Shown: in pieces, positions 1-64,000 of the stretch | How the letters are laid out: every line of letters starts with the position of its first letter | How positions within the stretch are numbered: the stretch's first letter is position 1 | Origin: Candidatus Nanohalarchaeota archaeon | GTDB taxonomy: Archaea > Nanohalarchaeota > Nanosalinia > Nanosalinales > Nanosalinaceae | DNA length: 64,000 bases | Direction of reading: 5' to 3' | NCBI GenBank assembly: GCA_022729235.1 | Contig: JALDAJ010000001.1 | Coordinates: 800,001-864,000 of the forward strand | The notes under the pieces: model-generated | What the model was told of the DNA's origin: nothing | Database searches by the model: none | What the model saw: the letters and a program-made list of their open reading frames with translations, nothing else | Made by a program: the position numbers and the translations under genes

Positions 1-2079
1 GACTGTGATGACGAGTACGAGGATACCAGCCTGGAGGGGCAGGTGGAGGTGATAGGGTCAGGCGTCCAGGAGTGGGAAGTACCTTTTACAGGCAGATATG
101 AGTTAACCGCAGTCGGAGCTGTTGGAGGAGGTCCTCACGGAGGGTCTGGGGCGGTGATAAAAGCAGAGGTGACTCTGGAGCAAGGAGATAGGATGAGGAT
201 AGTCAGTGGTCAGGAAGGAGATTTGTTTGAAGATACTTTTACAGCAGGTAGCGGAGGTTCATTTGTAACACGGGTCGTTGATGACGGCTACCAGATGTTT
301 GATGGTGAAGAAATCGAACCTGTACTTGTTGCGGGTGGTGGAGCAGGATCGACCATGGAGAATCAGAACCAGGACGCCCAACTAGTTGAATGTGGTGATG
401 ACGCCCAGCAGAGCGGGTCTGGAGAGGCAGGAAGCGGAGGTTGTGACGGGGAAGGAGGCTCAGCTGATCTTTCTGATACTAGTCACAGGGTCGGTGGAGG
501 CGCCGGACTGTTAGAGGACGGACAAAACCCTCGTAGCCCTGAACTTGCAGGTACAGCGTTTATCGACGGTGCCGAAGGAGGAGACGATGAATCTGAAGGT
601 GGTTTCGGTGGCGGAGGAGCAGCACGGATGGTGAGCTGGGATAGAGGAGGGGGAGGTGGAGGTTACTCCGGAGGAGGAAGCGCCAGGGGAGATGACTGGG
701 CTGCAGGAGGGGGAGGAGGTTCTTATGTTAGCGATGAGTCCAGGTATGATGCTGAGATAACGGTTCAAGAGGTTTCATCCTCAGGACAGGGCTACGTTGA
801 GTTCGACCTTGAGAGCAGTCCTTCTGGTGTTATCGGTTATGATTCTGTTAATTCAGGTGAAACTGCGAGCGTCGAATGGTCTGATCGGGAGAACTTTGAG
901 ACTTACAACTGGGCTGTAGAGGTCTGTGAAGAAGGTGCCTCTAACTGCGTGATGAACAGTGAATCATGGACGTTTACTGTAGAAGTTGAGGAGCCAGAGG
1001 TTGAGCTCAGTTTCGAGAACTACACAACCGAGCATGCTTTTGACGTAACTGCCGATATCGAGTTTGGCAGGGATGACTATAATCCAAGATGTGATTTTAA
1101 CTTCACGAACCTTGAAGATCCGGATAATGAAGACTTGATATATGAAAAAGACGACATAGAAGTTGAGGAGGGCTCAGGAAGAGAGGCTAGCTGCCAGGCA
1201 AAAGTATACCACGAAGAACATGAGGATTATGATTCTAGTGACGGGATTTTCGAGGGCTACGAAGTTCTGGACAGGATCAGGATAGGTGTGAATGTGACGG
1301 ATCAGCACGGGGAACTGGATAGCAATTACACGATGGGAGACAATATCATCCCTAACATAAAACCGTTTATTGAAAGTCCCTGGCCTCAAGACGGGATGAT
1401 GATGGATGAATCTCCGGTGGAATTAAGTGTTGATGTTCATGACCAGATGGATGATGAAATCAATGTTTTCTTCTTCAACGACTCGGATGACACACTGATA
1501 GGAAAGGATGAGGTAACATCCGGTGATACAGCGAGGGCTTCGTGGAGAGATCTCAGGATGGGTGCGATATATAACTGGTACGTAAAAGCTTCTGACACCT
1601 ACGAGAACAGGACCTCAAACACTTTCCAGTTCCGGATAATTCTTACCCATGCGTTCCGGCCTGAGATAGAGGTGGAGTACCCTTATACGACAGTTGTGGC
1701 ATCGCAGGATCAGCCTGTAAATCTCATCTTCAGAGTTGAGAACAGTATAAACCGTGAAAAAAACCTGAACATATCCCTGCAGAATGTCAATGCAGAATAC
1801 ATAGGAGAGGATAACTGGTACATAGAAGATACCCTGGAGCCTGAATCCGAGAGAAGATACCAGATACTAGTAGAGCCGGAAGATACCGGTCTTAATGATC
1901 TGGAGATAGTTGCAGAGAACCAGGATATGGGTGTAGAAACTGTGGAAAAAGTTCCGATTTACGGCGTGGATATAGATACGCAGGCAGTATCACGCGGAGT
2001 TCCTGGAATAGGATTAAGTCAGGTACTGTTGATAGTGGTTCTATCTACAGCGATTTATATCCGGTCTATCTGGACATGA
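1..2079 (+). CDS. Large cell-surface protein, 5'-truncated by window: ALK/LTK-like glycine-rich domain, Ig/cadherin-like beta domains, C-terminal PGF-CTERM-like anchor
   Basis: Frame open from base 1; GAxGG and GGGGGYSGGG motifs; many N-x-S/T sequons; C-terminal VPGIG followed by a hydrophobic helix and Arg. Confidence 0.75.
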   Translation, partial: DCDDEYEDTSLEGQVEVIGSGVQEWEVPFTGRYELTAVGAVGGGPHGGSGAVIKAEVTLEQGDRMRIVSGQEGDLFEDTFTAGSGGSFVTRVVDDGYQMFDGEEIEPVLVAGGGAGSTMENQNQDAQLVECGDDAQQSGSGEAGSGGCDGEGGSADLSDTSHRVGGGAGLLEDGQNPRSPELAGTAFIDGAEGGDDESEGGFGGGGAARMVSWDRGGGGGGYSGGGSARGDDWAAGGGGGSYVSDESRYDAEITVQEVSSSGQGYVEFDLESSPSGVIGYDSVNSGETASVEWSDRENFETYNWAVEVCEEGASNCVMNSESWTFTVEVEEPEVELSFENYTTEHAFDVTADIEFGRDDYNPRCDFNFTNLEDPDNEDLIYEKDDIEVEEGSGREASCQAKVYHEEHEDYDSSDGIFEGYEVLDRIRIGVNVTDQHGELDSNYTMGDNIIPNIKPFIESPWPQDGMMMDESPVELSVDVHDQMDDEINVFFFNDSDDTLIGKDEVTSGDTARASWRDLRMGAIYNWYVKASDTYENRTSNTFQFRIILTHAFRPEIEVEYPYTTVVASQDQPVNLIFRVENSINREKNLNISLQNVNAEYIGEDNWYIEDTLEPESERRYQILVEPEDTGLNDLEIVAENQDMGVETVEKVPIYGVDIDTQAVSRGVPGIGLSQVLLIVVLSTAIYIRSIWT

Positions 2080-2109
2080 AATCATTGTACAGGACTAGAA
2101 CATCTGGTG

Positions 2110-2301
2110 CTAGAACTCCTTGTTCTTCTTAACCCTGACGATGTAGCCCGCGACACGGTTCCTCAACTTCTTCGACTCGAACTCTTCAGTATCCTTTAGC
2201 TCCTCCTTGTTCTCATCGAAGTCCTCGCTGAATCTTTCCGGGTCTGCATCAACAAGATCCTTCGCAAGCCTCTTGATATAGGTCTGTCTTACTCTTCCCA
2301 T
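2110..2301 (-). CDS. rps17e: 30S ribosomal protein S17e
   Basis: MGRVRQTYIKR...DFDENK...SKKLRNRVAGY signature. Confidence 0.97.
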   Translation of the reverse strand: MGRVRQTYIKRLAKDLVDADPERFSEDFDENKEELKDTEEFESKKLRNRVAGYIVRVKKNKEF

Positions 2302-2425
2302 ACCTTAGTCCGTGGCATAAAGTTTCTTAAACCGGACGGTCGCCGATCTACTACTTTTGGTGTTACGTTACTGCGGATACCCTTCTGGAAGGATATTATA
2401 ACTTTTTCGTACTAAAACATATGTA

Positions 2426-2833
2426 ATGAGAAATCCTGTTGAAGACGCTATAAGGACGGCAGATAGATACGGTTTTCATCAGATAAGTAAAGTTGATTCC
2501 AACGGCGCGACAAGCGCTCGTCTAGGAGGTGGAGAGGGAGAACTCGAGATAAAATCACCTCCTTATTCTCATGAGTTATATTTAACTTACACAGGAAATC
2601 CGGATATAGATATAGTCTTGGACGATGCTATCGAAGAATTTAGGGAAAACAGAGATATAGAGGTAGAAACCCTAGAAGAGTGTCAAGATACACTTAGAAT
2701 TGAATTAACCTATGATGACACGGTAGATGATTTATTGAGTGGAGGATTCGAGAAACAACATAAGGGTCTGAATCATGTTTTAGATACTCTTTCTGATATT
2801 GCTGGTGCCGAACAGCAACAGTTTTCCAGTTAA
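2426..2833 (+). CDS. Hypothetical acidic protein
   Basis: 135-aa ORF with TATA-like ttataa about 25 nt upstream. Confidence 0.6.
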   Translation: MRNPVEDAIRTADRYGFHQISKVDSNGATSARLGGGEGELEIKSPPYSHELYLTYTGNPDIDIVLDDAIEEFRENRDIEVETLEECQDTLRIELTYDDTVDDLLSGGFEKQHKGLNHVLDTLSDIAGAEQQQFSS

Positions 2834-2894
2834 TACACGCCTTTATAAGGATGCGTTCAGAACAGTTCTTTACTTCAAAAGGAGGTGTTTCTCA

Positions 2895-3089
2895 GTGCAA
2901 GGTACAGTCAAGTTCTTCCATGACCAGAAGAATTACGGTTTTATTGAAACCGAGGACATGGACGACGACGTTTTCTTCCACGCTTCGGAACTGCCGGAAG
3001 GCGAATCCGTCGAGGAAGGTGATGAAGTCGAGTTCGAACAGGAAGAAGGCGACCGCGGTCCCAAAGCCGTCGAAGTCACAGTAGTTTAG
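2895..3089 (+). CDS. csp: Cold-shock domain protein
   Basis: GTVKFF..KNYGFI..DVFFH RNP motifs; GTG start at 2895 after GGAGG SD at 2881. Confidence 0.93.
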   Translation: MQGTVKFFHDQKNYGFIETEDMDDDVFFHASELPEGESVEEGDEVEFEQEEGDRGPKAVEVTVV

Positions 3090-3148
3090 ACCTCTCAGAG
3101 GTTTAAACTGCTTCTTCTACAAAAACCACATATTTTTCTATTGTTATT

Positions 3149-3568
3149 CTAGTGTTCTGCTAAAAGGTGCTGCTCACGGCTTTCTTCTGCTTTCTTTAAG
3201 CTCCTAACGGAAGGCGAAAGGATGCCCTCTACTTCTATACATTGTGGATTACTTAGACCCATGTTAGCCACGGCATAGATTTCTAAACTTTCTTCTCCAG
3301 AATCGTACCATGTGTTACAATACGGTCCTCTGAACGGTTCATCTGTATTGTAAAGTTCTGAAGATGCCTCCGAACCTGTCAAGTTAGGAATAGTTCTAGA
3401 TACAAAAGGGATCATGCTATGCCTACGGACATCTAGAGCGGCAGAATCGTAGTTTTCCAAACCGGCAGCTAAATCCTCCATTTCCATCGAATTGTGTCCT
3501 AAAAAGTCTTTTCCATAAACATGGCCGGTTATCTGTTTCCTAAGTTGTCTTAAGTCTCCGTTGGGCAT
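3149..3568 (-). CDS. Hypothetical protein
   Basis: 139-aa ORF filling the intergenic space. Confidence 0.55.
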   Translation of the reverse strand: MPNGDLRQLRKQITGHVYGKDFLGHNSMEMEDLAAGLENYDSAALDVRRHSMIPFVSRTIPNLTGSEASSELYNTDEPFRGPYCNTWYDSGEESLEIYAVANMGLSNPQCIEVEGILSPSVRSLKKAEESREQHLLAEH

Positions 3569-3659
3569 GGCTCGTTATACCGTTCTTAGTTTTATTAAGA
3601 TATCTGATTTTCTTCCGTGTACCGCAACCCACTTAATTCTCCTGCGTGTTTCTTGAAAC

Positions 3660-4382
3660 ATGACCGACTTCCTATACCTGCCGGACCGGAACTACGATAA
3701 AAAGTTTGATTCTGAAGTATCAAAAGTCAAGGAGGGTGATGGATATATTGTCCTTGAAGAGACGCTTTTCTACCCGGAGGGTGGGGGACAGCCCGCGGAC
3801 CACGGAGTGATTTCCTGGGACGGAAACGAAACCGAAGTAACTGATGTCCAGAAAAAACATGGCGAGGCACACCACTTTATCGAAGGCGACGATTTCCCTG
3901 AAGAAGGGCAGGAAGTCCGCGGAGAAATCGACTGGGAAAGGCGCTACAAGCACATGAGGATGCACACCGCCCAGCACGTGCTTTCCCTCGTGGTTCTTGA
4001 TGAGTACGGTGCCACGACCGCTGGCAACCAGATACACGAAGATTATTCGAGAATAGATTTCAAACCGGTGGAGTTTGATGAAGGCGATATAGAGAAGATT
4101 CAGAATGCGGCGAACGCATTGATAGCTGAGAACCTCTCTGTTGAGAAGAAGATGATGGACCGTGAACAGCTGGAGGAGGAGATGGATGCGGGACGCGCCA
4201 ACATGGACTTGATTCCTGACCACATCGACCCTCTACGCGCTGTAATAATCGGCGAAGACGATGTCTGTCCCTGCGGCGGCACCCACGTCGACAACCTCGA
4301 AGAGATAGGGGAGATAGAGATCACAGAGCAAACGAAGAAAGGAGCGGACACCGAGAGACTGGAGTTCGAGCTGGAAGGATAA
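3660..4382 (+). CDS. alaX: Alanyl-tRNA editing protein (AlaX-M)
   Basis: FYPEGGGQPAD, HTAQH and CGGTH zinc motifs. Confidence 0.95.
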   Translation: MTDFLYLPDRNYDKKFDSEVSKVKEGDGYIVLEETLFYPEGGGQPADHGVISWDGNETEVTDVQKKHGEAHHFIEGDDFPEEGQEVRGEIDWERRYKHMRMHTAQHVLSLVVLDEYGATTAGNQIHEDYSRIDFKPVEFDEGDIEKIQNAANALIAENLSVEKKMMDREQLEEEMDAGRANMDLIPDHIDPLRAVIIGEDDVCPCGGTHVDNLEEIGEIEITEQTKKGADTERLEFELEG

Positions 4383-4445
4383 ATAGGATTTTGAAACATA
4401 TAGAGGTACGAAACGTTTATAAACGTGCCAATTCCTGGGTCATGT

Positions 4446-4823
4446 ATGAGGAAGGAGGAAGCCTACAATTCGATACTCGATGATGAAGAGTTCGATAGAA
4501 AGTTGCTAGCTAAGGCTATAGAGCCCTATATCCGGATTGGTAAGGAGTCTAAAGATATTCTATTCCTTGATAAGTTCGACAATTTAACGAATAAAGACAA
4601 AGTCCTGGTTTATCTTCTCGCTCAAAAAGTATTAGATGATTTGGAGAATCAGGATTCTTTGGTATTCCCGCAAAGTATTTCCTCTGGTTTGGGAGTTAAT
4701 GATAATACAGTTAGATCTGTTCTGAGAAGGCTGAGACAGAGTGATTTGGTGAAGAAGCGTGATGGAGGTAACTATGAGATACCTAATTATAGGATTGAAG
4801 AGGTGATTGATGAATTTGATTGA
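4446..4823 (+). CDS. Winged-HTH DNA-binding protein
   Basis: PQSISSGLGVNDNTVRSVLRRLRQSDLVKK HTH pattern. Confidence 0.7.
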   Translation: MRKEEAYNSILDDEEFDRKLLAKAIEPYIRIGKESKDILFLDKFDNLTNKDKVLVYLLAQKVLDDLENQDSLVFPQSISSGLGVNDNTVRSVLRRLRQSDLVKKRDGGNYEIPNYRIEEVIDEFD

Positions 4824-5115
4824 TTTTCCGAAGAAGTTTAAAGATCCTGAAGACAACGAATACGTACTTAAGAGATCTACTTGGAGCCATATAGTGGCTG
4901 GTCAGAATCCTCATGGTGAGTTTGTGGGGCATATCGAGGAGATAAGGAAATGTATCGAGAACCCTGCCGATATATTTGAAAGCAAAAAATCCGATGTCCG
5001 GTATATATACCGGAGAATGCCAGATAAGATGGACTACAAGTTTGTAGTTGTGGTAGTTGATAGAGCGGATAATCTTGTTGTAACTGCCTATCCCGCCAAT
5101 AATGATGATTTCTAG
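4810..5115 (+). CDS. RelE/BECR-fold (DUF4258/PBECR-like) putative RNase toxin
   Basis: WSHIV..H...IENP.......YIY...VVVV...VVTAY pattern. Confidence 0.6.
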   Translation: MNLIDFPKKFKDPEDNEYVLKRSTWSHIVAGQNPHGEFVGHIEEIRKCIENPADIFESKKSDVRYIYRRMPDKMDYKFVVVVVDRADNLVVTAYPANNDDF

Positions 5116-5321
5116 GCAGGTACTTTCGCTGCGTCCGGAAGATTTATTTTCTCACGCTCTTCAAATCCGATAACAGTGTATCCGACTATTTCCCCCGTTT
5201 CCGCATCTCTTCTTATGAGCACATCATCATCCTTGTGCTCGGTCTCTACGTTCTCGCAGCTTCTGAGCTTGATATACAGGACATCTGCTTCTTCATCATA
5301 GGATACTTCCATAACCCACAT
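5112..5321 (-). CDS. DUF2283 family protein (putative antitoxin)
   Basis: YDEEADVLYI...GEIVGY signature. Confidence 0.85.
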   Translation of the reverse strand: MWVMEVSYDEEADVLYIKLRSCENVETEHKDDDVLIRRDAETGEIVGYTVIGFEEREKINLPDAAKVPA

Positions 5322-5359
5322 TTACCGCTCGCCATTTAAATTTATAATAGCGTTTCACA

Positions 5360-5773
5360 TCAGTACTTCTTCTCTTTTTCCAGGTACTCGTCCAGGAAGA
5401 CCATCGCGGGAAGCCCGTATCCTGCATCAGCGTGCCAGTTCATTTCACGGTATTCTGCAGATGTCGCCCAGCGATATTCAGAGAGTTCTCTCTCGTGTAG
5501 TTCAACAGCTGTACTGTCAGTTTCTGTGAAGACTATCCAGCAGTTCACACACTTCTCATCCTCGACTTCAATACGGACGACATCCTCAAAACTCTCTATT
5601 TCCAGACCTGTTTCTTCCCTGACTTCGCGTTCTGCAGCCTCGAACCGATTCTCATCGTCCTCGATTATACCTCCTGGCAGTTCCCATTTACCGGATTCTC
5701 GCTCTTTAACAACTAGAAACTCTCCCTCGTTATTCTGTATCAGTACCTTTGCAACAGGTATCTTCTCGGTCAT
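5360..5773 (-). CDS. NUDIX hydrolase
   Basis: WELPGG..EDDE...AAEREVREETG Nudix box. Confidence 0.92.
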   Translation of the reverse strand: MTEKIPVAKVLIQNNEGEFLVVKERESGKWELPGGIIEDDENRFEAAEREVREETGLEIESFEDVVRIEVEDEKCVNCWIVFTETDSTAVELHERELSEYRWATSAEYREMNWHADAGYGLPAMVFLDEYLEKEKKY

Positions 5774-6174
5774 ACCAGGTCGAACGCCTCCAGGCATCTC
5801 CTCTCCTTTCCAAGGTCTATATCGTAGTCTTGAGGTTTTATCCAGCAGCGCTTCCCGTGCTTGTCTTCTCTCAGTTCTAGGTGTTCTTCTAGGTCTTCGT
5901 AGTCGTGGGTCGCTCTAACCGGGATTATCTTGAACCCGCCTGCTTCCCATGAGTCCTCCTTGCTTGATTCGACAGCTTCTATATCAAGTCCCAGCTCTTC
6001 TTTTATCTCTCTTTCAGCGGTTTCCGTGAGGTTCTCTCCTTTCTTCTGCTTTCCGCCGGGAAACTCCCACATCTCATGGTCTACTCTCCACGTTACCAGG
6101 TATTCCTCTTCTTCAGAAGTACGGGGTATGACTGTTGCAGCGACTCTATTAGTATCGTCCGCGTCACTGCTCAT
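5770..6174 (-). CDS. NUDIX hydrolase (MutT-like)
   Basis: WEFPGGK...ETAEREIKEELG Nudix box. Confidence 0.9.
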   Translation of the reverse strand: MSSDADDTNRVAATVIPRTSEEEEYLVTWRVDHEMWEFPGGKQKKGENLTETAEREIKEELGLDIEAVESSKEDSWEAGGFKIIPVRATHDYEDLEEHLELREDKHGKRCWIKPQDYDIDLGKERRCLEAFDLV

Positions 6175-7954
6175 AGTACTCGCCTTTATCCCTTTGCTCC
6201 TTGTCTTTTTGCGAGTCTGGCTTGTTCGAGCGTGGTCTTCCGGAGTCCGGGTCTTTCCTGTATGTGATGCCGACTTCTTCCAGGAAGGAGTTCATCGCGT
6301 CTCCAATTCTCGAGGGTTCGGAAGATTTTCCCTGGATTCCGGGTTCGCCCTGGAATACAATTCCTCTATCGGAGATGTAGTCGAGGAGTAGGAGGTCGTG
6401 GTCAATCACCATCAGAGGTTTCTCTGTCTTCCTCGCGAACCTTTTCAGTGTCTTTCCAAGTTCCACTCTCGCCTCCACATCGAGATACGCGCTCGGTTCG
6501 TCCAGGAGGTAGACTTCTGCGTCCCTCGCCAGACAGATCGCTACTGCAACTCTCTGCAGTTCTCCGCCGGATAGTTCCTGGAGGTTCTGTTCGTAGTATT
6601 TTTCGAGTTTCAGTGGCTCCGCTATCCTTGTCTTGAAACTCTGGTTTTCTGGGTTGACGTGTTTCCTCAGCGCTTCTTCAACTGTCTCGTCTTCTGGTTC
6701 AATGTACTGCGGCTTGTAGGAGATGTCTATGTCTGGTGATTCACCTTCATCCGGTTTTACGGCGCCGGCAAGCATCTTTGCGAACACGGTCTTACCGAGC
6801 CCGTTCTCTCCGAATATCGCCAGTATCTCCTCTTCATGTAGCTCTCCTTCACTGGTTTCAAGTTCGAACTCTCCTTTGCCGAAGTCTTTGCTGAAAGAGG
6901 GGTAATTGAATACTGTCCTGTTGTGTTCGACCTGTGACCTTTTCGTGCGGTCGAATTTGATCTCGCTGTCCCTGAAGCGGAGGTTGTGGGAGGGTAACAT
7001 TCCTTCGAGGTACTGGTTGATACCGTTTCTTGCGGTCATGGAGTTGGAGACCATCCCGTAGCTTCCTGAGTCGCCGTAGAAGATGTGGATGGTGTCCGCG
7101 ACGAGGTCCAGGGTGGCGAGGTCGTGCTCTACCACCATCACTGCTCGGTCTTCTCCCAGTTCCCTGATTTCGCGGGCGACACGTAAACGCTGGCTGACGT
7201 CGAGGAACGAGGAGGGTTCGTCTATCATGTATATATCGCGGTCTTTCAGGAGCGTGGATGCGATCGCCACGCGCTGCAGTTCTCCCCCGGAGAGCTGGTC
7301 GAGCTCCCTGTCAAGCAGGTGTTCTATGTCGAGTCTTTCAGCTATTTCTTCCACGCTGAGCCTTTCACGCGCATTCTCCAGAAGCTCTTTTACCTGTCCG
7401 TCGTATGCCTCCGGTATCGCCTCGACTTGCTGAGGTTTAAATGCCGCATCTACTTCATTGTTCGCGAGTTTTGTGAAGTGCTCCTGCAGTCCGGTTCCCC
7501 GGTACTTCTCCTGTATCTTATCCCAACCAGGAGGGTTCTCGTAGTCGCCGAGGTTCGGCTTAATCTTTCCCGCAAGTATCTCAAGCGCGGTCGATTTACC
7601 TATACCGTTCTCCCCCAGTATTCCGACTACTCGACCCTCCTCCGGTACAGGTAGTCCGTAAAGCCTGAACGAGTTCTCGGAGAACTGGTGCATCTTCTCG
7701 CCTTCTTCATGAGGCAGTTGCACAAGCTTGATCGCGTCCTCGTAGGGATACTTCTTTATCGCCATCCTGTGAGCTTCCATCACGTCTTCCTCGTCGATAT
7801 GTAGCTCCTCGTTCTCGATGTAGAAACCGCCTTCTTTACCGGCGCGGTTCAAAGGGTCGTAGTTGATAACTGTCTCTCTCGCGAGGTCCGGCTCGATCTT
7901 GTCCTGGTCTACAACGACGATGAATTTCTTCTGTTTTTCCGTCGGCATATACAA
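6164..7954 (-). CDS. rli1: Ribosome recycling ATPase ABCE1/Rli1 (N-terminal Fe-S domain lacks cysteines)
   Basis: Two ABC cassettes (GENGIGKS, LSGGELQR twice, DEPS), FRLYGLP motif, C-terminal GRPRSNKPDS. Confidence 0.95.
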   Translation of the reverse strand: MYMPTEKQKKFIVVVDQDKIEPDLARETVINYDPLNRAGKEGGFYIENEELHIDEEDVMEAHRMAIKKYPYEDAIKLVQLPHEEGEKMHQFSENSFRLYGLPVPEEGRVVGILGENGIGKSTALEILAGKIKPNLGDYENPPGWDKIQEKYRGTGLQEHFTKLANNEVDAAFKPQQVEAIPEAYDGQVKELLENARERLSVEEIAERLDIEHLLDRELDQLSGGELQRVAIASTLLKDRDIYMIDEPSSFLDVSQRLRVAREIRELGEDRAVMVVEHDLATLDLVADTIHIFYGDSGSYGMVSNSMTARNGINQYLEGMLPSHNLRFRDSEIKFDRTKRSQVEHNRTVFNYPSFSKDFGKGEFELETSEGELHEEEILAIFGENGLGKTVFAKMLAGAVKPDEGESPDIDISYKPQYIEPEDETVEEALRKHVNPENQSFKTRIAEPLKLEKYYEQNLQELSGGELQRVAVAICLARDAEVYLLDEPSAYLDVEARVELGKTLKRFARKTEKPLMVIDHDLLLLDYISDRGIVFQGEPGIQGKSSEPSRIGDAMNSFLEEVGITYRKDPDSGRPRSNKPDSQKDKEQRDKGEYYEQ

Positions 7955-8047
7955 AGAGGTATTATGAAGATTTATTTAGTTCTGGTTGTGGACCTAGTCA
8001 GATGGGTTTCCCGAAAGCAGATAAATGGAGGTGCTCCTTATTTGCAT

Positions 8048-8671
8048 ATGGAATTGGATATTAATGATACTCTAACTGATATCTATCATAAGGCTCAAGG
8101 GCTATCAGAGGAAGAGATTGCGGAACATATCGAGGAAGTTGTAAAAGATGCAATTGAGGAATTTGAAGATTATGGTTTAAAGTTTGAGGATCTCCCTGAG
8201 GTAGAGTACAGCCTTAACAAAGACGGTGCAGATTACAACCCTGATAAGGATAAGATCACGGTAGGTGTCCCTGCGGCGGACGGTGAGTATGTTAAACATC
8301 CTTTGAATGAGGAGGTTGATGAAGAGAAGGATAAGGGTCATGAGGATGTTTATAGGCTCTCTCTTGGAGATGTCCTACGGTACGGTCTTGGTCAAGCTGC
8401 AAGCAACCGTTTGATGGGGGATGACTCTGATGAATCTATTGACGAGGGAATCTGGCAGGCATTTCTCTACCATAATAATCAGGAACGGATGGGGTTCGAG
8501 GAATTCGTGGAAGAACGTAAAGAACAGTACAGAAGTAGAGGCTTGAAGGAGGATGTTTTTGAGGATGCTGCCGATATAACCTACGAACATCTAGAGGGAG
8601 AAGATGTTGACCTCAAAAATATTATTAAGACAGTTTACCATGATTTAGAGGATAATTTAGAGAAGGGGTAA
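8048..8671 (+). CDS. Hypothetical acidic protein
   Basis: Long acidic ORF; ATG 8048 chosen as the likely start. Confidence 0.6.
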   Translation: MELDINDTLTDIYHKAQGLSEEEIAEHIEEVVKDAIEEFEDYGLKFEDLPEVEYSLNKDGADYNPDKDKITVGVPAADGEYVKHPLNEEVDEEKDKGHEDVYRLSLGDVLRYGLGQAASNRLMGDDSDESIDEGIWQAFLYHNNQERMGFEEFVEERKEQYRSRGLKEDVFEDAADITYEHLEGEDVDLKNIIKTVYHDLEDNLEKG

Positions 8672-8725
8672 AGTTCGACCGGAGATGCTGATTAGAGAGG
8701 TATAAGGGAAAAGAGAGGGATGTAC

Positions 8726-9229
8726 CTACTCGAACGAGAGTTCGTAGTCAGTTCCGGTAACCCAGTTGATTATCTTCTCGAACTCGTCTGTTGATAGGTT
8801 GATCTTGCCCTCGTAGCTTTCATCGACTACTATCTTCTGGTGTTCTCCGTCCGGTTTGAAGACGGTGTTGATGGATTCTACTTCTGCGGGCGATAGCAGT
8901 CCTTTGATGACTTCCATATCGCTCTCTGCTGCCTCAACTACTCTTATCGATTTCTCTATCCTATCCGCCAGTTCTTTGACTATCTCCCCGTTTCTACCGA
9001 CGACCTTTGCACCATCACCCTCTGCAGTTATCACAGCTACCACGTTTTCCATGTCAAATACTTTCTTGATTTCTGAGTCTTTCAGGGAACCGTAGTCAGT
9101 GGAAAGGTCCTGGAGTATCCGGGAGATTTTGATGTCGATTTCGTCTATTTCTGCCTCGTCGAGCTTCTCCTCGCATCCTGAACAGAGCTGGTCGCTCTTG
9201 AGACATACGTTACAGATTGGAGCCTTCAT
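8726..9229 (-). CDS. Archaeal NusA-like KH protein with N-terminal zinc motif
   Basis: MKAPICNVCLKSDQLCSGC plus KH VVGRNG motif. Confidence 0.88.
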   Translation of the reverse strand: MKAPICNVCLKSDQLCSGCEEKLDEAEIDEIDIKISRILQDLSTDYGSLKDSEIKKVFDMENVVAVITAEGDGAKVVGRNGEIVKELADRIEKSIRVVEAAESDMEVIKGLLSPAEVESINTVFKPDGEHQKIVVDESYEGKINLSTDEFEKIINWVTGTDYELSFE

Positions 9230-9288
9230 GTTTTAGCCGGCGCGTGCAACAATTAAATAAATGAGGACACTGCCATATTGCTTTCCGG

Positions 9289-9798
9289 CTAAATCTTGTA
9301 CAGCTGGTGGATAAGTCTCAAAGAGTCGTAAATCGCGAGTAGCGCGATGAACAGGACGCCGTAGAATAGGAAGTAAGGGTTGAAGCTGTACGCTACGAGC
9401 GCCAATGCAAGAACTATGAGGCGCCCTTCTCTTGCGATATCTGGTGAGAAGGTTTCCCTGAGAGACTGCTCTGTTTCCAACCGCAGTATTTCCGCGAATG
9501 CCACTGAGGCGAGTAGTATTGCTGCAGCGTACTTAGGGATAATCGGCAGCGATACCGCGCCCAGGAGAAGTATAAGCTCGTAAAGAGTATTTGAGGATAC
9601 CAGTGCAACTTTCATCTGGTCGGTTCTCCCGCTCTGCAGAGACGACTTTTCCGCTGATCTCATCAGTGCGAGAGCTGAAACAGTTGCTACTCCTGCCACT
9701 ACTCCGGTATATTCTGCCTGTGTCGTTAGAATAGATGCGGCGGAGAGAGCCAGTAATAGTACGCCGGCGAGTCTGAAGTAGAACTTGTTTCTTACCAC
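9289..9798 (-). CDS. Multi-pass membrane protein (possibly degenerate CDP-alcohol phosphotransferase fold)
   Basis: About 5 hydrophobic segments; IAREGRL motif. Confidence 0.55.
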   Translation of the reverse strand: MVRNKFYFRLAGVLLLALSAASILTTQAEYTGVVAGVATVSALALMRSAEKSSLQSGRTDQMKVALVSSNTLYELILLLGAVSLPIIPKYAAAILLASVAFAEILRLETEQSLRETFSPDIAREGRLIVLALALVAYSFNPYFLFYGVLFIALLAIYDSLRLIHQLYKI

Positions 9799-9872
9799 AT
9801 CTTAGGGACAGGTTTCCAGAGTTAAACATTTTTTCCTGCCAAAAACCAGGTTGGAAAGAAAATAAGTGAAAT

Positions 9873-10070
9873 GGCGAGGTCCTCCGCGGGGGGGAGGGGG
9901 TTGTGTTCTTGTGTTGCGGAGGGCCTGCCGGTGAATATAAATCAGAGGAGATCCCGGGCTGTTGGGGGGGAAGGGGTATTGTGTGAGCCCGTGAGGACCT
10001 CCTCCGGTTGAAATATTGTTTTTACGAAAATCAGAGATTTCCTGGAAATCCAGAAAACCTCCGGTTTTCG
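9873..10070 (-). ncRNA. Three tandem related hairpins downstream of ftsZ, two with C-rich loops
   Basis: Inverted repeats at 9873-9929, 9940-10009 and 10025-10070; shared loop G7-A1-2-G4-5..TTGTGT on the + strand; shared closing stem. Confidence 0.5.
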
Positions 10071-10073
10071 CCT

Positions 10074-11144
10074 CTACTTCATGACTTCCAGTCCCAGGTC
10101 GTTGACGTCACCTGATACCTCTGTTTCGGTTTCCTCTTCCACGTCTCCGAGGATGTAAGGTGATTCAACCCCGGTTACGATGGATATGACCTGTATTTTA
10201 CCTTCAAGCTGTTCTTTCACTCTCGCACCCCATATCACCTGGGCGTGGTCGTCGAGGTTGCCCTGGACTGTCTGACCGACGTCGTTGATCTCGTTGAGCG
10301 TCAGATCCTGTCCTCCAGCTACATGGATTAGAGCTCCGTTGGCGTCCTCAAAGCTGACGTCAAGTAGTGGGTTGGATAATGCTTCGTGGATCGCTTCTTC
10401 TCCTTTGTTATTCGTATCTGATTCTCCGTATCCTACTACTGCTACTCCTCCCTGGTTCATCACTGCTCTTACGTCTGCATAGTCCAGATTGACGAGGGAC
10501 GGCTTGGAGATAGTTTCTGTAACGCCTTTTATCATCGTAGTTATGAGTTCATCCGCGACTCCGAACGCCTGGTCAAGAGGCATGTCGCCTGCGATGTCGA
10601 GCAGTCGGTCGTTTTCGATTACAATCGCGGTGTCGACATGCTGTCTCATCCGGTATAAGCCGTCTTCTGCCTTGGACATTCTTGCTCCTTCTATCTCGAA
10701 AGGCATTGTAACGGTTCCGATTACGATGCAGTCTTCTTTCTTTGCGATTTCTGCTAGTACAGGTGCGGCACCAGTACCTGTTCCTCCGCCAAGTCCGCAG
10801 GTTACAAAGACCATGTCTGCGTCAGCGAATAATTTTCTTAGTTCCGCACGGTTCTCTTCCGCGCTTCTCTCACCTTTTTGAGGGTGTCCTCCTGCACCGA
10901 GACCCTTTGTCAGGTCACGTCCGATGAGTATCTTTCTATCGGCGCTGGAAATTTCCAGGTGCTGTTTATCGGTATTGATAGCTACAGTCTCGGCACCGTC
11001 AACATTCTTTTTCTGGATGCGCGTTACCTGGTTGTTGCCGGCTCCGCCGACTCCTACAACCAATATTTTAGCATCTTTAACATCCTCTAGGTTAGAGGTT
11101 TTAGCCTGTTCTTGGGATTGCGTGTTGTTGATTATGGATTCCAT
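10074..11144 (-). CDS. ftsZ: Cell division protein FtsZ
   Basis: [17 protein letters not shown] and NLDYAD signatures. Confidence 0.98.
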
Positions 11145-11222
11145 CTTGTATCGTCCTGCGCGATAGCTATGCCTAACCTTTTTAAACCGGCATAGGTAAT
11201 TCTACCTTAGAACAAACGCAAT

Positions 11223-11339
11223 TGCCCAACTTACACGTATTCAAGCCCAATCGTCGATTCGAAGCCCAATTCGAATCATGTGATCCAACTCGCGCCCAAA
11301 CGAGTTCGATCCGAGTCGTTTCACGGCCCAACGTGAAAC
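11223..11339. repeat. Array of five GCCCAA/TTGGGC motifs, three in perfect stem-loop loops
   Basis: gattcgaa-GCCCAA-ttcgaatc; aactcg-cGCCCAAa-cgagtt; gtttcacg-GCCCAA-cgtgaaac. Confidence 0.75.
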
Positions 11340-11430
11340 AATCTGAGCTTATACTAGTACATTTTCTAGCCCGGTTTATAAATGTTACTTCTGTATCGTG
11401 TTCTATCGATGTTCACGAGTTCTGAACACT

Positions 11431-11448
11431 AACTGTTCATGAACAGTT
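11431..11448. promoter_or_regulatory. Perfect 18-bp palindrome upstream of gatC (putative operator)
   Basis: AACTGTTCATGAACAGTT within a cluster of TGTTC/GAACA motifs. Confidence 0.5.
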
Positions 11449-11500
11449 CATGCTACTGGTTTTGGAATGATACAAAAAGATTCGCTGTAACTCATGGTAC

Positions 11501-11779
11501 ATGGTCGATCAGGAGGAGGTTCAAGGAGTCGCGGAGAACGCACGGCTGAACTTGACTGAAGACGAGGCGGAAGAGTTTACCGAGGACTTCGAGTCGATCC
11601 TGGAGATGTTTGAGACCCTGGATCAGGTTGATACTGATGATGTGGAGCCGGCGTTCCATCCTGTCGAAGTGGAACCCGAGACCAGGGAGGACAGGAAAGA
11701 AGTTGGTCTTTCCCATGACGAGGTCTTCCAGAACACGGATAATGTGGAAGACAATAAATTCAAGGGTCCTTCAGTTTAA
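11501..11779 (+). CDS. gatC: Asp/Glu-tRNA amidotransferase subunit C
   Basis: VAENARLNL...RED...FKGP pattern, near gatA and gatB. Confidence 0.93.
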   Translation: MVDQEEVQGVAENARLNLTEDEAEEFTEDFESILEMFETLDQVDTDDVEPAFHPVEVEPETREDRKEVGLSHDEVFQNTDNVEDNKFKGPSV

Positions 11780-11782
11780 GGT

Positions 11783-12274
11783 ATGAAACTCGGAATAATC
11801 TCTGACACCCACGACAACCTCGACTTGACGCGTGAAGCTATAGATTTCTTTGAAGAACAGGAGACTGACGCAGTTGTCCATTGCGGTGACATGGTCGCGC
11901 CTTTTACTGCAGAGCTTTTCGACCGCGACAGCTTCGACTTCTACGCGGTCAGGGGTAACAACGACGGTGAGTGGAACCTGAAGTCGACTGTCCATGCGTT
12001 CGGCGAGTTTTTCAATAACGTGGCAGAGCTCGAGCTCTCCGGTAAGAGTATTGCGGTATATCACGGGACAGAAGAGTCTATCGTTGATTCCCTGGTTCTA
12101 TCCGGTGAGTACGATTACGTGCTCCGCGGACACACGCATGAGAAAAAATTGAGGGAGGAGAACGGTACTATAGAAGTTAATCCTGGCGGTATCAAGCTTC
12201 CTGGTAGTGAAGAGGAGTTCCACGTTGCCACGCTGGATCTGGAGTCGGGCGAGATAGAGTTTCATAAGGTGTAG
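11783..12274 (+). CDS. Metallophosphoesterase (YfcE/MJ0936 family)
   Basis: ISDTHDN, HCGD, GNND, GHTH and NPG motifs. Confidence 0.93.
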   Translation: MKLGIISDTHDNLDLTREAIDFFEEQETDAVVHCGDMVAPFTAELFDRDSFDFYAVRGNNDGEWNLKSTVHAFGEFFNNVAELELSGKSIAVYHGTEESIVDSLVLSGEYDYVLRGHTHEKKLREENGTIEVNPGGIKLPGSEEEFHVATLDLESGEIEFHKV

Positions 12275-13448
12275 AGGTGTAGGATTCTTCAAGGAGTTCG
12301 ACCATTGAAACAGGAGGTCTGTTGCGCTCCTCCGGGTCTGCCTCTTCGAGTAGCTGTTTTAGATCTGCCTGGTGCTGCGCTCCTGCGATAACCCATATCT
12401 CATCTTCTCCAGCATCCCAGCTCTTTCTCAATGCCTTATTGTGCATGTATTTCGATCGTTCCCAGCTGACGATAGGGCGGAAGCCGCGTGAGGCTTTCTT
12501 GAACATGAGACGTTTCTTCTTGAGTTTCAGGATCTGGTTACGGTACCAATCTGCAACATGACCGGTCACACCTCGTGGGTTATAGTTTCTTGATGCCTGT
12601 ATCTTCTCGTTGAGAACGGTTTCTTGTTCTCTTACTTCGCCAAGTCTCTTGTCCCAGTAGTCCTGCCTGAAACGCAGCGGTAACTGCATGTCCTTGATGT
12701 AAGCCTGTGTTCTCGGGATCTCTCGCGGGTCGTTTAGACCCCGATAGGCGGATCTGACAGGTGTGATGGTTCTGCCTTCCCTATCCTGGCGTTCAGCCTG
12801 CTTGACAGCTGACTCTGCAATAGGTCCCAGAACGTGGTTTAAAAACGGTTTCATCAGGAACTTGACGCCTAGCCGTGCTCCCTTTCCGAACAACATGCCC
12901 TGGTCATCCAGCAATTTCCTGTCGTCAAGCTCGATGACTTGTTCGCTGTCCTCAAAATGATTGTTGAAAAGTACGTCATCGAACCCATCTTCTAGGTATA
13001 CCTGACCTCTGTCAGCCATTCTCTCAATTTCTTCTCTCAGGTAGTCCCTGGTTTCATCACCCATCTTAAGGAAACCCCGTTGCCCGTGCGGGATACCAGC
13101 CACGTTCAGATCTACGTCTAGGACCTGGTTTTCACGACTCATATGCAGGTTATACTGGTCGCAAGGCAGACTGTATGTGTCTGATAGAAGCGGTATCTCT
13201 CGATTTCTGAGCTTCCAGATATCCTCTTCTGCAGCTTGGAAAAGCTTACGTACTGATTCGAATTCGAAACCTTTCTGCCTGTAAATAGTTTCCAGATCGT
13301 CTAAATCGTTTGCCTCGCTGAAATCATTCTGCTGGAGTACAGGTTCTTCCCTTGATTCTATCTCCTCCAGTCCTGCCTCCTCTGGTTGCGAAGCACTTTC
13401 TAGAGTTCTGGTCTCTGGCATGATACCATGGGCATCCCCGTACCTCAA
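12192..13448 (-). CDS. Hypothetical protein, possible TraB/Tiki-like fold
   Basis: GIPH, LE, ERSKYM and WVIAGAQH resemble TraB-like motifs. Confidence 0.5.
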   Translation of the reverse strand: MRYGDAHGIMPETRTLESASQPEEAGLEEIESREEPVLQQNDFSEANDLDDLETIYRQKGFEFESVRKLFQAAEEDIWKLRNREIPLLSDTYSLPCDQYNLHMSRENQVLDVDLNVAGIPHGQRGFLKMGDETRDYLREEIERMADRGQVYLEDGFDDVLFNNHFEDSEQVIELDDRKLLDDQGMLFGKGARLGVKFLMKPFLNHVLGPIAESAVKQAERQDREGRTITPVRSAYRGLNDPREIPRTQAYIKDMQLPLRFRQDYWDKRLGEVREQETVLNEKIQASRNYNPRGVTGHVADWYRNQILKLKKKRLMFKKASRGFRPIVSWERSKYMHNKALRKSWDAGEDEIWVIAGAQHQADLKQLLEEADPEERNRPPVSMVELLEESYTSTPYETLSRPTPDPAWQRGTPLHYQEA

Positions 13449-13548
13449 ATCTTAAATCGTTAATCGCTCTTAAACACGCTTTAAATCCCTTGCCGCGGCG
13501 GAACGTATGCAAATCTTCATTAGCATCAGGTACAACAGTTCACTAGGC

Positions 13549-13674
13549 ATGAAGATCAGGTGTCCAGAGTGCGGCGGTGAGATGAGCTGGGAAGGCTACC
13601 GCCCGTTATTCGCGACCTGCACTGAGTGCGGAGAAAGTTTCCACGTGGACGAGTGTGAAGTTTCCGGAGAATGA
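13549..13674 (+). CDS. 41-aa CPxCG zinc-ribbon microprotein
   Basis: MKIRCPECGGEMSWEGYRPLFATCTECGESFHVDECEVSGE read from the sequence; below the ORF-track cutoff. Confidence 0.75.
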   Translation: MKIRCPECGGEMSWEGYRPLFATCTECGESFHVDECEVSGE

Positions 13675-13705
13675 ATTTTTAAGAGTCGCCGAGGATTCCA
13701 GAGGT

Positions 13706-15073
13706 ATGACTACTGTAAAAGATGTGATCGAAAACGGTCAGGAAGTAGACCACGACAAATTTCTGGAAGAACTACAGGAGAAGAACTCCGAGCTTAACTT
13801 CATGCGCGAGATAGAGCAGGGAAAGGAGAGGGGCGGTGACCTCAACGGCATCCCTTTCGTTGTGAAGGATGCTATCTGTACTAAAGACGTGACTACTAGC
13901 GCAGGCTCGAAGATAATCGAGGATTACCAGCCTGTTTTCGATGCTACAGTTGTTGACCGTTTGAAAGCCTCAGGAGCAAGGTTCTATGGTAAGACGCAGC
14001 AGGACGAGTTCGGTTTCGGATCTTTCTGCACCAATACCGCGTTCGAAACCCCGAGGAACCCTCACGACCCGGAACGTGTTGTTGGAGGTTCTTCAGGAGG
14101 CGCTGGAGCGGTCGTCGCGGCGATGGAGCATCCTGTTATCTCTATCGGCGAGTCTACGGGTGGTTCGATAACTAATCCTGCGGCTTACAACGGCGTCGTC
14201 GGCATTACACCTACTTATGGAAGGGTTTCTCGCCACGGTTTGATTAGCTACGCGAATTCGCTTGACAAGATAGGCGTGCTTGCGAAGACTGTTTTCAGCG
14301 CGGCTAAGGGTCTTGAAGTCATCGCTGGGCGTGACGGTAACGATCATACTACAGCGAGAGAGAAAGTGCCGGGTTACGCGGAGAACCTGCGAGAGGTTTC
14401 CGACCTGAAAATTGGCGTTCCCAACCAGTACATCGAACTGGAGGGTCTACAGTCCGGGGTGCATGAAAACTTCCAGGAGTCGTTAGAAAAGCTGGAGGAG
14501 GCTGGAGCTGAGGTCGAAAGAGTAGACATGCCGATGCTTTCCCGCGACTACTCGCTTCCCGCATACTATATCCTGGCGATGGCGGAGGCATCAACCAACC
14601 TGGCGAAGTTCTCTGGAATGCGCTACGGTCTTGAGCTTGATCCCGAGGACTTCAACGACTTCAACGAGTACTTCTCCTCAGTACGTTCCGAAGGATTCGG
14701 TGAGGAAGCGAAGAGAAGAATTCTGGTTGGAACCTACACTAGGATGGCAGGTTACCGTGATCAGTACTACCTGAAAGCCGCCAAGGTCAGGCAGAAGATA
14801 ATCGACGAGTTCAAAGAGGCGTTCAGAGAGTACGACGTACTTGCATCACCGTCCATGCCCAACATCGCTCCGAAGATTTCTGAGGCAGAGTCGATGAGCC
14901 CGACAGAGATGTACGCCATGGACACGCTTACCGTCGGTCCGAACCTTGCAGGTATGCCGATGGTATCCGTGCCGAACGGGAAAAGCAACGGGATGCCGAC
15001 CGGTCTACACCTGATAGGCGACCACTTCGAGGAGCAGAAAGTACTGGATGTGGCGTATACTTTTGAAAAATAA
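13706..15073 (+). CDS. gatA: Asp/Glu-tRNA amidotransferase subunit A
   Basis: Amidase signature GGSSGG, GESTGGS, ISYANSLD and RRILVGT. Confidence 0.96.
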   Translation: MTTVKDVIENGQEVDHDKFLEELQEKNSELNFMREIEQGKERGGDLNGIPFVVKDAICTKDVTTSAGSKIIEDYQPVFDATVVDRLKASGARFYGKTQQDEFGFGSFCTNTAFETPRNPHDPERVVGGSSGGAGAVVAAMEHPVISIGESTGGSITNPAAYNGVVGITPTYGRVSRHGLISYANSLDKIGVLAKTVFSAAKGLEVIAGRDGNDHTTAREKVPGYAENLREVSDLKIGVPNQYIELEGLQSGVHENFQESLEKLEEAGAEVERVDMPMLSRDYSLPAYYILAMAEASTNLAKFSGMRYGLELDPEDFNDFNEYFSSVRSEGFGEEAKRRILVGTYTRMAGYRDQYYLKAAKVRQKIIDEFKEAFREYDVLASPSMPNIAPKISEAESMSPTEMYAMDTLTVGPNLAGMPMVSVPNGKSNGMPTGLHLIGDHFEEQKVLDVAYTFEK

Positions 15074-15117
15074 ATAATTTGCCGTCTTTAGAGTTCGATA
15101 GGGGCGTAGTTATACGA

Positions 15118-16170
15118 ATGGAATATGATGTTGTGTCTCAGGAAGCAGATCTGATTTCGGAAATCGAGTCCTACATGTATGAAGATCTTTTAGAAGAGTA
15201 CACCTTTTCTGAAAGTCCAGTTTCTCAGGAAGAGGTTGATGTAGCTAAGTACCATATAGGACTTGGAAGCTCTATGAGACGTCCCAAAGTGTTCTTCAGT
15301 TTTCTTGAAGGACCGGGAACCTTCTATGGTAGAGACGCGGGAATACAGGTAGCCTCTAATCTACAGATCCAGCACGAAAGCTCTCTCTGGAAAGACGATG
15401 TTGACGATGACGATAAAGAGAGGAGAGATGGTAACTCCTACTGGTACGAACTCGCGCAAAGGATAGGCAATGAAGAGGTTGCAAAGTCTAACACTATAGA
15501 TATGGCGATAAATGCTGTTGTTTTACCTTTCAGAGATTTAAACAGCCCTGGATTAGATGATAAAGCTGAGTTAATCCGTGTAATGGGCAAAACCATCTCG
15601 ATGCTCACAGAAGGACAGTCTCAAGATAACTATGAGGCAGGAGTTGACTCTCCAGAACTGGTGCAAGACTATAGGGATGAAGAAAGGAGATACGATGAAA
15701 GAGTTCGGCTCAAGACTGGTGCGCTTATAGAGGCGCCTGCTGTCTGTGGAGCTATAATGTCGGATGCTGATATGGAAGCTGCCTCAGAATGGGGTCAGGA
15801 ATTAGGATGGATATACCAGGTTCAGGATGATATATACGACAATCATGAGGACAACAAAAAAGGAAGGTTCTCTGATGCCCAGCAACCCGGACAGTCTCTC
15901 CTATGGATAAGAGCATTAGAAAATGATGAAACAGGTAGGACAGAAGAAGTACTCTCCCAGGACAACCCGGATGAGGAAGAGCTGGAAGAGATCTGGGAGT
16001 TAGCTAGGGAGAACGGTACAGCAGATGAACTAGTGGAAGATATGAAGGGAAGACAGGCTTACGCTAACCAGCTTCTTGATGAGATAGAATGGCAGAATCC
16101 TGAATATAGACGGTACCTGGAAGTATTGCCAGCAGAATTGATTCGTCGCGCGGAGACGGCACTAGAATAA
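15118..16170 (+). CDS. Trans-isoprenyl diphosphate synthase family protein
   Basis: FARM DDVDDDDKERRDG, GQ..D, KTG and SARM YQVQDDIYD. Confidence 0.85.
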   Translation: MEYDVVSQEADLISEIESYMYEDLLEEYTFSESPVSQEEVDVAKYHIGLGSSMRRPKVFFSFLEGPGTFYGRDAGIQVASNLQIQHESSLWKDDVDDDDKERRDGNSYWYELAQRIGNEEVAKSNTIDMAINAVVLPFRDLNSPGLDDKAELIRVMGKTISMLTEGQSQDNYEAGVDSPELVQDYRDEERRYDERVRLKTGALIEAPAVCGAIMSDADMEAASEWGQELGWIYQVQDDIYDNHEDNKKGRFSDAQQPGQSLLWIRALENDETGRTEEVLSQDNPDEEELEEIWELARENGTADELVEDMKGRQAYANQLLDEIEWQNPEYRRYLEVLPAELIRRAETALE

Positions 16171-16196
16171 AAAGCGTTACCAGTTCTAACTAAACT

Positions 16197-17606
16197 ATGA
16201 CAGAAGTAAAAATAGGATTGGAGACTCACGTCCAGCTGGATACTGAGACAAAGCTTTTCTGTGGTTGTTCGAACAGTGATGTGGAGGAGCCGAACAGCAA
16301 CGTGTGCCCGGTGTGTCTTGGACATCCCGGGAGTAAGCCGAGGCTGAACCACGCTGTACTTGAAAAAGCGGTGAAGACTGCGCTTGCACTCCAGTGTGAT
16401 ATCAACGAGGACATCTATTTCTCCCGCAAGACTTATTTCTACCCGGACATGAGCAAGAACTACCAGATAACGCAGTACGAGGTGCCTGTCGGCGGACAGG
16501 GCGTGCTGGAGGTCAAGATGGGGGATGAGAAGAAAGAAGTTGATATCTCCCGGTTACACATAGAAGAAGACCCGGCTAAACTGGAGCACGTTGGTGGCTC
16601 GATATCAAATGCGAAGTACACGCTCGTGGACTACAACCGCGCAGGGACACCGCTACTTGAAATCGTTACGGAACCAGTCTTCGAGTCGCCTGGAGAAGCC
16701 CGGGCCTACCTTCAGCAACTTTCACAAATCTTTGAATACCTCGGTATATACCATCCAGAGTCAAGTTTCTCAATCAAGAGCGATGCGAACGTTTCAATTG
16801 AGGGCGGCTCCCGCGTGGAGGTCAAGAACATAACAGGGACTGCGGGGATTGAGAAAGCGCTGAGTTATGAGATATCAAGGCAGAAACAGCTAAAGAGGCG
16901 TGGCAGAGAGGTAGAACAGGAGACCAGGAGCTATAACGCCGGGCAGGAAATCACGGAGAAACTCAGGGAGAAGGAGACCGAGAAAGATTACGGCTACATT
17001 TTCGACCCTGACCTGACAAGACAGGTGCTTGGTGAAGAGTTCCGGGAAGAGATGCGTGATGAGATACCGGAGCTACCGCACGAGAAATTTGACCGGTTCA
17101 AACAAGAGTACGGACTTCCCGGCAAACAGGTGGAATCGCTCATAACTGAACCCGAGCTTGCGGAAGACTTCGAGGAGTTTGCGGAGGAGCATGATACAGG
17201 ACTGGTAGCTTCCTGGCTTACTGGAGAACTGAGGAAGACACTGAACTACAATGATCTTACCTATGCCGAGTCAGGGGTCAAGAAGGAATGGCTTGAATAC
17301 GTAGTCGAGCTACTCGAGGATGACAGGATATCCGACAGGAACGCAGAGATGCTTCTGCGGAAGTTAGTTGAGAGACCGCGCGAGCCTGGAGAAATAGTGG
17401 AGGAAGAGGACTTACTGAAGGCGGACGAATCAGAGGTTGACTCTATAGTTGAATCAGTTATCGAAGATAACGAGGACGCAGTTGAGGATTATAATTCAGG
17501 AGACAACGGTGCATTGAACTTCCTTGTCGGACAGGTCATGCAGGAGAGCCAGGGCAAGGCTGATCCGAAAACAGCAAGAGAGAAGATTAAAGAGCGTCTG
17601 GGATGA
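16197..17606 (+). CDS. gatB: Asp/Glu-tRNA amidotransferase subunit B
   Basis: IGLETHVQL, RKTYFYPD, HIEED, DYNRAGTPL and C-terminal Yqey domain. Confidence 0.98.
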   Translation: MTEVKIGLETHVQLDTETKLFCGCSNSDVEEPNSNVCPVCLGHPGSKPRLNHAVLEKAVKTALALQCDINEDIYFSRKTYFYPDMSKNYQITQYEVPVGGQGVLEVKMGDEKKEVDISRLHIEEDPAKLEHVGGSISNAKYTLVDYNRAGTPLLEIVTEPVFESPGEARAYLQQLSQIFEYLGIYHPESSFSIKSDANVSIEGGSRVEVKNITGTAGIEKALSYEISRQKQLKRRGREVEQETRSYNAGQEITEKLREKETEKDYGYIFDPDLTRQVLGEEFREEMRDEIPELPHEKFDRFKQEYGLPGKQVESLITEPELAEDFEEFAEEHDTGLVASWLTGELRKTLNYNDLTYAESGVKKEWLEYVVELLEDDRISDRNAEMLLRKLVERPREPGEIVEEEDLLKADESEVDSIVESVIEDNEDAVEDYNSGDNGALNFLVGQVMQESQGKADPKTAREKIKERLG

Positions 17607-17869
17607 CAGAAGAAATCGAGTCTCTCAGAGAGGAACTGGATACTGATGATGTCGGTCAGAAACGATACCTGATGTATACTGTATTTGATCTTGTTCTTGA
17701 GAAAACGTACGAGCTAAATGAGGAGGAGCTGCCCGAGGTTAAAAATCGTGTCGAAGAATTAAACGGCATCGACGGCTACATGTACAAGCTATCCCAAGAC
17801 TTTTTGACCTCTTCAAGCACGCTGGAAAAAGAGAGAAAGCTGGAGAAGATGGTTAAGTATGTAATTTAA
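17603..17869 (+). CDS. Hypothetical protein coupled to gatB
   Basis: ATGA overlap with the gatB stop. Confidence 0.65.
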   Translation: MTEEIESLREELDTDDVGQKRYLMYTVFDLVLEKTYELNEEELPEVKNRVEELNGIDGYMYKLSQDFLTSSSTLEKERKLEKMVKYVI

Positions 17870-17968
17870 GGCTCTGAACGAGGTTGAGTAGAGGAGGCTT
17901 CGAAATAAGGTCTGAAAGATTTTGTTCTTCTGAAGTAGTAATTTAAATCTTGTTTCTATTTAGTCCTC

Positions 17969-18880
17969 ATGGGCTCAGACTACGGATTTGAGGAATGGAT
18001 GGAAGAAACCGTAGATGAAGAAAGAAAGATTTTTCGTTATTCGGATGTTTTCGGAGAAGAAGGGCTGTCAGCTGAAAGAGTGGAAAATTACGCAGCTGAT
18101 TTGAAAGATATGATGGCAAGATTAGGTTACAGTCCCGTTGAAGGTATAGAGGAACCTGAAGATTTGACGTCACCTCGGCTTCCTAGAGAAATCGAGGTTG
18201 ACCCGGGCTCTGGAGGTATGCGTCAACTAGAGAAGGAAGAAGTACCGGAGCAGTACTGGTTATTTTCACAGAGTTTTGAGCCCTTCATCTATGAGAAAGG
18301 AAGTGATGATTACGTGGCGATGTATGTCCCAAAGGTGGAGAAAGGAGAAACAGCTAGAGTTGAATTCTTTTTACCTCAGTTTTGGATGGAGACGGAGGAG
18401 GGATTCCGTGATTCTTATGAAGACGAGCCTGAAAAGATAGCTCCTTTCCTCGCATGGGAGATGCAGCAAGATTTTGTAGAGTTTCTTTGGGAAGAGGGAG
18501 AATCGGATCTTGCTGAAACAGTCCAAGACAGCCAGCAACTATGGGAGAGCCTTAGGAGGGAACCGAATAGTGAGGATTATGAAACAGGATGGGAGATGTT
18601 TGTAGATTACTATATAGAAGAGAGGGCAGAAGAACTACCAGACAGAGCTGAGTCGATCGAGGTTAGAGAGGAGATAAATAATATAATCGATGAAGTAGGG
18701 GAGGCTCTTCAACATGGTGAAAGCCAAAGAATCCCTGATGAACTAGATGATAATCACAACGTCTTCACTATATCTGCAGTTTCCTCTGTGGATATAGAGA
18801 CCTTTATTCAGGATTTACATAGAGCCTCTGAAGGTATGGATAACATTAGGCAAAGTTTTCCTCTCGAACATAAGTTCTAA
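17969..18880 (+). CDS. Hypothetical acidic protein
   Basis: 303-aa ORF with TATA-like tttaaa upstream. Confidence 0.65.
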   Translation: MGSDYGFEEWMEETVDEERKIFRYSDVFGEEGLSAERVENYAADLKDMMARLGYSPVEGIEEPEDLTSPRLPREIEVDPGSGGMRQLEKEEVPEQYWLFSQSFEPFIYEKGSDDYVAMYVPKVEKGETARVEFFLPQFWMETEEGFRDSYEDEPEKIAPFLAWEMQQDFVEFLWEEGESDLAETVQDSQQLWESLRREPNSEDYETGWEMFVDYYIEERAEELPDRAESIEVREEINNIIDEVGEALQHGESQRIPDELDDNHNVFTISAVSSVDIETFIQDLHRASEGMDNIRQSFPLEHKF

Positions 18881-19098
18881 TCTTCTGGCGGTATCATCTT
18901 GAGGTCGACTTCGAGCCCGGTGTCGTCCTGGATTATCTGGAACGGTATGATGTCTTCATAGGGCTGGTAGAGTTTCCAGTCACCGCCCTGTATCATGACT
19001 TCGTCCTCATCTTCTATAGAATCCGCCAGTTCGCGCAGAAAATTTGCTGCATCCTCTTTCTTCAACCGGAGTTCTTTGCGGAAGTTTTCGGTCATCAT
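18877..19098 (-). CDS. Amphi-Trp-like domain protein
   Basis: E......AANFLRELADSI...LEVDLK pattern. Confidence 0.65.
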   Translation of the reverse strand: MMTENFRKELRLKKEDAANFLRELADSIEDEDEVMIQGGDWKLYQPYEDIIPFQIIQDDTGLEVDLKMIPPED

Positions 19099-19179
19099 AT
19101 CACCTGTTGAAAATCACAGCTTTTCTCAAGTGCGAAAACGTCCGGACATTTTCTTGATTTCTCGAATCTGTGATTCTGG

Positions 19180-20451
19180 TCATGCAAACATCTCCTCGGG
19201 ATGTAGTTCCTCTCCGGCGAGGAAGTCTTTTTCAACCCCTATATTCCCTTCCTTGAGGTCCTGGACAGCTTCCTGGAAGTCGGTCATGCCGACTGTGGCG
19301 TCTGAGATGTGGTTCGACCGGTCAAGTGCGTTGATAGCGGCTTGTTTAACTATCTGTTTTATATCGCGTCCGGTAAAGTCGTCATCTAACTCCGATGCAA
19401 TCAGGTTGAGGTCGACATCGTTCTCGAGTTCGATGAGTCGTGTGTGCACCTGTAGGATCTCCTTCTTAGCGTCCTGATCCGGTACCGGTACTTCTAGCGC
19501 GCTGCATCTGTTGAGAAGAGCAGGGTCCATAACGTCAGGCTTGTTGGTTGCGAATATGGATATGATGTCGGAGCCTTTCTCCGTGTCCAGTCCATCGAGT
19601 TCTGAGAGGAGCTGTGACATGGTTCTCTCGACTTCTTCACCGCCGTGCCGTCTGTCGTCGAGACGTTTCTTCGCGATGGCATCGATTTCATCGATGAAGA
19701 TTATCGCGGGTTTGTCGGAGGCGCGTGCCTGCTCGTACAGTCTTTTGACCTTTTTCGCGCCTTCTCCTATGAATTTTTCTACCAGCTGTGGACCGTTTAT
19801 CATGAACATGTTTGCGTTGTACTCATTGCTCAACGCCTTGACAAGGTGGGTTTTACCGGTTCCTGGCTTTCCGATAAGTAGTATGCTCTTATCGAAGTCC
19901 ATTCCCCACTCGTTTATTTTCTGTCTCTTGTCAGAGTCCAGCTGTGCGCCGACGTTTGACTTTAGACCTTCTATTATGTGGTCGAGTCCTCCGATATCCT
20001 GGAATGTAACCTCTGTGTCGATAGGGGTGAAGTCCGCGTCTTTACTTTTCCCGACGATATCTGTTACCTTGAAACTGTTGGGGTCGAGCGCGACCTCTGT
20101 ACCTGCGGAAAAGTCGCTGGGGCTGTGTCCTTTTGGAATCTCTACGCCGTATCTTCCTTTCATGTTTCCTGATGCTTCCACCCATAACCGCTCTCCATCG
20201 TACTCGGAGATTACAACTCCCCTGAGGACAGGTGTTTTCAGGTTGGTCCCATTAGGATTGGCTTTCTGTTTTTGCTTCTGCTGGGTCTGGAAGTACTGTG
20301 GAAACTGTACGCGCTGTTTTTTACCCTGGGATTTCTGCTTCTGATTTTTCTCTTTCTTATCTTCGACCTCGGAATTCTCTTCACTCATTTGTTTCACCCG
20401 TTGGTAAAGCTGGACGAACAGATTCTTTAAACGCGTCAGCCAGCCCATCAA
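19180..20451 (-). CDS. PAN-like AAA+ ATPase
   Basis: FQDIGGL, GKPGTGKT, KFIGEGA, FIDEIDAI, EVERTMSQLLSELDG; OB-like N-domain; ends MFA. Confidence 0.85.
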   Translation of the reverse strand: MMGWLTRLKNLFVQLYQRVKQMSEENSEVEDKKEKNQKQKSQGKKQRVQFPQYFQTQQKQKQKANPNGTNLKTPVLRGVVISEYDGERLWVEASGNMKGRYGVEIPKGHSPSDFSAGTEVALDPNSFKVTDIVGKSKDADFTPIDTEVTFQDIGGLDHIIEGLKSNVGAQLDSDKRQKINEWGMDFDKSILLIGKPGTGKTHLVKALSNEYNANMFMINGPQLVEKFIGEGAKKVKRLYEQARASDKPAIIFIDEIDAIAKKRLDDRRHGGEEVERTMSQLLSELDGLDTEKGSDIISIFATNKPDVMDPALLNRCSALEVPVPDQDAKKEILQVHTRLIELENDVDLNLIASELDDDFTGRDIKQIVKQAAINALDRSNHISDATVGMTDFQEAVQDLKEGNIGVEKDFLAGEELHPEEMFA

Positions 20452-20518
20452 TTAACACGTTGAAACTTCCTGTCTTATCTTTATAAAACCGATATCGATA
20501 TTAATAGGGAAATGTGTA

Positions 20519-20663
20519 CGAGCCCGCAGGGATTTGAACCCTGGACCTTTCGGTATCTTCTATCGAAAATCACGGGACCGTGATTTTCTTAGTCCTCGTT
20601 CTCCAGGAGGGAGAACTTGAGGAGCCGAAGCCGAATGCTCTGTCCGGACTGAGCTACGGGCCC
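20519..20663 (-). tRNA. tRNA-Arg(TCG) with 70-nt intron at 37/38 (intron 20555-20624)
   Basis: GGGCCCG/CGGGCTC acceptor, GGTTCAAATCC T-arm, TTCGG-CT-TCG-G|intron|A-CCGAA with BHB helix CTTC/GAAG. Confidence 0.93.
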
Positions 20664-20699
20664 CTTTGTTTCTTCAAGAGAAATTTCCTGTTGGAAGTC

Positions 20700-21044
20700 T
20701 TAAATAACGTTGGAGTCGGTCATCCTCTCCCTGCATTCTTCACACCGCTCCGCAAGCTCCTTGATGTTCTTCTCAATGTTGATTTCTCCGAGGTCTAGTT
20801 TGTCCCTGTAATCCATAGGGCTGTCATGTTCAAATCCGCGGCGTTCCAGCTCCTCCACGAGGTCGTCGTGCCGCTCCTGTATAAGCGACGTATCGATCTG
20901 GTTCTCCTCGGCGTGTCCTTCGACCACTTTTCTGCCGTGGGCGTGGTTTCTGAGCGTTCCGACTTCCTGATGCATCTCGCTGTGTTCTCCAAGCAGGTGC
21001 TGGTCGCACATCAGCTTTGGATTGATTCCCCACATCCTTGTCAT
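20700..21044 (-). CDS. Pyrimidine dimer DNA glycosylase (T4 endonuclease V-like)
   Basis: MTRM...P..MCDQHLLGEH.E...RHDDLVEELERRG. Confidence 0.85.
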   Translation of the reverse strand: MTRMWGINPKLMCDQHLLGEHSEMHQEVGTLRNHAHGRKVVEGHAEENQIDTSLIQERHDDLVEELERRGFEHDSPMDYRDKLDLGEINIEKNIKELAERCEECRERMTDSNVI

Positions 21045-21176
21045 GGCGGCTCGGTTTTAGGTCTGTATAAGATTTTTTATCTAGTTCCTCTCCTACAGTT
21101 TTGATTAACTGTACTGTCCAGTAAACAGGACCTTTTAAGTAGTGAGCTATCCGCCCAGAGTGGAGGTGATCACACG

Positions 21177-21281
21177 ATGTGCCATAAGCCCTGCGGTCAG
21201 ACTGCGGAGGAGACAGAGGAGTCGGCAGAACCGGATGAGCGCCAGGAAGAGGAAGAGCTCAAGGTCACAGCAGAAGCCTGA
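21177..21281 (+). CDS. 34-aa acidic microprotein MCHKPCGQ...
   Basis: Strong GGAGGTGA SD at 21162 and TATA-like ttttaag at about 21133. Confidence 0.6.
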   Translation: MCHKPCGQTAEETEESAEPDERQEEEELKVTAEA

Positions 21282-21369
21282 GCAAATATGTCAAAACCTT
21301 TCTTTCAACTTTCTTAACGGAACATCATGCCTGTACAGTAATAAAAAATATTAGTACCTTCTTCAGTGC

Positions 21370-21675
21370 ATGTCGGATATTAGAGGCAAATTCCAAGAGG
21401 CAGAAGAGATTCTGAAGGATGAAGGACTTGCGTCTTTAGCGAGAGATTTTTCTGAGTATTACGTGGAGAGAAGAGAAGACAATATTGTAGTCAGAGAAAG
21501 AGGTGGTTGCTTTTGCGAAGCTTACGAAGACGTAGATGAGTTTTTAGAGGTAATTAGAGAGTATGGGGATAACCGTTTTGAAGAGTATGAAACTGGTAAC
21601 GGTCATCTTCACATATTTGACAGGTATTCTCCTGATGCATGGATACAGGGAGACCCTGTTAAAATAGAAAGATGA
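21370..21675 (+). CDS. Hypothetical protein
   Basis: 101-aa acidic ORF. Confidence 0.55.
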   Translation: MSDIRGKFQEAEEILKDEGLASLARDFSEYYVERREDNIVVRERGGCFCEAYEDVDEFLEVIREYGDNRFEEYETGNGHLHIFDRYSPDAWIQGDPVKIER

Positions 21676-21676
21676 G

Positions 21677-21928
21677 TTAGTCCTCGTCTTCATCCGTCAA
21701 TGCTTCTACGGGGTATGTCTTGTCGCACTGTGGATAACCCTCGCAGCCCCAGAAGTAGCCGTACCGACCCTCTCTGATCTTCATGGGCATCCCGCACTCG
21801 GGGCACCCAACATCTTTCGGTTCCTTGTCCTTGTGATCTTTGCAGACCGGCTGTCCCTCGCGGTTGGTCTTCGTCGCGTTCTTGCCGCAGAACACGCACT
21901 TCGACATCTTGGTTTCTCGCTTGTTCAT
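21677..21928 (-). CDS. Topoisomerase C4-type zinc-finger protein
   Basis: CPECGMPMKIREGRYGYFWGCEGYPQC. Confidence 0.85.
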   Translation of the reverse strand: MNKRETKMSKCVFCGKNATKTNREGQPVCKDHKDKEPKDVGCPECGMPMKIREGRYGYFWGCEGYPQCDKTYPVEALTDEDED

Positions 21929-21991
21929 GCATATTCTAGTGGCGGATAGTTTTTTGTAGGTGACTCAGAGACTTGAGGAACAGGATGTCCT

Positions 21992-22429
21992 CTAGTCCTT
22001 TTCCCTGCCGTTAAGCTTCCTGAAGACTTCAAGTACTTCTTCCGCGGATAATTCTTCCAGGTTCTGTATCTCCTTTCTCCCAAGTTTAGTCTTCATGGAG
22101 TCGATCAGTGCTTCTTTAAGCTCCTCGTGTTTCCCGTTTTCCAGCCATGCTTCGTTGACAAGCGCCAGTGCATCTTTGTCTGTGCCCTCTATCACGCTGA
22201 GACCGATTTCCATCGCAGTCGATGCAACGCCGTAGATGTCGTGTAGGTCTCTATCTTCATCTACTTCCTCCTCTAACCTCTCCTCGAAAGGTTCGAAGCA
22301 ACTCTCCTTCACAAGTTCGGCTTCGTTTTTCTCTGAGTAGCCAGGTTCATTGTCTCGGAGCTCTAACCTGGTTTTATCAATATCTGGACTAGATAGATTA
22401 AAGTTGTTGCTTGAGGTTGTTTTTGACAT
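21992..22429 (-). CDS. Hypothetical protein
   Basis: 145-aa acidic ORF with TATA upstream. Confidence 0.6.
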   Translation of the reverse strand: MSKTTSSNNFNLSSPDIDKTRLELRDNEPGYSEKNEAELVKESCFEPFEERLEEEVDEDRDLHDIYGVASTAMEIGLSVIEGTDKDALALVNEAWLENGKHEELKEALIDSMKTKLGRKEIQNLEELSAEEVLEVFRKLNGREKD

Positions 22430-22640
22430 GTAGACAGTTTTTAGAATTTTCTTTTAAATATAAAGGCTTAGTTTTCCGTTAATTCCGATATAAACTTGTT
22501 TTCTATTCTTTGTATTCTGTGGTGTGAGAGCATCAGTTCCTATCTTATGGTGTGTTTGCCTGGCGCGTTAAGTGCTTCTGCTTTTTATCGAACCAATCGG
22601 TTTAAAACTCTAAATCAATCTCATCCAATATACACTGTAC

Positions 22641-22712
22641 GCGGAGTTGGTCCAGTGGCTAAGACTCCAGCCTTCCAAGCTGGCGACCCGGGTTCAAATC
22701 CCGGACTCCGCA
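22641..22712 (+). tRNA. tRNA-Gly(TCC)
   Basis: GCGGAGT/ACTCCGC acceptor, CCAGC-CT-TCC-AA-GCTGG anticodon arm, GGTTCAAATCC. Confidence 0.96.
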
Positions 22713-22730
22713 TCGCTTTCAGCGCTGCTA

Positions 22731-22911
22731 GTTCCAGGATTTTGAGAAAACTTGTTTTCTTCGACTTCACTCCCCGACGCCGCAAACTCTTTCTGGGTTT
22801 GTCTGATCCAAGAAGATTTCCGATCTTCGGACGCCGCATCAGTTTCTTCCGAAACTGCTGCTTGAAGAACACGCAGTGCTTCGCGCCGCAAAAACTTCTG
22901 AAACCTGGAAC
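22731..22911. repeat. Structured element after tRNA-Gly: terminal IR GTTCCAGG/CCTGGAAC with three CGCCGCA repeats
   Basis: CGCCGCA at 22778, 22832 and 22884; several internal hairpins. Confidence 0.55.
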
Positions 22912-22968
22912 CGTTAATTTTCCGATTCTCTTCACTTTAGCATGTGTTTTCTGGTGTAATAGTTCTTT

Positions 22969-24402
22969 TTGGGAGTGGGTTTTGATGAGTTGTTTATGAG
23001 TGAGAGATCGGTTTCGAAATACATTCACGGGAACGTTAGAGCGCTTAGGGAGTGTGTAGACGAAGCAGGGTTAGAAGTAGAGGACGAGGAATTTCATGGT
23101 GTTGTGGAGGCTCTTGAGAGTAATATAAGTTGGCTAGAAGAAAATTGGGGGTCTGTAGACGAGGAATCCAGTTTGTTCGATTATTCTCATAAGGTGCGGA
23201 AGACAGCTAGTGAACTTGATGTATCTATGGAGGAATATGCCAATGCTGCCTTTGATCATCCGCCATTGTTTTCCTTAAGTCCGGATACTGTTGTGGGTAA
23301 TGCTTCTGAGATTTCGAATCGTCTAGGTGTTGATGAAGGTGTTTATGTTGATGCTGCTTTGAAGTTCCCTCCGTTATTTACTCAGAAATCGGATACTGTT
23401 GTGGGTAATGTTTCTGAGGTTGCTGATAGTTTAGATATCGATAGAAGTGTATATGTTGATGCTGCTTTGAAGTTCCCTCCGTTATTTACTCAGAAATCGG
23501 ATACTGTTGTGGGTAATGTTTCTGAGGTTGCTGATAGTTTAGATATCGATAGAAGTGTATATGTTGATACCGCTTTGGATCGACCTCAGCTGTTTTCTCT
23601 CAGTCCGGATACTGTTGTGGGTAATGTTTCTGAGGTTGCTGATAGTTTAGATATCGATAGAAGTGTATATGCTGATGCTGCTTTGGACCAACCTCAGTTA
23701 TTTTATCAGAGCCCTGATACTGTTGTGGGTAATGTTTCTGAGGTTGCTGAGCGCCTAGATATCGATAGAAGTGTTTACATTGATGCCGCTTTATACCATC
23801 CTTCTTTACTTACTCATAGCCCTGATACTGTTGTGGGTAATGTTTCTGAGGTTGCTGAGCGCCTAGATATCGATAGAAGTGTTTACATTGATGCCGCTTT
23901 GGATCATCGATCTTTGTTTTATCAGAACCCTGATACTGTAGCAGAACATGTGGATTGGGTGTATGCTTTAGAACGTGAGGATGTTATCTCTATACCTTCG
24001 GGTTATGATGAATTGAGTGTTGACCCTGAGGTTGAGTATATGTGTAAGTCTCCGTTTCTTTTCTCTTTGGCGGATAATAATTTTGAGTTAAGGCTTTACA
24101 ACGGGCTTTTACTGGACAAAGATCCATATATGAAGAATTTGACTGGGACGAAGTATAAGTCTCTTGATGAGCTGGAGAATAAGTTTAGTGTTTTAGATGA
24201 CATGGCCTGGGATAAGGATTGGAGAGAGCGGTTGAGAGATCATCTTCCGAATGGAGGTGATGCGGAGATAGGTAATTATAGGCGTTCTGTAGCTTATGAT
24301 CAAGAAGTAATTGGAGAGTATCTTCAAAGGCTGGAGAATCAAACCGGGTTGTCTGCGGAAGTGGCTGAGGAGACCAAGAATCTGATGTCTACAGTAAAAT
24401 AA
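22969..24402 (+). CDS. Tandem 36-aa helical repeat protein (mTERF-like)
   Basis: About seven 108-bp repeats AALxxPxLFxxxPDTVVGNVSEVA..LDIDRSVY. Confidence 0.8.
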   Translation: MGVGFDELFMSERSVSKYIHGNVRALRECVDEAGLEVEDEEFHGVVEALESNISWLEENWGSVDEESSLFDYSHKVRKTASELDVSMEEYANAAFDHPPLFSLSPDTVVGNASEISNRLGVDEGVYVDAALKFPPLFTQKSDTVVGNVSEVADSLDIDRSVYVDAALKFPPLFTQKSDTVVGNVSEVADSLDIDRSVYVDTALDRPQLFSLSPDTVVGNVSEVADSLDIDRSVYADAALDQPQLFYQSPDTVVGNVSEVAERLDIDRSVYIDAALYHPSLLTHSPDTVVGNVSEVAERLDIDRSVYIDAALDHRSLFYQNPDTVAEHVDWVYALEREDVISIPSGYDELSVDPEVEYMCKSPFLFSLADNNFELRLYNGLLLDKDPYMKNLTGTKYKSLDELENKFSVLDDMAWDKDWRERLRDHLPNGGDAEIGNYRRSVAYDQEVIGEYLQRLENQTGLSAEVAEETKNLMSTVK

Positions 24403-24639
24403 TATGGTAGCATACTGCCTATACAGAGTTTTAATGACTACGAGCAGAGCTATGACAGCGAGGAATCGGTTGCCGGGAGAGTTCGACGACTTCTTTGAGT
24501 TCGTCGGTATGGAGACGCCTCCATGGTATCAGGAGGACTAGACTTCTTCGAATTCTTCTCTTATGTCTTCGATAATTTCTGTTATGTCGCCTTTGAATTT
24601 CCAGAGCACGATGCTTTCCTCGTCGCTAGGGTTGATGTG

Positions 24640-25005
24640 CTGGTGGTCCTGGAGGCTCAGCAGGCTGCTTTTGAAGTGCTTGAGCAGGGCGCGGGAGTTA
24701 CAACTACTGAGGTCTACGATGCGGTCTGCGACGTCCTGGAAGGGCACGGCTTCAAAACCTTGCGCGATGGAGATATCGAGGAAGGGTTTATCCACTCGGC
24801 GGGGCACGGTATCGGTCTGGAACTGCACGAGCCGCCGCGGATATCGGATAACAGTGAAGAGATCGAGGCGGGTACGGTCCTGACGGTGGAGCCGGGTCTG
24901 TACATTTCCTGTGTCGGAGGCGTACGTATCGAGGATATGGTTGTGGTTACTGAGGACGGCTACGAGAACTATAACTCGATGAATAAGGACCTGGAGCTCG
25001 GCTAG
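24640..25005 (+). pseudogene. C-terminal fragment of Xaa-Pro (M24B) aminopeptidase
   Basis: FIHSAGHGIGLELHE, TVEPGLY and GVRIED present; N-terminal half and Asp metal ligands absent; 5' boundary approximate. Confidence 0.75.
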
Positions 25006-25060
25006 TGTGTGGGTTGTAAAGTGTAGATATCCTGAAGAGTCTCGTTCCTTCTTTTCTCCT

Positions 25061-25321
25061 ATGAGTGATGATGTTGAACGCCCGGAGTGGATGGAACGTT
25101 TCATGGGAGAGTTGACTGAGTGGGTTCTTAACACGCCGGGAGGAGGCGTCAAGTTTGTCAGGGCGAGGAGCCAGGAGGAGGCGCTGAGAAAGGCGGTGAG
25201 TTTTGAGGAAGTTGAGGTGTCCGGTACTCACGATGTACGTCCACGAGTAGGGAGGTCGGACGCCCGCCTGATGCCGGAGCGAGAGTTTCTCCAGAGACTG
25301 AGAGAGCTTGTGGAGCGGTGA
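25061..25321 (+). CDS. Hypothetical protein
   Basis: Short acidic ORF. Confidence 0.45.
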   Translation: MSDDVERPEWMERFMGELTEWVLNTPGGGVKFVRARSQEEALRKAVSFEEVEVSGTHDVRPRVGRSDARLMPEREFLQRLRELVER

Positions 25322-25370
25322 TTTCTGGTCTTTTCTGAGGTATTAAAGAATAACGCGGTATGCGGTATCG

Positions 25371-26195
25371 ATGGATAGCTTTGACCCGAGCTTACTTCTC
25401 CTAGTTGTGGCAGCGTTCCTGGGAGTTCTATCGGTAGGATTGCTGGGGGTTCATGACGTATTCGGTATTTCACCTACCCTGAAGCTGATCGTGTTTTTCC
25501 TGGCTTCCTTGCTTTTCATACTGACAGGTGTTTACGTTGAAAGCCCGCTTGATTATTTTGCGTATCTACTGGCGGTTTCACTGTATCTTTCTGGTCTGTA
25601 CCAGATGACCTTTTTTGGTTTCGATACAGCCGTGTACTTTGCAGTGACTGCGGCAGGTTCAGCGTTTATGGTAGGAGCCAGTTATCTCATCCAGCAGGAT
25701 AGCCGGGAAGTATCTCGCGGAGATTTCAGGCTGTATTCTGCGGTACTTATGCTCTCTATCACGGCGTTTTTTTCCTATGGTATGTCGGCTCCAGAACCGA
25801 CATATACCTTTATAGCCAACGAGGCTCCGGTAGTAGAAGGAGATGCTATGGAGCTAGGTAAGTTGTCGGTACACAACCCATTCCTTTTCTCCAGCAGACT
25901 GGATTTCCCGGGTTATGATGTCTGCATGTCTGGTTCTGAAGGAGTGGTTTTAAGGGTTTCCGCGGAGGTAGGCGGGGATGAAAGAGCTGTCAGGGGCGGT
26001 GAGGTGAGGCAGTTTCCTGTTGTAGCGGACGTTGGCAGCGAGTTATTTGATGATTTTGATTTTGATAACAGGAGTATCGGAACTGCATCGGAATGCGTCT
26101 CGGGGTCTGAAAAAAGGATCTGGATCGTTTCATCACCGGGCTCGCAGTTAGAGGATGCTTCATCGGAGAACAGTTACCTGTTCCGCTTTCTCTAA
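25371..26195 (+). CDS. Membrane protein with 5 N-terminal TM helices and a soluble C-terminal domain
   Basis: Hydrophobic segments followed by a beta-rich domain containing two Cys. Confidence 0.7.
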   Translation: MDSFDPSLLLLVVAAFLGVLSVGLLGVHDVFGISPTLKLIVFFLASLLFILTGVYVESPLDYFAYLLAVSLYLSGLYQMTFFGFDTAVYFAVTAAGSAFMVGASYLIQQDSREVSRGDFRLYSAVLMLSITAFFSYGMSAPEPTYTFIANEAPVVEGDAMELGKLSVHNPFLFSSRLDFPGYDVCMSGSEGVVLRVSAEVGGDERAVRGGEVRQFPVVADVGSELFDDFDFDNRSIGTASECVSGSEKRIWIVSSPGSQLEDASSENSYLFRFL

Positions 26196-26508
26196 ACTTT
26201 CTGGTCCTCTATAGTCCGGACTAACCTCTATTTACCCAAAATTTTCTTCCTGATATAGGACTCCTGGAGGTTTTAAGCTGTCTATGAACTTTTTCTGAAA
26301 TAATTAAACGATTAAAAACAATTATTAGGCGTATTAAACGGTTATAAACAGTTATTAACGGAAAAACCCTTTTAAACAGGTTTTTACAATGGAAGAGCGT
26401 GGTTGAAATCATGAATGCTTTGAAGAATGCGGTTGAACAGGTAGCTGAACTCAAAAACCCTGAAAAAGAACTTAAAATAGAATCTGACTGTTTAAAAGGT
26501 CTGGAACG

Positions 26509-26826
26509 ATGAGCAGAGGATTTAGAAATCTTTTCATAAATCTTGAACCTGTTAAAATTCTTTTGACAGTTCGCAAGCAGAAAAAGATATCTGTTAAGGG
26601 GGCTAGCGAAAAGACAGGGGTTAGCCAGGATTACGCTCTTGATTCACTCGAGATGATGGCGGAGAACGGGCTGGTTAGGCGAGAAGACGAGGGTTACCTC
26701 ATCACCCCGTACGGAAAGTCGCTCTCAGAAAGTCTTCTGTTATTCCTTGATCTGGCGGAGAAAGTTGAGATACAGGAAGGCATGGTGAGCGAGCATGGTC
26801 TCGCGTTTATGGAGGGGAGACTATGA
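26509..26826 (+). CDS. Winged-HTH transcriptional regulator
   Basis: ASEKTGVSQDYALDSLEMMAENGLV...YLITPYG. Confidence 0.75.
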   Translation: MSRGFRNLFINLEPVKILLTVRKQKKISVKGASEKTGVSQDYALDSLEMMAENGLVRREDEGYLITPYGKSLSESLLLFLDLAEKVEIQEGMVSEHGLAFMEGRL

Positions 26827-27275
26827 GCGGGAGCAGTTCTTCCACACCGCCATCCCGGTCGAAGAAGGCGTTCGAAGAGGTAGAACTCCCGTTTGATATC
26901 ATCTCTGATGACCACATAAAGGGAGATAAACTACGTGAAGCTCTGAAAGCTGATGAAGTAGACAACTCGATGAGAGATTACTCGGTCTTCGATGTCGAGC
27001 AGGAAGACGACCTCTACGAGTTCAGGGCAGTCAAGGACAGCACATTTCCATACCTATTTCCGAGTAACGAGGCTTACATAGCATTTGAGCTGAGAGATTC
27101 AGATAAACACGAGTACAGCCATATGAGAGTGGAGATGGGTGCTCCTGATAAACGCGTTATGGATGAGCTATACCGCGGCGTGAGAGACCTTGAGAACGGT
27201 CTGGAGACGTACTTCAGGAACCAGCGTTTCGGAGATGGCAGGATTCAGAGGGCGGCGCCTCACACTGCTGATTAG
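26823..27275 (+). CDS. Hypothetical protein
   Basis: ATGA-coupled to the wHTH gene. Confidence 0.6.
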   Translation: MSGSSSSTPPSRSKKAFEEVELPFDIISDDHIKGDKLREALKADEVDNSMRDYSVFDVEQEDDLYEFRAVKDSTFPYLFPSNEAYIAFELRDSDKHEYSHMRVEMGAPDKRVMDELYRGVRDLENGLETYFRNQRFGDGRIQRAAPHTAD

Positions 27276-27284
27276 GCGTCTGCT

Positions 27285-27300
27285 TCTTTTTCTTCTCTTT
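27285..27300 (+). terminator. Oligo-T archaeal terminator-like tract
   Basis: tctttttcttctcttt just after the stop at 27275. Confidence 0.4.
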
Positions 27301-27345
27301 ATACTTTCAAAAGGTTTTATCTTGATAACTTACTAATACAGGCCT

Positions 27346-28347
27346 ATGGATGCGCAAAGAATCTTCCTTGGCGGAGTAGCAGCACTGCTGGTGCTTACAT
27401 CATTCCTGATGGTCGCACCGTTTCTGGGTTACCTGCTGTCAGCTATTCTGCTCGCGTTTATCCTGAAGCCGTTGCAGGAGAAATTAGGGTCTTATATAGG
27501 ACCTAATATCGCGTCCGGGATCATCATAATACTGTTTATATCCGCAGTGATAGCACCTTTCGGTATAGCGTTAAGCGCAGTTGTAGATGACGCCCAGCAG
27601 TTAGTTGATAACATAGGAGATGCCGAGTTCCTGGATTTTGACGAGATAGAAGAACTTATATTTGATTACACTGGTCAGGAAATCAACTTACAGCAAGAAA
27701 TACAGGCTGGGCTTGAAAGGTTTGCCGAGGTCGCGGTCGGCGGGTTCGCCCAGGTAGTTGACCTTATAACAGGAGTTCTCATAGGGCTGCTGATTATGAT
27801 ATTTGTTCTTTTCTACCTCCTGAAAGACGGTGAAAAACTCCATGCATGGGTGGTAGAGGTTACGCCGGTAGCAGAAGACCTGCAGGATGATCTGTACTCT
27901 AAGGCTGAGCTCATGACCTGGTCTGTATTGAAGGGTCACGTGCTGGTGGCTATAATAGAAGGTCTCATAGGAGGTCTTGGTCTCTGGCTCGCCGGCGTCC
28001 CGAACGTCGCGTTCTGGACGTTCATCATGATAATCCTTAGTTTCATCCCGGTTGTAGGTGCGTTCCTTGTATGGGCGCCAGCATCGATTTATCTCTTCCT
28101 GGTAGGAGAGCTCTCATCCGCTCTTTTCCTCTTCGTTTACGGGGCGGTAATCATCAGTCTGGCGGACAACCTCCTCCGACCGTACATGGTCGATAAAAGG
28201 GCGGAGATACATCCTGCAGCGATACTGATAGGTGTTATAGGCGGTATCTATGTGTTCGGTGCAGTCGGGTTATTCATCGGACCTATCATTTTCGGCTTCT
28301 CCAAGACTGTCCTGGATGTTCTTATGAGGGAGCAGTCAGAACCATAA
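27346..28347 (+). CDS. AI-2E family transporter
   Basis: FYLLKDG, IPVVG, DNLLRP, HP..ILIGVIGG, GLFIGP. Confidence 0.93.
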   Translation: MDAQRIFLGGVAALLVLTSFLMVAPFLGYLLSAILLAFILKPLQEKLGSYIGPNIASGIIIILFISAVIAPFGIALSAVVDDAQQLVDNIGDAEFLDFDEIEELIFDYTGQEINLQQEIQAGLERFAEVAVGGFAQVVDLITGVLIGLLIMIFVLFYLLKDGEKLHAWVVEVTPVAEDLQDDLYSKAELMTWSVLKGHVLVAIIEGLIGGLGLWLAGVPNVAFWTFIMIILSFIPVVGAFLVWAPASIYLFLVGELSSALFLFVYGAVIISLADNLLRPYMVDKRAEIHPAAILIGVIGGIYVFGAVGLFIGPIIFGFSKTVLDVLMREQSEP

Positions 28348-28348
28348 G

Positions 28349-28890
28349 CTAGGTATCGATACCTGCTTTATTCAGTCTTGAAAGGATGTCCTCCCTTTCG
28401 AGACCCCAGTCATCTATAAGTTCCAGTAAAAACTCTCTGTCAAACTCCTTGTTATTTAGAGACCTTAGGTCATTTCTATCCTTCTCCCGGTTCATCTTCG
28501 CCTTCAGAACAAATAGTTCTTCCAGAGGCGCGATATTCACTTTCTGTCCCAGAAATTCTTCTTCTCGCTGTGTTCGAACAGCTTCTGCATGTTATCTTCT
28601 TGAACCCTCTTAGGCGGAAAACCAGAACTGGCTTCAACTTCTATTCCTCTGAAAACAGTTTCAAAACCCTGGTCGTCGATGTGGTTGCCGTCTTTCACGT
28701 AATCCCTATCCTCGACTTCTGCACCTAATCTGCTGGCAAATTCTCCGATATCTTGTTCGCTCACGATGAAGTCTATATCACTGAGATCTCGGTTAGAGTC
28801 ACCGTAGAGTTTCACTGCCATACCTGAGAAAACTAGCCAGTCTAAGCCTTTGATTATGTCAAAAAGCTCAGAAAAGCCTTCTTTATCCAT
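28349..28890 (-). pseudogene. Frameshifted nucleotidyltransferase (MNT-like)
   Basis: SGMA..LYG..R..SDIDF in 28537-28890 continues in another frame as EEFLGQKVNIAPLEELFVLK...REKD; shift near 28560. Confidence 0.75.
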
Positions 28891-28938
28891 AACTGTACTA
28901 TATTCCGGAAAGATAAAAAAAGAAAAAGTACCTGGGTT

Positions 28939-29211
28939 CTAGAAGTCGCTGTCCTGAGCCCAGTTGTAGAGATAGGCGATAAGCGCTCCGCCAATCGCTC
29001 CGTCAACAACTGCCCACACTGTTCCGATTAATGTCCCTGTCAGGGTGGCTTCATAGCCTATATAGATAGAGGAAGCCAGTTCAACTACAGCGACTCCGTA
29101 ATCAGCGTAAGTCGCTAAAAGTCCGAGAACTAGTGCAAACAGTCCGCATGTAGCGGCTAGAGCGATAGCAAGAGACTTAACGTCAAGTTCTTCTGCCATA
29201 GAGTTTTTCAC
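28939..29211 (-). CDS. Small 2-TM protein (holin-like family)
   Basis: SIYIGYEAT..G..IG..WA..DG..GG.LIA.LYN pattern. Confidence 0.65.
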   Translation of the reverse strand: MKNSMAEELDVKSLAIALAATCGLFALVLGLLATYADYGVAVVELASSIYIGYEATLTGTLIGTVWAVVDGAIGGALIAYLYNWAQDSDF

Positions 29212-29303
29212 CTTGTTAAACAGTTCTGTTCGCTCATTAAAAAGCGCTTCTTATACCTGCCAAACAGCATAACCAATAAGAGTATGACGCCTAATCGTAA
29301 GAT

Positions 29304-30149
29304 ATGGTCTTCGGCAGGTTAAAAACAGGGCTATTACTGACAAAGGACAGCCTATTACTGATGCGGCATAACCCAAAATTAGGGCTGTTCCCGCTTGTAA
29401 GCGGTGCTGCCGGTTTTCTATTCCTCGCTATCTTCCTCGGAGTGACTTTCGGTCTAACGGCTGTTGCTCCCGAGGGTATAGCGCTTGCCGCACTGTTTTT
29501 CGTATACCTTGGACTGACGTTTATCTCATCGTTTTTCACCGCTGGCCTGGTGCACCAGACCCGTGAAGTACTGGAAGGCGGAGAAGCCTCTCTACGGGCA
29601 GGTATGGCAGGAGCGTGGAACGTGAAAAAGCCGTTACTGGTCTGGGCATTCATCAGCGCAACAGTCGGTATAATAATCAACGCAATCGAGAACTCTGACT
29701 CCCGAATGGCGCGTATCTTTGGCGTAATCTTCGGCGTCGCATGGACGCTTATGACATTCTTCATAATACCGGTGATAGTCTTCGAGAAAACCTCTACCAA
29801 GGGAATGTTTACAAGAAGCGCCAGTACTTTCAAACAGACATGGGGAGAGACCCCGATAAGTCTCATCGGAGTCCAGCTTGTCTCAGTAGCTGTTATGGCG
29901 GTGTTTGCACTACCCGCGATTTACCTGTTTTCCGTAGGAATTATTTCTATCGCTATCGGACTGGTACTGACCGGCGTACTACTTTCATTCCTCGCCGCAC
30001 AGACACTCCAGGGCGTGGTGAAAACGGTCCTGTACCTCTACGCAGCTACAGGGGCAAAACCAGGCGAGTTCAACGACATCGACTTCGATGACCTGGCAAG
30101 CAGCAAATCCCGCTCCTCGTTGACCGGTCCCGCAACCAGCTTCCAGTAG
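29304..30149 (+). CDS. DUF6159-like membrane protein
   Basis: WA.ISATVG, W.L.TFF.IPV..FE and FK.TWGE motifs. Confidence 0.75.
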   Translation: MVFGRLKTGLLLTKDSLLLMRHNPKLGLFPLVSGAAGFLFLAIFLGVTFGLTAVAPEGIALAALFFVYLGLTFISSFFTAGLVHQTREVLEGGEASLRAGMAGAWNVKKPLLVWAFISATVGIIINAIENSDSRMARIFGVIFGVAWTLMTFFIIPVIVFEKTSTKGMFTRSASTFKQTWGETPISLIGVQLVSVAVMAVFALPAIYLFSVGIISIAIGLVLTGVLLSFLAAQTLQGVVKTVLYLYAATGAKPGEFNDIDFDDLASSKSRSSLTGPATSFQ

Positions 30150-30179
30150 GCGTTATTACAATCGATATGCCTTTACTTT

Positions 30180-31169
30180 TTAGGTGTAGGCAACTTCTCT
30201 CTCGAAGAGCTGTTCTTCAGCCTCCTCTGGATCTTTCTCAGGGTCTGGTAGTTCTGCAGCCTTGTCGTAAGACACTTTGACTCTTACTTCAAATTCTTGC
30301 TCTTCTCTATCGCCTACCAGGTCCATAGGTTCTTCTCCATAAGGCTTTTTGATATCTGTTAGCAGGTGGATATGGCCTTCGTAGACGATTCCATCTCCTA
30401 CATCATAGGCGATGACTTCTGGCGTTCTTTCTTCACCCTCTCCTATGCATGACTCTATCCTGACCTCGTTTTTCTCTATGATATCTTCCATCAGAGCTTG
30501 ATGGATATCCTCGTCCATAGGGCCTCCATAATCTACGTTGGAGGTGTATTCTCTGATAAGAGGGGAGAAAAATTCTTCAAATTCGTCTACATCAAGATTA
30601 ACGCTGGTTGCTCCATCTAGTTTAATTTTCTTTTCTTTTCCAGCATAATTGCTTACCACAGTCTTAATTTTCTGTAAATAGCTACTATTTTTCCGATCAT
30701 TGTACTTTTCCACTCCTTTAAGAATCCTTTTTATGCCTTTTAATTCCTCTTTACTAGATTCTCTGGGTCTTAGCATGCTTTTAACGCATTTCTTTGTGAC
30801 TTTCGCGGTCTTTTTTAGACCAAGTGAAGGAGCCCTATTTCTCACGGGGTTAGAAGGATTACCATCGTAATCGATATGTCTGCTACGGGCTCCTGTTTTT
30901 AATTTGTAGCCTGAAGATGTTCTTTGAATACTGTGATCTCCATCATTCAACTCTTCCACACCGTCTTCACTCACGTCCAGTATATATCTTTTACCTCCTT
31001 TTTTTCCGATATACCTTCCGTCATCCATCTTCCATACAGTATGGAAGCCTCTGCTCAGCTTCTCTCCGTCTGAGTTATAGAAAGCGCTGGTAGCACCTCT
31101 TCCTTTGATTTCAAGGCCTTCTTCCACTTCTCCATATACTTCGTTAAGATCTTCTTCAATACTCTTCAT
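30180..31169 (-). CDS. Hypothetical protein (beta-repeat-like N-terminus)
   Basis: 329-aa ORF. Confidence 0.6.
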   Translation of the reverse strand: MKSIEEDLNEVYGEVEEGLEIKGRGATSAFYNSDGEKLSRGFHTVWKMDDGRYIGKKGGKRYILDVSEDGVEELNDGDHSIQRTSSGYKLKTGARSRHIDYDGNPSNPVRNRAPSLGLKKTAKVTKKCVKSMLRPRESSKEELKGIKRILKGVEKYNDRKNSSYLQKIKTVVSNYAGKEKKIKLDGATSVNLDVDEFEEFFSPLIREYTSNVDYGGPMDEDIHQALMEDIIEKNEVRIESCIGEGEERTPEVIAYDVGDGIVYEGHIHLLTDIKKPYGEEPMDLVGDREEQEFEVRVKVSYDKAAELPDPEKDPEEAEEQLFEREVAYT

Positions 31170-31261
31170 AAATTGTTATTTCCTACTACTAATTCATAAG
31201 TTCCGAATAATATAATTAGGCCAACCGCGCTCAGAGTAACAGACAGTTAAACGCTGATTAA

Positions 31262-31273
31262 AAGCCCCGCCCG
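31262..31273 (-). repeat. Putative distal att site (duplicated tRNA 3' end)
   Basis: 12-bp identity with 63905-63916. Confidence 0.65.
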
Positions 31274-31891
31274 GACGTACTACCAAGCGTTCAAAGCCCT
31301 CAATCGAAACACGGCGTGGCGAAAGGGCTAGCGACCTAGAGATATTTATAGCCCATTGGAAAAGTGGTGAGGGGCTACGAATCAAGGGTACAAAGCCCCA
31401 GAAGAAAACAGGAAACTGTATTTGTAATAAAAAATCATAAAAGACTAAGGGCTAAATCCGTCTTATGAACCAAGGTGGATGCTTTTGGTTTGCATTCGTT
31501 AATTAGTTCTTGTAGCTATAGCTTTATCGCGGGTGACTGTTTTTGGTAATTTCTTACTGAATAAATATCCTACTTCTGTTCAAAACTATTCTAGAATTAG
31601 TTCTGTAAGAAATATTTCTTGGTTGCTATTAAAACATATTTTATGACTATCTAGAACTTCTCAATAAGTTTAAAGCTCAAAGAGCTGTATTTATGCCGTT
31701 TTAAGTCTTCTAAATCGATATAAGGCATTTAAAGCTTTTGTAATAATGTAGAATCGCGTGATTGAAATGACAAACAGCATGCAAGCCAAAATAGCAGAAG
31801 CCCAGAAGGGTGGATGCTTTTGGAGCATTAAAATCTAGTATCAGTCGTGGTGAGTTAGGCCTCACTGGGCTTGAGAAAGGAGGTGAAATCA

Positions 31892-32338
31892 ATGGTAAGA
31901 GATGAACTTCCGTCTACTCCGCAAATAGAAGCTGTTGAAGAGGTGCTTGAAGATCGAGGTTACGAGGCCAGGGAAACTAATCTAACTAGGGTGAAAAATA
32001 GTGATGAAACCTTCGAATACACGAGCTTCAGGAAGAGTCCTGTAAATTCCTCGTTGGTTTATGACCAAGAGACGGGAGATGTTGTACAATTATCCGTCGC
32101 TCTTCCAAAAGGGAGGCCTTATGATTCAGAAACGGGACTTCATGATCTGGATCCAGATGCAGTTCAATCAGCGATTGACTATCTGCAGAACGAGGATAGG
32201 ATAGAGTACGATGACGAATTAGGATCTATAACAGCTAGATTTGAACCTCAGGAAACGCCTGAAGAAACGGCTGATCTACTGGAGGAGACGGCAGAAGCAG
32301 TGGAGACTGTTGCGGACATTAGAGAGGCTCTAAGCTAA
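31892..32338 (+). CDS. Hypothetical protein (cassette 1)
   Basis: AGGAGGTGA SD before ATG 31892; T-rich terminator after the stop. Confidence 0.7.
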   Translation: MVRDELPSTPQIEAVEEVLEDRGYEARETNLTRVKNSDETFEYTSFRKSPVNSSLVYDQETGDVVQLSVALPKGRPYDSETGLHDLDPDAVQSAIDYLQNEDRIEYDDELGSITARFEPQETPEETADLLEETAEAVETVADIREALS

Positions 32339-32593
32339 ACAAACGTTCATATATCTACTTTTTTCTTTTACTTACTCTCTTCTAGGTAAAGAAAGTTCAG
32401 AATTAGAGAAACAGACAGAAAATACAAGGGGCTTTTGTAGATTATTTGTCTAAATCTTAAAATTCAACCGAAATATGCACTCTCCTATCTAGATATTATT
32501 TAAATGCTGAAGGCTGTATTTCTTTTGAAAATCCAAACGAAACAAGGAGAGGCGAAGAATAAGTCGATAAACGACTGTGAACGCTTGAGAGGG

Positions 32594-32670
32594 AAGCCCC
32601 GTTTTGAGGTATGAATGTTGACTTCAACATCTCATACTGAGATTGCGGTGAAACCCCGAGAGGTATACTA
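32594..32670 (+). repeat. AGCCCC-TTTT-GAG...GTGAAACCCCGA structured repeat, copy B
   Basis: Shares AAGCCCCGTTTTGAG with 33394 and GTGA(A)CCCCGA with the other copies. Confidence 0.6.
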
Positions 32671-32717
32671 TGATTTAGTCCGCAAGTTAATTAAGAATAT
32701 TTTGCTATCAATAAGTT

Positions 32718-33353
32718 ATGACAGGTTGGTCTGTGGTTGAAACCGAGTATTCATCTGAGGGAAGACCAGAATACGAACAGATTTTTGTTAATGGAGATTC
32801 GGAGGCTGTAGAGAATTTGAATGAGGTATATTTAGAAGAGAGACTAAATGGATTTTCCTTCAAGGATGCAGCAGAGAACCTGTCAAACGCACAGAGAAAT
32901 GGTAAAAGTAGAGAAAGCTCAGGAGATATAATTTATCCTGCAATTACAGAGGATGGTTATCGTTGGCGAGAAGAAATAATCAGAAGTGACGGCAGCTGGA
33001 GAAAAAGTATTCCATTCGTAGATTATCAAGAGATAGCTGTCTTATTTCCGCAAAAACGCTCAGGAATTAATCCCGATGATTTGGATGATGGCGAGATAGG
33101 TTTGGGTGCCTTACTCGTTGGGCAAGGATACAGTGCTGAAGAAGCACAAAGAATAGCTAAAGAACGGAAAGAAGCAACTAAAGAGGCTGTAGAAAATAAT
33201 CCGTATCTACGAGATACACACTTTCTAGGAGACCGTTCCGTAGCAGTATACGCAACAGATAATGTAGAAACTAACGGGGCTGAAGAATTTCTCTGGGAAT
33301 TGGCAGATGCTTTAGAGAAAGAAACAGTAGATAAGCAATTTGGAAATAAATGA
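32718..33353 (+). CDS. Hypothetical protein (cassette 2)
   Basis: 211-aa ORF followed by the hairpin AGCCC-gcact-GGGCT. Confidence 0.65.
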   Translation: MTGWSVVETEYSSEGRPEYEQIFVNGDSEAVENLNEVYLEERLNGFSFKDAAENLSNAQRNGKSRESSGDIIYPAITEDGYRWREEIIRSDGSWRKSIPFVDYQEIAVLFPQKRSGINPDDLDDGEIGLGALLVGQGYSAEEAQRIAKERKEATKEAVENNPYLRDTHFLGDRSVAVYATDNVETNGAEEFLWELADALEKETVDKQFGNK

Positions 33354-33393
33354 TAAAATAAGCCCGCACTGGGCTCTTGAACATAACGCTTAT

Positions 33394-33490
33394 AAGCCCC
33401 GTTTTGAGTTCGGGTAATCGGGTTCAAAAGCCCACAAACTAGTGGACAGTGACCCCGAGGTCAGTATTTAGTTTTGTATAGACAAATGTT
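33394..33490 (+). repeat. Structured repeat, copy C
   Basis: agccccgttttgag..gggttcaaaagcccacaa..gtgaccccgagg..tagaca. Confidence 0.7.
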
Positions 33491-33511
33491 TTAACTTATT
33501 GTTTGGTTATT

Positions 33512-34768
33512 CTAGATTGGATTAATAGCAGAAACCTCAGGTATGTATATTAAGGCATCAAAGTTTTCTCTAAGTCTCAGTTTGTCGTAGTGATCTTCAA
33601 TATTTTCAAGATGGAAATAAGTTCCTGCAGTATGGAGTCTGTGTTCTTGAGTTATCCATTCCTTCAGTCCTTCATTTGGTATGCCTGTAAAGTCTAGGAA
33701 GAATGGTTCTTGAATCTGATCTAGTTCTTGAGCTAGAGTGTCTTCGTGTAGTTTTTCAAATGATCTTTCTCCCTCCCAGTTAGGCTGTGGTTCTTCCATA
33801 TCGAGGTATTTGAATGATCCTGTTCCGAAATCAAAGCCGATGGCGTAATAGTCTTCCCCGTATTTCTGATCTAGATAGTATCCGAGTGCCTTTGATTCAG
33901 GGTTTTCAGGTTTCCCTCCTTTCTTGATGTGAGCGTTATGTGACCAGACAAATGCCTTTTCTTCATCTTCGAAATCCATCATCCAAGAAATATTTTCCGC
34001 CATACTTTGGTCACGGAAAGTCCAAGAATCTATATCAAGTTCAGCATTCTCATTTACGGCTAAACAGAACTTTCTACACTGCTCAAGTATCACTACTAAC
34101 TGCTTCAATAAGTTGTATTCTTTCTCAGAAATAATTTCCAGATACTCATCCTGCTTCTGCTTGACTTGATTCTCCAAATCTGTGATAAAGTCTTTGAGTT
34201 CCGCTTCTTTTTCTTTATCTATTTCTGCGAACATCATCTTTCCTTGCTCCATAAACTCCAGAGTCTCATTATTTGCTTCAATAAAGTCTCTGTCAACTTT
34301 CTGCATAATTTTCCGCAGCTTCTTGAAAGAAGCAATATCATTCTGCATATCAAAGCCATAGAATCTGACTTTCTCCTCATCTGAAACCTGCTTATTATGT
34401 TCTCGAACCCATTCCACCAAGTTCAAAATTTCTTCTGTTCTGAATATAGGCGAGCTTATCGAACTCAGTGCTTCTTCAGCCGTTCCTTCTCCGTTAACAA
34501 CATAGTTGTTGATTTCAAGCGTTTCTCCAAACGATGCTTCCCAAGCGAATATACGGTAGTCTAACTCTTCAACAAGAAATCGAAAGAATCTGCGTCTAAC
34601 CTGATGAAACTCTTTAGTGGAGTGTGTAGCTTCGCCTATACCAATGATTTTCCTGTTCTCAAGTGTTTCTTTCGGTATTTGGAAGTCTTCAAAAGGATTT
34701 TCTGAAGAAATCTTAAGCGGAGTTGAATAAGATTCTAACTGATTTGATATATTCTCTTGAGAAGACAT
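33512..34768 (-). CDS. Erythromycin esterase (EreA/B-like) family hydrolase (cassette 3)
   Basis: IGIGEATH, FYGFDMQ, RDQSMAEN, WSHNAH and FDALIYI motifs. Confidence 0.92.
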   Translation of the reverse strand: MSSQENISNQLESYSTPLKISSENPFEDFQIPKETLENRKIIGIGEATHSTKEFHQVRRRFFRFLVEELDYRIFAWEASFGETLEINNYVVNGEGTAEEALSSISSPIFRTEEILNLVEWVREHNKQVSDEEKVRFYGFDMQNDIASFKKLRKIMQKVDRDFIEANNETLEFMEQGKMMFAEIDKEKEAELKDFITDLENQVKQKQDEYLEIISEKEYNLLKQLVVILEQCRKFCLAVNENAELDIDSWTFRDQSMAENISWMMDFEDEEKAFVWSHNAHIKKGGKPENPESKALGYYLDQKYGEDYYAIGFDFGTGSFKYLDMEEPQPNWEGERSFEKLHEDTLAQELDQIQEPFFLDFTGIPNEGLKEWITQEHRLHTAGTYFHLENIEDHYDKLRLRENFDALIYIPEVSAINPI

Positions 34769-34955
34769 AGAACACAAATTTACATTTTCAGGCTTAAATC
34801 TCTGGAATTCTCGAAATACTTAACACTAACGAAAATTACGGCAATATCTTTCAATAACTAATTGTGACAAAAAATATCAACTTCAAATGCTCGTATGAGA
34901 AATTCTAAACCAAAAAACCTGTTATCAGAACCTGATAGATACAAATATAGTGTTT

Positions 34956-35050
34956 AGCCCCTTTTCGAGCTTGGGATGTAGGGTTCGAAAGCCCACAATC
35001 CCTTGGTGAACCCCGAAGGGTTGTAATGTCGGTCTACATAGACAGTTTTT
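34956..35050 (+). repeat. Structured repeat, copy D
   Basis: agccccttttcgag..gggttcgaaagcccacaa..ggtgaaccccgaagg..tagaca. Confidence 0.7.
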
Positions 35051-36051
35051 TATGAATTCTGAATTCTGTGAGCTACATCTGATGAACTGAATAGTCTGGC
35101 GTCTTTAGATACCGTCAATATGGTCTCTCCATCATACTTGTGTTCAATCTGCTGAAGCAGTTCCTCCAGGAATTCTAGTTCTTCATTAGTAAATACATCT
35201 ATCTGCTCTAGAGCTACGTCTAGGCTAGCCTTAACTTCCTCATAAGATATTGTATCTGAAATTTGAGGTTTCATCGTTTCTAATTTAATCTCTGAAAGAA
35301 CATCTTCTATGTCTTCCATACCGATACTGTCTTCAAGATGTAGGAATATGGATGCGCCGTGTTTCAGGAGAAGATATTTTGGCTTCTTGTCGTGTAGTGG
35401 GAGGAATATTTTGTGGGAGCTTTCCATTTCTTCAGGGTTCTTTTTGACTCCTTTCAGAAAGCTCTTGATTATCGTTACCTTTTCCGTTGATTCAAGCTCT
35501 TCTCTTACATCGTATTCTTCTAGAAGGTCGTCATAAATTTCTGACGCATAATCTTCCAGTTCTATAGTTTTTTCTTCCTCAATTTTTCTGATGATTTTTC
35601 CCAGTAATTTGTCCATCGAAACTTTTTCTTCTCCTATGACGATTTCTTCTTCCAATATGGAGTTATCTTCTAGACCGTGGTAAACTGCGGTTTTATAGGA
35701 TTTTTCTCCGTCAAGATTAATTTTGACCGAGGTATTCTGTGGTTTAGTATGTTTGATGCTTTTCTCGTCGCTAAAACGGGATGAGAAGCTGTAAATTACT
35801 TGTTTGTAGTCTTCGTTTATCCTGATGGCGTGAGGTCTGGTGCTTTCATCCTTTATTATAAGATTACTCTCTTTCAGCCTACCTAGATTTCTGGATACAG
35901 CATCTCTTTCATATGGGACTCTATCTACGATTTCGTTTACCGAGAATTCTTCCTTATCTGAGTTATGCAGAACTTGTAGTATACAGTCCATAGTTCGATT
36001 GTAATGGACGTATCCTTCTTCTCTGTTAATGTGGTATCCCTCCTGATACAT
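35050..36051 (-). CDS. N-terminal wHTH protein (putative regulator)
   Basis: FSVNEIVDRVPYERDAVSRNLGRLKESNLI; divergent from the MCM operon. Confidence 0.65.
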   Translation of the reverse strand: MYQEGYHINREEGYVHYNRTMDCILQVLHNSDKEEFSVNEIVDRVPYERDAVSRNLGRLKESNLIIKDESTRPHAIRINEDYKQVIYSFSSRFSDEKSIKHTKPQNTSVKINLDGEKSYKTAVYHGLEDNSILEEEIVIGEEKVSMDKLLGKIIRKIEEEKTIELEDYASEIYDDLLEEYDVREELESTEKVTIIKSFLKGVKKNPEEMESSHKIFLPLHDKKPKYLLLKHGASIFLHLEDSIGMEDIEDVLSEIKLETMKPQISDTISYEEVKASLDVALEQIDVFTNEELEFLEELLQQIEHKYDGETILTVSKDARLFSSSDVAHRIQNS

Positions 36052-36230
36052 TATGTATTACCCGCGGATACATAAAAAGGGTTTGGTCGGCAATCATCCC
36101 ACAGGATGAAAGAATCCAAGAAAACCTCGGCGAACACGCAAGAAAACAGTATTAGGGTCGGCGTAGAACTTCCTTCACACTCTGCGCCGACTCCAACATT
36201 TTTCCTGATTTCAGCCAGGAGGTGTAGAAA

Positions 36231-36743
36231 ATGGCAGTAACCGACGGACGAAGAAAATTCCGCTGTGGTAAGTGTGAGGAAGAAATCGAAGAATGGGACA
36301 GAACTCCTGAAAGCGACAGCCACGACTTCAAATGTCCAAACTGCAACAAGCCTCATATTCATCACCGAACTGACGCTTTCGAGGAACTGATTCCAGTAAG
36401 TGAAGAAGACGGCGAACACCAGAACGTGTTCATTACTACTACAGGTAGGAAAATTCACGGCATAGACTCCGTACAACGCCTCCTGACAGAAGCAACTTCC
36501 AAGAAAACCTGTAAAAACTGTCACGCAGAGAAACACGAAGACTGGGAATACAGCAAGTCTCCAAACTACGACCTTGCCTGTCCAGAGTGCGGGAAGAAAC
36601 ACTTAGAAGACACCAACAAGCTGATTCCAGTCGATAAAGAAGGAAACCGTCAAGACGTGATGGAGGACTCAAGAGGACGGACATATATAGGAGAGGAAGA
36701 GATACAGGAAGCCCTAGAAAAACTGAAGGAGGAGATAGAATGA
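36231..36743 (+). CDS. Duplicated zinc-ribbon protein
   Basis: Two CxxC..CPxC..LIPV..D.. internal repeats; AGGAGGTG SD. Confidence 0.75.
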   Translation: MAVTDGRRKFRCGKCEEEIEEWDRTPESDSHDFKCPNCNKPHIHHRTDAFEELIPVSEEDGEHQNVFITTTGRKIHGIDSVQRLLTEATSKKTCKNCHAEKHEDWEYSKSPNYDLACPECGKKHLEDTNKLIPVDKEGNRQDVMEDSRGRTYIGEEEIQEALEKLKEEIE

Positions 36744-36865
36744 AGCGCAATCGTTGTGATAGATGTGGTAGCGACGATATTGCAGTAAACAACAACTCTG
36801 ACTCTATAAATCGGAGAACTCTACGTTGCAGAGAATGCGGGAAAACAGGGTTCGAGGTGTTCTAG
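36740..36865 (+). CDS. 41-aa zinc-ribbon microprotein
   Basis: MKRNRCDRCGS...LRCRECG; ATGA overlap and GGAGG SD. Confidence 0.7.
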   Translation: MKRNRCDRCGSDDIAVNNNSDSINRRTLRCRECGKTGFEVF

Positions 36866-36960
36866 TATGGTAAAAAATACTGCTATGAAACTCAATCAGA
36901 ATTCAGGTTATCGCAATTTATTCACGGAAAATCTGGTCAGAAAAGAGAAGGTGGTTAGGG

Positions 36961-37182
36961 ATGAATAGACAAGAGCTATTTCTCTATAACTACTACGGTT
37001 GTCCTCCGCCTCCTCCAGAAAAGAGGGATGAGGAATGCACAGTAGAAGGTTGTGCGGAAAGTGCCTGGATACAAGGTAATTGTCCCGACCACCTCTCTTT
37101 TGACTTAGCTACAATCTGGTCAGGACTGGATAACACAAAATCTGCAAACGAATTCCTGAAACTTCTAGGTCATAAGGTATGA
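36961..37182 (+). CDS. Small Cys/His zinc-binding protein
   Basis: CTVEGC...G.CPDH motif. Confidence 0.6.
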   Translation: MNRQELFLYNYYGCPPPPPEKRDEECTVEGCAESAWIQGNCPDHLSFDLATIWSGLDNTKSANEFLKLLGHKV

Positions 37183-37469
37183 CAACGCATACTGTAGATT
37201 GCTCCTCTACAAGCAAAGAAGCTGTTCAACAGGTATTGAATGAAAAAGAAGGATATCTAGTAACATCCTTTGAGGTTTCTGAGGGGAAAGTAATTTTTGA
37301 GTTCAGGGAAAGCAAAGCCAGGAATAATAATTATGTCTGGTTCGTTTCGGAGACGGATGAAGTAGAGGAGCACGTAGTAAATTACGAAGAACAGGGGTGG
37401 TCGCTTGTAGACTACTCTGTAGAGGAACAAGTTTACTTGCTTTTCCATAAAGGAGGTGAGAAGAGATGA
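37179..37469 (+). CDS. Hypothetical protein (duplicated GY/GW alpha-beta unit)
   Basis: Coupled ORF with EKEGYLV and EEQGWSL repeats. Confidence 0.55.
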   Translation: MTTHTVDCSSTSKEAVQQVLNEKEGYLVTSFEVSEGKVIFEFRESKARNNNYVWFVSETDEVEEHVVNYEEQGWSLVDYSVEEQVYLLFHKGGEKR

Positions 37470-37532
37470 AGGAAGTGCGCTCTCTTCCTTACATCTCTTT
37501 TTGTACCACGTCGGTGTCAGGGGGTGTAAGCT

Positions 37533-37829
37533 ATGGATTATCCTCTTTCGACTCCTTTTAAACTCTACTGCTGGACTCAAAGCAGTGTATACTACATCTT
37601 CTATGAACACTGTGAAGGCTATGAACGTCCCCATAAACTCGGTTTAGACCTTCTGTTGAGAGAAGTCAATCTATGTCCTGTCTGTGAAGGTTATGAATCC
37701 AGATTTCACAGGGGTCAGTGTAGGTTTACTGACTTTATTCTAGAGCTAGACGTTTTAAACGAAAAATATGACAGAAATAACAGGGTTCAAAGGGTTCATA
37801 ACCCCTCCATAGGAGGGGTTGTAGAATAA
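37533..37829 (+). CDS. Hypothetical protein with CPxC
   Basis: TAATG-coupled to MCM. Confidence 0.5.
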   Translation: MDYPLSTPFKLYCWTQSSVYYIFYEHCEGYERPHKLGLDLLLREVNLCPVCEGYESRFHRGQCRFTDFILELDVLNEKYDRNNRVQRVHNPSIGGVVE

Positions 37830-40090
37830 TGAGTAACAACCAGAAGCTGAATGAGAAAAGAAGAAAGATACTGAACTATCTGAAAAACAGTGGCGAGCAG
37901 ACAACCAAGAAAATCTTCGAAAACTCAGATACCGATTACAGTTCGAAAAACTCTCTCAATAATGCCCTGAATCGTCTCAAGAATCACGGATACCTGAAAA
38001 AGACAAATCCAAAAGGTCAATCAAATTACTGGAAACTTACAGAAAAGGGAAGAGAAGCAATATCTGCTAGAAAGATTGATGTAAAAGATAGTACTTTAGA
38101 ATATGGAGAATTAGTTAGAAGACTGGGAGATTTTGTACAAGAAAAATTACAGGATGATATTGCGCACGCTATCAAGAAAGATAAAAAATCTTGGATAGAG
38201 GTCAGTCTTCCAGACTTGGACAGATTCGATAAAGAAATAGTGAATAAATTGCTGAAAGACCCCGACACGGTACTAGAGGCATTTGAAGAAGTAGTAGAAA
38301 ATAGTTCTCTGGTAGGTAGAGAAGATTCTTTGGAAGTTAGGATTGTAGATTTGCCTGAAGAAGATACAGTAAAACTTTCAGAGATTTACAGCGAAAATAT
38401 AGGTCATTTCGTAGCGGTGGAAGGAATTATTACCAATAATATACTCTCAAAACCTGCAGTTAAATCAGGTATATTCGAGTGTGCAAAGTGTGGAGACCAG
38501 TACAAGAAAGAACAGGACTCCTCTCACCTAAAATCACCATATAAATGTGAATGCGGTTCTAGAAAATTTGAGGTTGTAGAAAAGATTCTGCAGGACACTA
38601 AGACAATTAGTATACAGGAGAGAACCAGCAAGCCGAATCCCAGGAAGCGTGAAGTATACCTGGAAGGCAGTCTAGCAAGAAATAAAGAATTAGAGAACGC
38701 CAGCCTTGGTTCTTTAATTAGAGTAAATGGTATTCTACGAGACCGTCCTCTCAAGAAAAATTCCAAGAAGCTAGAACCCTATATAGAGGCAAACTCTATT
38801 GAGTTCAAGGACAAGAACGAAGTGGAAGAAATAAGTGAGGAAATACAAGAACAAGTACAAGAATTATCTAAAAACCCTGAAATAAAAAGCAAGCTCAAGG
38901 AATCGGTAGCCCAAGGGAAAATCGGAGGTCTTGACCGTGTCAAAGAAGGATACCTACTTTATAGGCTTGGAAAATTTCCAGAAGGAGATATACATCTTCT
39001 GATAGCAGGAGAGCCAGGAGTCGGAAAATCTGAACTAGTTTCAACCAGCGCAGAAACACTTCCTAGAACAGTATATACGGTACTTGAAAATTCTACAAGT
39101 ACAGGTATTACCGCATCGCTCACTGAAGACAAGAAGAAAGGAGGATATGAAGTAAATGCTAACGCTCTTGTAAAAGCAGATGACGGCTTCTTTATAGGTG
39201 ATGAAGCAGGAAAATTTAACGACTCTTACAGTTGCTTCAATACGCCTATGGAGGATGGAGAAGTAAATAGGTCTGCAGGAGATAAGGATATTAGACTGCC
39301 TGCGAAGGCGTCTGTCTGTCTAGTTATGAATCCGTCAGACGTGAATGATAGAAGGTGGGATGGAAAGCCGTCAATAGATGATTTACCTGTAAGCTCTCAA
39401 AGTGATATTTTAAGCAGATTCCATCTCAAAATAGCTATACCCAGTCAGGAAATAGGGGGAAGTGACAGTTTACGGAGAGAAATTAGAAAGGCGGAGAAGG
39501 TTCTTTCATCTGATGAAAACAGAGCAGAGCTTGACCTAGATATTTACCGTGCATATCTTTCAGTAGCTGAAGATATAAATCCAGAAATCTCAGAGGAGGG
39601 TGAAGAACTTCTAAAACGTATCTATGTAGGACTATCATTAAAGAATTACACTTTATCTCCAAGGACTTTGATTGCGTTAAAGAGGATAGCAAAGGCGTAT
39701 TCAAGAATACGTTTGGAGAATAAAGTCTCTGAAGAAAGAGTAATAGAGGCTTACATATTCTGGAAAGAATGTCAAGCTACTCTCTATGAGGAGTTTAGAG
39801 AGGAAAAGCGAAGGGTCACAGAATCTAGTGGATTTCAGAAACAGAAACCGTCTCTATTAGGTGAACTTCTGGAAGTGCTCAGTAGAAATAATGGAAGAAT
39901 GAGGAAGGAGGACTTAAAGGAGGAGCTGGAGCTTGGGGGTTCGGAATCTAAACGGGAAAAAGTTTTTGGAGAGTTAATTGAAGACGCCTTGGAGCAAAAT
40001 GCAGTATCGGAAGAAGGACAGTTTATATATCTGGAAAAAGAGCCTGACTTTTTCGGAGGAGAAGTTGTAGAAATCTTGGAGAATATCTAG
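37829..40090 (+). CDS. mcm: MCM-family helicase of the mobile element, with N-terminal wHTH
   Basis: CAKCG..CECGS zinc finger, GEPGVGKS Walker A, FIGDE Walker B, SRF Arg finger, SPR sensor 2. Confidence 0.9.
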   Translation: MSNNQKLNEKRRKILNYLKNSGEQTTKKIFENSDTDYSSKNSLNNALNRLKNHGYLKKTNPKGQSNYWKLTEKGREAISARKIDVKDSTLEYGELVRRLGDFVQEKLQDDIAHAIKKDKKSWIEVSLPDLDRFDKEIVNKLLKDPDTVLEAFEEVVENSSLVGREDSLEVRIVDLPEEDTVKLSEIYSENIGHFVAVEGIITNNILSKPAVKSGIFECAKCGDQYKKEQDSSHLKSPYKCECGSRKFEVVEKILQDTKTISIQERTSKPNPRKREVYLEGSLARNKELENASLGSLIRVNGILRDRPLKKNSKKLEPYIEANSIEFKDKNEVEEISEEIQEQVQELSKNPEIKSKLKESVAQGKIGGLDRVKEGYLLYRLGKFPEGDIHLLIAGEPGVGKSELVSTSAETLPRTVYTVLENSTSTGITASLTEDKKKGGYEVNANALVKADDGFFIGDEAGKFNDSYSCFNTPMEDGEVNRSAGDKDIRLPAKASVCLVMNPSDVNDRRWDGKPSIDDLPVSSQSDILSRFHLKIAIPSQEIGGSDSLRREIRKAEKVLSSDENRAELDLDIYRAYLSVAEDINPEISEEGEELLKRIYVGLSLKNYTLSPRTLIALKRIAKAYSRIRLENKVSEERVIEAYIFWKECQATLYEEFREEKRRVTESSGFQKQKPSLLGELLEVLSRNNGRMRKEDLKEELELGGSESKREKVFGELIEDALEQNAVSEEGQFIYLEKEPDFFGGEVVEILENI

Positions 40091-40161
40091 ACAAAAACCC
40101 TTCCTTAAAGTGTCTATTTTGCTGGACACAGGTTTCTTCAAGTCTCGAATTAGAGAAGCTA

Positions 40162-40461
40162 TTGATGGAAGACCTTATCTCAGAATGGCGCAGTAGTCAA
40201 GTAGAAGTAGAACCAGAGACTGTGATAGGCTCTGAACACAGTTTGGAGGATATTAAAAAGCAAGTTCGGAAAATGTCAGAGGCGCAGAAGAAGAATTTTC
40301 TTTACAGGATGCTGGCGCAGACTCACGCCAAGGGCAGTAACACTACTAGAGAGGAGATGGAATCTATCATATTAACCACGATAAAAATTATGCGTCACTA
40401 CGAGTCCTTGAAGGCGCAGAGAGACAAGTTCTCTGAATCAGTTGAAGAAGTAGAAGGATAG
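40162..40461 (+). CDS. Hypothetical protein
   Basis: 99-aa ORF. Confidence 0.55.
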   Translation: MMEDLISEWRSSQVEVEPETVIGSEHSLEDIKKQVRKMSEAQKKNFLYRMLAQTHAKGSNTTREEMESIILTTIKIMRHYESLKAQRDKFSESVEEVEG

Positions 40462-40566
40462 AACTTAAATTTCCTTGTAGAGTTTCCTAGATGATTAAAG
40501 TGTCGGTTTGCGCCTACGCACCATTCTTAAAGTGTCGAATGGGAAAATAAACAGGTTTATTTTCAT

Positions 40567-41664
40567 ATGAATGAAGAAGACGTCGATGAAACCATAGATG
40601 AAATCTTTGATGATTATGCCCAGTACCAGGAAGAAAACTACATAGACTTCGACAAGTTCCTCAACCACTATCGAGGCGAACTCTCCAAGAACACCTTGGT
40701 TACCTACGGAAGAGCTTTGAAGTTCATCGACTTTGACCCTCTAGCAGATTCCCCAGAACCTGAGTGCCTGGATGAAGAAGAACAGGAAAAGTTTGACCTG
40801 TCGCAGTTTGAAAGTCTTTGGTCAAAGCGGAAAATGAAGGAAGTATGTGGGAAGGTTGACAAAAATCGTGCTACCAGGAACAGACAGTCGTACCTCTGCT
40901 GGCTCGCTCTCAAGAAATACTACAAAGCGGTAGGTGAAGCAGGGAGAATTGAAGAACTCCCGAATTCCTCTGATTTTGATAATAGAAGCAGTAGCGGAGA
41001 TACAAGCGATACTGATGACTATGTAAAGGTCAGTCTTGAGGAAAGCCAGATAGAACAAATGATGGATGTAGCAGATGAAAAAATGAAGAATGCGCTGATT
41101 AATCTTTACCACGGAGGTATGAGAAGCTATGAGCTACTTCACGCAACATACAAGTGGTACGATTTCTCTTTGGAGGGACGAATAGAGGTAGAAGTCCCAG
41201 CTAAGTATGCGAAAGGTCGCCGAGGGAATCGTTCCTCTGAAAAACTCTATATTAAAGAAGAGTTCCAGGAAGCTCTCCAAAACTACATTTTGGATGTTCA
41301 CAATTTCGATGGAAGTTACAGTGACTTTCTGAAACAGGTAGATGAGGGTAAGGAGCAGTATCTGTTCAACTTCAAACAGGAAACGAATAAGTCATTCAAA
41401 GATTTGAGGGTAGAACGCTGGCGTCTATGGGAGTCTATCCGCTCTGTGGCGAAGGATGCAGGTCTTAATGAGGAAGATGTGAAGAGCTTAAGCAGTCACG
41501 ATTTTCGCACGAACCAAATCCGAAAAGTCTATGACACCGTTAATGACCTTAAGAGGACTGCCCTGGTTGCACGGCACGCTTCATCGAATACTACAGAAAA
41601 ATTTTACCTAAACAAGGATGAGCAAGAAAAACTGGAAACCTACAAAGAAGCATTTGAAGAATGA
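40567..41664 (+). CDS. Tyrosine recombinase (Xer/Int-like)
   Basis: GMRSYE, K, HDFR, RH...TT..FY catalytic residues. Confidence 0.88.
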   Translation: MNEEDVDETIDEIFDDYAQYQEENYIDFDKFLNHYRGELSKNTLVTYGRALKFIDFDPLADSPEPECLDEEEQEKFDLSQFESLWSKRKMKEVCGKVDKNRATRNRQSYLCWLALKKYYKAVGEAGRIEELPNSSDFDNRSSSGDTSDTDDYVKVSLEESQIEQMMDVADEKMKNALINLYHGGMRSYELLHATYKWYDFSLEGRIEVEVPAKYAKGRRGNRSSEKLYIKEEFQEALQNYILDVHNFDGSYSDFLKQVDEGKEQYLFNFKQETNKSFKDLRVERWRLWESIRSVAKDAGLNEEDVKSLSSHDFRTNQIRKVYDTVNDLKRTALVARHASSNTTEKFYLNKDEQEKLETYKEAFEE

Positions 41665-41704
41665 AATGAAAAGTCATTTATCTTACTGTTTTGTGAATTA
41701 ATCT

Positions 41705-42268
41705 ATGAGTTTTGACCTTTCTAAAGAGTATTTTGAACAAGATACTGGTTTAGAAGAAAAAGAAAACCTATCAATTGAGGAAGCTCTACAAGAAGTAGAT
41801 AAGGTTGTCAGTACAACAGAACCAACAGGTTTGTCCTTTGGAACAGAAGACCACGTACTAGGTTTTGATTATGTGCCTGATGAAGATGAGTGGCGAGTAC
41901 TTGTAATCTGGCAAAACCAGGAGCGTGACGACCTCAGTCGTTCAGGACTACCAACAGAGATAGTGAAAGAAGTACTTCAAAAATATTCTGAAGATGGAGA
42001 ATGGTTGGAGATGCTGGAAAACTGGGAAGGACACGAAGAAGACGAAATAGTGGAATTGTTGAAGGAGAAAATAAAATCTACTGACTGGGAACTTAACACA
42101 GACTTCAATCCCGCTATGATAGAACTGAGAGCTGAAGACAACCAGTTCGTACTTGACCCTGACAAAGCAGAAACAGTAAACAAGGATGAGGTAGGAATAT
42201 CCATTAACTCACAGAATTACACAGTAATGCTCTCCCAAGACGGCTCAATACAATTTATAGAAGAATAA
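41705..42268 (+). CDS. Hypothetical acidic protein
   Basis: 187-aa ORF. Confidence 0.6.
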   Translation: MSFDLSKEYFEQDTGLEEKENLSIEEALQEVDKVVSTTEPTGLSFGTEDHVLGFDYVPDEDEWRVLVIWQNQERDDLSRSGLPTEIVKEVLQKYSEDGEWLEMLENWEGHEEDEIVELLKEKIKSTDWELNTDFNPAMIELRAEDNQFVLDPDKAETVNKDEVGISINSQNYTVMLSQDGSIQFIEE

Positions 42269-42336
42269 TGAAATCAACAACCTGAAAGCTAGAATTAAAG
42301 CTTAGCATTAAAACAAATTGACAATAGGGACAAAAA

Positions 42337-43242
42337 ATGGAAAGAAAAGACTACTTCTACATAACCAGTATCGCCTTCCTATTCCTAATAGTAGTCACAG
42401 GCTACAGCAGTAACTTATCAAGCGATGTGAAAAGCCTGACAGTTGACCCTGTAGCCAACACCTTAGACCAGACACAGACCTGTGAACTAGAAACCTCACT
42501 AAACATAGACGATGAAACAGTTATTGCTAATGTAACACACTTCAGTTCACCTGAAGAAGTAGCAATAGATAGCCACAAAGTCCGTTTGAAGGCTGAAGAA
42601 ATACAAGACCGTCATCACCGAACAGGAATCGAATACACCTGTGAAGAAGTATTCGAGGGAGAAGGAGAATACAGTTGTGAAATACAGGGAGAACCACAAC
42701 CTGAAACAGAACTAGGATTCGTCATCGAACCAGAAACTAACTACAACCCATTCCAAGACAGATGCGAATTTGAAGGACACCACCGTGACGAAGACATAGA
42801 ATGGATAAGAACAGAAAGTTACGCATCAGCAAACCCACAAACCAGCCTTGAAGTAACAGATGTAAACATAGATATTGAAGATGTCTCTTGGGGCGAAACA
42901 GTAACAGAAGCAGTAGAACACCTAGAAATCACCAACACAGGAAACACCGAAGTAGAAATATCCGCAACATTCCCAGACGAAGAACAACCAGAAAAACACC
43001 TAGAAAACGACAAAGGCTCAATCTTCCTCGGAGAACCAGGAATACAAGAACTAGAAACAGAAATATCGCCAGATGAAACAGAAGAAATAGCTGTATACTA
43101 CCAAGTAAGCCCACAACAAGAATCAGAAAAAGATGAAATAACTCCGATAAGAGAAACTGCATATATATTAGTAAACCCAGAACAACCGAATTCAATCGAA
43201 ACTGCGCAACAAAACTATACAGTTAGCATAGAAATAACATAG
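42337..43242 (+). CDS. Membrane-anchored extracellular Ig-like protein
   Basis: N-terminal TM/signal; LEITNTGNTEV Ig-like motif. Confidence 0.65.
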   Translation: MERKDYFYITSIAFLFLIVVTGYSSNLSSDVKSLTVDPVANTLDQTQTCELETSLNIDDETVIANVTHFSSPEEVAIDSHKVRLKAEEIQDRHHRTGIEYTCEEVFEGEGEYSCEIQGEPQPETELGFVIEPETNYNPFQDRCEFEGHHRDEDIEWIRTESYASANPQTSLEVTDVNIDIEDVSWGETVTEAVEHLEITNTGNTEVEISATFPDEEQPEKHLENDKGSIFLGEPGIQELETEISPDETEEIAVYYQVSPQQESEKDEITPIRETAYILVNPEQPNSIETAQQNYTVSIEIT

Positions 43243-43248
43243 CTTTAC

Positions 43249-43578
43249 TCAGTAAATTTCTGATGATTTCGCATCCGTACCTCTATACTTTTCAGGGACT
43301 TTCAGAGTGCCTGTAAGCACTTCCTCTGTCTCATTATCTTCGTCAGCTACTACTACGCTTATCTTCTCCGTTTCTTCAAATGGATACCTGTCAGGGTAAG
43401 TCTTCATTCCTTTCTTCTGGATTACGTTGGAGACTGTTTTCTTCCACTGCTTCTTTGAAAGAGATTTCAAGTCTTTATCTGTCTCTAAAACTGCTATGTT
43501 TAGGTATATTTCTTTATTCAGGTTAGGGTGAGGTCGCTCGTCCATCTCTTTCACGGCTCTTATCCAGGCAGTTTGCAT
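43249..43578 (-). CDS. Hypothetical protein
   Basis: 109-aa ORF. Confidence 0.5.
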   Translation of the reverse strand: MQTAWIRAVKEMDERPHPNLNKEIYLNIAVLETDKDLKSLSKKQWKKTVSNVIQKKGMKTYPDRYPFEETEKISVVVADEDNETEEVLTGTLKVPEKYRGTDAKSSEIY

Positions 43579-43784
43579 CAGTTACGACTTCTTTCGACTC
43601 ATTAAAAATCTAGTCCCGACACGTCGGGGAACAGTCTTGAAACCTGTATTAACAGGATTGAAATCTATTTTAGAACGGTTGATTCTTCGTGCGTGCGCCT
43701 CGCCGAAGGTCTGGGGTATGTAACTAGGGGTAGGGCGTGTTTCAGGTCACGTAATTTTTAACTCTGGTAATCTCACCGAAGGTT

Positions 43785-45551
43785 ATGAGTAAGGCGCAAA
43801 GTTTCCAAGAAGTTGTAACTAAACAAGTTAAATTCAAGATTCCTGAGTATCAGAGAAATTATTCCTGGACTGAGGAAGAGTTCCAAGACCTGTGGAGAGA
43901 CCTAAACAACGTGATGGATAACAGAGAGGCGGAAGGAAACGGGAGAAACCATTTCTACGGGATGTTTCTCTTTGAAACTGAGGATAATGTTTACAAGATA
44001 ATAGATGGACAGCAGAGAATCACTACGGCAATCATCTTCTTGAATGAAATCAAGAACAAGCTAGCTGAGCAAGGATACGATACCGAGGCTGAAAAGATAA
44101 AACAGGGCTACATAAAAGACATCAACGGCTACAAACTCCAGCTTGGAACAGATGAGGATGACCTTGTATTGAAGGACAATATACTAGGTAAGAAAGTTGT
44201 TGACAGGGATATAGAAGTAATATCTGACTCTCCTTCTCAGAACAAGCTCTTGAGAGCCAAGAAGTTCTTCAGGGAAAAACTGGAGGACAAGGACAAAGAA
44301 TACCTTCTAGACTTGAAGGAAGAGATAACTAAATTAGAAGTCCTTACGTATGAAGTAGAGTCTATTATCCGTGCAGTAAAGATTTTCGAAACCGCCAACG
44401 ACAGAGGACGAGACCTTACAGTCCTGGACAAGACCAAGAGCTTCCTAATGCTACAAATCTATCTCAACAACCACGAAGGAGAAGAAACAGCAATAAAGGA
44501 AGAAATAAATCTTCTACAATCCAGATTCGGAGATATATACGGTAAAATTGAAGAGATTAATCAGGATAGCCACTGGGGAGACCTATCCGAAGACAACATT
44601 CAAAGATTCCACTACATTCTATGGGACACTGAATGGAGCTCAAGCAGAGGAGAAAGATACCACCAGAACCTGCTAGAAAACCTGAAGCAGAAAATCAGAG
44701 AAAGTGAAACGCCTTTAGAGGATATTGAAAATTATTCGAAGCAGTTAAAGACCGCTTTTGTGGCGCAGGAACAACTGACGAAGAAATCTGAGGATAGCAG
44801 AGAAAAGTACCTGATTAAACGGATGGAACTTATGGGAAGTATGGGTAATATCAGACCCTTGCTACTGGCTCTGCGCCTCAAGAAAGATTCTCTAGGAGAA
44901 GACAACTATATCGAAATTCTAGAGCTAGTAGAGACACTAGCGGTCAGGATGTATTCAATTCTTCAAAGACCTGCCTACACTGCTAGATACAAGATATACA
45001 ACCTGGCTAGAGATGTTTACCAGGAAAACGTTTCAGTAGAAGAAATCAAAGAAAAACTGATAGATATAATAGAGGATAAAGCAAGTGATGAAGCAGTAAG
45101 AGAAGCTCTTACAGAGGAATACGATGATTTCTACAAAGACTTTGGGAAACAGGAAATCAGGTTTTTACTCTACTTCTATGAAGAACACAAACAGACAGAG
45201 TCGGACAGACAGAAAATGCCTTTCAACTTGGAAGAATGGGTGAACGGAAAACTAGTCGGCGCAGACAAAGATACAAACATAGAAGTTGAACATATCCATC
45301 CACAGTCTCCGAACGAAGACCTAGACCTAGAGGAAGATAAACACAGGCTCGGAAATCTTTCAATTCTACCTGAAGGAGAGAACAAATCACTTCAGAACGC
45401 AGTTCAAGCCGACAAAGAAGAAGCATACAAACACGTAAACCTAGATATGAATAAGGACATAGTTCCCGATTTAACTGACTGGGGCAAAGATACAATTGAG
45501 AACAGAGAAGAGGAGATAGTTAATCATATCTTGGAACGCTGGAGCTACTAA
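43785..45551 (+). CDS. DUF262 + DUF1524 (HNH) GmrSD-like type IV restriction protein
   Basis: IPEYQRNYSW, IDGQQRITT, IFET.NDRG, EHIHPQ...LGNL. Confidence 0.92.
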   Translation: MSKAQSFQEVVTKQVKFKIPEYQRNYSWTEEEFQDLWRDLNNVMDNREAEGNGRNHFYGMFLFETEDNVYKIIDGQQRITTAIIFLNEIKNKLAEQGYDTEAEKIKQGYIKDINGYKLQLGTDEDDLVLKDNILGKKVVDRDIEVISDSPSQNKLLRAKKFFREKLEDKDKEYLLDLKEEITKLEVLTYEVESIIRAVKIFETANDRGRDLTVLDKTKSFLMLQIYLNNHEGEETAIKEEINLLQSRFGDIYGKIEEINQDSHWGDLSEDNIQRFHYILWDTEWSSSRGERYHQNLLENLKQKIRESETPLEDIENYSKQLKTAFVAQEQLTKKSEDSREKYLIKRMELMGSMGNIRPLLLALRLKKDSLGEDNYIEILELVETLAVRMYSILQRPAYTARYKIYNLARDVYQENVSVEEIKEKLIDIIEDKASDEAVREALTEEYDDFYKDFGKQEIRFLLYFYEEHKQTESDRQKMPFNLEEWVNGKLVGADKDTNIEVEHIHPQSPNEDLDLEEDKHRLGNLSILPEGENKSLQNAVQADKEEAYKHVNLDMNKDIVPDLTDWGKDTIENREEEIVNHILERWSY

Positions 45552-45599
45552 ATGACTTCACTGGAAAGAATTAAAACCAATTTTGTGTGATGTAGTATT

Positions 45600-48500
45600 A
45601 TGCCGTATTCGAAGATAACTTCTTCAGATATAGCGAATTGGGACTCTATAGATAAAATCGCTGAATCTCTAGAGAAAAGAGGCTTGGAGCGTGAAAAGAA
45701 TCTTTCAGAACACGACGATGAAATTGTATTGAGAATAAATGACGACGAATTTGTTGCTGTAGTGAAGGCAGAGGAAGGAAAGAAAGCATCGGATTATCGA
45801 ACCAGAATGGACTCAGCAAGGCACACACAAGTTGTTTCTACCACAGATTTCGAAAACTTTACTTTCACAAGCAGAAGACGTTCCTGGGATAAACACGGAC
45901 GAATTCAATACCAGAAATTCTCCTTCAGCAAAGACCAGTTCACAGGACGTGGAGAAAAAAGGTCAGTCCTAGAAAAACTCAACAATATAGAATATGGTGA
46001 CTCTAGAACTATAGACCAGATTTACGAAACACAGAAAGTTGTCAAGAAATTCTACGACGAGTTCGAAGAAATTAAAGCTGAGATGGTCAGAAATGTAGAG
46101 AATATACCTGAAGACAGAGGAGATGCAAAACAAAATTACGCTCAGACTATTTTTGACCGACTGATTTTCCTTTACTTTATCCAAGAGAAAAAGCTTCTAG
46201 ACTACAAGAAGGACTACCTCAGACGACATCACGAAAGAATTACAGAAGAAGGTGAAGATGTATACGAGGAATTTTACGAACCATTATTCTTCAAACTGTT
46301 ATCTGAAGGAGCAAAAGATACTGAGTTCGGAGAATTACCGTACCTGAACGGAGGGCTTTTCAGCAAGACGAGAATCGAAGAAGAATTCCCAGAAGCAAGG
46401 CTTGGAAGCGGTGTGGAAGAAACCAACGAACTATTCGAAGAAATACTTGACTTCCTCGACAGTTGGAACTGGCACGCTGACGAAAGATTAGATATAGTAG
46501 ACCCGAACAGAGTGAGTCCAGAACTTCTCGGGCATATTTTCGAGAAAACAGTCAATCAGAAAGAAATGGGGGCATACTACACGCCAGAAGAAATCACCCA
46601 TTTTATGGCGAGAAACTCCATTCATCCATATATTATAGACAGGCTGAATGAGAAATTCGATACTAACTACGAAGAAATAGACGAAGTATTCAACTTAGAC
46701 GAATATGAGGAAGACGAAGAAACTTACGAACACGATGAAACGAGAATCGGAGAACTGGACGGAATAAACCGAGAAGAAGTAGAACATCTCTACTTCGAAG
46801 TTCTTGAAGACCTGAAGGTTCTCGACCCTGCAGTAGGTTCTGGAGCATTCCTGCTCGCAGCCCAAGAAGTCCTACTAGACGTATACCTTTCCTGCATCGA
46901 ATATTTCCAGAAGCTCGACGAAGAACAGAAATGGGAGATGACACCGCAAATAACGGAGTTTGTCCAGGAGCTAGAGGAAGGAACGCAGAGCGAATCGATG
47001 CACGCCAAGAGAGAAATTATTCTACAGAACCTCTACGGTGTCGATATTGACAGAGGGGCAACAGAAATCTGTAAGCTCCGACTATGGTTATCAATTGTCG
47101 CAGACCTCGAAGAAGGGAAAGACCCGACAGAAGTTGAAACTCTCCCGAACATCGATTTCAATATCAGACAAGGAAACAGTCTTGTCGGTTTTACACAGCC
47201 ACTGGACAAAGCTCTTGACGGCGGCTCTAGTGGTCAGAACACCCAGTCCAGCCTTCATCATTTTAATGAAGACTCCATAAAGGAGAAATACGAAGACATT
47301 ATTGACGCAATTGAGAAGCATAAACGTGCAGATAGCAGTAAGGAGGCAGAAAAATATAGGAAAGATGCAGAAGAACTTCTTAGCAAATATAGAAGTGAAC
47401 CTAACCAGAAGATAAAGAAGCAGTTTGAAAATGCGGGGGCAGAGGTTGATAAAGATACAATAGAAGACTTCTCTCCGTTCCACTGGGTTTTAGAATTCGC
47501 TGAGGTTTATTCTGAGGGCGGATTTGATGTAATTGTCGGAAACCCGCCTTGGGAACAGCTTAAACCGCTGAGAGATGAGTATTTCGAACAGTTCGATGCT
47601 ACATTTAGAGGTCTAAAACCTGATGAAAAGAAGGAGAGGAAGAAAGAGCTATTGGAAGACCCTGAAATCGAAGCGGGATGGGAAGAATACCAGAGAGAAA
47701 TAGATATTCAATCCACCTACTTTAAGAAATCGGGCGTGTATCAATTCCAGCAGCCAGTTGTAGATGGCAGGAAGCACGGGACGGAGAGAGAGCTAGCTGC
47801 TCTATTTTTGGAGAGAGTTTTCTCTTTAGCGGATGAAGAAGGTTATGTATCTCAAATTTTACCTGGAAAAATCTGGAATGGTAGTTCAGCGAAAGATTTG
47901 CGGATGCATTTGCTTAACGGAACGAACATCCGTTCTCTGGTAACGTTTGAAAATAAAGGAATATTCAGCGATATACATCCTCAATATAGATTTGGAGTAG
48001 TTGTGTTTGAGAACCAGGACGAGACTGAAGAATTAGAAGGTATTTTCGGACAAACAGAAACTGATATTCTAGAGAGATTAGATGACGCTAGTGTCCAGAT
48101 TCCAAAAGAAGTTCTGGCTAAATTTTCACCAGAAGCTCGCACTTTCCCAACCATTAAGTCAGAAGAAGATGTCAAAGCTCTCAAGCCTATCTTAGATTAT
48201 CCGCCTATAGGGGATGATATAGAGAATAAGTGGGTCGTGCAAAGCTATAGAGAACTAGACAGAACGAATGACTCAGATAGATTTGTTGAAAAAGAAAAAG
48301 GCGATTATCCAATATACAGCGGAGGCAACATCTTCCAGTTCTGTTACAAAGATGTAGATGGAATTAGTCTGGAAGACACTGAATTCTGGAGTGTTGATGA
48401 AGAAAAAGACCCTGAAGTGAGTGCAAAGAGAAGAATCAGAGAGAAGAACACCTTGGAGCTAAAGAAGCAACTATACCAGGCTTTCGATGGAAGTGGTTCT

Positions 48501-49205
48501 CAAAAGAAATTTGTTAATGAATTATTAGAAAAGAAAAGAGGTAGAAGTCTAGAGCTAGATGATGTGTTGCTCGACTGTAGGACTTTCAGAATTGCTTATA
48601 GGTATGTAGCCAGACAGACGGATGAACGCTCTATGATTGCTTCTGTTTTGCCCAAAGGAGTAGTTACCAGAAATCAAGCACCGACGGTCAGACCTTTCGA
48701 AATAAACCCTTCTAAGGATGACCTTGATTCTGAAGACCTGCACAGTTGCTACGAGGAGATTTTCTCTACCGAAGAACTCTTTTACGCTGTAGGAATTATG
48801 AACAGTCTGCCTTTCGACTTCGTGATGCGAATGAAAGCTGACGCCTCAATTCCTGCTTACAGACTTGAAGAAACTCAAGCACCTCGTCTGACCGAAGGCG
48901 ACAAATGGTTTGAATTTATATGGGAGCGGGCTGCGAAGCTAAACGCTTATGATGAAGAATTCAAGGAAGTCCGAGAGGAACTTGATATTGAGGCTGTAAA
49001 AGAGGGAGAGAAAAGAAAAGAACTTCAGGCAGAGATTGATGCAGCAGCTTTCAAAGCCTATGGTGTGGAAGATAATGAGGCTAGGCACATACTCGATACT
49101 TTCCATAAGGTCAATAATCCTCGAATGATGGATGACGAGTATTTTGATATGGTTTGGGACAAATATCAGGATTTAAAGGAGAAAAAGGAGGTAGTAGCTG
49201 AATAA
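45600..49205 (+). CDS. Type IIG/Eco57I-like amino-methyltransferase (restriction-modification)
   Basis: YLNGGLF, GAYYTP, DPAVGSGAF, GFDVIVGNPPW; C-terminal TRD. Confidence 0.92.
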   Translation: MPYSKITSSDIANWDSIDKIAESLEKRGLEREKNLSEHDDEIVLRINDDEFVAVVKAEEGKKASDYRTRMDSARHTQVVSTTDFENFTFTSRRRSWDKHGRIQYQKFSFSKDQFTGRGEKRSVLEKLNNIEYGDSRTIDQIYETQKVVKKFYDEFEEIKAEMVRNVENIPEDRGDAKQNYAQTIFDRLIFLYFIQEKKLLDYKKDYLRRHHERITEEGEDVYEEFYEPLFFKLLSEGAKDTEFGELPYLNGGLFSKTRIEEEFPEARLGSGVEETNELFEEILDFLDSWNWHADERLDIVDPNRVSPELLGHIFEKTVNQKEMGAYYTPEEITHFMARNSIHPYIIDRLNEKFDTNYEEIDEVFNLDEYEEDEETYEHDETRIGELDGINREEVEHLYFEVLEDLKVLDPAVGSGAFLLAAQEVLLDVYLSCIEYFQKLDEEQKWEMTPQITEFVQELEEGTQSESMHAKREIILQNLYGVDIDRGATEICKLRLWLSIVADLEEGKDPTEVETLPNIDFNIRQGNSLVGFTQPLDKALDGGSSGQNTQSSLHHFNEDSIKEKYEDIIDAIEKHKRADSSKEAEKYRKDAEELLSKYRSEPNQKIKKQFENAGAEVDKDTIEDFSPFHWVLEFAEVYSEGGFDVIVGNPPWEQLKPLRDEYFEQFDATFRGLKPDEKKERKKELLEDPEIEAGWEEYQREIDIQSTYFKKSGVYQFQQPVVDGRKHGTERELAALFLERVFSLADEEGYVSQILPGKIWNGSSAKDLRMHLLNGTNIRSLVTFENKGIFSDIHPQYRFGVVVFENQDETEELEGIFGQTETDILERLDDASVQIPKEVLAKFSPEARTFPTIKSEEDVKALKPILDYPPIGDDIENKWVVQSYRELDRTNDSDRFVEKEKGDYPIYSGGNIFQFCYKDVDGISLEDTEFWSVDEEKDPEVSAKRRIREKNTLELKKQLYQAFDGSGSQKKFVNELLEKKRGRSLELDDVLLDCRTFRIAYRYVARQTDERSMIASVLPKGVVTRNQAPTVRPFEINPSKDDLDSEDLHSCYEEIFSTEELFYAVGIMNSLPFDFVMRMKADASIPAYRLEETQAPRLTEGDKWFEFIWERAAKLNAYDEEFKEVREELDIEAVKEGEKRKELQAEIDAAAFKAYGVEDNEARHILDTFHKVNNPRMMDDEYFDMVWDKYQDLKEKKEVVAE

Positions 49206-52200
49206 TGGTATTTCTTGACCCGATTATCGATAATCAGGAACATAGCTTGCGTGATACTTACAAGAAGCTTGTTAGAAGAAGTGAAGAAGTCCGAATTGCT
49301 ACAGGTTACTTCTACTTGTCAGGCTTTAATCTGTATAAGGAAGACCTAGAAGAACTTGCTGACCCTGAAGAACTTGGAAAATCACCTATTCGAATCATAA
49401 TGGGTAGGAAGACAGATAGAAGAACTGCTGATGAGCTTGAAGAAGGTTTTAATCTGCGTGAGCAGATGGAAGATGATATTCACGAAGATATTGAACAGCT
49501 TAACAACGCCCAGATGGATAGGTTAGAAAGACTCAAAGACTTCATCGCAGAAGGACTTGTAGATGTCAGAATCAGCAATCCTGATGGAGGAAGTTTCCAC
49601 GCTAAAGGAGCTTCTTTCAGAGAGCCACTCACTGAAGGCGAGAAAAATGTAGAAGACCAGGACAGAAGACCTGTTTCCGTAATTGTAGGGTCATCGAACT
49701 TCTCAGAAACAGGACATACTAAAAATATCGAACTAAACCTCTCCTCTCAAGATGCTACGAAGGCAGCAGAGTTTGAAGGATGGTTCGACAACAGATGGGC
49801 GAACTCCGAAGAATTTAATCAGGAACTAATTGAGATAATAGAATCGAATCCAAAATATCAGGACTGGAAAGAAGACCAAGAAGAAACAGAGGGCGAAGAA
49901 AGTGAAGAACTCGAACTCGGAACATTTATCGAACCATTCGAATACTACAAAATGCTGGCATACGACGCACTGGATGGCTATGTCAGCGACAGACACAACA
50001 GCCCACTATACCACTTCCAGCACAGAGGATACGAAAGTGCAAAAGCAAAGCTCGCCAAATATGACGGAGCAATTATCTCTGACAGTGTAGGACTTGGAAA
50101 GTCATTCATCGGAGCAGAAATTCTAAGGGACTACAGACACAACGGACTCAACGCACTTCTAATCGTTCCAGCACACCTAACCAACCAGTGGGAAGAACTT
50201 CTGGAAGAAGCAACAGATGAAACAGGTAACAAATACTTCAACCTTGAAGTCGATGACCGCCATCTTGAGGTAATGAGCATCACGAAGTTCCAGAACTTGG
50301 AATATGAAAGAGTTCAGGAACTTCGAGAACAGTTTGATGCAGTTCTTGTAGACGAGGCACACCGATTTAGGAACAGCGGTCGCTGGAAACCAGGAAAAGA
50401 AGATTACAAAGGAACTCGAAGATACGCCAACCTCAGAGAGTTCAAGGACAAGAAGATGATAATGTTGACAGCGACTCCTCTGAATAACAGTGCAGAGGAC
50501 TTGAAGAATCTGATAAGCTTATTCACCAACGAGAAAGACCTAAGAAATATCGATGGTCTGGACTTCGATGCATTCGACGAATACATCAAGCTTGCTAGCA
50601 AGCGTAAGAAGATGATTAGGGAGGATGAGGTAGACCAGCAAGAGCTTCAGAAAATACTTGACCAACTTGCTGACAAAGCCGAAGAAATCGGAAATATTCT
50701 TGACAGTGTGATGGTTCTCAGAACGAGGAAACACGTCAAGGAGCAACTACGAGAGGAAGAAGACTTCGATATGAACTTCAAGCCTCCAGAAGTCCACAAG
50801 GAGAACTATACGCTTCCTGATGCGTATCAACCTGCATATGAAGTTCTTCCAGATATAATGAATGCTCTACACCTCCCGCATATTACAATCAGAAATCCGC
50901 AGGGAGGCAGCACCTTGAAGGCGCTCTACAAGTTGAACCTGCTGAAAAGACTGGAATCATCGCCATATGCATTCATAATGTCGCTTCAGACACTTTACGA
51001 GAGTGAAACCAAACTATTAGATATACTTGAGGACTTGCCAGAAGACGAAAAGGTCAGAGAACTTCAAGAGCTACAAGATGAAGATAAAGTCGTTCTCGAA
51101 GATTTCACGCAGAACGAGGAAACAGCAGAAGGACTCCAGTCAACACTTGAGGAACTTGGATTCGATGATTCTGTCGCCAGACAAGGCGATGATGTAGTTG
51201 ACGACCTCGAAAAAGCAGAGGTCGGAGATGTCATCAAATTTATCCGTGAAGACCTGGCGATGCTCTCTCACTTCGCATCACAGTTCGTTACAGGCATAGC
51301 TCCTCAGGACGAAGAACTCAACGACCTAAAACACACTACCGATAACTGGCTGCGAGAGAAAGGACTCAATAAAATACCTGATGTTCCACCGACCAAATAC
51401 GATGAAGTAGTCTACCCTGGCACTGACTTGGAGGATGCGGTCGAGGAGCTAGAACCATTCTATAACAGAATCTTCGACATCCAAGAGTTCAAGGACACGA
51501 AAGTAGACAGGTTAGCGAAGGTTCTGAACAAACAGGACGGTAAGACTATCATATTCACTCAGTATAGAGCCACAGCAGACTACATCTACGACCAATTGCT
51601 GGATTCCGATGAATCACCTATGACAAGAGAAAACAGTGCGGTCGTAAAGGGAGGTGACAAGAACAAGCAGGATGTTGTGAAAAGATTCTCACCAGGCTCT
51701 ACTGGTTATCAGTCAACACTTGATGAAGAAGGAGAAAACGAGCTAGACTACGTGGTCGCAACTGACACACTTTCCGAAGGAGTCAATCTTCAAGATGTAA
51801 ACACAGCAATAAACTACGACCTGCCTTGGAATCCGATGCGTATCGTTCAGAGAGTCGGAAGAATCGACCGAATCGGAAGCACAGCCGACAAACACGTCCA
51901 CAACTTCTTCCCAGACGAAGACCTAGAAACAGCCATCAAACTACTGGAAAGACTCCAAGCAAAGATTGACGACATCGCACTGATTGTCGGAAAAGAAAAC
52001 AACATACTCGACCCTAACGAAGACGAAGTCCTAGACCGCGCAGGAGTCGAAAAAGAGAAAACCATCGGAGAAATTGAACTCGAAGAAATACAAGAAAGCG
52101 TCCAAAAATCCAGAGAAGTAGAAGACATCAACGAATTAGACGACACCAGTCAAAACGCGCTCCTACGTAGAACAGGCAAGGAAAGCGAGAAAGAAGCATT

Positions 52201-52942
52201 TAGACGTGTAAAGCTCAAGCAAGAACTTCAGGATAAATACGACCTCGAAGAATCAGACTTCGAGTTCGCTGAAGACTACTTTGAAACACAGCCAGAAGAC
52301 AGAGAACAACTATACACTGTCCTCAACGAAGACAATATTTCCGAAGCATCAGTCCTAGCCTTGATGCATATCTGGTACGAGAACTCAGATGCACCACTAA
52401 ACCGTGCCGAGCGAGAAGTATATTACACAAGCTCTCACAAGGACGAGGTCAACACTATCAACAGCGTCCGCCAAATCAATATCAGTAAGTATGAAGATAC
52501 AGAAAAGATTGACGAAGTTGATGAGACTCTGAAGAATGAGATTGAATTAATCACAGAAAAGGTCGATGAAAGAACTGGTGAGGCAGAGAAATCTCAGGTA
52601 GAGGGAGCTTACAAGGAAGGCGGAAAGAAATCAAAACAACAGGAAATGGTTCTGGAATACCTTGAAAGAAAAATCATACCTGAAGAAGACCACTTAGAAG
52701 AACAGGCACAGGAAATACTTAACAGACTGAAACATCCTAATCTGAAGAATACCGAGGAAGGCAGAGAGTTACGCAGCTTACTCGGCGACCAAGCCCTGAC
52801 CGATTGGGATACTCAAGAACTACTAAACGAACTTCAGGGATTTGTCGAGGAGTTCATCCAAGAATCACCTGAATACCAGTCAAAGCTAGCCAAGAAAAGC
52901 GAAGTCAACTCCGACACTCCCGTCTGGGCAGTAGTTCGCTGA
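49205..52942 (+). CDS. PLD-nuclease + SNF2/SF2 helicase fusion
   Basis: ATGYF, FHAK..GSSN, DSVGLGKS, DEAH, TATP, SEGVNLQ, QRVGRIDR. Confidence 0.92.
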   Translation: MVFLDPIIDNQEHSLRDTYKKLVRRSEEVRIATGYFYLSGFNLYKEDLEELADPEELGKSPIRIIMGRKTDRRTADELEEGFNLREQMEDDIHEDIEQLNNAQMDRLERLKDFIAEGLVDVRISNPDGGSFHAKGASFREPLTEGEKNVEDQDRRPVSVIVGSSNFSETGHTKNIELNLSSQDATKAAEFEGWFDNRWANSEEFNQELIEIIESNPKYQDWKEDQEETEGEESEELELGTFIEPFEYYKMLAYDALDGYVSDRHNSPLYHFQHRGYESAKAKLAKYDGAIISDSVGLGKSFIGAEILRDYRHNGLNALLIVPAHLTNQWEELLEEATDETGNKYFNLEVDDRHLEVMSITKFQNLEYERVQELREQFDAVLVDEAHRFRNSGRWKPGKEDYKGTRRYANLREFKDKKMIMLTATPLNNSAEDLKNLISLFTNEKDLRNIDGLDFDAFDEYIKLASKRKKMIREDEVDQQELQKILDQLADKAEEIGNILDSVMVLRTRKHVKEQLREEEDFDMNFKPPEVHKENYTLPDAYQPAYEVLPDIMNALHLPHITIRNPQGGSTLKALYKLNLLKRLESSPYAFIMSLQTLYESETKLLDILEDLPEDEKVRELQELQDEDKVVLEDFTQNEETAEGLQSTLEELGFDDSVARQGDDVVDDLEKAEVGDVIKFIREDLAMLSHFASQFVTGIAPQDEELNDLKHTTDNWLREKGLNKIPDVPPTKYDEVVYPGTDLEDAVEELEPFYNRIFDIQEFKDTKVDRLAKVLNKQDGKTIIFTQYRATADYIYDQLLDSDESPMTRENSAVVKGGDKNKQDVVKRFSPGSTGYQSTLDEEGENELDYVVATDTLSEGVNLQDVNTAINYDLPWNPMRIVQRVGRIDRIGSTADKHVHNFFPDEDLETAIKLLERLQAKIDDIALIVGKENNILDPNEDEVLDRAGVEKEKTIGEIELEEIQESVQKSREVEDINELDDTSQNALLRRTGKESEKEAFRRVKLKQELQDKYDLEESDFEFAEDYFETQPEDREQLYTVLNEDNISEASVLALMHIWYENSDAPLNRAEREVYYTSSHKDEVNTINSVRQINISKYEDTEKIDEVDETLKNEIELITEKVDERTGEAEKSQVEGAYKEGGKKSKQQEMVLEYLERKIIPEEDHLEEQAQEILNRLKHPNLKNTEEGRELRSLLGDQALTDWDTQELLNELQGFVEEFIQESPEYQSKLAKKSEVNSDTPVWAVVR

Positions 52943-52984
52943 CACACAGATAAAAATAAATTTATAGGAGGCTCATCCAAGCTT

Positions 52985-53401
52985 ATGTCAGATTACAAAG
53001 GACTCGTGTTTCCTCTCTACAGAGATATTATAGAGAGAGCTGTTGAACAGGATAAAGATGTCTTTGTCAAATTCTCTAGAAGGCAAATAGATGAGGGAGA
53101 AGAACTCTATCTCTATGAAAGCGGTGAAAACGGCAGAAGAAAAATTGTAGCTAAAGCTATCGTAACTGGTTCTCAACATCTTAAGCCTTCAGAAGTCAAA
53201 GAAAACTACAGTGATAGAGTCTTCCAAACAGAGGAAGAATTAGAGGACTACATCCGAGGTAGAGGAAACAAAGAAATGCTCGTTATAGAGTTAGAAGACT
53301 TACAATATCTAGACCACCCAGTTGAAGCACCTGGTAATCTAACAGTTGCGGGACTTTACCTCGACGATGAGAGATATGAGAAGCTAAAGAATAGTCTTTG
53401 A
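52985..53401 (+). CDS. ASCH/PUA-like (DUF365-like) protein
   Basis: KDVFVK..LYLYES..KIVAKA...FQTEEELEDY pattern. Confidence 0.7.
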   Translation: MSDYKGLVFPLYRDIIERAVEQDKDVFVKFSRRQIDEGEELYLYESGENGRRKIVAKAIVTGSQHLKPSEVKENYSDRVFQTEEELEDYIRGRGNKEMLVIELEDLQYLDHPVEAPGNLTVAGLYLDDERYEKLKNSL

Positions 53402-53453
53402 TTCTTGTTGTCTTTAGAAAACATTACAAGATTTTACATTAGAATTAATTGTT

Positions 53454-54527
53454 ATGGATGGCGGAAATCTCTGGTTCTATGATAATAGAAATGAAATACT
53501 AGGCATTTTACAGGATTTCAGCAACGAATATGGAAACTTTTACGCCACATTATTTGTCAAAGAACCAGGAATTGACCTTATTGAACCTTTAACAATTCTG
53601 GAGAAGAGAAGCAGAGTGTTTGGTTTTGAGGAGAAAGAAAGCTCTGACCTAGAGATATTTGAATTAAATTTTGAGAATGGTGAAGCGGAAGAATGTCCAA
53701 ACTGTGGAGAACTAATTCAAGAAGAAAGTAGTCCGAAGTTTCTGATGATAAGAGAAGATAATTTTGTCCTAGTGATATCAAACGCAAACAGTAAGGAATA
53801 TGAGGCAAGAATAAACTATCTCAACGCTCTATACCCGACACTTTCTCGAATATTCTTGCGTTCTGCGCAGATACAAGATATTCTAGATAGTAGCGAGGAA
53901 CAGCTGGAGCAGGACTGGAAAGTGACTGAATTTGTAGCGAAAAGACGATATGGGCAGGAAGTAAGCGTCCAAGAATATCCCAAAGGCAATATAGGAGTTG
54001 AAGAAGCATATAGGAGAGCAGAAGAGCGAGATACCTGGATAGATAATATGCACGTTAATTCTCTTGATAAAAGAGTTCGTCTTAGGCGAGACGGTATAAT
54101 TAATCTTTCTTTTACTAACGCCGAAGATATACTATCACTGGTATTTAACCAGATAAGAGAGGAAGTTAAAGAAGACTATGAAGTTCTTGCGTCAGAAGAA
54201 ATCTTAGAACAAGAAGACGCAGCCATCGAACTCTCCCTAGAGCGAGATTACTTTACTGATATAGAAAGCTCTCAAGCTATTAAGAAAGAGCTAAACCAAG
54301 TTGAACAAGTGGACATTTTCCCATTAACGCAGGACAGTGAACAACCTGAATATTACCTGAAGGACTACTCAACAGGCAGTGTAACAAAAATAATTGTAAC
54401 AGGTCAAGACAAGCTGTTCATATCGCCTGAACTGTATCCTTCAGCGGTATCCATCTACAAAATCCTGACAAAAATATCCGACGTAGTAGAGGGTGAAATA
54501 AATGTCACAAAAACTCAGACGGTATAA
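53454..54527 (+). CDS. Hypothetical protein with CPxCG insertion
   Basis: 357-aa alpha/beta ORF in the defence locus. Confidence 0.65.
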   Translation: MDGGNLWFYDNRNEILGILQDFSNEYGNFYATLFVKEPGIDLIEPLTILEKRSRVFGFEEKESSDLEIFELNFENGEAEECPNCGELIQEESSPKFLMIREDNFVLVISNANSKEYEARINYLNALYPTLSRIFLRSAQIQDILDSSEEQLEQDWKVTEFVAKRRYGQEVSVQEYPKGNIGVEEAYRRAEERDTWIDNMHVNSLDKRVRLRRDGIINLSFTNAEDILSLVFNQIREEVKEDYEVLASEEILEQEDAAIELSLERDYFTDIESSQAIKKELNQVEQVDIFPLTQDSEQPEYYLKDYSTGSVTKIIVTGQDKLFISPELYPSAVSIYKILTKISDVVEGEINVTKTQTV

Positions 54528-55617
54528 AGACAGAATCAACGACTATAGAGCCTCAGTATATGCCTCAGTCTTCCTCCGAAATCTGATTGAGGAAGAATGG
54601 AATCTAAACTACACCTTCCACTTTGGAGGCAACATAGATGGCTCTAGAAATGACTCTCCAGACTTTGTCCTTGAATCAGAGAATCAAGAAAACAGGGATA
54701 TTTTGGGTGACCTAAAGAAAAGTATCTGTAGAAAAGACCTTTCTGACGATGCCACGCCAAGCGACCTAGTTAAAGAGCACGGAGAAGATAAGCTCTTGAA
54801 CGAGATTTGTGGAGACCTAGAAAAAGATGCGGATAAATACTCTGATTCCTTCGACCATATTTCCGACCCGCACGACTTATTTTTCTTCTACAGGAACAAA
54901 TACAACCGAATTCCAAGAGTCTGGAATAAAGTGTCAGAACTCCCTGAAGAAAGACAAGTAGCAGGTATTTCCTACGAAGTTACCCAAGGCAGGCAGAAGT
55001 CACTTCAGATAGACCTTGACTTCGGTGGATTCTCGAATGATAAACTTAATGATAAGATAGAGTTCAGCAATACCGAGTTTGTCTACGAAAAAATACCTGA
55101 GATAATTCTAGAAGATGAAATAGTAATAGTGGAAGAAAACGACTCCGCACCACTCGGTTACTTGATATTTGTTCTATGGACTGTAGTATTCGATAAATTA
55201 GAAAGCAAAGAGAAAGATGAATTGATACTGGACAGATTTGAGAGGGAGAAAACAGGCGAAATCACTGAGATGAAGGTTGACCTAGAAGAACTTATTGACC
55301 TACTCAACGAAGAATACAAGCTACCTTTCTTTGAAACACATCCTTCAGGAGGTACAAGACACCAGTTCTCTGACAAACAAGTAGAAGAAGCACTAGATGC
55401 GATGGCAGCTATGGATAACTTAGGTGTCGAGAAAATTGATGGAGAAAGAATCACTTACCGCATAGAATACGGCGTGATTTCTAAAGGAAAACAAGACGCA
55501 CTAGAAACAATAATTGAATATATGCAGGAAGAAGGAATTGGACAGTTCGAATCAGAAGATGAAGGACAAACTGCAGTAGTTCAGAAAGGACTTTCTAAGT
55601 TTGAGGGAGAAAAATGA
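54502..55617 (+). CDS. Putative PD-(D/E)xK nuclease with C-terminal wHTH-like region
   Basis: SPDFVL...GDLKK motif. Confidence 0.55.
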   Translation: MSQKLRRYKDRINDYRASVYASVFLRNLIEEEWNLNYTFHFGGNIDGSRNDSPDFVLESENQENRDILGDLKKSICRKDLSDDATPSDLVKEHGEDKLLNEICGDLEKDADKYSDSFDHISDPHDLFFFYRNKYNRIPRVWNKVSELPEERQVAGISYEVTQGRQKSLQIDLDFGGFSNDKLNDKIEFSNTEFVYEKIPEIILEDEIVIVEENDSAPLGYLIFVLWTVVFDKLESKEKDELILDRFEREKTGEITEMKVDLEELIDLLNEEYKLPFFETHPSGGTRHQFSDKQVEEALDAMAAMDNLGVEKIDGERITYRIEYGVISKGKQDALETIIEYMQEEGIGQFESEDEGQTAVVQKGLSKFEGEK

Positions 55618-55901
55618 ATTACTGTCCTTATTGCGGTGAAGAACTTATAGAAGACGCTTCTTTCTGTCAGGAATGCGGTAGTAACATTAAGAAACAGTCC
55701 GCCAATTCTGAGGAAAAAACTAACATCCTACAAACGGAAGAAGAGATAAAGCAGGCGGCTAGAGATGCGGTTGAGAAATACGATATGACCAGAGAACATA
55801 TCACAGAGGAAATGATTATGCATTATTTCTTGATGCAGCAAATCATACAGAAAGAAGCAGAGGAAGAAGTAGAAAAAGAACTCAATACGGATTTAGGTTA
55901 A
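55614..55901 (+). CDS. Double zinc-ribbon protein
   Basis: YCPYCGE...ASFCQECG. Confidence 0.75.
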   Translation: MNYCPYCGEELIEDASFCQECGSNIKKQSANSEEKTNILQTEEEIKQAARDAVEKYDMTREHITEEMIMHYFLMQQIIQKEAEEEVEKELNTDLG

Positions 55902-56093
55902 GGCTCGCTTCAAGTGTTCTTGCTTTACAGTCTCATAGTCTTCTTCCTGAGCAACTGCTATTGCTTCTTCAGCTACATCCCCTGCAAATCTTTCCAATAT
56001 CTCGATTAGCTCTTTAGATGCATCTTTGCTGACACGCTTGTTACCTTGTTTCTTAATAATTCGTTTCCCTGCAGATATAGAGAATTCTGACAT
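55893..56093 (-). CDS. Archaeal histone (divergent HMf family)
   Basis: 66 aa from ATG 56093: RIIK..G..RVS.DA...A..A....TVK.E.L. Confidence 0.88.
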   Translation of the reverse strand: MSEFSISAGKRIIKKQGNKRVSKDASKELIEILERFAGDVAEEAIAVAQEEDYETVKQEHLKRALT

Positions 56094-56221
56094 ATTTATT
56101 AGCTCTAAATCTGGTTTTTTATAGACTTTGTTAAGTAAAAATGTCAATTGATAGAGGTTTCTTGAATTAGAAATAGGTTTAACTTTTTCACCCAAATTAC
56201 CTTTTCAGAGGTTAATGTAGA

Positions 56222-56614
56222 ATGGTCGACCGTAATATACCTCCTGGCGATTCTTTATCACAGGAAAATCGCTATGGAGGGTTACATCTTGGCAATATAA
56301 TGTTTTTCAGTCAAGACCTTACAGAACAAGTTTCAGATGTTAAAGAACAGCTGAAAGATATTCGAGATAAAGATATTTCGAAAAAAGAGCAATTTAAGAG
56401 GGAAAGAAATGCGCTTCTAGAATTCAAAGAAACAGTTGGGAAACGTAGCGGACAAATTTCAGAAAAGGCGGATAAGATACGGAAACACTTGCCTGATGAG
56501 ATGACAGACTATGCAGAAGATGTAAAGAATTCGAAAGAATTCGCAAGAGAAGAACCTGATAAAGAAGAATATGACCTTAGCTTCAACAAGGGAAATGAAG
56601 TGGAGGATGAATAA
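56222..56614 (+). CDS. Coiled-coil protein, possibly the N-terminal part of NurA
   Basis: In frame with 56618-57379, separated by TAA ATT. Confidence 0.55.
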   Translation: MVDRNIPPGDSLSQENRYGGLHLGNIMFFSQDLTEQVSDVKEQLKDIRDKDISKKEQFKRERNALLEFKETVGKRSGQISEKADKIRKHLPDEMTDYAEDVKNSKEFAREEPDKEEYDLSFNKGNEVEDE

Positions 56615-56617
56615 ATT

Positions 56618-57379
56618 ATGGAGGAAAACTGGATTGTAAACTCTGAAGAAGAATGGGAGGTAACTGAACTAGAACCTGGAGAATTCCAAGCTGAATATGT
56701 TTTCCTTGACGGCTCACAAGTAGACCTTACAAATCGAGAGCCTTCCAGAGGGAAAATATTCATCTCATACTTAGTGATGGATGGACTTGAACCTGTGGAA
56801 TCAGAAATTCTGAAGAATACGGTAGATGTTTCTGCAACTCAGGACATAAATGACAAGATGACACGTGGAGAACGAATTATCGCAGAAGACCTGGCACACG
56901 AAGAAGATAACAGAGTTGTATTCTTTGATGGTATTAGACCACCCACGTGGGGAGAAAGAGGGGAATTCCCATTCGTTTCGCTCATTAAAGATTCCGCAAC
57001 AAACAGGCACTATAAAGGAAAAGGGCTCATACCAGAACTAACAGACAAGTATTCGAACCCTGTAATGATAGAAAACATCTATCAGGAAGACAGCATACCT
57101 GACAACATTAGCAGAACGGGTCAGGAAGTCATCTTCGTCAAATTCACGCCACTCACGCCCGCATTCAAAATAGTTTATGGCGGAGGAATAGACGACATAC
57201 AAGCGCATCTAGAAGGATTAATGCGCTACTGCCGAAACAGATTCAAACCAGGTTATCCGTTACCTAGCTATATTGTTCATAAAACAGCAGGAAAGAATCC
57301 TGAAGCACAAGCACATCGAAATAATACAATCCTTCCTGAAAACTCTCACGACGCCTATATGAAACTATTAAGAGGTTGA
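56618..57379 (+). CDS. NurA-like nuclease
   Basis: LDGS, FFDG, IKDS and GYPLP...H motifs; upstream of HerA. Confidence 0.75.
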   Translation: MEENWIVNSEEEWEVTELEPGEFQAEYVFLDGSQVDLTNREPSRGKIFISYLVMDGLEPVESEILKNTVDVSATQDINDKMTRGERIIAEDLAHEEDNRVVFFDGIRPPTWGERGEFPFVSLIKDSATNRHYKGKGLIPELTDKYSNPVMIENIYQEDSIPDNISRTGQEVIFVKFTPLTPAFKIVYGGGIDDIQAHLEGLMRYCRNRFKPGYPLPSYIVHKTAGKNPEAQAHRNNTILPENSHDAYMKLLRG

Positions 57380-58989
57380 ATACTATGCAAAGAGAAGATT
57401 TTGAAGCCATAAACTTTGAAGATGAGGAAATACCCGCAGAGGTAATCAAAATCAAAGACGGCAGAAGAATAACTGTTGCTAAAGGCGACCAGATGGAGAT
57501 GGGGAGCTTCAAAGTAGTAGAAGACCCGAAAGGAGACTACCTAATCAAAGTCATAGAACCTGTCAAGTCAGATGGAGATGCTGAATCACATTATCAGTTC
57601 CAAAAATTCGGATTCCCGACCTTTGAACCTTGGAATCATAAATGCAGTATAGTCGGAAAAGTAGAAGACGGAGAAGTCAAAGGATACGATAAAAAACCAG
57701 AAAAAGGAAGTCCTGTACTAGACAAACTTGACGGAGACATCTTCGACTACACAGAACCATACTTCGGAGAACTCGCCACCGACGATATACAGGTAGGTAT
57801 TCCGCAGGAAGCAATCAACCTTCACTTCTCAATCTTCGGAGGAAGCGGAAAAGGAAAAACCAACACCGCCTGCGTTATCATATCCCAACTTCACGGATTC
57901 CAACAAGCAGTACCTATCGTAATCGAAAACAAGAACAGCCTAGTAGACGACCTAATCAAGCACTACTACAGCAAAAGCGATAACGACGAATACCAAGTCC
58001 TGACAGCCAACGAAGCAAACTACGAAAACTTCAAGGACTACGGAGTTCCCAGCAACCAGATAAGGAAACTATTGATAGACCCTAACGACCTCGACCTAGA
58101 CACATTCCGACTTCTAGTAAGAAACTTCGATAGAGAAAGCACTTACGCCAACGTCATACAAGATTACTACTACGAACATAGGCAGGACAACTGGTTCGAC
58201 ACCTTGGAAGACGAAATAGAAGACGGAGAACTTGATGTAGCGGAAGCAACAGAGGACGCTATCAGGCGCAGAGTGAACAGCGTTAGAAGAAAAAGCTTTA
58301 TCGCTGACAGAGATGAAGACGGAATAGAAATCTTCGACGTAGCCAAGCACACAGTGAATGAGGAGGAAGCACTTATCGTGGATGTATCCAGTGCAGGAGA
58401 CAGAGTTATGAAAGCAGTTGGAATGCTTGTAGCCAACAAACTTGCCTCTGTATGCGACAGAAGAAGAGTTGAGTCCGACAATATGGATGACGAAGTACCG
58501 TTCATCCTGGCGATGGACGAGGCGCACAACTGGATAGGGAAAGGAGAAGACACAGAACATATCTTCAGAAGATTCATCAAGGAACAGCGTCAGAACAAGC
58601 TTGGATTCCTGTTTATCACGCAGGAAGGAAGCAACCTAGATACACCGTTCTTCAACAACGTAGGAACTATAATCACTCACACGATGAAAGGAGATGAAGC
58701 CAGCCACGTAGCATCAAATATGTCCACAGATACAGAGAAAGGAGAAATAGAAACACTAGAGAAAGGAACTGCTATCGTAGAAGACTCCACCGAGCATAGC
58801 AAGGTAGACGCTTCCCTAAAAGTTGAAGTCTTCGGTGCTTTCGAAGACTGGGTATGGAACGCAGAACTCTACGAATGCAGTGACTGCGGAGAAAAAAAGG
58901 CATTAAACGAATTGCGCCAGCCCCGTGAAACTCCAAAATGTAAAAGTTGCAATACTACGGCAGAAGACTTTGTAGAGCAACAGGTCTAG
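57376..58989 (+). CDS. HerA/FtsK-like ATPase (DUF87) with C-terminal zinc ribbon
   Basis: HAS-like N-terminus, HFSIFGGSGKGKT, DEAHN, ITQ, C-terminal CSDC..CKSC. Confidence 0.88.
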   Translation: MNTMQREDFEAINFEDEEIPAEVIKIKDGRRITVAKGDQMEMGSFKVVEDPKGDYLIKVIEPVKSDGDAESHYQFQKFGFPTFEPWNHKCSIVGKVEDGEVKGYDKKPEKGSPVLDKLDGDIFDYTEPYFGELATDDIQVGIPQEAINLHFSIFGGSGKGKTNTACVIISQLHGFQQAVPIVIENKNSLVDDLIKHYYSKSDNDEYQVLTANEANYENFKDYGVPSNQIRKLLIDPNDLDLDTFRLLVRNFDRESTYANVIQDYYYEHRQDNWFDTLEDEIEDGELDVAEATEDAIRRRVNSVRRKSFIADRDEDGIEIFDVAKHTVNEEEALIVDVSSAGDRVMKAVGMLVANKLASVCDRRRVESDNMDDEVPFILAMDEAHNWIGKGEDTEHIFRRFIKEQRQNKLGFLFITQEGSNLDTPFFNNVGTIITHTMKGDEASHVASNMSTDTEKGEIETLEKGTAIVEDSTEHSKVDASLKVEVFGAFEDWVWNAELYECSDCGEKKALNELRQPRETPKCKSCNTTAEDFVEQQV

Positions 58990-58992
58990 AGA

Positions 58993-59754
58993 ATGAAAAT
59001 TAACTTGTTTGGAGTTAGTCACGTAGCTCAGAAAAGTGAAATGCAGGAACAGCTAGAGGATTATATTGAAGATAAAGAGCTTGACGCAATTTTTATTGAA
59101 AGACTGGATGAAGAGCCTGGTATTAAGGAAAAGTTGAAGGCATCTTTGATGAATCCGTCTCTTATGCTTTTCAAGTATCTATACAAGCACATAGGAGATT
59201 TACTGGTTTTCCTCAAGAATCTAACTAGGAGACGAGAGATAAACTGGACTAGAGATGACGGACGAATAGCTAAAGAACTCAGTAATGAGTTAAATATTCC
59301 ATTATATAATGTTGATAAGTCGATTGAAAAATCTATACTTGATGAAGGCTGGATTTGGACAGCATTAAGCTGGACAGTCTTTCTAGCCCTCTCAGCACAG
59401 ATATTCCAGTTCGGCTACCTAATATTTGTAGGAGAATTTTACAGTATACTTGGTCTAGGCGCAGAAATCTTCGGACTAATAGCCTCCCTGTTTTTCGCAG
59501 TATCAATCCTAATCGCATTTCCATTCATAATAGCCGAAGTAGACTCCAGAAACATCTATATGCTGAACAACTTACAGGAAATATCCGAAGAAAATGATTA
59601 CGAAAATGTATTGATGATAACTGGTAGAAAACACGTAGAAGGGTTTGAAACACTGATACAAATGACACCAGATAGTTGCAGTTCAGAGAATTATACAAGG
59701 AAATCGTTAAGACAAAGGATTCAGAGTAGAGTAGGAGGTATTGCTAGTAGATGA
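58993..59754 (+). CDS. TraB-like membrane protein
   Basis: GVSH, FIE, RNIYM and ITGRKH motifs with two TM helices. Confidence 0.6.
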   Translation: MKINLFGVSHVAQKSEMQEQLEDYIEDKELDAIFIERLDEEPGIKEKLKASLMNPSLMLFKYLYKHIGDLLVFLKNLTRRREINWTRDDGRIAKELSNELNIPLYNVDKSIEKSILDEGWIWTALSWTVFLALSAQIFQFGYLIFVGEFYSILGLGAEIFGLIASLFFAVSILIAFPFIIAEVDSRNIYMLNNLQEISEENDYENVLMITGRKHVEGFETLIQMTPDSCSSENYTRKSLRQRIQSRVGGIASR

Positions 59755-60014
59755 ATTCAGAAATGGATTACTGCCCTAGCTGTGGCGGGGATGTGTTAGA
59801 TGAAGCAAGTTACTGTCATTCTTGTGGGGAGAAACTTGAAGATTTTAACACAGACTCCCACGACAGCAGTAGTGAGGAGAAGGAAGATGACCAAGAGAAT
59901 GAGAAATTGAAGGAATTGGAAAGTCTTCTTCAAGAGAACCCTGAATTGTATGATACCTTGACAAATATCGAGCAAAGGATAATAGACGCACTTGGAGTTA
60001 ATCCAAATAACTAA
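59751..60014 (+). CDS. Double zinc-ribbon protein
   Basis: YCPSCG...ASYCHSCG. Confidence 0.75.
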   Translation: MNSEMDYCPSCGGDVLDEASYCHSCGEKLEDFNTDSHDSSSEEKEDDQENEKLKELESLLQENPELYDTLTNIEQRIIDALGVNPNN

Positions 60015-60056
60015 AACTCCAATTATCGCCTTTAAAATCTCAATATTGCCTGTCTG

Positions 60057-60857
60057 CTAAATCCTCTGATACCCTTCTTCGTTTTGGAAAACTTCTCCTT
60101 CTCTCGCTAGTTCATTTAATGCGGTTTCCGCCATCTTCACTGTGACTCCTTTTTCCTTTACTTTTTCAGCGATTTCTCCAGGGGTGAACCCTGAGTCTTC
60201 AGAAGAATCGGGTAGGGCTTGTTTCACTATATTCTTGACTGGCGGTGTTTTCTCGACTTTCTTGTAATTATAGGCTTCGTCTTTAGTGAAGTCTTTGATT
60301 CCGCCATAATCGTATTTCTGCTTGTCCCATTTCATATTGAAGAGTGCTTCATAGGCAACTTCGTTAAGTGCCTTGTGTCTTCTCCAGCGAAGAGCTGATA
60401 GTAGCCAGTGCGCAGGTGAGGTCGTTTCTATGTTATCTTCTATTTTCTCAGAGTTCAGAATTATTTCCAACCCTTCAAACAAGACTTTTTCCAGTTTCCA
60501 GTATCCACATTTTTGCGGTAGTATATGTTCGATATAGGATTCTAGGAATTCTCTTACCCATTTTTCGTTGTCGATTAGGGATTCTACTACGACTTCTGAG
60601 TTTGCTTCGTGTTTAAGTTCTTGGTATATGAAGTCGGCGATTCTCTCAGTGTTTACTCGGTAATATGTTGGGTTTTCTCCGAGAATTGGTTCGATGAATT
60701 TGACTTTTTCTAGTTTTTGAACTACTCTATCTACTGATGTTTGGTGTTTATCCAGTTTTTTAGATAGTTCTGAGGTATAGGAGGGTTGTTTTGCTAATTC
60801 GTGTAGAATTTTGGTGGCAAGAGGTGATTCTAGAGGCGCAGTACTAGATTCAGACAT
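60057..60857 (-). CDS. Two-wHTH regulator (ArsR-like N-terminus)
   Basis: KILHELAKQPSYTSELSKKL; C-terminal ALNELAREGEVFQ. Confidence 0.7.
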   Translation of the reverse strand: MSESSTAPLESPLATKILHELAKQPSYTSELSKKLDKHQTSVDRVVQKLEKVKFIEPILGENPTYYRVNTERIADFIYQELKHEANSEVVVESLIDNEKWVREFLESYIEHILPQKCGYWKLEKVLFEGLEIILNSEKIEDNIETTSPAHWLLSALRWRRHKALNEVAYEALFNMKWDKQKYDYGGIKDFTKDEAYNYKKVEKTPPVKNIVKQALPDSSEDSGFTPGEIAEKVKEKGVTVKMAETALNELAREGEVFQNEEGYQRI

Positions 60858-60915
60858 ACTACCACATAGGTGTGGTAGTCTTAAATTTGTTTTGTGAGGG
60901 ATATTGAAGAAACCG

Positions 60916-61392
60916 CTAGAGGTCGTAGATTTTATTTACAACGAAGGCTAACTGTCCTGCCTCTATGTAGTCAAGATTCCCGTTTCTGACTCTTGACTTT
61001 ATATCTTCAATTCCGCAGTAGACTTCATCATTCTGGTATTTGAGTAAGGTGTCTCTATTTTCATCGTAGTCTACTATACAAAACTCTGACCTGTCTTTAT
61101 CGTAGAGAACTTCACCGAGATGAAGCTTTCCTTGTTTTATTCCGAACAACATTCCTTGAGCTCCATATTTCAGTCTGAAGTTTCGAAGTTTACTCGATGC
61201 TTCTTCTATCTTTGAAGCACTGACTTCCGAGTTTTCTACATCTTTTCCGCTAACTGAGAAGTCTTCAGGTACTCTATATTTTCTTTCTGTCTTGTTCAAG
61301 TTCCATTCAGATTCTACAAGACCTGCCTCATTAAGAGTTTTCAGAGCATTTCTCACTTCTTGTATCTCTTCTTTACTAGGTTGTTCTGTCAT
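60916..61392 (-). CDS. Hypothetical protein
   Basis: 158-aa ORF with GAGG SD. Confidence 0.55.
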   Translation of the reverse strand: MTEQPSKEEIQEVRNALKTLNEAGLVESEWNLNKTERKYRVPEDFSVSGKDVENSEVSASKIEEASSKLRNFRLKYGAQGMLFGIKQGKLHLGEVLYDKDRSEFCIVDYDENRDTLLKYQNDEVYCGIEDIKSRVRNGNLDYIEAGQLAFVVNKIYDL

Positions 61393-61426
61393 AAAAATTA
61401 TACCTCAGCGAAATGTAAAGTAAAGT

Positions 61427-61924
61427 ATGGACAGTAAATTGAAATGTGAAATAGCTGATGGCGATTGGAATTCCAGAAAAAGTCAGTGTGAGTTTAACAC
61501 TGTGTCCAATCATACAGATTGTGTAAAAAGAACGGTAAAAGAGGCTATAGGTAGCAGTATGACAGCAGGAGCAGAAGGAGCTGTCCTAAAAGGAACGAAA
61601 ACACTTGTACAGTGTTATGGTGAAAAATTTGTTTTCCAGCAAACTTACGAGAAACTAGAGGTGTCTGAAGAACACTCGGAAAGTTTCACTGCAGAAAGAA
61701 CTCGGCTTCAGACAGAAAACATAGCACAAAATACTTTGAAAGTTGCCGAGCAACCTGTGAAGCGTAGAGAGCCTGGTTTAGATGCAAGAAGCTTGGAAAA
61801 TAATGTTTCTGAGCAGAGAGAAAGTATAACTTGTCCGAAATGCGGTACAGAAATGAAGAAGACAATAGATTCAATTTATGTATGTTCTGAGTGCAACTCT
61901 AAATTTATTGAGGGCAAAACTTAG
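61427..61924 (+). CDS. Hypothetical protein with C-terminal zinc ribbon
   Basis: CPKCG...YVCSEC. Confidence 0.5.
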   Translation: MDSKLKCEIADGDWNSRKSQCEFNTVSNHTDCVKRTVKEAIGSSMTAGAEGAVLKGTKTLVQCYGEKFVFQQTYEKLEVSEEHSESFTAERTRLQTENIAQNTLKVAEQPVKRREPGLDARSLENNVSEQRESITCPKCGTEMKKTIDSIYVCSECNSKFIEGKT

Positions 61925-61951
61925 AGGGAAAATAGCTACAGATTCAAAAAA

Positions 61952-62404
61952 TTATTTTACATTCAACTTCTCCTCACGTTTCATACTACAAAACTCTTCT
62001 CTAGATATTATTACGTGGTCAAGTAGCTGGACATCGAACTTCTCCAAGCAGGTCTGAACCTGTTCGGTTGCCTTTAAGTCAGACGTGGATGGTTCTGCGC
62101 TGGTCGAGGCGTGGTTGTGGACTAGGATGACTGCTTCTGCATCAGTAAGGACTGCGGTTCTGACAATATCCTTCACGTCCAGGGAAGTCTGCATCGACTG
62201 TCCGAGGGAAATCAGTTTGTCACCGATAACCTTGTTGTCGTTGTTCAGGTAGACGACGTAGAGAGGTTCCTTCATCTTTCGGCGCAGGAACTGATACCTA
62301 TCTTTGATGTGCTGGAGGCTGGCTACCTGGTCTCTGCCCTCTTCGACTTGCTGGAGACTGCTTCCGCTGTGATTGTTCCGAAACTGTATTCCATAGACTA
62401 ACAC
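61952..62404 (-). CDS. RadC-like JAB domain protein
   Basis: E, HNHAS..AEPSTSD and LLDHVII motifs; start uncertain. Confidence 0.85.
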   Translation of the reverse strand: MLVYGIQFRNNHSGSSLQQVEEGRDQVASLQHIKDRYQFLRRKMKEPLYVVYLNNDNKVIGDKLISLGQSMQTSLDVKDIVRTAVLTDAEAVILVHNHASTSAEPSTSDLKATEQVQTCLEKFDVQLLDHVIISREEFCSMKREEKLNVK

Positions 62405-62441
62405 TTCTTGGAAGAAGTATGGGGTGAGGGAGAGGCAGGAC

Positions 62442-63827
62442 CTAGATTTTGCCTGCGCCTCCCTGTAGACCTTTCTGATTTTTCTCGATGACTACTACTT
62501 CTTGTTCGGTCTTGTTTCTTGCTATTTTGTCGGTGAGTGCGTGTCCGCAGGTGCAGAGGTCTCTGGTCGGTGGGTGGATTGTCTCGCAGTTCCCGCATTT
62601 CTTCCTGTCAAGCGCTTTCAGGTCTCTGTCGTCTTCTGGTTCGATTCCTTGTGCGAGAAGCCTGTCTCTCCCTTCTATCTTGTCAGGTTCTAATGTGTAA
62701 TCTCTGACTTGTTGAAGGTCGCTCCACCCTCCTCTGTCAGCTACTTCGCCTATATCCCAGTCTGCAATTTTGCGGTAATACGTTACCATCGAAAAACGGT
62801 ATGCGTGAGGGTTATGGCGTTTATCTAGGTTGATATTGTCTGCTAGTCTTTCCAGGGCTTTGGATATGCTTCTTCTGGACATTTGGTCTCCTCTATCCTT
62901 TGCTTTCTCTCCGTCTGGCGTGTATGAGTCTTGGAGGACGCAGAAGATGTAGGCTTCTGGGTTATCGCTTCGAGGGTGGTATTCCAGCCATTCACGGAGA
63001 AGATGTGTGCAACGTGTTAAATGGTTCTCTCTTTTTGGGCGCAGACTCTTGTTTTTCTGACTGTTCAGAGTTAGTGTGGTGTGTGTATCGTGTCTGGTTA
63101 CGTCCTTTATCTGGAGTGTTCTGATTTCCTCCAAACGAGCCCCTGTACAGTAGAATAGGAGTGGTAGGAGGGCATCTCTCCTGTTTTTTGCGGATTTCGC
63201 CATTGCCATTACTTCGTCTGGGAAGATGAAGTCGTAAATCCTCTTCAGTTCTTTCTTCCCTGGGTGGGAGGTGTTCGTGACCTCTGAGTCGAGGATGTTC
63301 CAGATACGGGGTGGTCTGTCTCTTGGAGGGAACATCGTCTTGTAGAACTTCTGGAGGCAGACACGTCTATCCCGCTTTGTGGTTGCGGAGACATCTTGCT
63401 GGTCTATTGCGTCAGCAAGTTTTCCTATGTCTTCCAGTGTTGCTTCTAAAAGCTTGAAATCGGTGTGTGGTAGAATTTGTCCGAACTGTGACAGGTATTT
63501 CTCAAGCCTGTAGTCGCTGATTTGGTCGTCTCGGACAGAGTTGAGTTCGTGTATGAACTCTTCTACTGCTTCTCCGTTTTCAGGGGAGACGTAGTCTTTG
63601 TCTAGAAGGTTTTGAAGTCGTCTTTGGATGTGTGGTGACAGAGTTGAATCTGTCGTTTTGTCTGTGTTGTCGTCTTCGTTGTGTTCTGGTTTCATTTCAA
63701 AGGGTTCACCTGATGTTTGAGTGAACCCTTCGGGTCGGTCGGGGTTTCCCCGCCCGTTCACCTGTTCGAGGAGTTGCCTCCTCTTATCTTTGTATTCCCG
63801 TTCCGTTATGGCTTGGGAATCCTTCAC
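62442..63827 (-). CDS. int: Tyrosine integrase with C-terminal zinc ribbon (archaeal tRNA-targeting type)
   Basis: RDALL...TGARLEE, K, NPHAYR, GGW...Y and CGNC..C.CG. Confidence 0.92.
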   Translation of the reverse strand: MKDSQAITEREYKDKRRQLLEQVNGRGNPDRPEGFTQTSGEPFEMKPEHNEDDNTDKTTDSTLSPHIQRRLQNLLDKDYVSPENGEAVEEFIHELNSVRDDQISDYRLEKYLSQFGQILPHTDFKLLEATLEDIGKLADAIDQQDVSATTKRDRRVCLQKFYKTMFPPRDRPPRIWNILDSEVTNTSHPGKKELKRIYDFIFPDEVMAMAKSAKNRRDALLPLLFYCTGARLEEIRTLQIKDVTRHDTHTTLTLNSQKNKSLRPKRENHLTRCTHLLREWLEYHPRSDNPEAYIFCVLQDSYTPDGEKAKDRGDQMSRRSISKALERLADNINLDKRHNPHAYRFSMVTYYRKIADWDIGEVADRGGWSDLQQVRDYTLEPDKIEGRDRLLAQGIEPEDDRDLKALDRKKCGNCETIHPPTRDLCTCGHALTDKIARNKTEQEVVVIEKNQKGLQGGAGKI

Positions 63828-63905
63828 GTCGCCGAAAGGCTTGTAGTGGGAAAACCGTTTCTATTCACCCACAAAGAGTGTGGGCTTTCGAAACGATTTT
63901 CACGA

Positions 63906-64000
63906 AGCCCCGCCCGAGATTTGAACCCGGGACCTCGTCCTGTTTGTTGACTGATTCCGCCGTAGGCGGCGACCACCGAAGTGTGGTCCTTGCGTGTGGA
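63906..64000 (-). tRNA. 3' exon and part of the intron of a tRNA truncated by the window end; Thr-like acceptor, isotype unverified
   Basis: Minus strand GGACG-AGGTC-CCGGG-TTCAAAT-CTCGG-GCGGGGC-T, preceded by hairpin-rich intron-like sequence. Confidence 0.8.

Follow-up and report, generated by a model that had tools for sequence, protein, structure and literature searches.

ABCE1 (Rli1) is the textbook essential Fe-S protein of translation, and it is often invoked to explain why eukaryotes cannot do without Fe-S biogenesis and, by extension, without mitochondria or what remains of them. Its clusters are redox-silent, and the roles considered for them set a structural brace against a sensor of oxygen, reactive oxygen species (ROS) or iron. 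The sections of two reviews, of 2021 and 2026, that deal with these clusters describe the eight cysteines as conserved, the clusters as essential and at least seven cysteines as required for viability (PMC8153317, PMC13255074). We analyzed a 64,000-nucleotide stretch of a nanohaloarchaeal genome (the window) that encodes an ABCE1 with an N-terminal domain free of cysteine, such that clusters long called essential appear dispensable in this organism. Searches of openly accessible full texts returned, among the papers listed, no prior description of a Cys-less ABCE1, in keeping with the novelty that the earlier note on this DNA had presumed. Neither "iron" nor "Fe-S" appears in the main texts of two nanohaloarchaeal genome papers (PMC7443923, PMC9765267).

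The gene and the parts of its product were placed as follows.

6164..7948, minus strand: ABCE1/RLI gene, 594 aa plus stop (open reading frame list, translation and NF009945 match)
7712..7924, minus strand: N-terminal domain, a homolog of the FeS domain without cysteines, about aa 9-79 (collinear phmmer alignment)
7853..7897, minus strand: remnant of motif 1 (CX4CX3CX3CP), aa 18-32, with I18, A23, V27, D31 and P32 (alignments)
7745..7780, minus strand: remnant of motif 2 (CX2CX2CX3CP), aa 57-68, with M57, H60, A63, Y67 and P68 (alignment)
7649..7735, minus strand: cantilever strand and linker to NBD1, aa 72-100, AIKLVQLP...HQF..N.FRLYGLP (S. solfataricus alignment)
7049..7648, minus strand: NBD1 with helix-loop-helix insertion, about aa 101-300 (Pfam ABC_tran; Walker A G112-K118)
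6899..7048, minus strand: hinge 1, about aa 301-350 (model superposed on 3bk7)
6314..6898, minus strand: NBD2, about aa 351-545 (second stretch of Pfam ABC_tran; Walker A N382-K386)
6167..6313, minus strand: hinge 2 and C-terminal region, about aa 546-594 (model matched to 3bk7)

The in-frame open reading frame spans 6164..7954 on the minus strand, is uninterrupted and gives a translation identical to the one first quoted for it. An in-frame TTG at 7954 lies two codons upstream of the ATG at 7948, and the latter is the real start codon because orthologs begin at MPTEK. The NCBIfam equivalog NF009945, which has a cut-off of 469 bits, scored 725.9 bits on the protein, with residues 12-595 of the latter aligned to positions 4-589 of the 592 in the model. 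This was the sole above-cut-off match to the RLI model in the genome, a single contig of 1.03 Mb that is 95% complete, while the other four matches were single-cassette ABC ATPases with at most 111 bits; the search thus returned one copy only, with no second canonical ABCE1 of which this gene might be a paralog. All 33 invariant columns of a 126-sequence ABCE1 alignment were present in the window protein, including G112, N114, G117, K118, Q173, S220, G222, Q225, D243, E244 and H275 in NBD1, N382, G385, K386, Q414, G462, Q465, D483, E484 and H517 in NBD2, and R571, N575 and Q585 in hinge 2 and the C-terminal region. Walker A, Q-loop, signature, Walker B and H-loop were found in both ATPase cassettes, along with two stretches of Pfam ABC_tran, such that the earlier note was right to call both cassettes intact. 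These results confirm that the window protein is a full-length, single-copy ABCE1/RLI ortholog.

No cysteine occurs in the first 100 residues, and the only one in the whole protein is C474 (596-aa numbering), within NBD2. We found that the 100-residue N-terminus aligned collinearly with S. solfataricus ABCE1 in phmmer (6tmf_d, E = 5.4e-8, residues 10-100 on 3-94) and also matched 3bk7 and 3j15 at 1e-4, so that at the sequence level the domain is homologous to and collinear with the ABCE1 FeS domain, as opposed to an unrelated domain. Within this alignment, I18, A23, V27 and D31 fall on the cysteines of CX4CX3CX3CP and M57, H60, A63 and Y67 on those of CX2CX2CX3CP, and alignment to solved ABCE1 placed Cys at 0 of the 8 ligand positions, with the motif prolines P20, P32 and P68 retained. 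The first reading of the locus, that the N-terminal ~80 aa (7712-7954, corresponding to residues 1-79) keep the register of the FeS domain with no Cys, is therefore upheld. Across 45 Cys-free sequences, D31, P32, R35, M57, H60 and P68 were invariant and H50 and E58 near-invariant, and in the cantilever and linker H87, N92, F94, L96 and Y97 were invariant. Neither the Pfam RLI model (PF04068) nor the 4Fe-4S model (PF00037/Fer4) matched the window protein, even at E <= 1, and both were also missing from the precomputed Pfam lists of the 120 homologs listed. No cysteine thus remains for cluster binding, from which we infer an iron-free state.

The full-length AlphaFold model (mean pLDDT 90.7; 83-93 in the N-domain) superposed on the complete P. 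abyssi ABCE1 (3bk7) with a TM of 0.92 and an rmsd of 2.5 Å over 599 columns at 46% identity. The ABCE1 architecture was seen in the predicted model, with the helix-loop-helix, hinge 1, hinge 2 and the N-domain packed on NBD1, and the insertion helices of NBD1 were predicted at 142-148 and 153-162. When the N-domain was folded alone from an alignment of Cys-free sequences only, the best model reached a pLDDT of 70.7 and the other four 50-59, and the isolated domain had no significant structural match in the searches made (Foldseek against the PDB, best E 0.24; VIA, best Z 3.5), although its weak matches included a ferredoxin (4ov1, Foldseek E 0.24) and ABCE1 itself (7o80, Foldseek E 0.31). The confident full-length model suggests that the FeS-domain fold is retained, which is partly homology reasoning because the underlying alignment included canonical ABCE1 sequences and solved ABCE1 structures formed part of AlphaFold's training.

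We also found two reciprocal one-cluster classes of ABCE1 in DPANN archaea labeled Woesearchaeota or Nanoarchaeia. Class A, with 24 protein clusters labeled, among others, as Woesearchaeota, as Nanoarchaeia or as a DPANN group archaeon, keeps the ligands of cluster I and has lost cluster II (4-6 Cys in the domain; pattern CX4CX3CX3-D-PINRSGGEGFH ... TE[AM]HKI[CS]AK[KM]CPF). Class B, which accounts for 44 of the 114 retrieved proteins and carries the labels Woesearchaeota and Nanoarchaeia, keeps the ligands of cluster II and has lost cluster I (pattern xxxC / CCC[A/D/E]). Class A shares with the window protein a D at motif-1 position 4 and an H at motif-2 position 2, as well as the DP(L/I)NR.G.EGGF and (T/M)E(A/M)H signatures, but its four cluster I ligands are present and its proteins are not acidic, whereas the window protein has none of the eight. 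Class B resembles the window protein in its reduced natural ligand set and in having no Pfam RLI/Fer4 match, but its loss is the reciprocal one and it shows no special sequence likeness to the window N-domain. Cys-free N-domains were 41-42% identical to those of class A and 27-29% identical to canonical domains (42% and 29% for the window protein), with the cassettes equidistant, and on this comparison the Cys-free form looks derived from class A. Cluster II would probably have been lost first, a state that persists in class A, followed by loss of cluster I in halophilic lineages, after which the new Cys-free domain would have come under strong purifying selection.

The residues that took over the ligand positions suggest how the domain could hold together. 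Those of cluster I have become hydrophobic (I18, A23, V27 and Y67) and would fill the cluster cavity, while those of cluster II have become D31, M57, H60 and A63, the first three invariant. An unlikely alternative to such a protein-only domain is that D31, M57 and H60, together with H50 and E58, form a mononuclear Zn, Fe or Cu site at the old cluster II that stabilizes or regulates the wedge. It would account for the invariance of the former three and the near-invariance of the latter two across the 45 Cys-free sequences, as well as for the D and H conserved at the same positions in class A, which lost cluster II, and those positions converge on one cluster in canonical ABCE1 according to the relevant section of a review (PMC13255074). 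However, no more than three of the candidates occupy former ligand positions, and Met/Asp/His is an uncommon combination. At the fourth position the window's own family (f1) has Ala and a second family (f4) has Ile, and a buried Asp-His pair with Met could equally fill the cavity.

Ten FeS-domain residues that contact the 30S subunit or the cantilever in S. solfataricus, as described in part of a published study (EMBO J 2020, PMC7196836), were compared with the window protein. Identical residues made up 3 of the 10 (P25, R28 and K59, corresponding to P32, R35 and K65, with P32 and R35 invariant), conservative replacements were I68 to L75 and N70 to Q77, S29 aligned with A36, and 4 of the 10 had changed (R2 to F9, K15 to L22, N17 to R24 and E19 to T26). 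Genes for the partners of ABCE1 were present in the genome, namely aRF1 (125 bits) and a Pelota-like protein (43 bits).

Mapped onto relatives, the Cys loss was found in two families of Nanohaloarchaeota, f1 and f4, with all eight cysteines kept in a third. In f1, all eight positions were non-Cys in 42 of the 44 genomes examined; the exceptions were a partial gene (G057) with 7/7 visible positions non-Cys and a mosaic gene with 5 Cys and a junction near residue 85 (G004). The f4 family was Cys-free in 7/7 genomes, and the third family (f5; G028) kept 8/8 Cys. The same eight substitutions were present in 121/121 database proteins retrieved with the N-domain, a sample biased by having been picked for similarity to the Cys-free domain, and these include proteins source-named Ca. 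Nanohalobium constans, Ca. Nanohalococcus occultus and Ca. Nanosalina. Because the substitutions recur in 42 related genomes and in database proteins, chance and sequencing error are ruled out. The canonical state was the commonest, with 8/8 Cys in 102 of the 113 alignable family representatives among the 150 tallied of 439 with E up to 1e-30; the tally used pairwise alignment to a canonical reference, in which motif 2 may shift by one residue in divergent sequences with Cys counts unaffected, and the tree was a quick tree with SH-aLRT support. ABCE1 was not found in any of 10 genomes (80-93% complete) of the sister family f3, which do carry aRF1 and Pelota, and the requirement for ABCE1 may thus be relaxed in the phylum.

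Proteins of f1 and f4 were strongly acidic and the 8-Cys protein of f5 was not. A salt-in cytoplasm that stabilizes the cluster-free fold was considered and was partly borne out, but two Cys-poor representatives (P0122 and P0124) were not strongly acidic, such that high internal salt is insufficient as an explanation.

Mean pairwise identity within f1 (40 sequences) was highest in the N-domain, at 79%, compared to 64-71% in the ATPase cassettes and 62-73% in all other regions, which indicates that the Cys-free domain, as the most conserved region, is functional and not decaying. Identity to the 8-Cys f5 protein was 29% in the N-domain and 48-51% in the cassettes, and low identity to f5 combined with high identity within f1 fits a burst of remodeling followed by constraint. 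It is quite improbable that the N-domain is vestigial and that this ABCE1, having given up ribosome splitting by the wedge mechanism, is kept for a different ATPase function (30S anti-association or biogenesis, for example), with recycling done otherwise. That f3 manages with aRF1 and Pelota but no ABCE1, and that 4 of the 10 residues contacting 30S differ, would be consistent with a vestige, yet drift would be expected of one and the N-domain is instead the best conserved part, the cantilever has been retained along with the uS12-contacting P32 and R35, and the catalytic motifs of both cassettes are all intact. An artifact, be it a paralog, pseudogene, assembly error or mis-binned gene, might be suspected from the odd sequence and the mosaic gene of the relative G004 but is effectively refuted by the single copy in a closed-looking 1.03-Mb contig, the uninterrupted reading frame and the same state in 42 + 7 independent genomes and 121 database proteins.

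The earlier note had linked the Cys loss to a genome that may have dispensed with Fe-S biogenesis, and it suggested checking whether SufBC is absent as well. This link is contradicted by a SUF cluster at 44.7-50.9 kb of the genome (G000), which comprises sufC, a NifU_N/SufU gene, a class-V aminotransferase (SufS-like), sufD and sufB, with sufB and sufC thus both present, and by ligands kept in Fe-S proteins encoded elsewhere: C99, C116, C125 and C168 in an XPD-like helicase, C90/94/97 in Elp3 and C233/237/240 in a radical-SAM protein. SUFBD was also present in 24/24 other genomes of the window's family. The motif CxxCxxCxxxC(P) occurred in no plausible gene of the genome, ABCE1 included, and six-frame matches were only short Cys-rich off-frame stretches. 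The PriL model gave a sub-threshold match (16.2 bits) inside a 471-aa primase-like open reading frame, which has a single internal cysteine besides those of a CxxC...H...C tail at the C-terminus. RpoD (190 aa) had no Cys, which is uninformative because the RpoD Fe-S cluster is missing in many archaea. Since the SUF system and ligand-bearing clients are kept, the Cys loss is specific to ABCE1, and the genome is Fe-S-poor, not Fe-S-free.

We estimate a probability of roughly 0.8 that the window encodes a working ABCE1 that splits 70S ribosomes with aRF1 or aPelota, with an N-terminal wedge that is FeS-shaped but made of protein only and that probably arose through two-step loss of the clusters. 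An ATP-driven twin-cassette motor would split the 70S ribosome together with aRF1 or aPelota and then sit on the 30S subunit, while the wedge, built of protein alone, would be shaped and placed like the FeS domain. We infer the absence of bound metal, the retained ribosome splitting and the order of losses. A plausible driver would be that an essential translation factor no longer depended on an oxygen- or ROS-labile cofactor in aerotolerant fermenters living on aerobic hosts. Passages of two genome papers (PMC7443923, PMC9765267) portray Nanohaloarchaeota as aerotolerant anaerobes that ferment sugars and lack respiratory complexes, and the clusters of Rli1 are reported as a ROS target in part of a third source (PMC3442406).

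On balance, we consider it rather probable that the clusters are not intrinsically required for recycling, with a DPANN series that would run from 8 cysteines through 4, in two classes, to 0, and with f3 apparently having gone on to lose ABCE1. If Cys-free ABCE1 splits ribosomes, the clusters found elsewhere would be a structural brace or an oxygen or iron sensor outside the mechanism, and translation could be uncoupled from Fe-S biogenesis. The one-cluster intermediates would form an evolutionary series indicating that either cluster can go and which goes first, and its Cys-free endpoint is fixed and under strong constraint in cultivable Nanohaloarchaeota. A conserved, natural Cys-free ortholog also opens cluster function to direct experiment, as the organisms exist in co-culture.

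Compared to known systems, the window protein is like ABCF and EttA in being a soluble twin-cassette ATPase predicted to act on ribosomes, but these have no N-terminal wedge, their TM to the window model was only about 0.3-0.5, and the NCBIfam ABC-F model scored 181 bits on the window protein against a cut-off of 380. Closer in body are the engineered FeS-deleted forms of S. solfataricus (3OZX) and P. furiosus (1YQT), which are likewise cluster-free and the cassettes of which superpose on the model (TM 0.80-0.81 normalized by the query and 0.92 by the target). The whole domain is absent from these constructs, however, and is present and conserved in the window protein; in work by Barthelme and colleagues in 2011, FeS-deleted ABCE1 reportedly did not split ribosomes. 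Canonical archaeal ABCE1 (P. abyssi 3BK7; S. solfataricus 6TMF) has equal length and the same succession of N-domain, NBD1, hinge 1, NBD2 and hinge 2, and its N-domain shares with the window protein the motif prolines, the uS12-contacting P-x-x-R, the KK pair and the cantilever, whereas the eight Cys ligands of its two [4Fe-4S] clusters are all replaced in the window protein.

The ABCE1/RLI gene of the window, with the cysteine-free domain encoded at its 5′ end, occupies the following open reading frame.

6164..7954, minus strand: ABCE1/RLI, 596 codons

Translation starts at the ATG at 7948, giving a protein of 594 aa that begins MPTEK, as in orthologues and in this protein's own database entry, and residues are numbered from this start. 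The protein matched the NCBI equivalog 'ribosome biogenesis/translation initiation ATPase RLI' with 725.9 bits (cut-off 469; model positions 4-589 of 592). Pfam matched two ABC cassettes, in which all 33 columns invariant among 126 ABCE1 sequences were present, while neither PF04068 (RLI metal-binding) nor a 4Fe-4S ferredoxin domain was matched at E up to 1. The sole cysteine lies in the second cassette (NBD2), and residues 1-100 have none. Those 100 residues alone nevertheless retrieved S. solfataricus ABCE1 (6tmf_d, E 5.4e-8) in a collinear alignment (window residues 10-100 against 3-94), in which the cysteines of motif 1 (CX4CX3CX3CP) correspond to I18, A23, V27 and D31, those of motif 2 (CX2CX2CX3CP) to M57, H60, A63 and Y67, and the prolines after ligand positions are kept (P20, P32, P68). 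The earlier note's description of a cysteine-free N-terminal domain was thus correct in every detail, and the protein, although unmistakably orthologous to ABCE1, is without the textbook ligands of the family's cofactor. A search of the full-text literature for a prior description of cysteine loss in ABCE1, whether Cys-less or one-cluster, found none, and the main texts of two nanohaloarchaeal genome papers (PMC7443923, PMC9765267) mention neither iron nor Fe-S.

A paralogue or an artefact is ruled out by the single-copy status of the gene together with the recurrence of the Cys-free state in homologues. The genome containing the window is a single contig of 1,027,595 bp rated 95% complete, and a search of all of it with the RLI model for a second, canonical ABCE1 gave one match above cut-off, the window gene; the remaining four matches were single-cassette ABC ATPases with at most 111 bits. 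Three genes neighbour ABCE1.

7964-8671, plus strand: very acidic 235-aa protein, no Pfam match
8726-9229, minus strand: 167-aa protein, NusA-like KH domain, CxxC...CxxC near the N-terminus
10074-11144, minus strand: FtsZ-like open reading frame, judged from the printed sequence only

Elsewhere in the window, positions 36000-60000 have a GC content of 0.39-0.43, low compared to 0.44-0.49 over the first 32 kb, together with strong positive AT skew, and resemble an integrated element or a defence island, with the following genes.

37829-40090, plus strand: MCM-family helicase
45600-49205, plus strand: Eco57I/MmeI-type methyltransferase protein
49205-52942, plus strand: PLD-SNF2 helicase

Searching 5.8 billion proteins with the N-terminal 100 residues gave 142 matches, and the 120 listed, with the query, were without cysteine in the domain (121/121), a set picked by similarity to the Cys-free domain that measures breadth and not frequency; source names among the listed matches were Candidatus Nanohaloarchaea, Ca. 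Nanohalobium constans, Ca. Nanohalococcus occultus and Ca. Nanosalina. The organism of the window is itself a nanohaloarchaeon, and its proteome in a crude set of predicted genes is acidic (E 11.6%, D 7.3%, C 0.8%). Within the phylum, 53 of 70 genomes matched the RLI model at E up to 1e-60, and the N-domain was read wherever the match reached the N-terminus. In the window's own family (f1), 42 of 44 genomes were non-Cys at all eight positions, with the pattern I/L/V-A-V-D / M-H-A-Y, where the M follows motif spacing and the 6tmf_d alignment (MAFFT places the neighbouring V56 there). The others in f1 were G057, cut by a contig end and non-Cys at 7/7 visible positions, and G004, with five cysteines (CCCD / x-H-C-C); two further f1 matches without the N-terminus, in G054 and G063, were left out of the ligand count. 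All seven f4 genomes were Cys-free with other hydrophobic replacements (V-V-A-D / V-H-I-(I/V)) and D and H in common with f1, and the single f5 genome (G028) was canonical at 8/8 positions (CCCC / CCCC). Searching 1.84 billion cluster representatives with the whole protein gave 439 at E up to 1e-30. Among the best 150 of these, the N-domain was fully alignable to the canonical reference in 113, of which 102 had all eight cysteines, three had none (P0016, P0122, P0137) and one had a single cysteine (P0124), with intermediates of four (n = 2), five (n = 1), six (n = 3) and seven (n = 1). Their replacement patterns place all four representatives with zero or one cysteine among the f1 and f4 types of nanohaloarchaea. 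Separately, eight longer ABCE1-like proteins of 540-921 aa (P0162, P0165, P0193, P0194, P0206, P0212, P0232, P0259) had reduced cysteine content, with a pattern of approximately C...(A/P)...C-x3-C insert...C-x2-C-x6-CP and about 5-6 cysteines.

Mean pairwise identity among 40 f1 sequences was highest in the N-domain (79%), compared to 64% in NBD1, 62% in hinge 1, and 71% in both NBD2 and hinge 2, while the 8-Cys f5 protein was 29% identical to f1 in the N-domain and 48-51% in the cassettes. High identity within f1 combined with low identity to f5 is the mark of one remodelling episode with strong purifying selection thereafter, and not of a vestige. Residues invariant in 45 Cys-free sequences included D31, P32, L33, R35, G37, G41, F42, M57, H60 and P68. 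AlphaFold2 modelling of the full-length protein from a 126-sequence alignment of Cys-free and canonical proteins gave a mean pLDDT of 90.7 and a pTM of 0.85, with pLDDT 83-93 over residues 10-80 and the strand and helix order expected for the FeS domain. The top Foldseek match was the complete P. abyssi ABCE1 3bk7 (TM 0.92, rmsd 2.5 Å, 599 columns), and since FeS-deleted crystal forms reached only 0.80-0.81 of the query, the N-domain is modelled in its canonical place. The fit to post-splitting complexes was poorer (TM about 0.7 with an rmsd of about 12 Å), indicating that the model represents the open, pre-splitting arrangement. When residues 1-100 were folded with Cys-free sequences only, the same secondary-structure order was predicted at middling confidence (pLDDT 70.7; other four models 50-59), with weak structural matches to ferredoxin 4ov1 (E 0.24), ABCE1 7o80 (E 0.31) and dihydropyrimidine dehydrogenase Fe-S domains, and VIA Z of at most 3.5. 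Retention of the FeS-domain fold is therefore probable, with good support from homology and the full-length model.

We also transferred, through the 6tmf_d alignment, the ribosome contacts described for the FeS domain of S. solfataricus ABCE1 in a 2.8-Å post-splitting complex (PMC7196836), where R2, K15, N17, E19 and K59 contact rRNA, P25, R28 and S29 contact uS12, and I68 and N70 form a cantilever network. P25 and R28 are identical in the window protein (P32 and R35, both invariant), as is K59 (K65); S29 is replaced by alanine (A36), and I68 and N70 are conservatively replaced (L75, Q77). The changed positions are N17 to R24, K15 to L22, E19 to T26 and R2 to F9, the last with K8 adjacent. In the same account the K12-P13-D14 loop is expected to clash with NBD2 when the protein closes; its counterpart here is E19-P20-D21. 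By these contacts, the uS12 face and the cantilever are kept and the rRNA face is partly changed.

The earlier note had proposed that the genome may have dispensed with Fe-S biogenesis, which fails because a SUF locus is present together with Fe-S clients that have intact ligands.

G000:44.7-50.9 kb: SUF locus of the window's genome, in the order sufC, 211-aa ORF, NifU_N/SufU, aminotransferase, small ORF, sufD, sufB

Here, sufC matched ABC_tran, the NifU_N/SufU gene encodes four cysteines, and the class-V aminotransferase (453 bits) is SufS-like. The window's genome matched PF01458 (SufB/D core) twice, with 301 and 191 bits, and 24/24 other f1 genomes also had a match. Ligands are kept in an XPD-like helicase (DEAD_2, HBB, Helicase_C_2; C99, C116, C125, C168), Elp3 (C90, C94, C97) and a 505-aa radical-SAM protein (C233, C237, C240). 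RpoD, on the other hand, has no cysteine, PriL was matched only below threshold, and a CxxCxxCxxxC motif was found in no plausible gene of the genome in six frames. The sub-threshold PriL match is to a primase-like gene.

G000:C1:78380-79795 (locus L079, 1138-2553), minus strand: primase-like ORF, 471 aa, PriL match 16.2 bits

It is without the four-Cys cluster signature, has a C-terminal CxxC...H...C tail, and is a further candidate for a protein that binds Fe-S in other organisms but is poor in cysteine in this one. The genome is Fe-S-poor, yet has SUF machinery, indicating that cluster loss in ABCE1 came despite the means to make clusters.

Published accounts portray Nanohaloarchaeota as aerotolerant anaerobes that ferment sugars, lack respiratory complexes and live attached to aerobic haloarchaea (PMC7443923, PMC9765267), and in yeast the clusters of Rli1 are reported to be one of the main points at which ROS are toxic (PMC3442406). 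An essential translation factor that does without a labile cofactor would make sense for aerotolerant organisms on aerobic hosts, and at high internal salt a small hydrophobic core may more readily stand in for a cluster. The Cys-free f1 and f4 proteins are strongly acidic, with a net charge per 100 residues of −6.5 to −7.8, compared to +2.1 in the 8-Cys f5 protein; P0122 and P0124, however, are Cys-poor yet without strong acidity.

ABCE1 was found in none of ten genomes of a further family, f3 (G026, G029, G031, G033, G035, G037, G039, G041, G042, G043; 80-93% complete; RLI model, E up to 1e-60), and five of these gave only single-cassette ABC matches of at most 94 bits at E up to 1e-10. An aRF1/Pelota-family (eRF1_2) gene above the family cut-off was present in each of the four f3 genomes tested: in three, a strong match of aRF1 type (126-130 bits) was accompanied by a weaker Pelota-like match, and in G035 the best match reached 56 bits. 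If true of f3, the lack of the 'universal' recycling factor from an entire archaeal family would be remarkable in itself.

Following the five-Cys domain of G004 led to a one-cluster type, class A, comprising 24 protein clusters (P0271-P0294) with the motifs CX4CX3CX3-D-PINRSGGEGFH and (T/S)E(A/M)HKI(C/S)AK(K/M)CPF. According to the ligand table of a 2026 JBC review (PMC13255074), its four retained cysteine positions belong exactly to cluster I, while those of cluster II have given way to D, T/V, H and C/S. Scanning one genome per species for the exact motif DPINRSGGEGF gave eight loci (L080-L087), labelled Woesearchaeota (n = 2), Nanoarchaeia, Nanobdellati and Nanohaloarchaea, with Acidobacteriota and Methanosarcinales (n = 2) as unlikely labels. 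Following P0146 revealed the reciprocal case, class B, among 114 retrieved proteins; in 44 of them (P0146, P0296-P0337; labels Woesearchaeota and Nanoarchaeia) the four ligands of cluster I are replaced (L/I, E/K.., I, A/D/E), those of cluster II are kept, and an extra conserved cysteine is present. The G004 ABCE1 (L026, P0271) was rejected as a surviving ancestor, as its cassettes are f1-like and nested in f1 in a quick cassette-only tree (SH-aLRT 99). The N-domain shares 67% identity with class A against 44% with f1, and all other regions share 64-77% with f1 against 33-52% with class A; the gene is therefore a mosaic, produced either by recombination of the N-terminal ~85 codons or by chimeric assembly. 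The most economical history would run from the canonical form through class A, with loss of cluster II, to the Cys-free form, an order we infer from sequence. Cassettes of the Cys-free proteins are equidistant from class A and canonical proteins (43-48% vs. 45-49%), whereas their N-domains are 41-42% identical to class A domains and 27-29% to canonical ones, and Cys-free and class A domains have the D, the H and the flanking signatures in common.

Follow-up and report, generated by a model that had tools for sequence, protein, structure and literature searches.

What does a tight cluster of GCCCAA repeats do immediately upstream of the main division gene of a nanohaloarchaeon? Almost nothing is known of division regulation in DPANN archaea, whose tiny cells coordinate growth with a host, and known archaeal examples of structured regulatory RNAs or DNA elements are very few. 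The 64,000-nucleotide stretch of DNA analysed here (the window) carries five + strand copies of GCCCAA upstream of ftsZ, at 11224, 11245, 11264, 11294 and 11326, all within 11224-11331; an earlier reading made from the letters alone (the sequence-only reading) had reported five clustered copies, with the third at about 11263, and three of them looped on perfect 6-8 bp stems of differing sequence, and both observations hold. The best explanation of the data described below is that the array is a single-copy, phylum-wide control element of ftsZ, most likely an undescribed regulatory element for division that acts as RNA or as DNA. The array and its neighbours are as follows:

10074..11144, minus strand: ftsZ, 356 aa, with Pfam Tubulin and FtsZ_C domains
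11224-11229 and 11245-11250, + strand: two unpaired GCCCAA copies (motif and hairpin searches), outside the hairpins here
11256..11277, + strand: hairpin H1, an 8-bp stem (11256-11263 / 11270-11277) with loop GCCCAA
11282..11311, + strand: hairpin H2, a perfect stem with a 6-bp core (11287-11292 / 11301-11306) and loop CGCCCAAA
11318..11339, + strand: hairpin H3, an 8-bp stem (11318-11325 / 11332-11339) with loop GCCCAA
11398..11452, unstranded: TGTTCA/TGAACA boxes, including an 18-bp perfect palindrome at 11431-11448
11470..11779, + strand: gatC (Pfam GatC), the neighbour outside the element

Across the entire window the motif shows no enrichment (13 GCCCAA matches on both strands vs 16.4 in shuffles), and the whole 1.03-Mb genome holds 58 copies of GCCCAA and 70 of TTGGGC. 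The array, at genome coordinates 811224-811339, is the sole GCCCAA cluster of the genome (at least 3 copies, gaps of at most 60 nt); clusters of five copies in 108 nt have a chance expectation of about 1e-8. H1, H2 and H3 are also the only GCCCAA-loop hairpins with stems of at least 5 bp genome-wide, and among 12 genomic clusters of at least three perfect hairpins a shared loop motif is found in the array only. No Rfam 15 family matches 10900-11700 at E <= 10, ARAGORN found no tRNA in the array region, and literature searches returned no description of the array.

Comparison with relatives reveals that the stems are maintained through compensatory change. Both sides have changed at 23 of 24 stem pairs; for H1 (helix 1) this applies to 8/8 pairs, H3 (helix 3) shows covariation at 6/6 modelled pairs, and H2 (helix 2 of the covariation analysis), whose stem can be extended to 11 positions with one C.C mismatch (11282-11311), is the most conserved of the hairpins. 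Paired cells amount to 90.9%, vs 68.5% in shuffles and 23-44% in slid controls, and cells with double changes number 238 vs 69.8 +/- 7.3 in shuffles. The earlier suggestion of selection on the loop together with the structure is thus borne out by the covariation of the stems. Two further candidate structures were rejected: a long-range helix closing the three hairpins, seen in single-sequence folds, is by eye not conserved in locus L010, and a palindrome around the TATA box nearer to ftsZ (11164-11173 / 11189-11198) has 254 of 364 cells Watson-Crick, without strand bias.

Covariation of this extent bears directly on the reading in which GCCCAA is a direct-repeat operator for a duplex-binding transcription factor and the flanking palindromes are incidental. 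The spacings of the motif in the window (21, 19, 30 and 32 nt) lie near whole helical turns, as such an operator would have it, but the spacings in relatives are unphased (e.g. 27, 36, 45, 46, 8 and 38 nt), so that helical phasing of duplex sites is true in the window and fails beyond it; moreover, binding to the duplex does not require compensatory changes in 23/24 stem pairs, and we regard this operator as highly improbable.

The element is retained across the phylum, as three to six hairpins per array in nanohaloarchaea with a CCC-containing loop common to all, and in some other genera the counterparts of the unpaired copies (11224, 11245) form hairpin loops. R1, a covariance model built in this analysis for the array, matches 45 of 54 named nanohaloarchaeal loci as well as the window, and 39 of the 70 genomes of the Nanohaloarchaeota set, confirming that the array persists in related genomes, the test that the sequence-only reading had named; all matches at the loci are 90-270 nt upstream of ftsZ and on its opposite strand, and this genome is matched once. 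Motifs of the form [GT]CCC[AG] occur upstream of ftsZ in 54/54 loci, at 3-8 per locus. Of 70 genomes, 34 match the exact H2 pattern: 33 have a single match and one has two, on separate contigs; the reversed pattern, run as a control, has 0 matches. Orthologues of ftsZ are 70-92% identical in 40/40 relatives searched; the second ftsZ paralogue (488737-489849) has no such array. An element of about 140 nt that is sharply defined, strongly covarying, located at the main division gene and conserved across a phylum offers an experimental handle, and R1 is a possible seed for a new RNA-family entry.

The loop motif is strictly oriented: on the + strand of the array, CCC outnumbers GGG by 306 to 12 in 59 loci. 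Loop variants are concerted within a locus, with GCCC only in 40, TCCC only in 7 and mixed or other variants in 12 of the 59, and the use of one variant in all copies of a genome points to a trans-acting reader; a factor that reads CCC/GGG loops could prove to be a new archaeal FtsZ regulator. The invariant core of the loops is exactly CCC/GGG, and GGG- and CCC-rich words are scarce generally in this genome. Both observations would also suit a G-quadruplex or i-motif switch, formed by the five GGG tracts of the ftsZ-sense strand in a potassium-rich cytoplasm. The spacers between these tracts, which would become the quadruplex loops, are 16-29 nt long, some relatives have three tracts only (a canonical quadruplex takes at least four G3 tracts with short loops), and the G tracts are held in the loops of covarying hairpins, a competing structure; the canonical form was accordingly rejected, and a switch of this general type is the reading that we would least expect to be correct.

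All transcript starts and ends given here are predictions from a promoter PWM, which was trained on 544 upstream regions of this genome and for which the top 0.1% of the background starts at 7.7 bits. The promoter-like and translation-start features flanking the array are:

11150..11157, minus strand: AGGACGAT, resembling a Shine-Dalgarno sequence, 6-13 nt ahead of the ATG of ftsZ; 11157 is the predicted start of P1, a weak outward promoter reading
11179..11186, + strand: proximal TATA box TTTTTAAA, in the best conserved 45-nt block (about 11168-11216)
11207..11213, + strand: TTAGAAC, conserved, with the predicted + start at 11209 (T|A; PWM scan)
11348..11367, minus strand: CTTA plus ACATTTTCT; CTTA is conserved, and the predicted minus start is at 11352
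11375..11386, minus strand: distal TATA box TTTATAAA (P2), with the TATA at 11375-11382 and a conserved ATGTT flank, directed through the array to ftsZ

The two TATA-like boxes are where the sequence-only reading had put them (TTTTTAAA at 11179-11186 and TTTATAAA at 11375-11382). Both are near-palindromic, so that calls of orientation depend on few flank bits: by these, the proximal box scores 11.5 bits into the array (P3) vs 4.2 bits towards ftsZ (P1), and P3 exceeds P1 in 58/59 distinct relatives with a median of 11.6 bits. The blastn core conserved in other genera covers query positions 24-72, and TAGAA is invariant in the family alignment, sitting at the predicted + start in most loci. The palindromic distal TATA had been proposed as well placed for a minus-strand transcript, and its conservation and score agree with this: P2 reaches 11.8 bits in the window, with a predicted minus start at 11352, has a median of 13.8 bits in 59 relatives, and exceeds P4 in 54 of the 59. 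On the minus strand its ATGTT flank is an A-rich BRE and ACATTTTCT is the A-rich -10 region; on the + strand ACATTTTCT is a T4 run (11362-11365) that could end a + RNA, the only such run after the array, where no conserved T5 terminator was found. The distal TATA remains beside the array where a minus-strand gene splits off gatC (L068, L088). In L088 it is accompanied by the TGTTCA/TGAACA boxes, which are kept in many relatives and are probably transcription-factor sites upstream of P2. gatC has a leaderless promoter of its own, ATACAAAAAG at 11470-11479, with a PWM score of 8.2 bits and a predicted start at 11501, the position of its ATG.

Both inward promoter-like sites exceed 7.7 bits in 54/59 relatives, and the interval bounded by the two predicted starts contains 270 of 301 motifs, the first at a median of 18 nt past the + start and the last ending a median of 23 nt before the minus start. 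Convergent pairs of strong promoter-like sites at 100-300 nt are as frequent in the genome as expected at random from site counts (9 seen, about 9.5 expected), and of the pair at ftsZ only its conservation carries weight. The inward proximal promoter falls to 3.1-5.2 bits in one deep clade (L036, L037), where TAGAA and the array are nevertheless kept. The conserved P2, with its predicted start at 11352, makes a long ftsZ leader plausible; on the other hand, P1 at 4.2 bits is above the median of -0.1 for real gene upstream regions, so ftsZ may simply use the proximal promoter.

If RNA is made, which strand matters? The three hairpins fold in both predicted RNAs; the + RNA has z = -3.99, and for the complete minus-strand leader the gain over shuffles is only marginal (z = -1.85). 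Mismatches in the stems, counted on the + strand, comprise 46 G.T vs 43 A.C among 1021 cells, and a second count gives 17 G.T vs 19 A.C among 1396 pairs. Since the two are equally rare, pairing seems constrained on both strands, and this equality singles out neither strand as the RNA. In tRNA stems of this genome (15 tRNAs found), G.U accounts for 24 of 335 pairs, a comparison based on ARAGORN brackets, which cannot show A.C and so yield the G.U rate alone.

Equal rarity of G.T and A.C (46 vs 43; 17 vs 19) is also what a constraint on DNA pairing predicts, and the main rival to an RNA mechanism is an element that works at the DNA level. Here DNA hairpins would form, as small cruciforms or in single strands opened by the negative supercoiling that arises between two divergent units, ftsZ and gatC, and a CCC-loop protein would set the ftsZ promoter, with no array transcript needed. 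The position of the array, directly upstream of the ftsZ-proximal TATA in a divergent intergenic region, is consistent with this, as are the strict polarity of the motif, the concerted variants and the single copy per genome. However, stems of 6-9 bp with loops of 4-8 nt are short for stable cruciforms, the inward promoter-like sites (54/59 relatives, median 18-23 nt outside the outermost motifs) are left unexplained, and no known archaeal protein of such a kind was identified here. We judge action through DNA to be a real possibility, if an unlikely one, and lean, without great assurance, towards an element that acts as RNA on at least one strand.

Single-strand C-rich promoter elements of c-myc are bound by KH proteins, the CT element by hnRNP K and FUSE by FBP; like the array, these elements place a CCC strand upstream of a growth-control gene with a KH-type reader, and a KH gene is syntenic with the array in one family, but they are eukaryotic and lack hairpin presentation, and KH reading of the array is only putative. 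In Haloferax volcanii, according to an excerpt of the report (PMC8406309), the CdrS site is a single symmetric duplex motif some 50 nt ahead of the ftsZ1 start; that site resembles the array as an archaeal, ftsZ-specific upstream control site and, as far as the excerpt describes it, differs in having no covarying hairpin set.

The same observations can be set against the two readings in which only one strand acts as RNA. In the first, only the ftsZ-sense strand counts: the array would form the 5' region of a long leader, in which an RNA-binding protein recognizing the UUGGGC loops would control translation or mRNA stability. P2 is retained in relatives alongside the array, the minus RNA is free of U5 runs from the array to the ftsZ ATG in 55/55 loci, the motif is also found unpaired between hairpins, as in protein-binding RNAs, and the loop variants are concerted within a genome. 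The Shine-Dalgarno-like motif at ftsZ fits as well: most of 59 relatives have, by eye, an (A)GGnnGAT or GGAG-like purine-rich motif at this position, the 16S 3' end contains CCUCC, and 241 of 326 promoters modelled are leaderless, yet ftsZ has such a motif. Under a sense-only constraint, though, G.U (A.C on the + strand) should exceed A.C (G.T on the + strand), and no excess is seen, and the very strong inward P3 (median 11.6 bits) would have to be a coincidence; we consider this reading unlikely.

In the second, the proximal TATA would drive a stand-alone + strand sRNA of about 150-260 nt that titrates a C-rich-loop-binding protein, as a CsrB analogue, or pairs with G-rich targets. P3 at 11.5 bits with its conserved T|A start at TAGAA, the good folding of the predicted + RNA (z = -3.99) and the repetition of the motif in both loops and linkers argue for it. 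A candidate for the titrated protein is encoded nearby:

8726-9229, minus strand: gene, two downstream of ftsZ, for a NusA-like protein with zinc-ribbon and KH domains

CCC-containing single strands are ligands of the KH domains of PCBP and hnRNP K, and this gene lies in synteny with ftsZ in 37/54 loci, but the KH family is widespread and has no ftsZ linkage in other array-bearing families. An excerpt of one report (PMC7002113), which mentions a conserved 266-nt intergenic sRNA (STRG.4577.1) from a nanohaloarchaeon, also counts for this reading. Against it, stem wobbles favour neither strand (46 vs 43; 17 vs 19), and a purely trans-acting RNA leaves the strict phylum-wide linkage to ftsZ unexplained; trans targets were rejected, with TTGGGC near start codons at 9/70 genome sites and no enrichment there. 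The array does share with the CsrB/RsmZ sponge RNAs the display of one short motif on several hairpins and in single-stranded copies, a motif common to all copies of a genome and so suggestive of one reader. It differs from them in several ways: their motif is GGA (ANGGA), as opposed to GCCCAA/UUGGGC, and they are bacterial, whereas the array is archaeal, is fixed beside one gene, has stems that avoid G.U as much as A.C, and has transcripts that are only predicted. The analogy drawn by the sequence-only reading therefore does not amount to membership of the CsrB/RsmZ family, which is ruled out by the lack of a GGA motif, of an Rfam match and of a CsrA gene (a search of this 95%-complete genome with Pfam CsrA was negative at E <= 1). 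Taken together, a free-standing + strand RNA seems to us slightly more doubtful than the sense leader.

The reading that we favour, tentatively, combines the two strands: a long ftsZ leader with UUGGGC loops and a cis-antisense RNA with GCCCAA loops. The array would be transcribed from both sides. A minus-strand transcript from the distal TATA (11375-11382), with its predicted start at about 11352, would be an ftsZ mRNA whose leader is about 208 nt long; three UUGGGC-loop hairpins and two unpaired UUGGGC copies would occupy the first 140 nt. The proximal TATA would drive, on the + strand from about 11209, an RNA of roughly 150 nt, at most about 260 nt, that is complementary to the leader over its full length and would fold into the same hairpins with GCCCAA loops. 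We infer that sense and antisense transcription could together set the amount of translatable ftsZ mRNA, through collision or occlusion of converging polymerases, loop-loop pairing of the two RNAs, or both, with a trans-acting reader of the CCC/GGG loop motif possibly modulating the output. Stems that are Watson-Crick on both strands are consistent with both transcripts depending on their hairpins. The persistence of P2 beside the array, the lack of U5 runs ahead of ftsZ and the Shine-Dalgarno-like motif of ftsZ count for this reading as well. Antisense pairing would work without one loop shared by all hairpins, and a reader therefore has to be assumed. Known kissing systems use the YUNR (pyrimidine-U-N-purine) U-turn as a loop motif; UUGG, which conforms to it, is present in the UUGGGC loops and missing from the GUGGGA and CGGGCA variants.

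Some cis-antisense systems have a comparable architecture. ColE1 RNA I/RNA II and CopA/CopT of plasmid R1 have convergent promoters about 150 nt apart, complementary stem-loops and a 5'-leader target, as predicted for the array, and complementary stem-loops in both transcripts would account for the strictly Watson-Crick stems of the array. The Shigella RnaG/icsA pair, as presented in an excerpt of its report (PMC2879508), shows the same proposed likeness, cis-antisense control through stem-loops. These regulators differ from the array in being bacterial or plasmid-borne with proven transcripts, whereas those of the array are only predicted, and in having loops unlike each other, whereas all are alike in the array; our literature searches found no archaeal cis-antisense example of this architecture. 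An antisense RNA at ftsZ itself has a bacterial precedent: StfZ, in the excerpted account (PMC9628754), is an E. coli cis-antisense RNA to ftsZ mRNA, made just upstream of ftsZ and proposed to tune the FtsZ level. It is unrelated to the array in sequence and structure and is without a repeated-loop hairpin array.

A more specific version of the favoured two-strand reading, which we consider rather unlikely, is that the arrays on the two RNAs act as mirror images, GGG loops against CCC loops, and that multivalent loop-loop contacts or a titrated loop-reading protein set FtsZ synthesis. Known kissing systems use the YUNR (pyrimidine-U-N-purine) U-turn as a loop motif; UUGG, which conforms to it, is present in the UUGGGC loops and missing from the GUGGGA and CGGGCA variants. 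If the mirror-image device exists, it would be an RNA device that times or doses nanohaloarchaeal division, of a kind undescribed in archaea, and an archaeal equivalent of CsrB-type sponges and of the RNAs that control plasmid copy number, tied to the division gene in a DPANN lineage that depends on a host.

The sequence-only reading had also considered a link to replication, and this does not stand: Orc1/Cdc6 and the GC-skew minimum lie together at 397-399 kb, vs 811 kb for the array. A replication origin, with ORB repeats beside orc1/cdc6, was rejected on the same grounds, the sole Cdc6_C match being at 399046-399315 and the cumulative GC-skew minimum at 397301. Avoidance of a restriction or methylation motif, as for modification-target clusters of the GATC or GANTC type at cell-cycle promoters, seems not to apply: GCCCAA is not depleted relative to its sub-words (128 seen vs 104.9 expected), and the motif in an excerpt of a nanohaloarchaeal methylome (PMC11001535), where GDGCHC only is reported, is a different one. 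Many of the GCCCAA copies near start codons are Met-Pro codons.

The source genome is a single contig of 1,027,595 bp, in which the 356-nt gap between ftsZ and gatC holds an array of five GCCCAA copies (UUGGGC on minus-strand RNA), three of which are hairpin loops on mutually unrelated stems. The features are as follows, in window coordinates, used here throughout unless marked as genome.

11144 to 10074, minus strand: ftsZ
11224, 11245, 11264, 11294 and 11326, plus strand: GCCCAA copies, inside the ftsZ-gatC gap
11256-11277: hairpin H1, 8 bp
11287-11306: hairpin H2, 6 bp (11282-11311 if one mismatch is allowed)
11318-11339: hairpin H3, 8 bp
11501, plus strand: start of gatC

GCCCAA is not enriched across the whole window (13 matches vs 16.4 in shuffles), and of the 58 GCCCAA and 70 TTGGGC copies in the genome the array is the sole cluster, the chance expectation for such a cluster being about 1e-8. 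The cluster with its hairpin loops, first reported in the sequence-only reading, is thereby confirmed, and the genome scan for GCCCAA-loop hairpins proposed there returned only those of the array; among 12 genomic clusters with at least three perfect hairpins, only the array has a common loop motif. Elsewhere between genes, just one GCCC-loop hairpin has a loop resembling those of the array: it stands alone at genome 936886-936902, outside the window, with a 6-bp stem and the loop GCCCA. Another, at genome 555654, has the loop GCCCCGG.

Compared with another genus, the intergenic DNA between ftsZ and gatC is 79% identical across about 270 nt, and at E <= 1e-8 it is matched in 19 of 24 same-family genomes; close relatives are labelled Nanohaloarchaea, Nanosalina or Nanohalobium throughout. 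At least two GCCCAA copies lie upstream of ftsZ in 26 of the 30 ftsZ loci taken from individual genomes, always on the strand opposite ftsZ, and the remaining four have TCCCAA or TCCCAC in their place; each of the 54 named loci has 3-8 [GT]CCC[AG] motifs within the first 330 nt upstream of the gene. The exact H2 pattern matches in 34 of 70 genomes, once in 33 of them and on two contigs in the other, vs 0 matches for a reversed control pattern. A covariance model of the array, R1, trained on 20 sequences, carries out the search upstream of relatives' ftsZ that had been suggested earlier: it matches the window and 45 of the 54 named loci, always at a distance of 90-270 nt upstream of ftsZ and on the strand opposite to it, with one additional weak mirror match. 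Of 70 genomes, 39 contain an R1 match at E <= 0.01 (the 70-genome phylum set is identical to the order set), and the window's own genome contains exactly one. A contig titled Colwellia polaris MAG (JBLGBK010000009.1, locus L045) bears a nanohaloarchaeal ftsZ (85% identical) with an upstream array, and looks mis-binned or mislabelled.

Selection maintains the array hairpins as structures, a claim of the sequence-only reading that the pair counts support. In the R1-fitted alignment of 46 matches, which is biased towards the structure, standard pairs occupy 90.9% of 1021 cells vs 68.5 ± 0.9% in shuffles and 23-44% in slid controls; 23 of 24 pairs change on both sides, and double-change cells number 238 vs 69.8 ± 7.3, with 0 of 500 shuffles as high. 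An independent hairpin finder, run on 59 distinct upstream regions, returned 180 CCC-loop hairpins vs 3 GGG-loop hairpins on the same strand. The plus-strand RNA folds at -39.6 kcal/mol (z = -3.99) and the 218-nt sense leader at -66.2 kcal/mol (z = -1.85), and the three hairpins are predicted in the folds of both.

If a single RNA strand were functional, G.U on that strand would be expected to far exceed A.C. The hairpin-finder set (1396 pairs) contains 17 G.T, 19 A.C and 13 other mismatches, and the alignment set (1021 cells) 46, 43 and 50, a balance seen despite the alignment being fitted to the plus-strand model; tRNA stems of this genome, a small control that cannot show A.C, have G.U in 24 of 335 bracketed pairs. 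Because G.T is not in excess over A.C, it seems that the stems must pair on both strands, or as DNA. The model that covers the largest share of the observations, and the likeliest of those considered, is a sense-plus-antisense RNA pair at ftsZ, which we put forward tentatively. It would explain why the stems are strictly Watson-Crick, why two inward promoters hug the array and why the array stays linked to ftsZ. The ftsZ mRNA would come from the distal promoter, its 5' leader bearing hairpins with UUGGGC loops, and the proximal TATA would give rise to a complementary RNA whose identical hairpins have GCCCAA loops; the identical loops would additionally need a reader (protein or RNA) or multivalent loop-loop contacts. 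The main rival, a DNA-level hairpin array bound by a loop-reading protein, explains the absent strand bias equally well but leaves the inward promoters unexplained, and we consider it somewhat less likely. An RNA-level function of any kind is reasonably probable.

The transcripts, starts and promoter directions behind the sense-antisense pair are predictions throughout. A promoter matrix was trained on 544 regions upstream of the genome's long ORFs, with 326 sequences used; it has AA at -34/-33, T from -30 to -27, A from -26 to -24, T at -20, AA at -11/-10 and a pyrimidine at -1, and among the 326 upstream regions that fit best genome-wide, 241 have the TATA box where leaderless mRNAs would have it. 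Scanning 11100-11560, where the top 0.1% of background begins at 7.7 bits, gave these predicted starts.

11157, minus strand: P1, 4.2 bits, ftsZ-proximal reading
11209, plus strand: P3, 11.5 bits, proximal TATA (11179-11186) directed into the array
11352, minus strand: P2, 11.8 bits, distal TATA (11375-11382) directed through the array to ftsZ
11405, plus strand: P4, 10.6 bits, distal TATA directed outward
11501, plus strand: gatC, 8.2 bits, leaderless

The TATA boxes are near-palindromic, so that orientation calls depend on few flank bits, and even P1 still exceeds the median real promoter register (-0.1). Across 59 distinct relatives the median scores are 4.3 bits for P1, 11.6 for P3, 13.8 for P2 and 8.1 for P4, with P3 above P1 in 58 and P2 above P4 in 54. 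When the scan was repeated with search ranges set without reference to the hairpins, both inward sites exceeded 7.7 bits in 54 of 59 loci, and 270 of 301 motifs were located between both predicted starts; the median distance is 18 nt from the predicted plus start to the first motif and 23 nt from the last motif end to the predicted minus start, and the median overlap of the predicted transcripts is 159 nt (127-268 across loci). In one deep clade, that of loci L036 and L037, the inward proximal site scores weakly, at 3.1-5.2 bits. Convergent sites of at least 10 bits, 100-300 nt apart, form 9 pairs at five loci in this genome vs about 9.5 expected from the site counts; such pairs are no rarer than chance, and only the pair's conservation is informative. 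The four other such places (window 26332-26527; genome 554419-554684, 988645-988812 and 1024677-1024867) lie in stretches without a long ORF, and may hold small genes or small RNAs.

In a relative's locus, L068 (titled Nanosalina sp. VS9-1), a 472-aa minus-strand gene separates the distal TATA from gatC; the TATA remains with the array and gatC retains its own promoter, and locus L088 is similar. In none of 55 loci would a minus-strand transcript pass five or more consecutive U on its way from the array to the ftsZ ATG, and most relatives have a Shine-Dalgarno-like motif 6-13 nt before that ATG, which fits an mRNA with a leader where most genes are leaderless. Together, these features support a transcript from the distal promoter into ftsZ. 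At 11398-11452 there are direct and inverted TGTTCA/TGAACA boxes, with an 18-bp perfect palindrome at 11431-11448; kept in many relatives, and staying in L088 with the distal TATA rather than gatC, they resemble transcription-factor sites and lie upstream of the distal promoter. The most conserved block, 11190-11213, contains the small palindromes AGGTA-ATTC-TACCT and TTCTA-CCT-TAGAA; since TAGAA is retained in the L036 and L037 clade despite the weak inward promoter, it may be a protein site or mini-hairpin and not only a start site.

On the plus strand of the array, 59 loci together have 306 CCC vs 12 GGG, and the preceding base changes in concert per genome (GCCC only in 40 loci, TCCC only in 7, mixed or other in 12); within the clade of the window, copies one and two have lost their stems and yet retain the motif. 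This strict polarity, the concerted variants and the motif kept without stems argue for a putative trans-acting factor that reads the loop motif. KH domains bind CCC-rich single strands, and one KH protein is a weak candidate for the loop reader.

8726-9229, minus strand: zinc ribbon plus NusA-like KH protein, 167 aa, NCBIfam PRK06418 match below cut-off

This is a second KH_5 protein in the genome, beside the canonical NusA at genome 598 kb. Full-length matches are 64-80% identical, and of 54 loci 37 have its gene two positions downstream of ftsZ. Against this candidate, it is present in 39 of 41 genomes, and in the other families the gene does not adjoin ftsZ, though the array is there; the type family has matches in Sulfolobus too.

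The earlier suggestion of a link to replication did not hold, nor did a replication origin: the sole Cdc6_C match (genome 399046-399315) lies at the GC-skew minimum (397301), and the array is far away at 811 kb. Likeness to CsrB fails as family membership, the array having neither a GGA motif nor an Rfam match and the genome no CsrA gene. GCCCAA gives no sign of being a restriction-avoided or methylation word; a phased duplex operator was rejected on spacings that are unphased in relatives, and a trans target set on TTGGGC not being enriched at start codons. Rfam 15 has no match to the array region, and we found no description of the element in the literature; a conserved 266-nt intergenic nanohaloarchaeal sRNA, mentioned in a paper whose main text does not carry its sequence (PMC7002113), may or may not be this element. 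The nearest known analogues appear to be functional ones and not relatives. These comprise CsrB-type sponges, E. coli StfZ, the CdrS site at haloarchaeal ftsZ1, and the cis-antisense stem-loop systems of plasmids and Shigella.

The rarest genome hexamers contain GGCC (GGCCCC 16, GGGCCC 20) and CTCGAG is strongly under-represented (402 vs 755 expected), which suggests restriction-site avoidance. In the whole 1.03 Mb, ARAGORN detects no more than 15 tRNA genes, of which the first has an odd acceptor stem; probably many of the tRNAs contain introns or are atypical in some other way. An acidic 418-aa ORF on the minus strand at 12192-13448, matched by neither Pfam nor NCBIfam, shares about 80 nt with the 3' end of the metallophosphoesterase gene (11783-12274).

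Follow-up and report, generated by a model that had tools for sequence, protein, structure and literature searches.

A tRNA-Thr-anchored array of single-gene cassettes in a nanohaloarchaeal genome, probably built by repeated site-specific insertion

The window analysed here is a stretch of 64,000 nucleotides from a nanohaloarchaeal genome (G000). It contains, in order, site A, cassette 1, site B, cassette 2, site C, cassette 3, site D, a 29-kb element and a tRNA-Thr gene. As the original prediction had it, exactly one open reading frame lies between each pair of successive sites, the last encoding an erythromycin-esterase family protein. The features are as follows.

31262-31345, plus strand: site A, the distal junction, with a 12-nt tRNA-end copy (31262-31273), core AGCCCC (31263-31268) and a divergent right arm
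31871-32338, plus strand: cassette 1 gene, 155 aa, without a family match
32595-32679, plus strand: site B, core AGCCCC (32595-32600) and right arm, of the ATCTCATACTGAGAT hairpin subfamily
32718-33353, plus strand: cassette 2 gene, 211 aa, no family over cut-off
33355-33394, plus strand: left arm of site C, type ii, hairpin AGCCCGCACTGGGCT then CTTGAA, 13 nt before the core
33395-33480, plus strand: site C, core (33395-33400) and right arm with box GGGTTCAAAAGCCCACA
33512-34777, minus strand: cassette 3 gene, 421 aa, erythromycin-esterase family (PF05139 at 1.7e-61)
34820-34955, plus strand: left arm of site D, type i, box CTTCAAATGCTCGTATGAG and CCTGTTATCAGAACCTGATAG
34956-35040, plus strand: site D, core (34956-34961) and right arm, which is the distal end of the large element
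34956-63905, no strand assigned: integrase-bearing integrative element, 28,950 bp, from site D to the tRNA
62442-63827, minus strand: tyrosine recombinase Int1, 461 aa (PF00589 at 1.6e-17), adjoining the tRNA
63830-63905, plus strand: integrase-side left arm, type ii, with inverted right-arm box TTCGAAAGCCCACA (minus strand, 63879-63892) and hairpin CCCACA/TGTGGG, 13 nt from the core
63906-64053 (the window ends at 64000), minus strand: tRNA-Thr(GGT) gene with a 76-nt intron, whose last 6 nt (63906-63911) are the core

The cassette 1 gene has a homologue, at 46% identity, in the cassette adjoining tRNA-Thr(TGT) in genome G042. The cassette 3 protein, which scores far under the cut-offs for EreA/B/D, shares 88% amino acid identity with a cassette gene product of genome G016, and its gene is found in 3 of 50 host-family genomes. 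The tetranucleotide GATC occurs at close to expectation in cassettes 1 and 3 (observed/expected 5/4.6 and 5/5.2, respectively; 0/2.6 in cassette 2), whereas the element body (34956-63905) has none against 103.3 expected, and the GATC-free stretch terminates at site D. This difference, which had been noticed for cassettes 1 and 3 against the island body, supports the view that the cassettes are single-gene units of separate origin.

The four repeats had been described as related copies, and this is borne out for three of them. Sites B, C and D form one ~80-nt family with cores at 32595, 33395 and 34956; in a repeat search of the window with C as the 100% reference, D reaches 79% and B 65% over 43 nt, and an HMM and a CM built from the three match them at E values of 1e-15 to 1e-23. 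Site A is matched by none of these site models and is a divergent member, sharing the core, the 12-nt copy of the tRNA end and a GTTCAAAGCCC box that lies 26 nt from the core in A and 27 nt from it in C. The hexamer AACGCT precedes A, B and C, as originally seen. Beyond the window, site B is 85-89% identical to two sites on contig C5 of genome G052, and the left arm of site D has homologous counterparts in G016 and G042.

Every site opens with AGCCCC, the final six bases of the tRNA-Thr(GGT) gene, in agreement with the proposal that the sites carry the core of the tRNA att. As a direct repeat, the tRNA 3′ end recurs on the far side over 12 nt at 31262 and over 6-7 nt at B, C and D. The 12-mer AAGCCCCGCCCG is exact at site A and at the tRNA end (63905-63916), and has three copies in the genome, the third being the end of tRNA-Thr(CGT). 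The right-arm sequence TTCRAAAGCCCACA likewise occurs exactly three times on both strands of the 1,027,595-bp genome, and all three copies are confined to the island in the window: 33423(+), 34984(+) and 63879(-). The last of these is the inverted copy between the tRNA and the integrase that had been pointed out from the start. Together, these observations indicate that the repeats are not a chance resemblance but recombination sites, linked both to a tyrosine recombinase and to the tRNA att. The conserved TTCRAAAGCYCA box with its hairpin is a candidate protein-binding arm site.

The element between site D and the tRNA encodes an MCM helicase (37829-40090), a second tyrosine recombinase (40567-41664), a HerA-like ATPase and RadC, together with GmrSD-like, type IIG/DrmMI-like and HKD+Snf2 defence genes, and we propose that it is a plasmid- or provirus-like, MCM-encoding element. 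The 5′ end of the Int1 gene lies 78 nt past the 3′ end of the tRNA gene, and Int1 homologues at 46-54% identity likewise adjoin tRNA-Thr. A related 21.9-kb element with the same end structure and zero GATC is present on G052 contig C14. In the elements of the window genome, G052 C14 and L074, one end carries the right arm and the other the integrase, the inverted box, the core and tRNA-Thr; contig C15 of genome G065 covers the integrase end alone. The integrase ends of G052 C14 and G065 C15 are near-identical and abut tRNA-Thr(GGT)-type sequence and tRNA-Thr(TGT), respectively, with AGCCCCG as the sole target sequence in common. Similarly, the separators share AGCCCC(G) alone with the tRNA, and strand exchange probably takes place inside this segment. 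Int1 is the likely catalyst of the insertions. At E≤1e-5, a threshold that catches any tyrosine recombinase, Int1 homologues show no enrichment among genomes with sites (9 of 18) vs those without (16 of 32).

Sites are present in 18 of 50 genomes of the host family, spanning 14 of its 21 genera. With a model of 25 sequences, sites turn up in 18 of the 70 class genomes, every one from the host family, and in none of the 20 from four sister families. The related arrays found in this way carry different cassettes in different order. A tRNA-Thr gene (GGT or TGT) lies ≤10 kb from a site in 9 of the 18 genomes, on the opposite strand and with its 3′ end towards the site, and the same arrangement recurs at 5 of 7 further distinct metagenome loci; two sites, in G054 at 388014 (with a mutated core) and on G052 C1, are >10 kb from any tRNA. 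Units between sites are small (0.26-2.6 kb) and mostly comprise a single accessory gene without an integrase, with up to at least 3-4 cassettes in a row. Their cargo includes a DUF2268 protease, a phosphodiesterase, an APH/fructosamine kinase, a lipoate ligase, a CDF transporter with ArsR and a methyltransferase. Left arms at 16 tRNA-proximal junctions are of type i in three cases, type ii in seven and neither in six. Integrase-less units stand in tandem with an integrase-bearing element, with the same att sites, in the window genome, L074 and G052 C5, whereas G016, G060, G013 and G042 have orphan arrays without a PF00589 match anywhere in the genome (a control matched 14 of 14 genomes). Assemblies of host-family genomes break at the locus because of the array.

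Comparisons between genomes place the boundaries of shared cassettes at the core. Positions 33395-34816 of the window are 89.8% identical to G016 over 1428 nt, beginning at the A of AGCCCC; syntenic chromosome of the two genomes is 69.8-76.5% identical. Homology likewise begins at the core between G052 C1 and G013 (81% over 607 nt) and between L066 and G060 (92.6% over 927 nt), and ends at the core between G051 and G017 (86% over 1144 nt), where G017 continues with the tRNA and G051 with another right arm. Thus, the same cassette is present in different genera, bounded at the core. The G051/G017 cassette has a mosaic right arm, the first ~55 nt of which differ, and therefore not all exchange occurs at the core; homologous recombination between arms may contribute. 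Cassette content also varies between strains. The tRNA genes of L066 and G060 are 97-100% identical outside an intron and the distal cassette is common to both, whereas the tRNA-proximal cassettes differ. Given that arrays elsewhere differ in content and order, gene order is not invariant, and the repeats are not unconnected to integrases and variable genes. Neither excision products nor circular cassettes nor empty sites were observed, and the contigs stored for the single run with this DNA, probably the source of the assembly, show no such joints.

The original prediction had described three hairpins with compensatory changes, and also allowed for a repeated small non-coding RNA or promoter module. 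The third hairpin (TGACC/GGTCA vs AACCC/GGGTT), of 4-5 bp with a YGAR loop, does covary in an alignment of 25 sites from 17 genomes, with 73.7% of cells paired vs 65.3% in shuffles and none of 500 shuffles as high. The two other proposed helices do not exceed shuffles, among them the first hairpin (TTTTGA/TCAAAA; 96 of 500 at the aligned sites), while two alternative central hairpins do so slightly. Right arms of the 25 sites fold better than dinucleotide shuffles (mean z -1.25 on the site strand and -1.65 on the opposite strand), and RNAalifold returns zero consensus pairs for them, so that the fold evidence is mixed. The folding and the covarying hairpin would be expected if the repeat encoded a small structured RNA or acted in transcription as a terminator, insulator or promoter module, its link to the tRNA then being incidental. 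Such a reading is nevertheless very unlikely, as Rfam gives no family for the sites at gathering score or E≤1, and genes lie in both orientations to the site. Moreover, the repeat always opens with the last 6 nt of the tRNA, marks homology breakpoints and ends integrase-bearing elements.

We consider that the tandem array arose as units were inserted site-specifically, one after another, at the tRNA-Thr 3′ end, a reading to which we assign a probability of about 0.68. An Int1-type tyrosine recombinase, carried by an MCM-encoding, GATC-free plasmid- or provirus-like element, would join the site of the element (left arm, AGCCCC(G) and ~80-nt right arm) to the final 6-7 bases of a tRNA-Thr gene (GGT or TGT). 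Every insertion would rebuild a 'left arm-core-tRNA' junction, so that the next insert would enter there and older units would be pushed outward, with internal junctions becoming complete 'left arm-core-right arm' sites. Small units with the same arms would be integrase-less cassettes using the integrase supplied by the large element. They could be moved in trans, in the form of circles, or in cis, when an adjacent unit is co-excised with them via an outer site; they would persist as orphan arrays once the integrase-bearing element is lost. Between the gene capture and tandem accretion first suggested, tandem accretion fits better than an integron platform, because units enter at the 3′ end of tRNA-Thr and a separate 29-kb mobile element, not a fixed platform, carries the integrase; the link to an att and a tyrosine recombinase stands.

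The small units could also be decay products of serially integrated full elements, each left by a deletion from the first gene to the left arm, in which case cassettes would never have moved by themselves. Cassette 2 of the window genome, the G051/G017 cassette and others do end in the type ii left arm seen beside integrase genes, and some genomes with arrays have no integrase at all. Tycheposon islands of Prochlorococcus likewise show tandem integrations and degenerate remnants at tRNAs; in them, tyrosine-recombinase elements with a replication module and cargo insert at tRNA 3′ ends, older elements are pushed inward and remnants, fragmented integrases included, gather between separators that are partial tRNA copies (10.1101/2020.12.28.424599, available text). 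Small streamlined genomes, serial tRNA 3′-end integration and accumulating remnants are common to both systems, whereas here 6-12 nt of tRNA are repeated, element-derived separators are conserved across genera, cassettes are minimal and tblastn reveals no integrase fragments in the small units. Specifically, in the site contexts of the G-numbered genomes, tblastn with Int1 and Int2 gives hits solely beside sites on G052 C5, G052 C1 and G053, and none within a small unit. Type i left arms are conserved across cassettes and genomes, and none is seen beside an integrase. Decay also sits poorly with one core-bounded cassette in several genera, with the normal GATC content of cassettes 1 and 3 next to a GATC-free element, and with a 258-bp unit in L066 that has almost no coding capacity yet is bounded by two full sites. 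Taken together, these points make it an unlikely origin.

Serial insertion by a supplied integrase has a bacterial parallel in cis-mobilizable elements (CIMEs), integrase-less att-bounded units in tandem with an integrase-bearing element (ICESt1/ICESt3 of Streptococcus thermophilus) that would be mobilised by co-excision via the outer sites. These measure kilobases to tens of kilobases and are viewed as deletion derivatives of conjugative elements. The arrangement at one att site is alike, whereas the units here are of 0.26-2.6 kb, mostly of one gene and archaeal, with a dedicated conserved right arm. The 29-kb element itself resembles archaeal MCM/tyrosine-integrase plasmids and proviruses in its MCM gene, its tRNA-adjacent integrase and its short direct repeat of the tRNA end. 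To our knowledge, integrated archaeal MCM elements are single or form simple tandems, and not one-gene cassette arrays sharing att arms. The MCM gene is common on archaeal mobile elements, as cited in the available text of a 2025 preprint on nanohaloarchaeal viruses (10.1101/2025.02.15.638363). Neither that text, its supplementary element lists aside, nor the literature searched full-text gives an account of the array.

The locus shares with integrons ordered arrays of discrete, mostly single-ORF cassettes, each with its own ~80-nt partly palindromic site, next to one fixed primary site, with content that varies between strains, arrays that often lack an integrase and the same cassette in unrelated hosts. 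It could scarcely be a classical integron, however, or an integrase-less attC cluster as reported in other archaea, even with ~80-160-bp partly palindromic sites and many arrays without a nearby integrase. Int1 is not an IntI (31.1 bits vs a cut-off of 265 for TIGR02249; 22.7 vs 435 for NF011946), and, consistent with the claim that the sites are distinct from attC, a regex search of 31001-35300 on both strands finds no RYYYAAC...GTTRRRY boxes at A-D, the one candidate pair per strand (near 34594-34728) lying inside the esterase gene. Furthermore, the end of tRNA-Thr (6-7 nt), and not attI, serves as primary site, and the integrase belongs to a mobile element of 6-29 kb in its own right, inserted at this site between array and tRNA. 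Cassette genes point both ways relative to the site and therefore share no common promoter, unlike in integrons. A bolder and tentative reading, to which we give well under even odds, is that of an independently evolved integron counterpart. Free one-gene cassettes with a ~160-bp two-armed site would be captured serially at the tRNA-Thr 3′ end by a non-IntI tyrosine recombinase from a plasmid- or virus-like element, with arrays outliving the recombinase and a pool shared between genera. The covarying right-arm hairpin would then point to folded-strand recognition, as in attC.

The recombination system outlined here is compact, with a 6-7-nt core, a ~80-nt right arm and two left-arm types, and illustrates that integron-like gene stockpiling can come from an ordinary tRNA-targeting integrase and short portable att arms. 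We know of few gene-gain routes for host-dependent archaea with ~1-Mb genomes. Recurring at a tRNA in roughly one in three genomes of a single family, and with cassettes found across genera, an array of exchangeable one-gene units would be such a route.

Sites B, C and D form one repeat family in which each copy begins with AGCCCC, corresponding to the discriminator and five acceptor-stem bases of tRNA-Thr. Downstream of this core, a right arm of ~80 nt is conserved and comprises NTTYYGAG, a variable palindromic stretch, a box (G)GTTCRAAAGCYCAYA, GGTGA and a short hairpin whose loop is YGAR. Genome-wide there are three copies of the 14-mer TTCRAAAGCCCACA, one each in C and D and a third, inverted, between the tRNA and the integrase. 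Site A is matched by none of the site models; it has the core, further identity to the tRNA and a GTTCAAAGCCC box as far from the core as the box of C. Each interval between sites holds a single ORF, encoding two proteins without a family match and one erythromycin-esterase-family protein (cassette 3) that scores far below the EreA/B/D cut-offs. The original observation of repeats that delimit single-gene units is borne out. The features concerned are as follows, in window coordinates.

22641-22712: tRNA-Gly(TCC), facing tRNA-Thr across the entire variable region
24523-25005: truncated M24 peptidase ORF, inside 22713-31261
31262: site A
32595, 33395 and 34956: cores of sites B, C and D
32650-32665 and 35007-35020: distal right-arm box of sites B and D
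36051-36602 (minus) and 36231-36743 (plus): overlapping ORFs, each with homologues in related elements (G052 contig C14, L074), close to their right arm
40567-41664: second, divergent tyrosine recombinase (PF00589, 4.3e-08), inside the element, directly following the MCM gene
43785-52942 and 57376-58989: defence cargo of the element
62442-63827, minus: Int1, tyrosine recombinase of 461 aa (PF00589, 1.6e-17), starting 78 nt from the tRNA end
63906-64053, minus: tRNA-Thr(GGT) with a 76-nt intron, its 5′ part just past the window end

The host genome is a single contig of 1,027,595 bp (48.5% GC) with a full archaeal SSU rRNA and intron-bearing tRNAs. The last 12 nt of tRNA-Thr(GGT), read on the plus strand, are AAGCCCCGCCCG, of which a second copy lies at 31262; genome-wide, only tRNA-Thr(CGT) has a further copy, as its 3′ end. 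Between the copies at 31262 and the tRNA the GC content is ~0.37–0.45, compared with 0.43–0.52 in the first 30 kb of the window. The tRNA-Thr(GGT) intron is itself polymorphic among relatives, measuring 76 nt in the genome of the window (G000) and 103 nt in G060 and being absent from G016 and L066 (copies compared: window 63906-64053; L041 8232-8406; L009 17257-17328; L066 117-188). Synteny of G000 with G016, a relative from another genus, ends at tRNA-Gly, and G001, of the same genus, gives no DNA match to 26000-31261; from these two observations, 22713-31261 may be older accreted material. In G013 (L054), an array occupies the gap between the same two tRNAs.

The same architecture is found in other genomes. 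A DNA search of relatives recovered three copies of the site in G016, where the array directly adjoins tRNA-Thr(GGT) in the order flank-core-right arm, esterase gene and 113-aa ORF, site, DUF2268 protease gene, site, 375-aa ORF, left arm-core-tRNA. Its internal junctions consist of left arm, core and right arm; on the tRNA side, the tRNA takes the place of the right arm after the same left arm and core. Cassette left arms are of two recognisable types, with the box direct and ~55–70 nt from the core (type i) or inverted and 13–15 nt away (type ii); of 16 tRNA-proximal junctions typed by regex, three were type i, seven type ii and six neither. With a sequence-only covariance model, sites were found in 18 of 50 family genomes, representing 14 of 21 genera, and a model of 25 sequences, run on 70 genomes of the class, returned these 18 again and none of the 20 genomes from four sister families. 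A tRNA-Thr (GGT or TGT) lies within 10 kb of a site in 9 of the 18 genomes, on the opposite strand with its 3′ end toward the site. Site matches lacking a nearby tRNA-Thr are mostly at contig ends. Exceptions to the tRNA linkage are one G054 site, which has a mutated core, and one site on G052 contig C1, neither with a tRNA within 10 kb.

A pattern scan of metagenome contigs gave 14 loci, 12 of them with a right-arm match. On removal of two loci identical to known arrays and of overlapping contigs, seven distinct new loci were left, five of which have tRNA-Thr in the same geometry; the overlapping contigs (L068/L070, L064/L069, L072/G013) represent the same loci and added no strain variation. 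The left-arm pattern found 29 loci in the genome collection, of which five (L086, L089, L092, L105, L106) have a right-arm model match, an Int1 match or tRNA-Thr; three of these carry the title Candidatus Nanohaloarchaea and the remaining two ‘uncultured archaeon’. All three features are missing from the 24 further loci, which are considered chance matches. In the viral collection, the right-arm pattern matched no contig, the four contigs matching the left-arm pattern are likewise attributed to chance (no site, integrase or tRNA-Thr), and the integrase query returned only a 25%-identical relative without sites.

Comparison of shared cassettes places the ends of homology at the core. In G000, the esterase cassette (33395-34816) is 89.8% identical to that of G016 over 1428 nt, the match starting at the A of the core, and syntenic chromosomal genes of the two genomes are 69.8–76.5% identical. 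A 220-aa cassette gene common to G052 C1 and G013 lies in an 81% match that also starts at the core, and a kinase-family cassette common to G051 and G017 (83% at the amino acid level) lies in an 86% match that ends at it; past this core, G017 continues into the tRNA and G051 into another right arm. The metagenome contig L066 and G060 have nearly identical tRNA-Thr genes and a common cassette (92.6% over 927 nt, the match beginning at the core), between which and the tRNA they carry different cassettes; L066 also holds a 258-bp unit flanked by two full sites. Gene order between the repeats is hence not invariant: array content and order vary among close relatives, and the homology breakpoints, together with the differences between L066 and G060, fit serial insertion at the tRNA-side junction. 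In the sequencing run containing the window DNA (as contigs, and probably the source of the assembly), one contig spans 30000-37000 with no differences and no joints, besides two unrelated short pieces; two other runs of the study are almost devoid of the sequence words of the window, and no RNA run was listed as containing it. These data are neutral on excision.

The first halves of the right arm differ between G051 and G017, which indicates that recombination probably happens within arms as well, against a picture of crossover purely at the core. In this sole mosaic right arm, the partner switch lies just before the distal box. That box, A(A/C)CCCCGA(G/A)(A/G)GG, resembles the 3′ end of the tRNA-Thr(TGT) genes of relatives (AGCCCCGAGAGGG; ends compared in L056 and L076), and could be a second, cryptic core. 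An esterase-family homologue in G056 is neutral on cassette transfer; this 70%-identical gene (positions 1280-2760 of locus L081, on contig C7) lies ~30 nt 3′ of a tRNA-Arg(CCT)/tRNA-Ala(CGC) pair and has no copy of the AGCCCC site beside it, possibly marking another tRNA-linked hot spot.

From D to tRNA-Thr extends a 28,950-bp element that encodes an MCM helicase, the second tyrosine recombinase, a GmrSD-like type IV enzyme (PADLOC HEC-06, 3.5e-55), a type IIG restriction-methylase/DrmMI-like protein of 1201 aa, an HKD(PLD)+Snf2 helicase of 1245 aa (C3a139, 1e-76), a HerA-like ATPase, RadC and Int1. GATC is absent from this element (0 vs 103 expected), whereas cassettes 1 and 3 each contain 5, as expected; this makes D a boundary between stretches with different histories, in agreement with the different origins originally proposed for cassettes and island body. 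A related 21.9-kb element on G052 contig C14 (L045 and L075), in which MCM lies centrally between a terminal right arm and, at the opposite end, RadC with an Int1 homologue (48% identity), also lacks GATC (0 vs 79.5 expected). Genome-wide, GATC is mildly depleted (2583 observed vs 4005 expected). This pattern suggests that the hosts of the two elements impose selection through a GATC-directed restriction or modification system. In L074, two sites precede a 6.2-kb element; the Int1 homologue of this element (54% identity over 224 aa) adjoins tRNA-Thr(GGT). The gene at 36051-36743 is conserved in three integrase-bearing elements.

The integrase-side arm common to G000, G052 C14, G065 C15 and L074 consists of a CCCAC...GTGGGCT hairpin, YTYGAA, 11–14 nt and AGCCCCG, and is an inverted copy of the right-arm box as judged by nhmmer. 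The near-identical ends of the C14 and C15 elements border on tRNA-Thr(GGT)-type sequence in the first case and on tRNA-Thr(TGT) in the second, and since AGCCCCG is all that the two targets have in common, the comparison places the probable strand exchange within these 6–7 bases.

Some arrays stand without a recombinase. PF00589 has no match anywhere in the array-carrying assemblies G016, G060, G013 and G042 (96%, 77%, 79% and 92% complete; the control matched in 14 of 14 genomes), which appear to lack even an Xer-type recombinase. The complete genome G054 has two PF00589 matches, both far from its sites. At E<=1e-5, a threshold that catches any tyrosine recombinase, 9 of the 18 site-bearing genomes have an Int1 homologue, as do 16 of the 32 that lack sites.

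Evidence that the sites fold is mixed. Right arms of 25 sites fold better than their dinucleotide shuffles (mean z −1.25 on one strand and −1.65 on the other; left arms −0.62), and single-sequence folds of A–D are unremarkable (z −2.6 to +0.26). In an alignment of the 25 sites, ungapped over its first 48 columns, the terminal hairpin covaries: pairing is 73.7% vs 65.3% in shuffles and 13 cells are changed on both sides vs 5.2, neither value being reached in 500 shuffles, and its score also beats slid partners. Of two central hairpins that exclude each other, both exceed shuffles weakly (5/500 and 1/500 for cells paired), and the TTTTGA/TCAAAA helix proposed originally does not (96/500). A long-range helix in which CCTTTY, following the core, would pair with GARAGG close to the arm end was discarded, being 85% paired with no covariation and equal to shuffles (500/500). 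For all these comparisons, relatedness of the sequences can by itself give values above shuffles in the absence of structure. RNAalifold found no consensus pair. Taken together, these results make folding possible for part of the right arm. The alternative that the repeats are a small RNA family is considered unlikely, as Rfam matches only two tRNAs in the whole window at gathering score, and nothing in 31000-35300 at E<=1.

The array is no integron. Against the integron-integrase models Int1 scores far too low, and the sites are devoid of attC boxes. Unlike in integrons, the cassette genes face both ways, and the integrase sits on a mobile element. Published archaeal integrons are classical IntI/attC systems, with tRNA going unmentioned in the part of the account covered here (10.1101/2022.02.06.479319). 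Of the two options originally proposed, gene capture and tandem accretion, the second fits better, with att-bounded cassettes and an integrase-bearing element probably accreted in tandem at tRNA-Thr. The array works like CIME-type accretion, in which an integrative element accretes with integrase-less, att-flanked units. It also resembles tycheposon islands, where later integrations push earlier ones inward (10.1101/2020.12.28.424599). Literature searches and passages of a preprint on nanohaloarchaeal viruses (10.1101/2025.02.15.638363) yielded no description of such an array. Three features set it apart from CIME accretion and tycheposons alike: its units are minimal, they are separated by dedicated arms instead of partial tRNAs, and arrays with at least three one-gene cassettes are found repeatedly in different genera. 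The evidence thus supports tandem accretion at tRNA-Thr that is integron-like in outcome.
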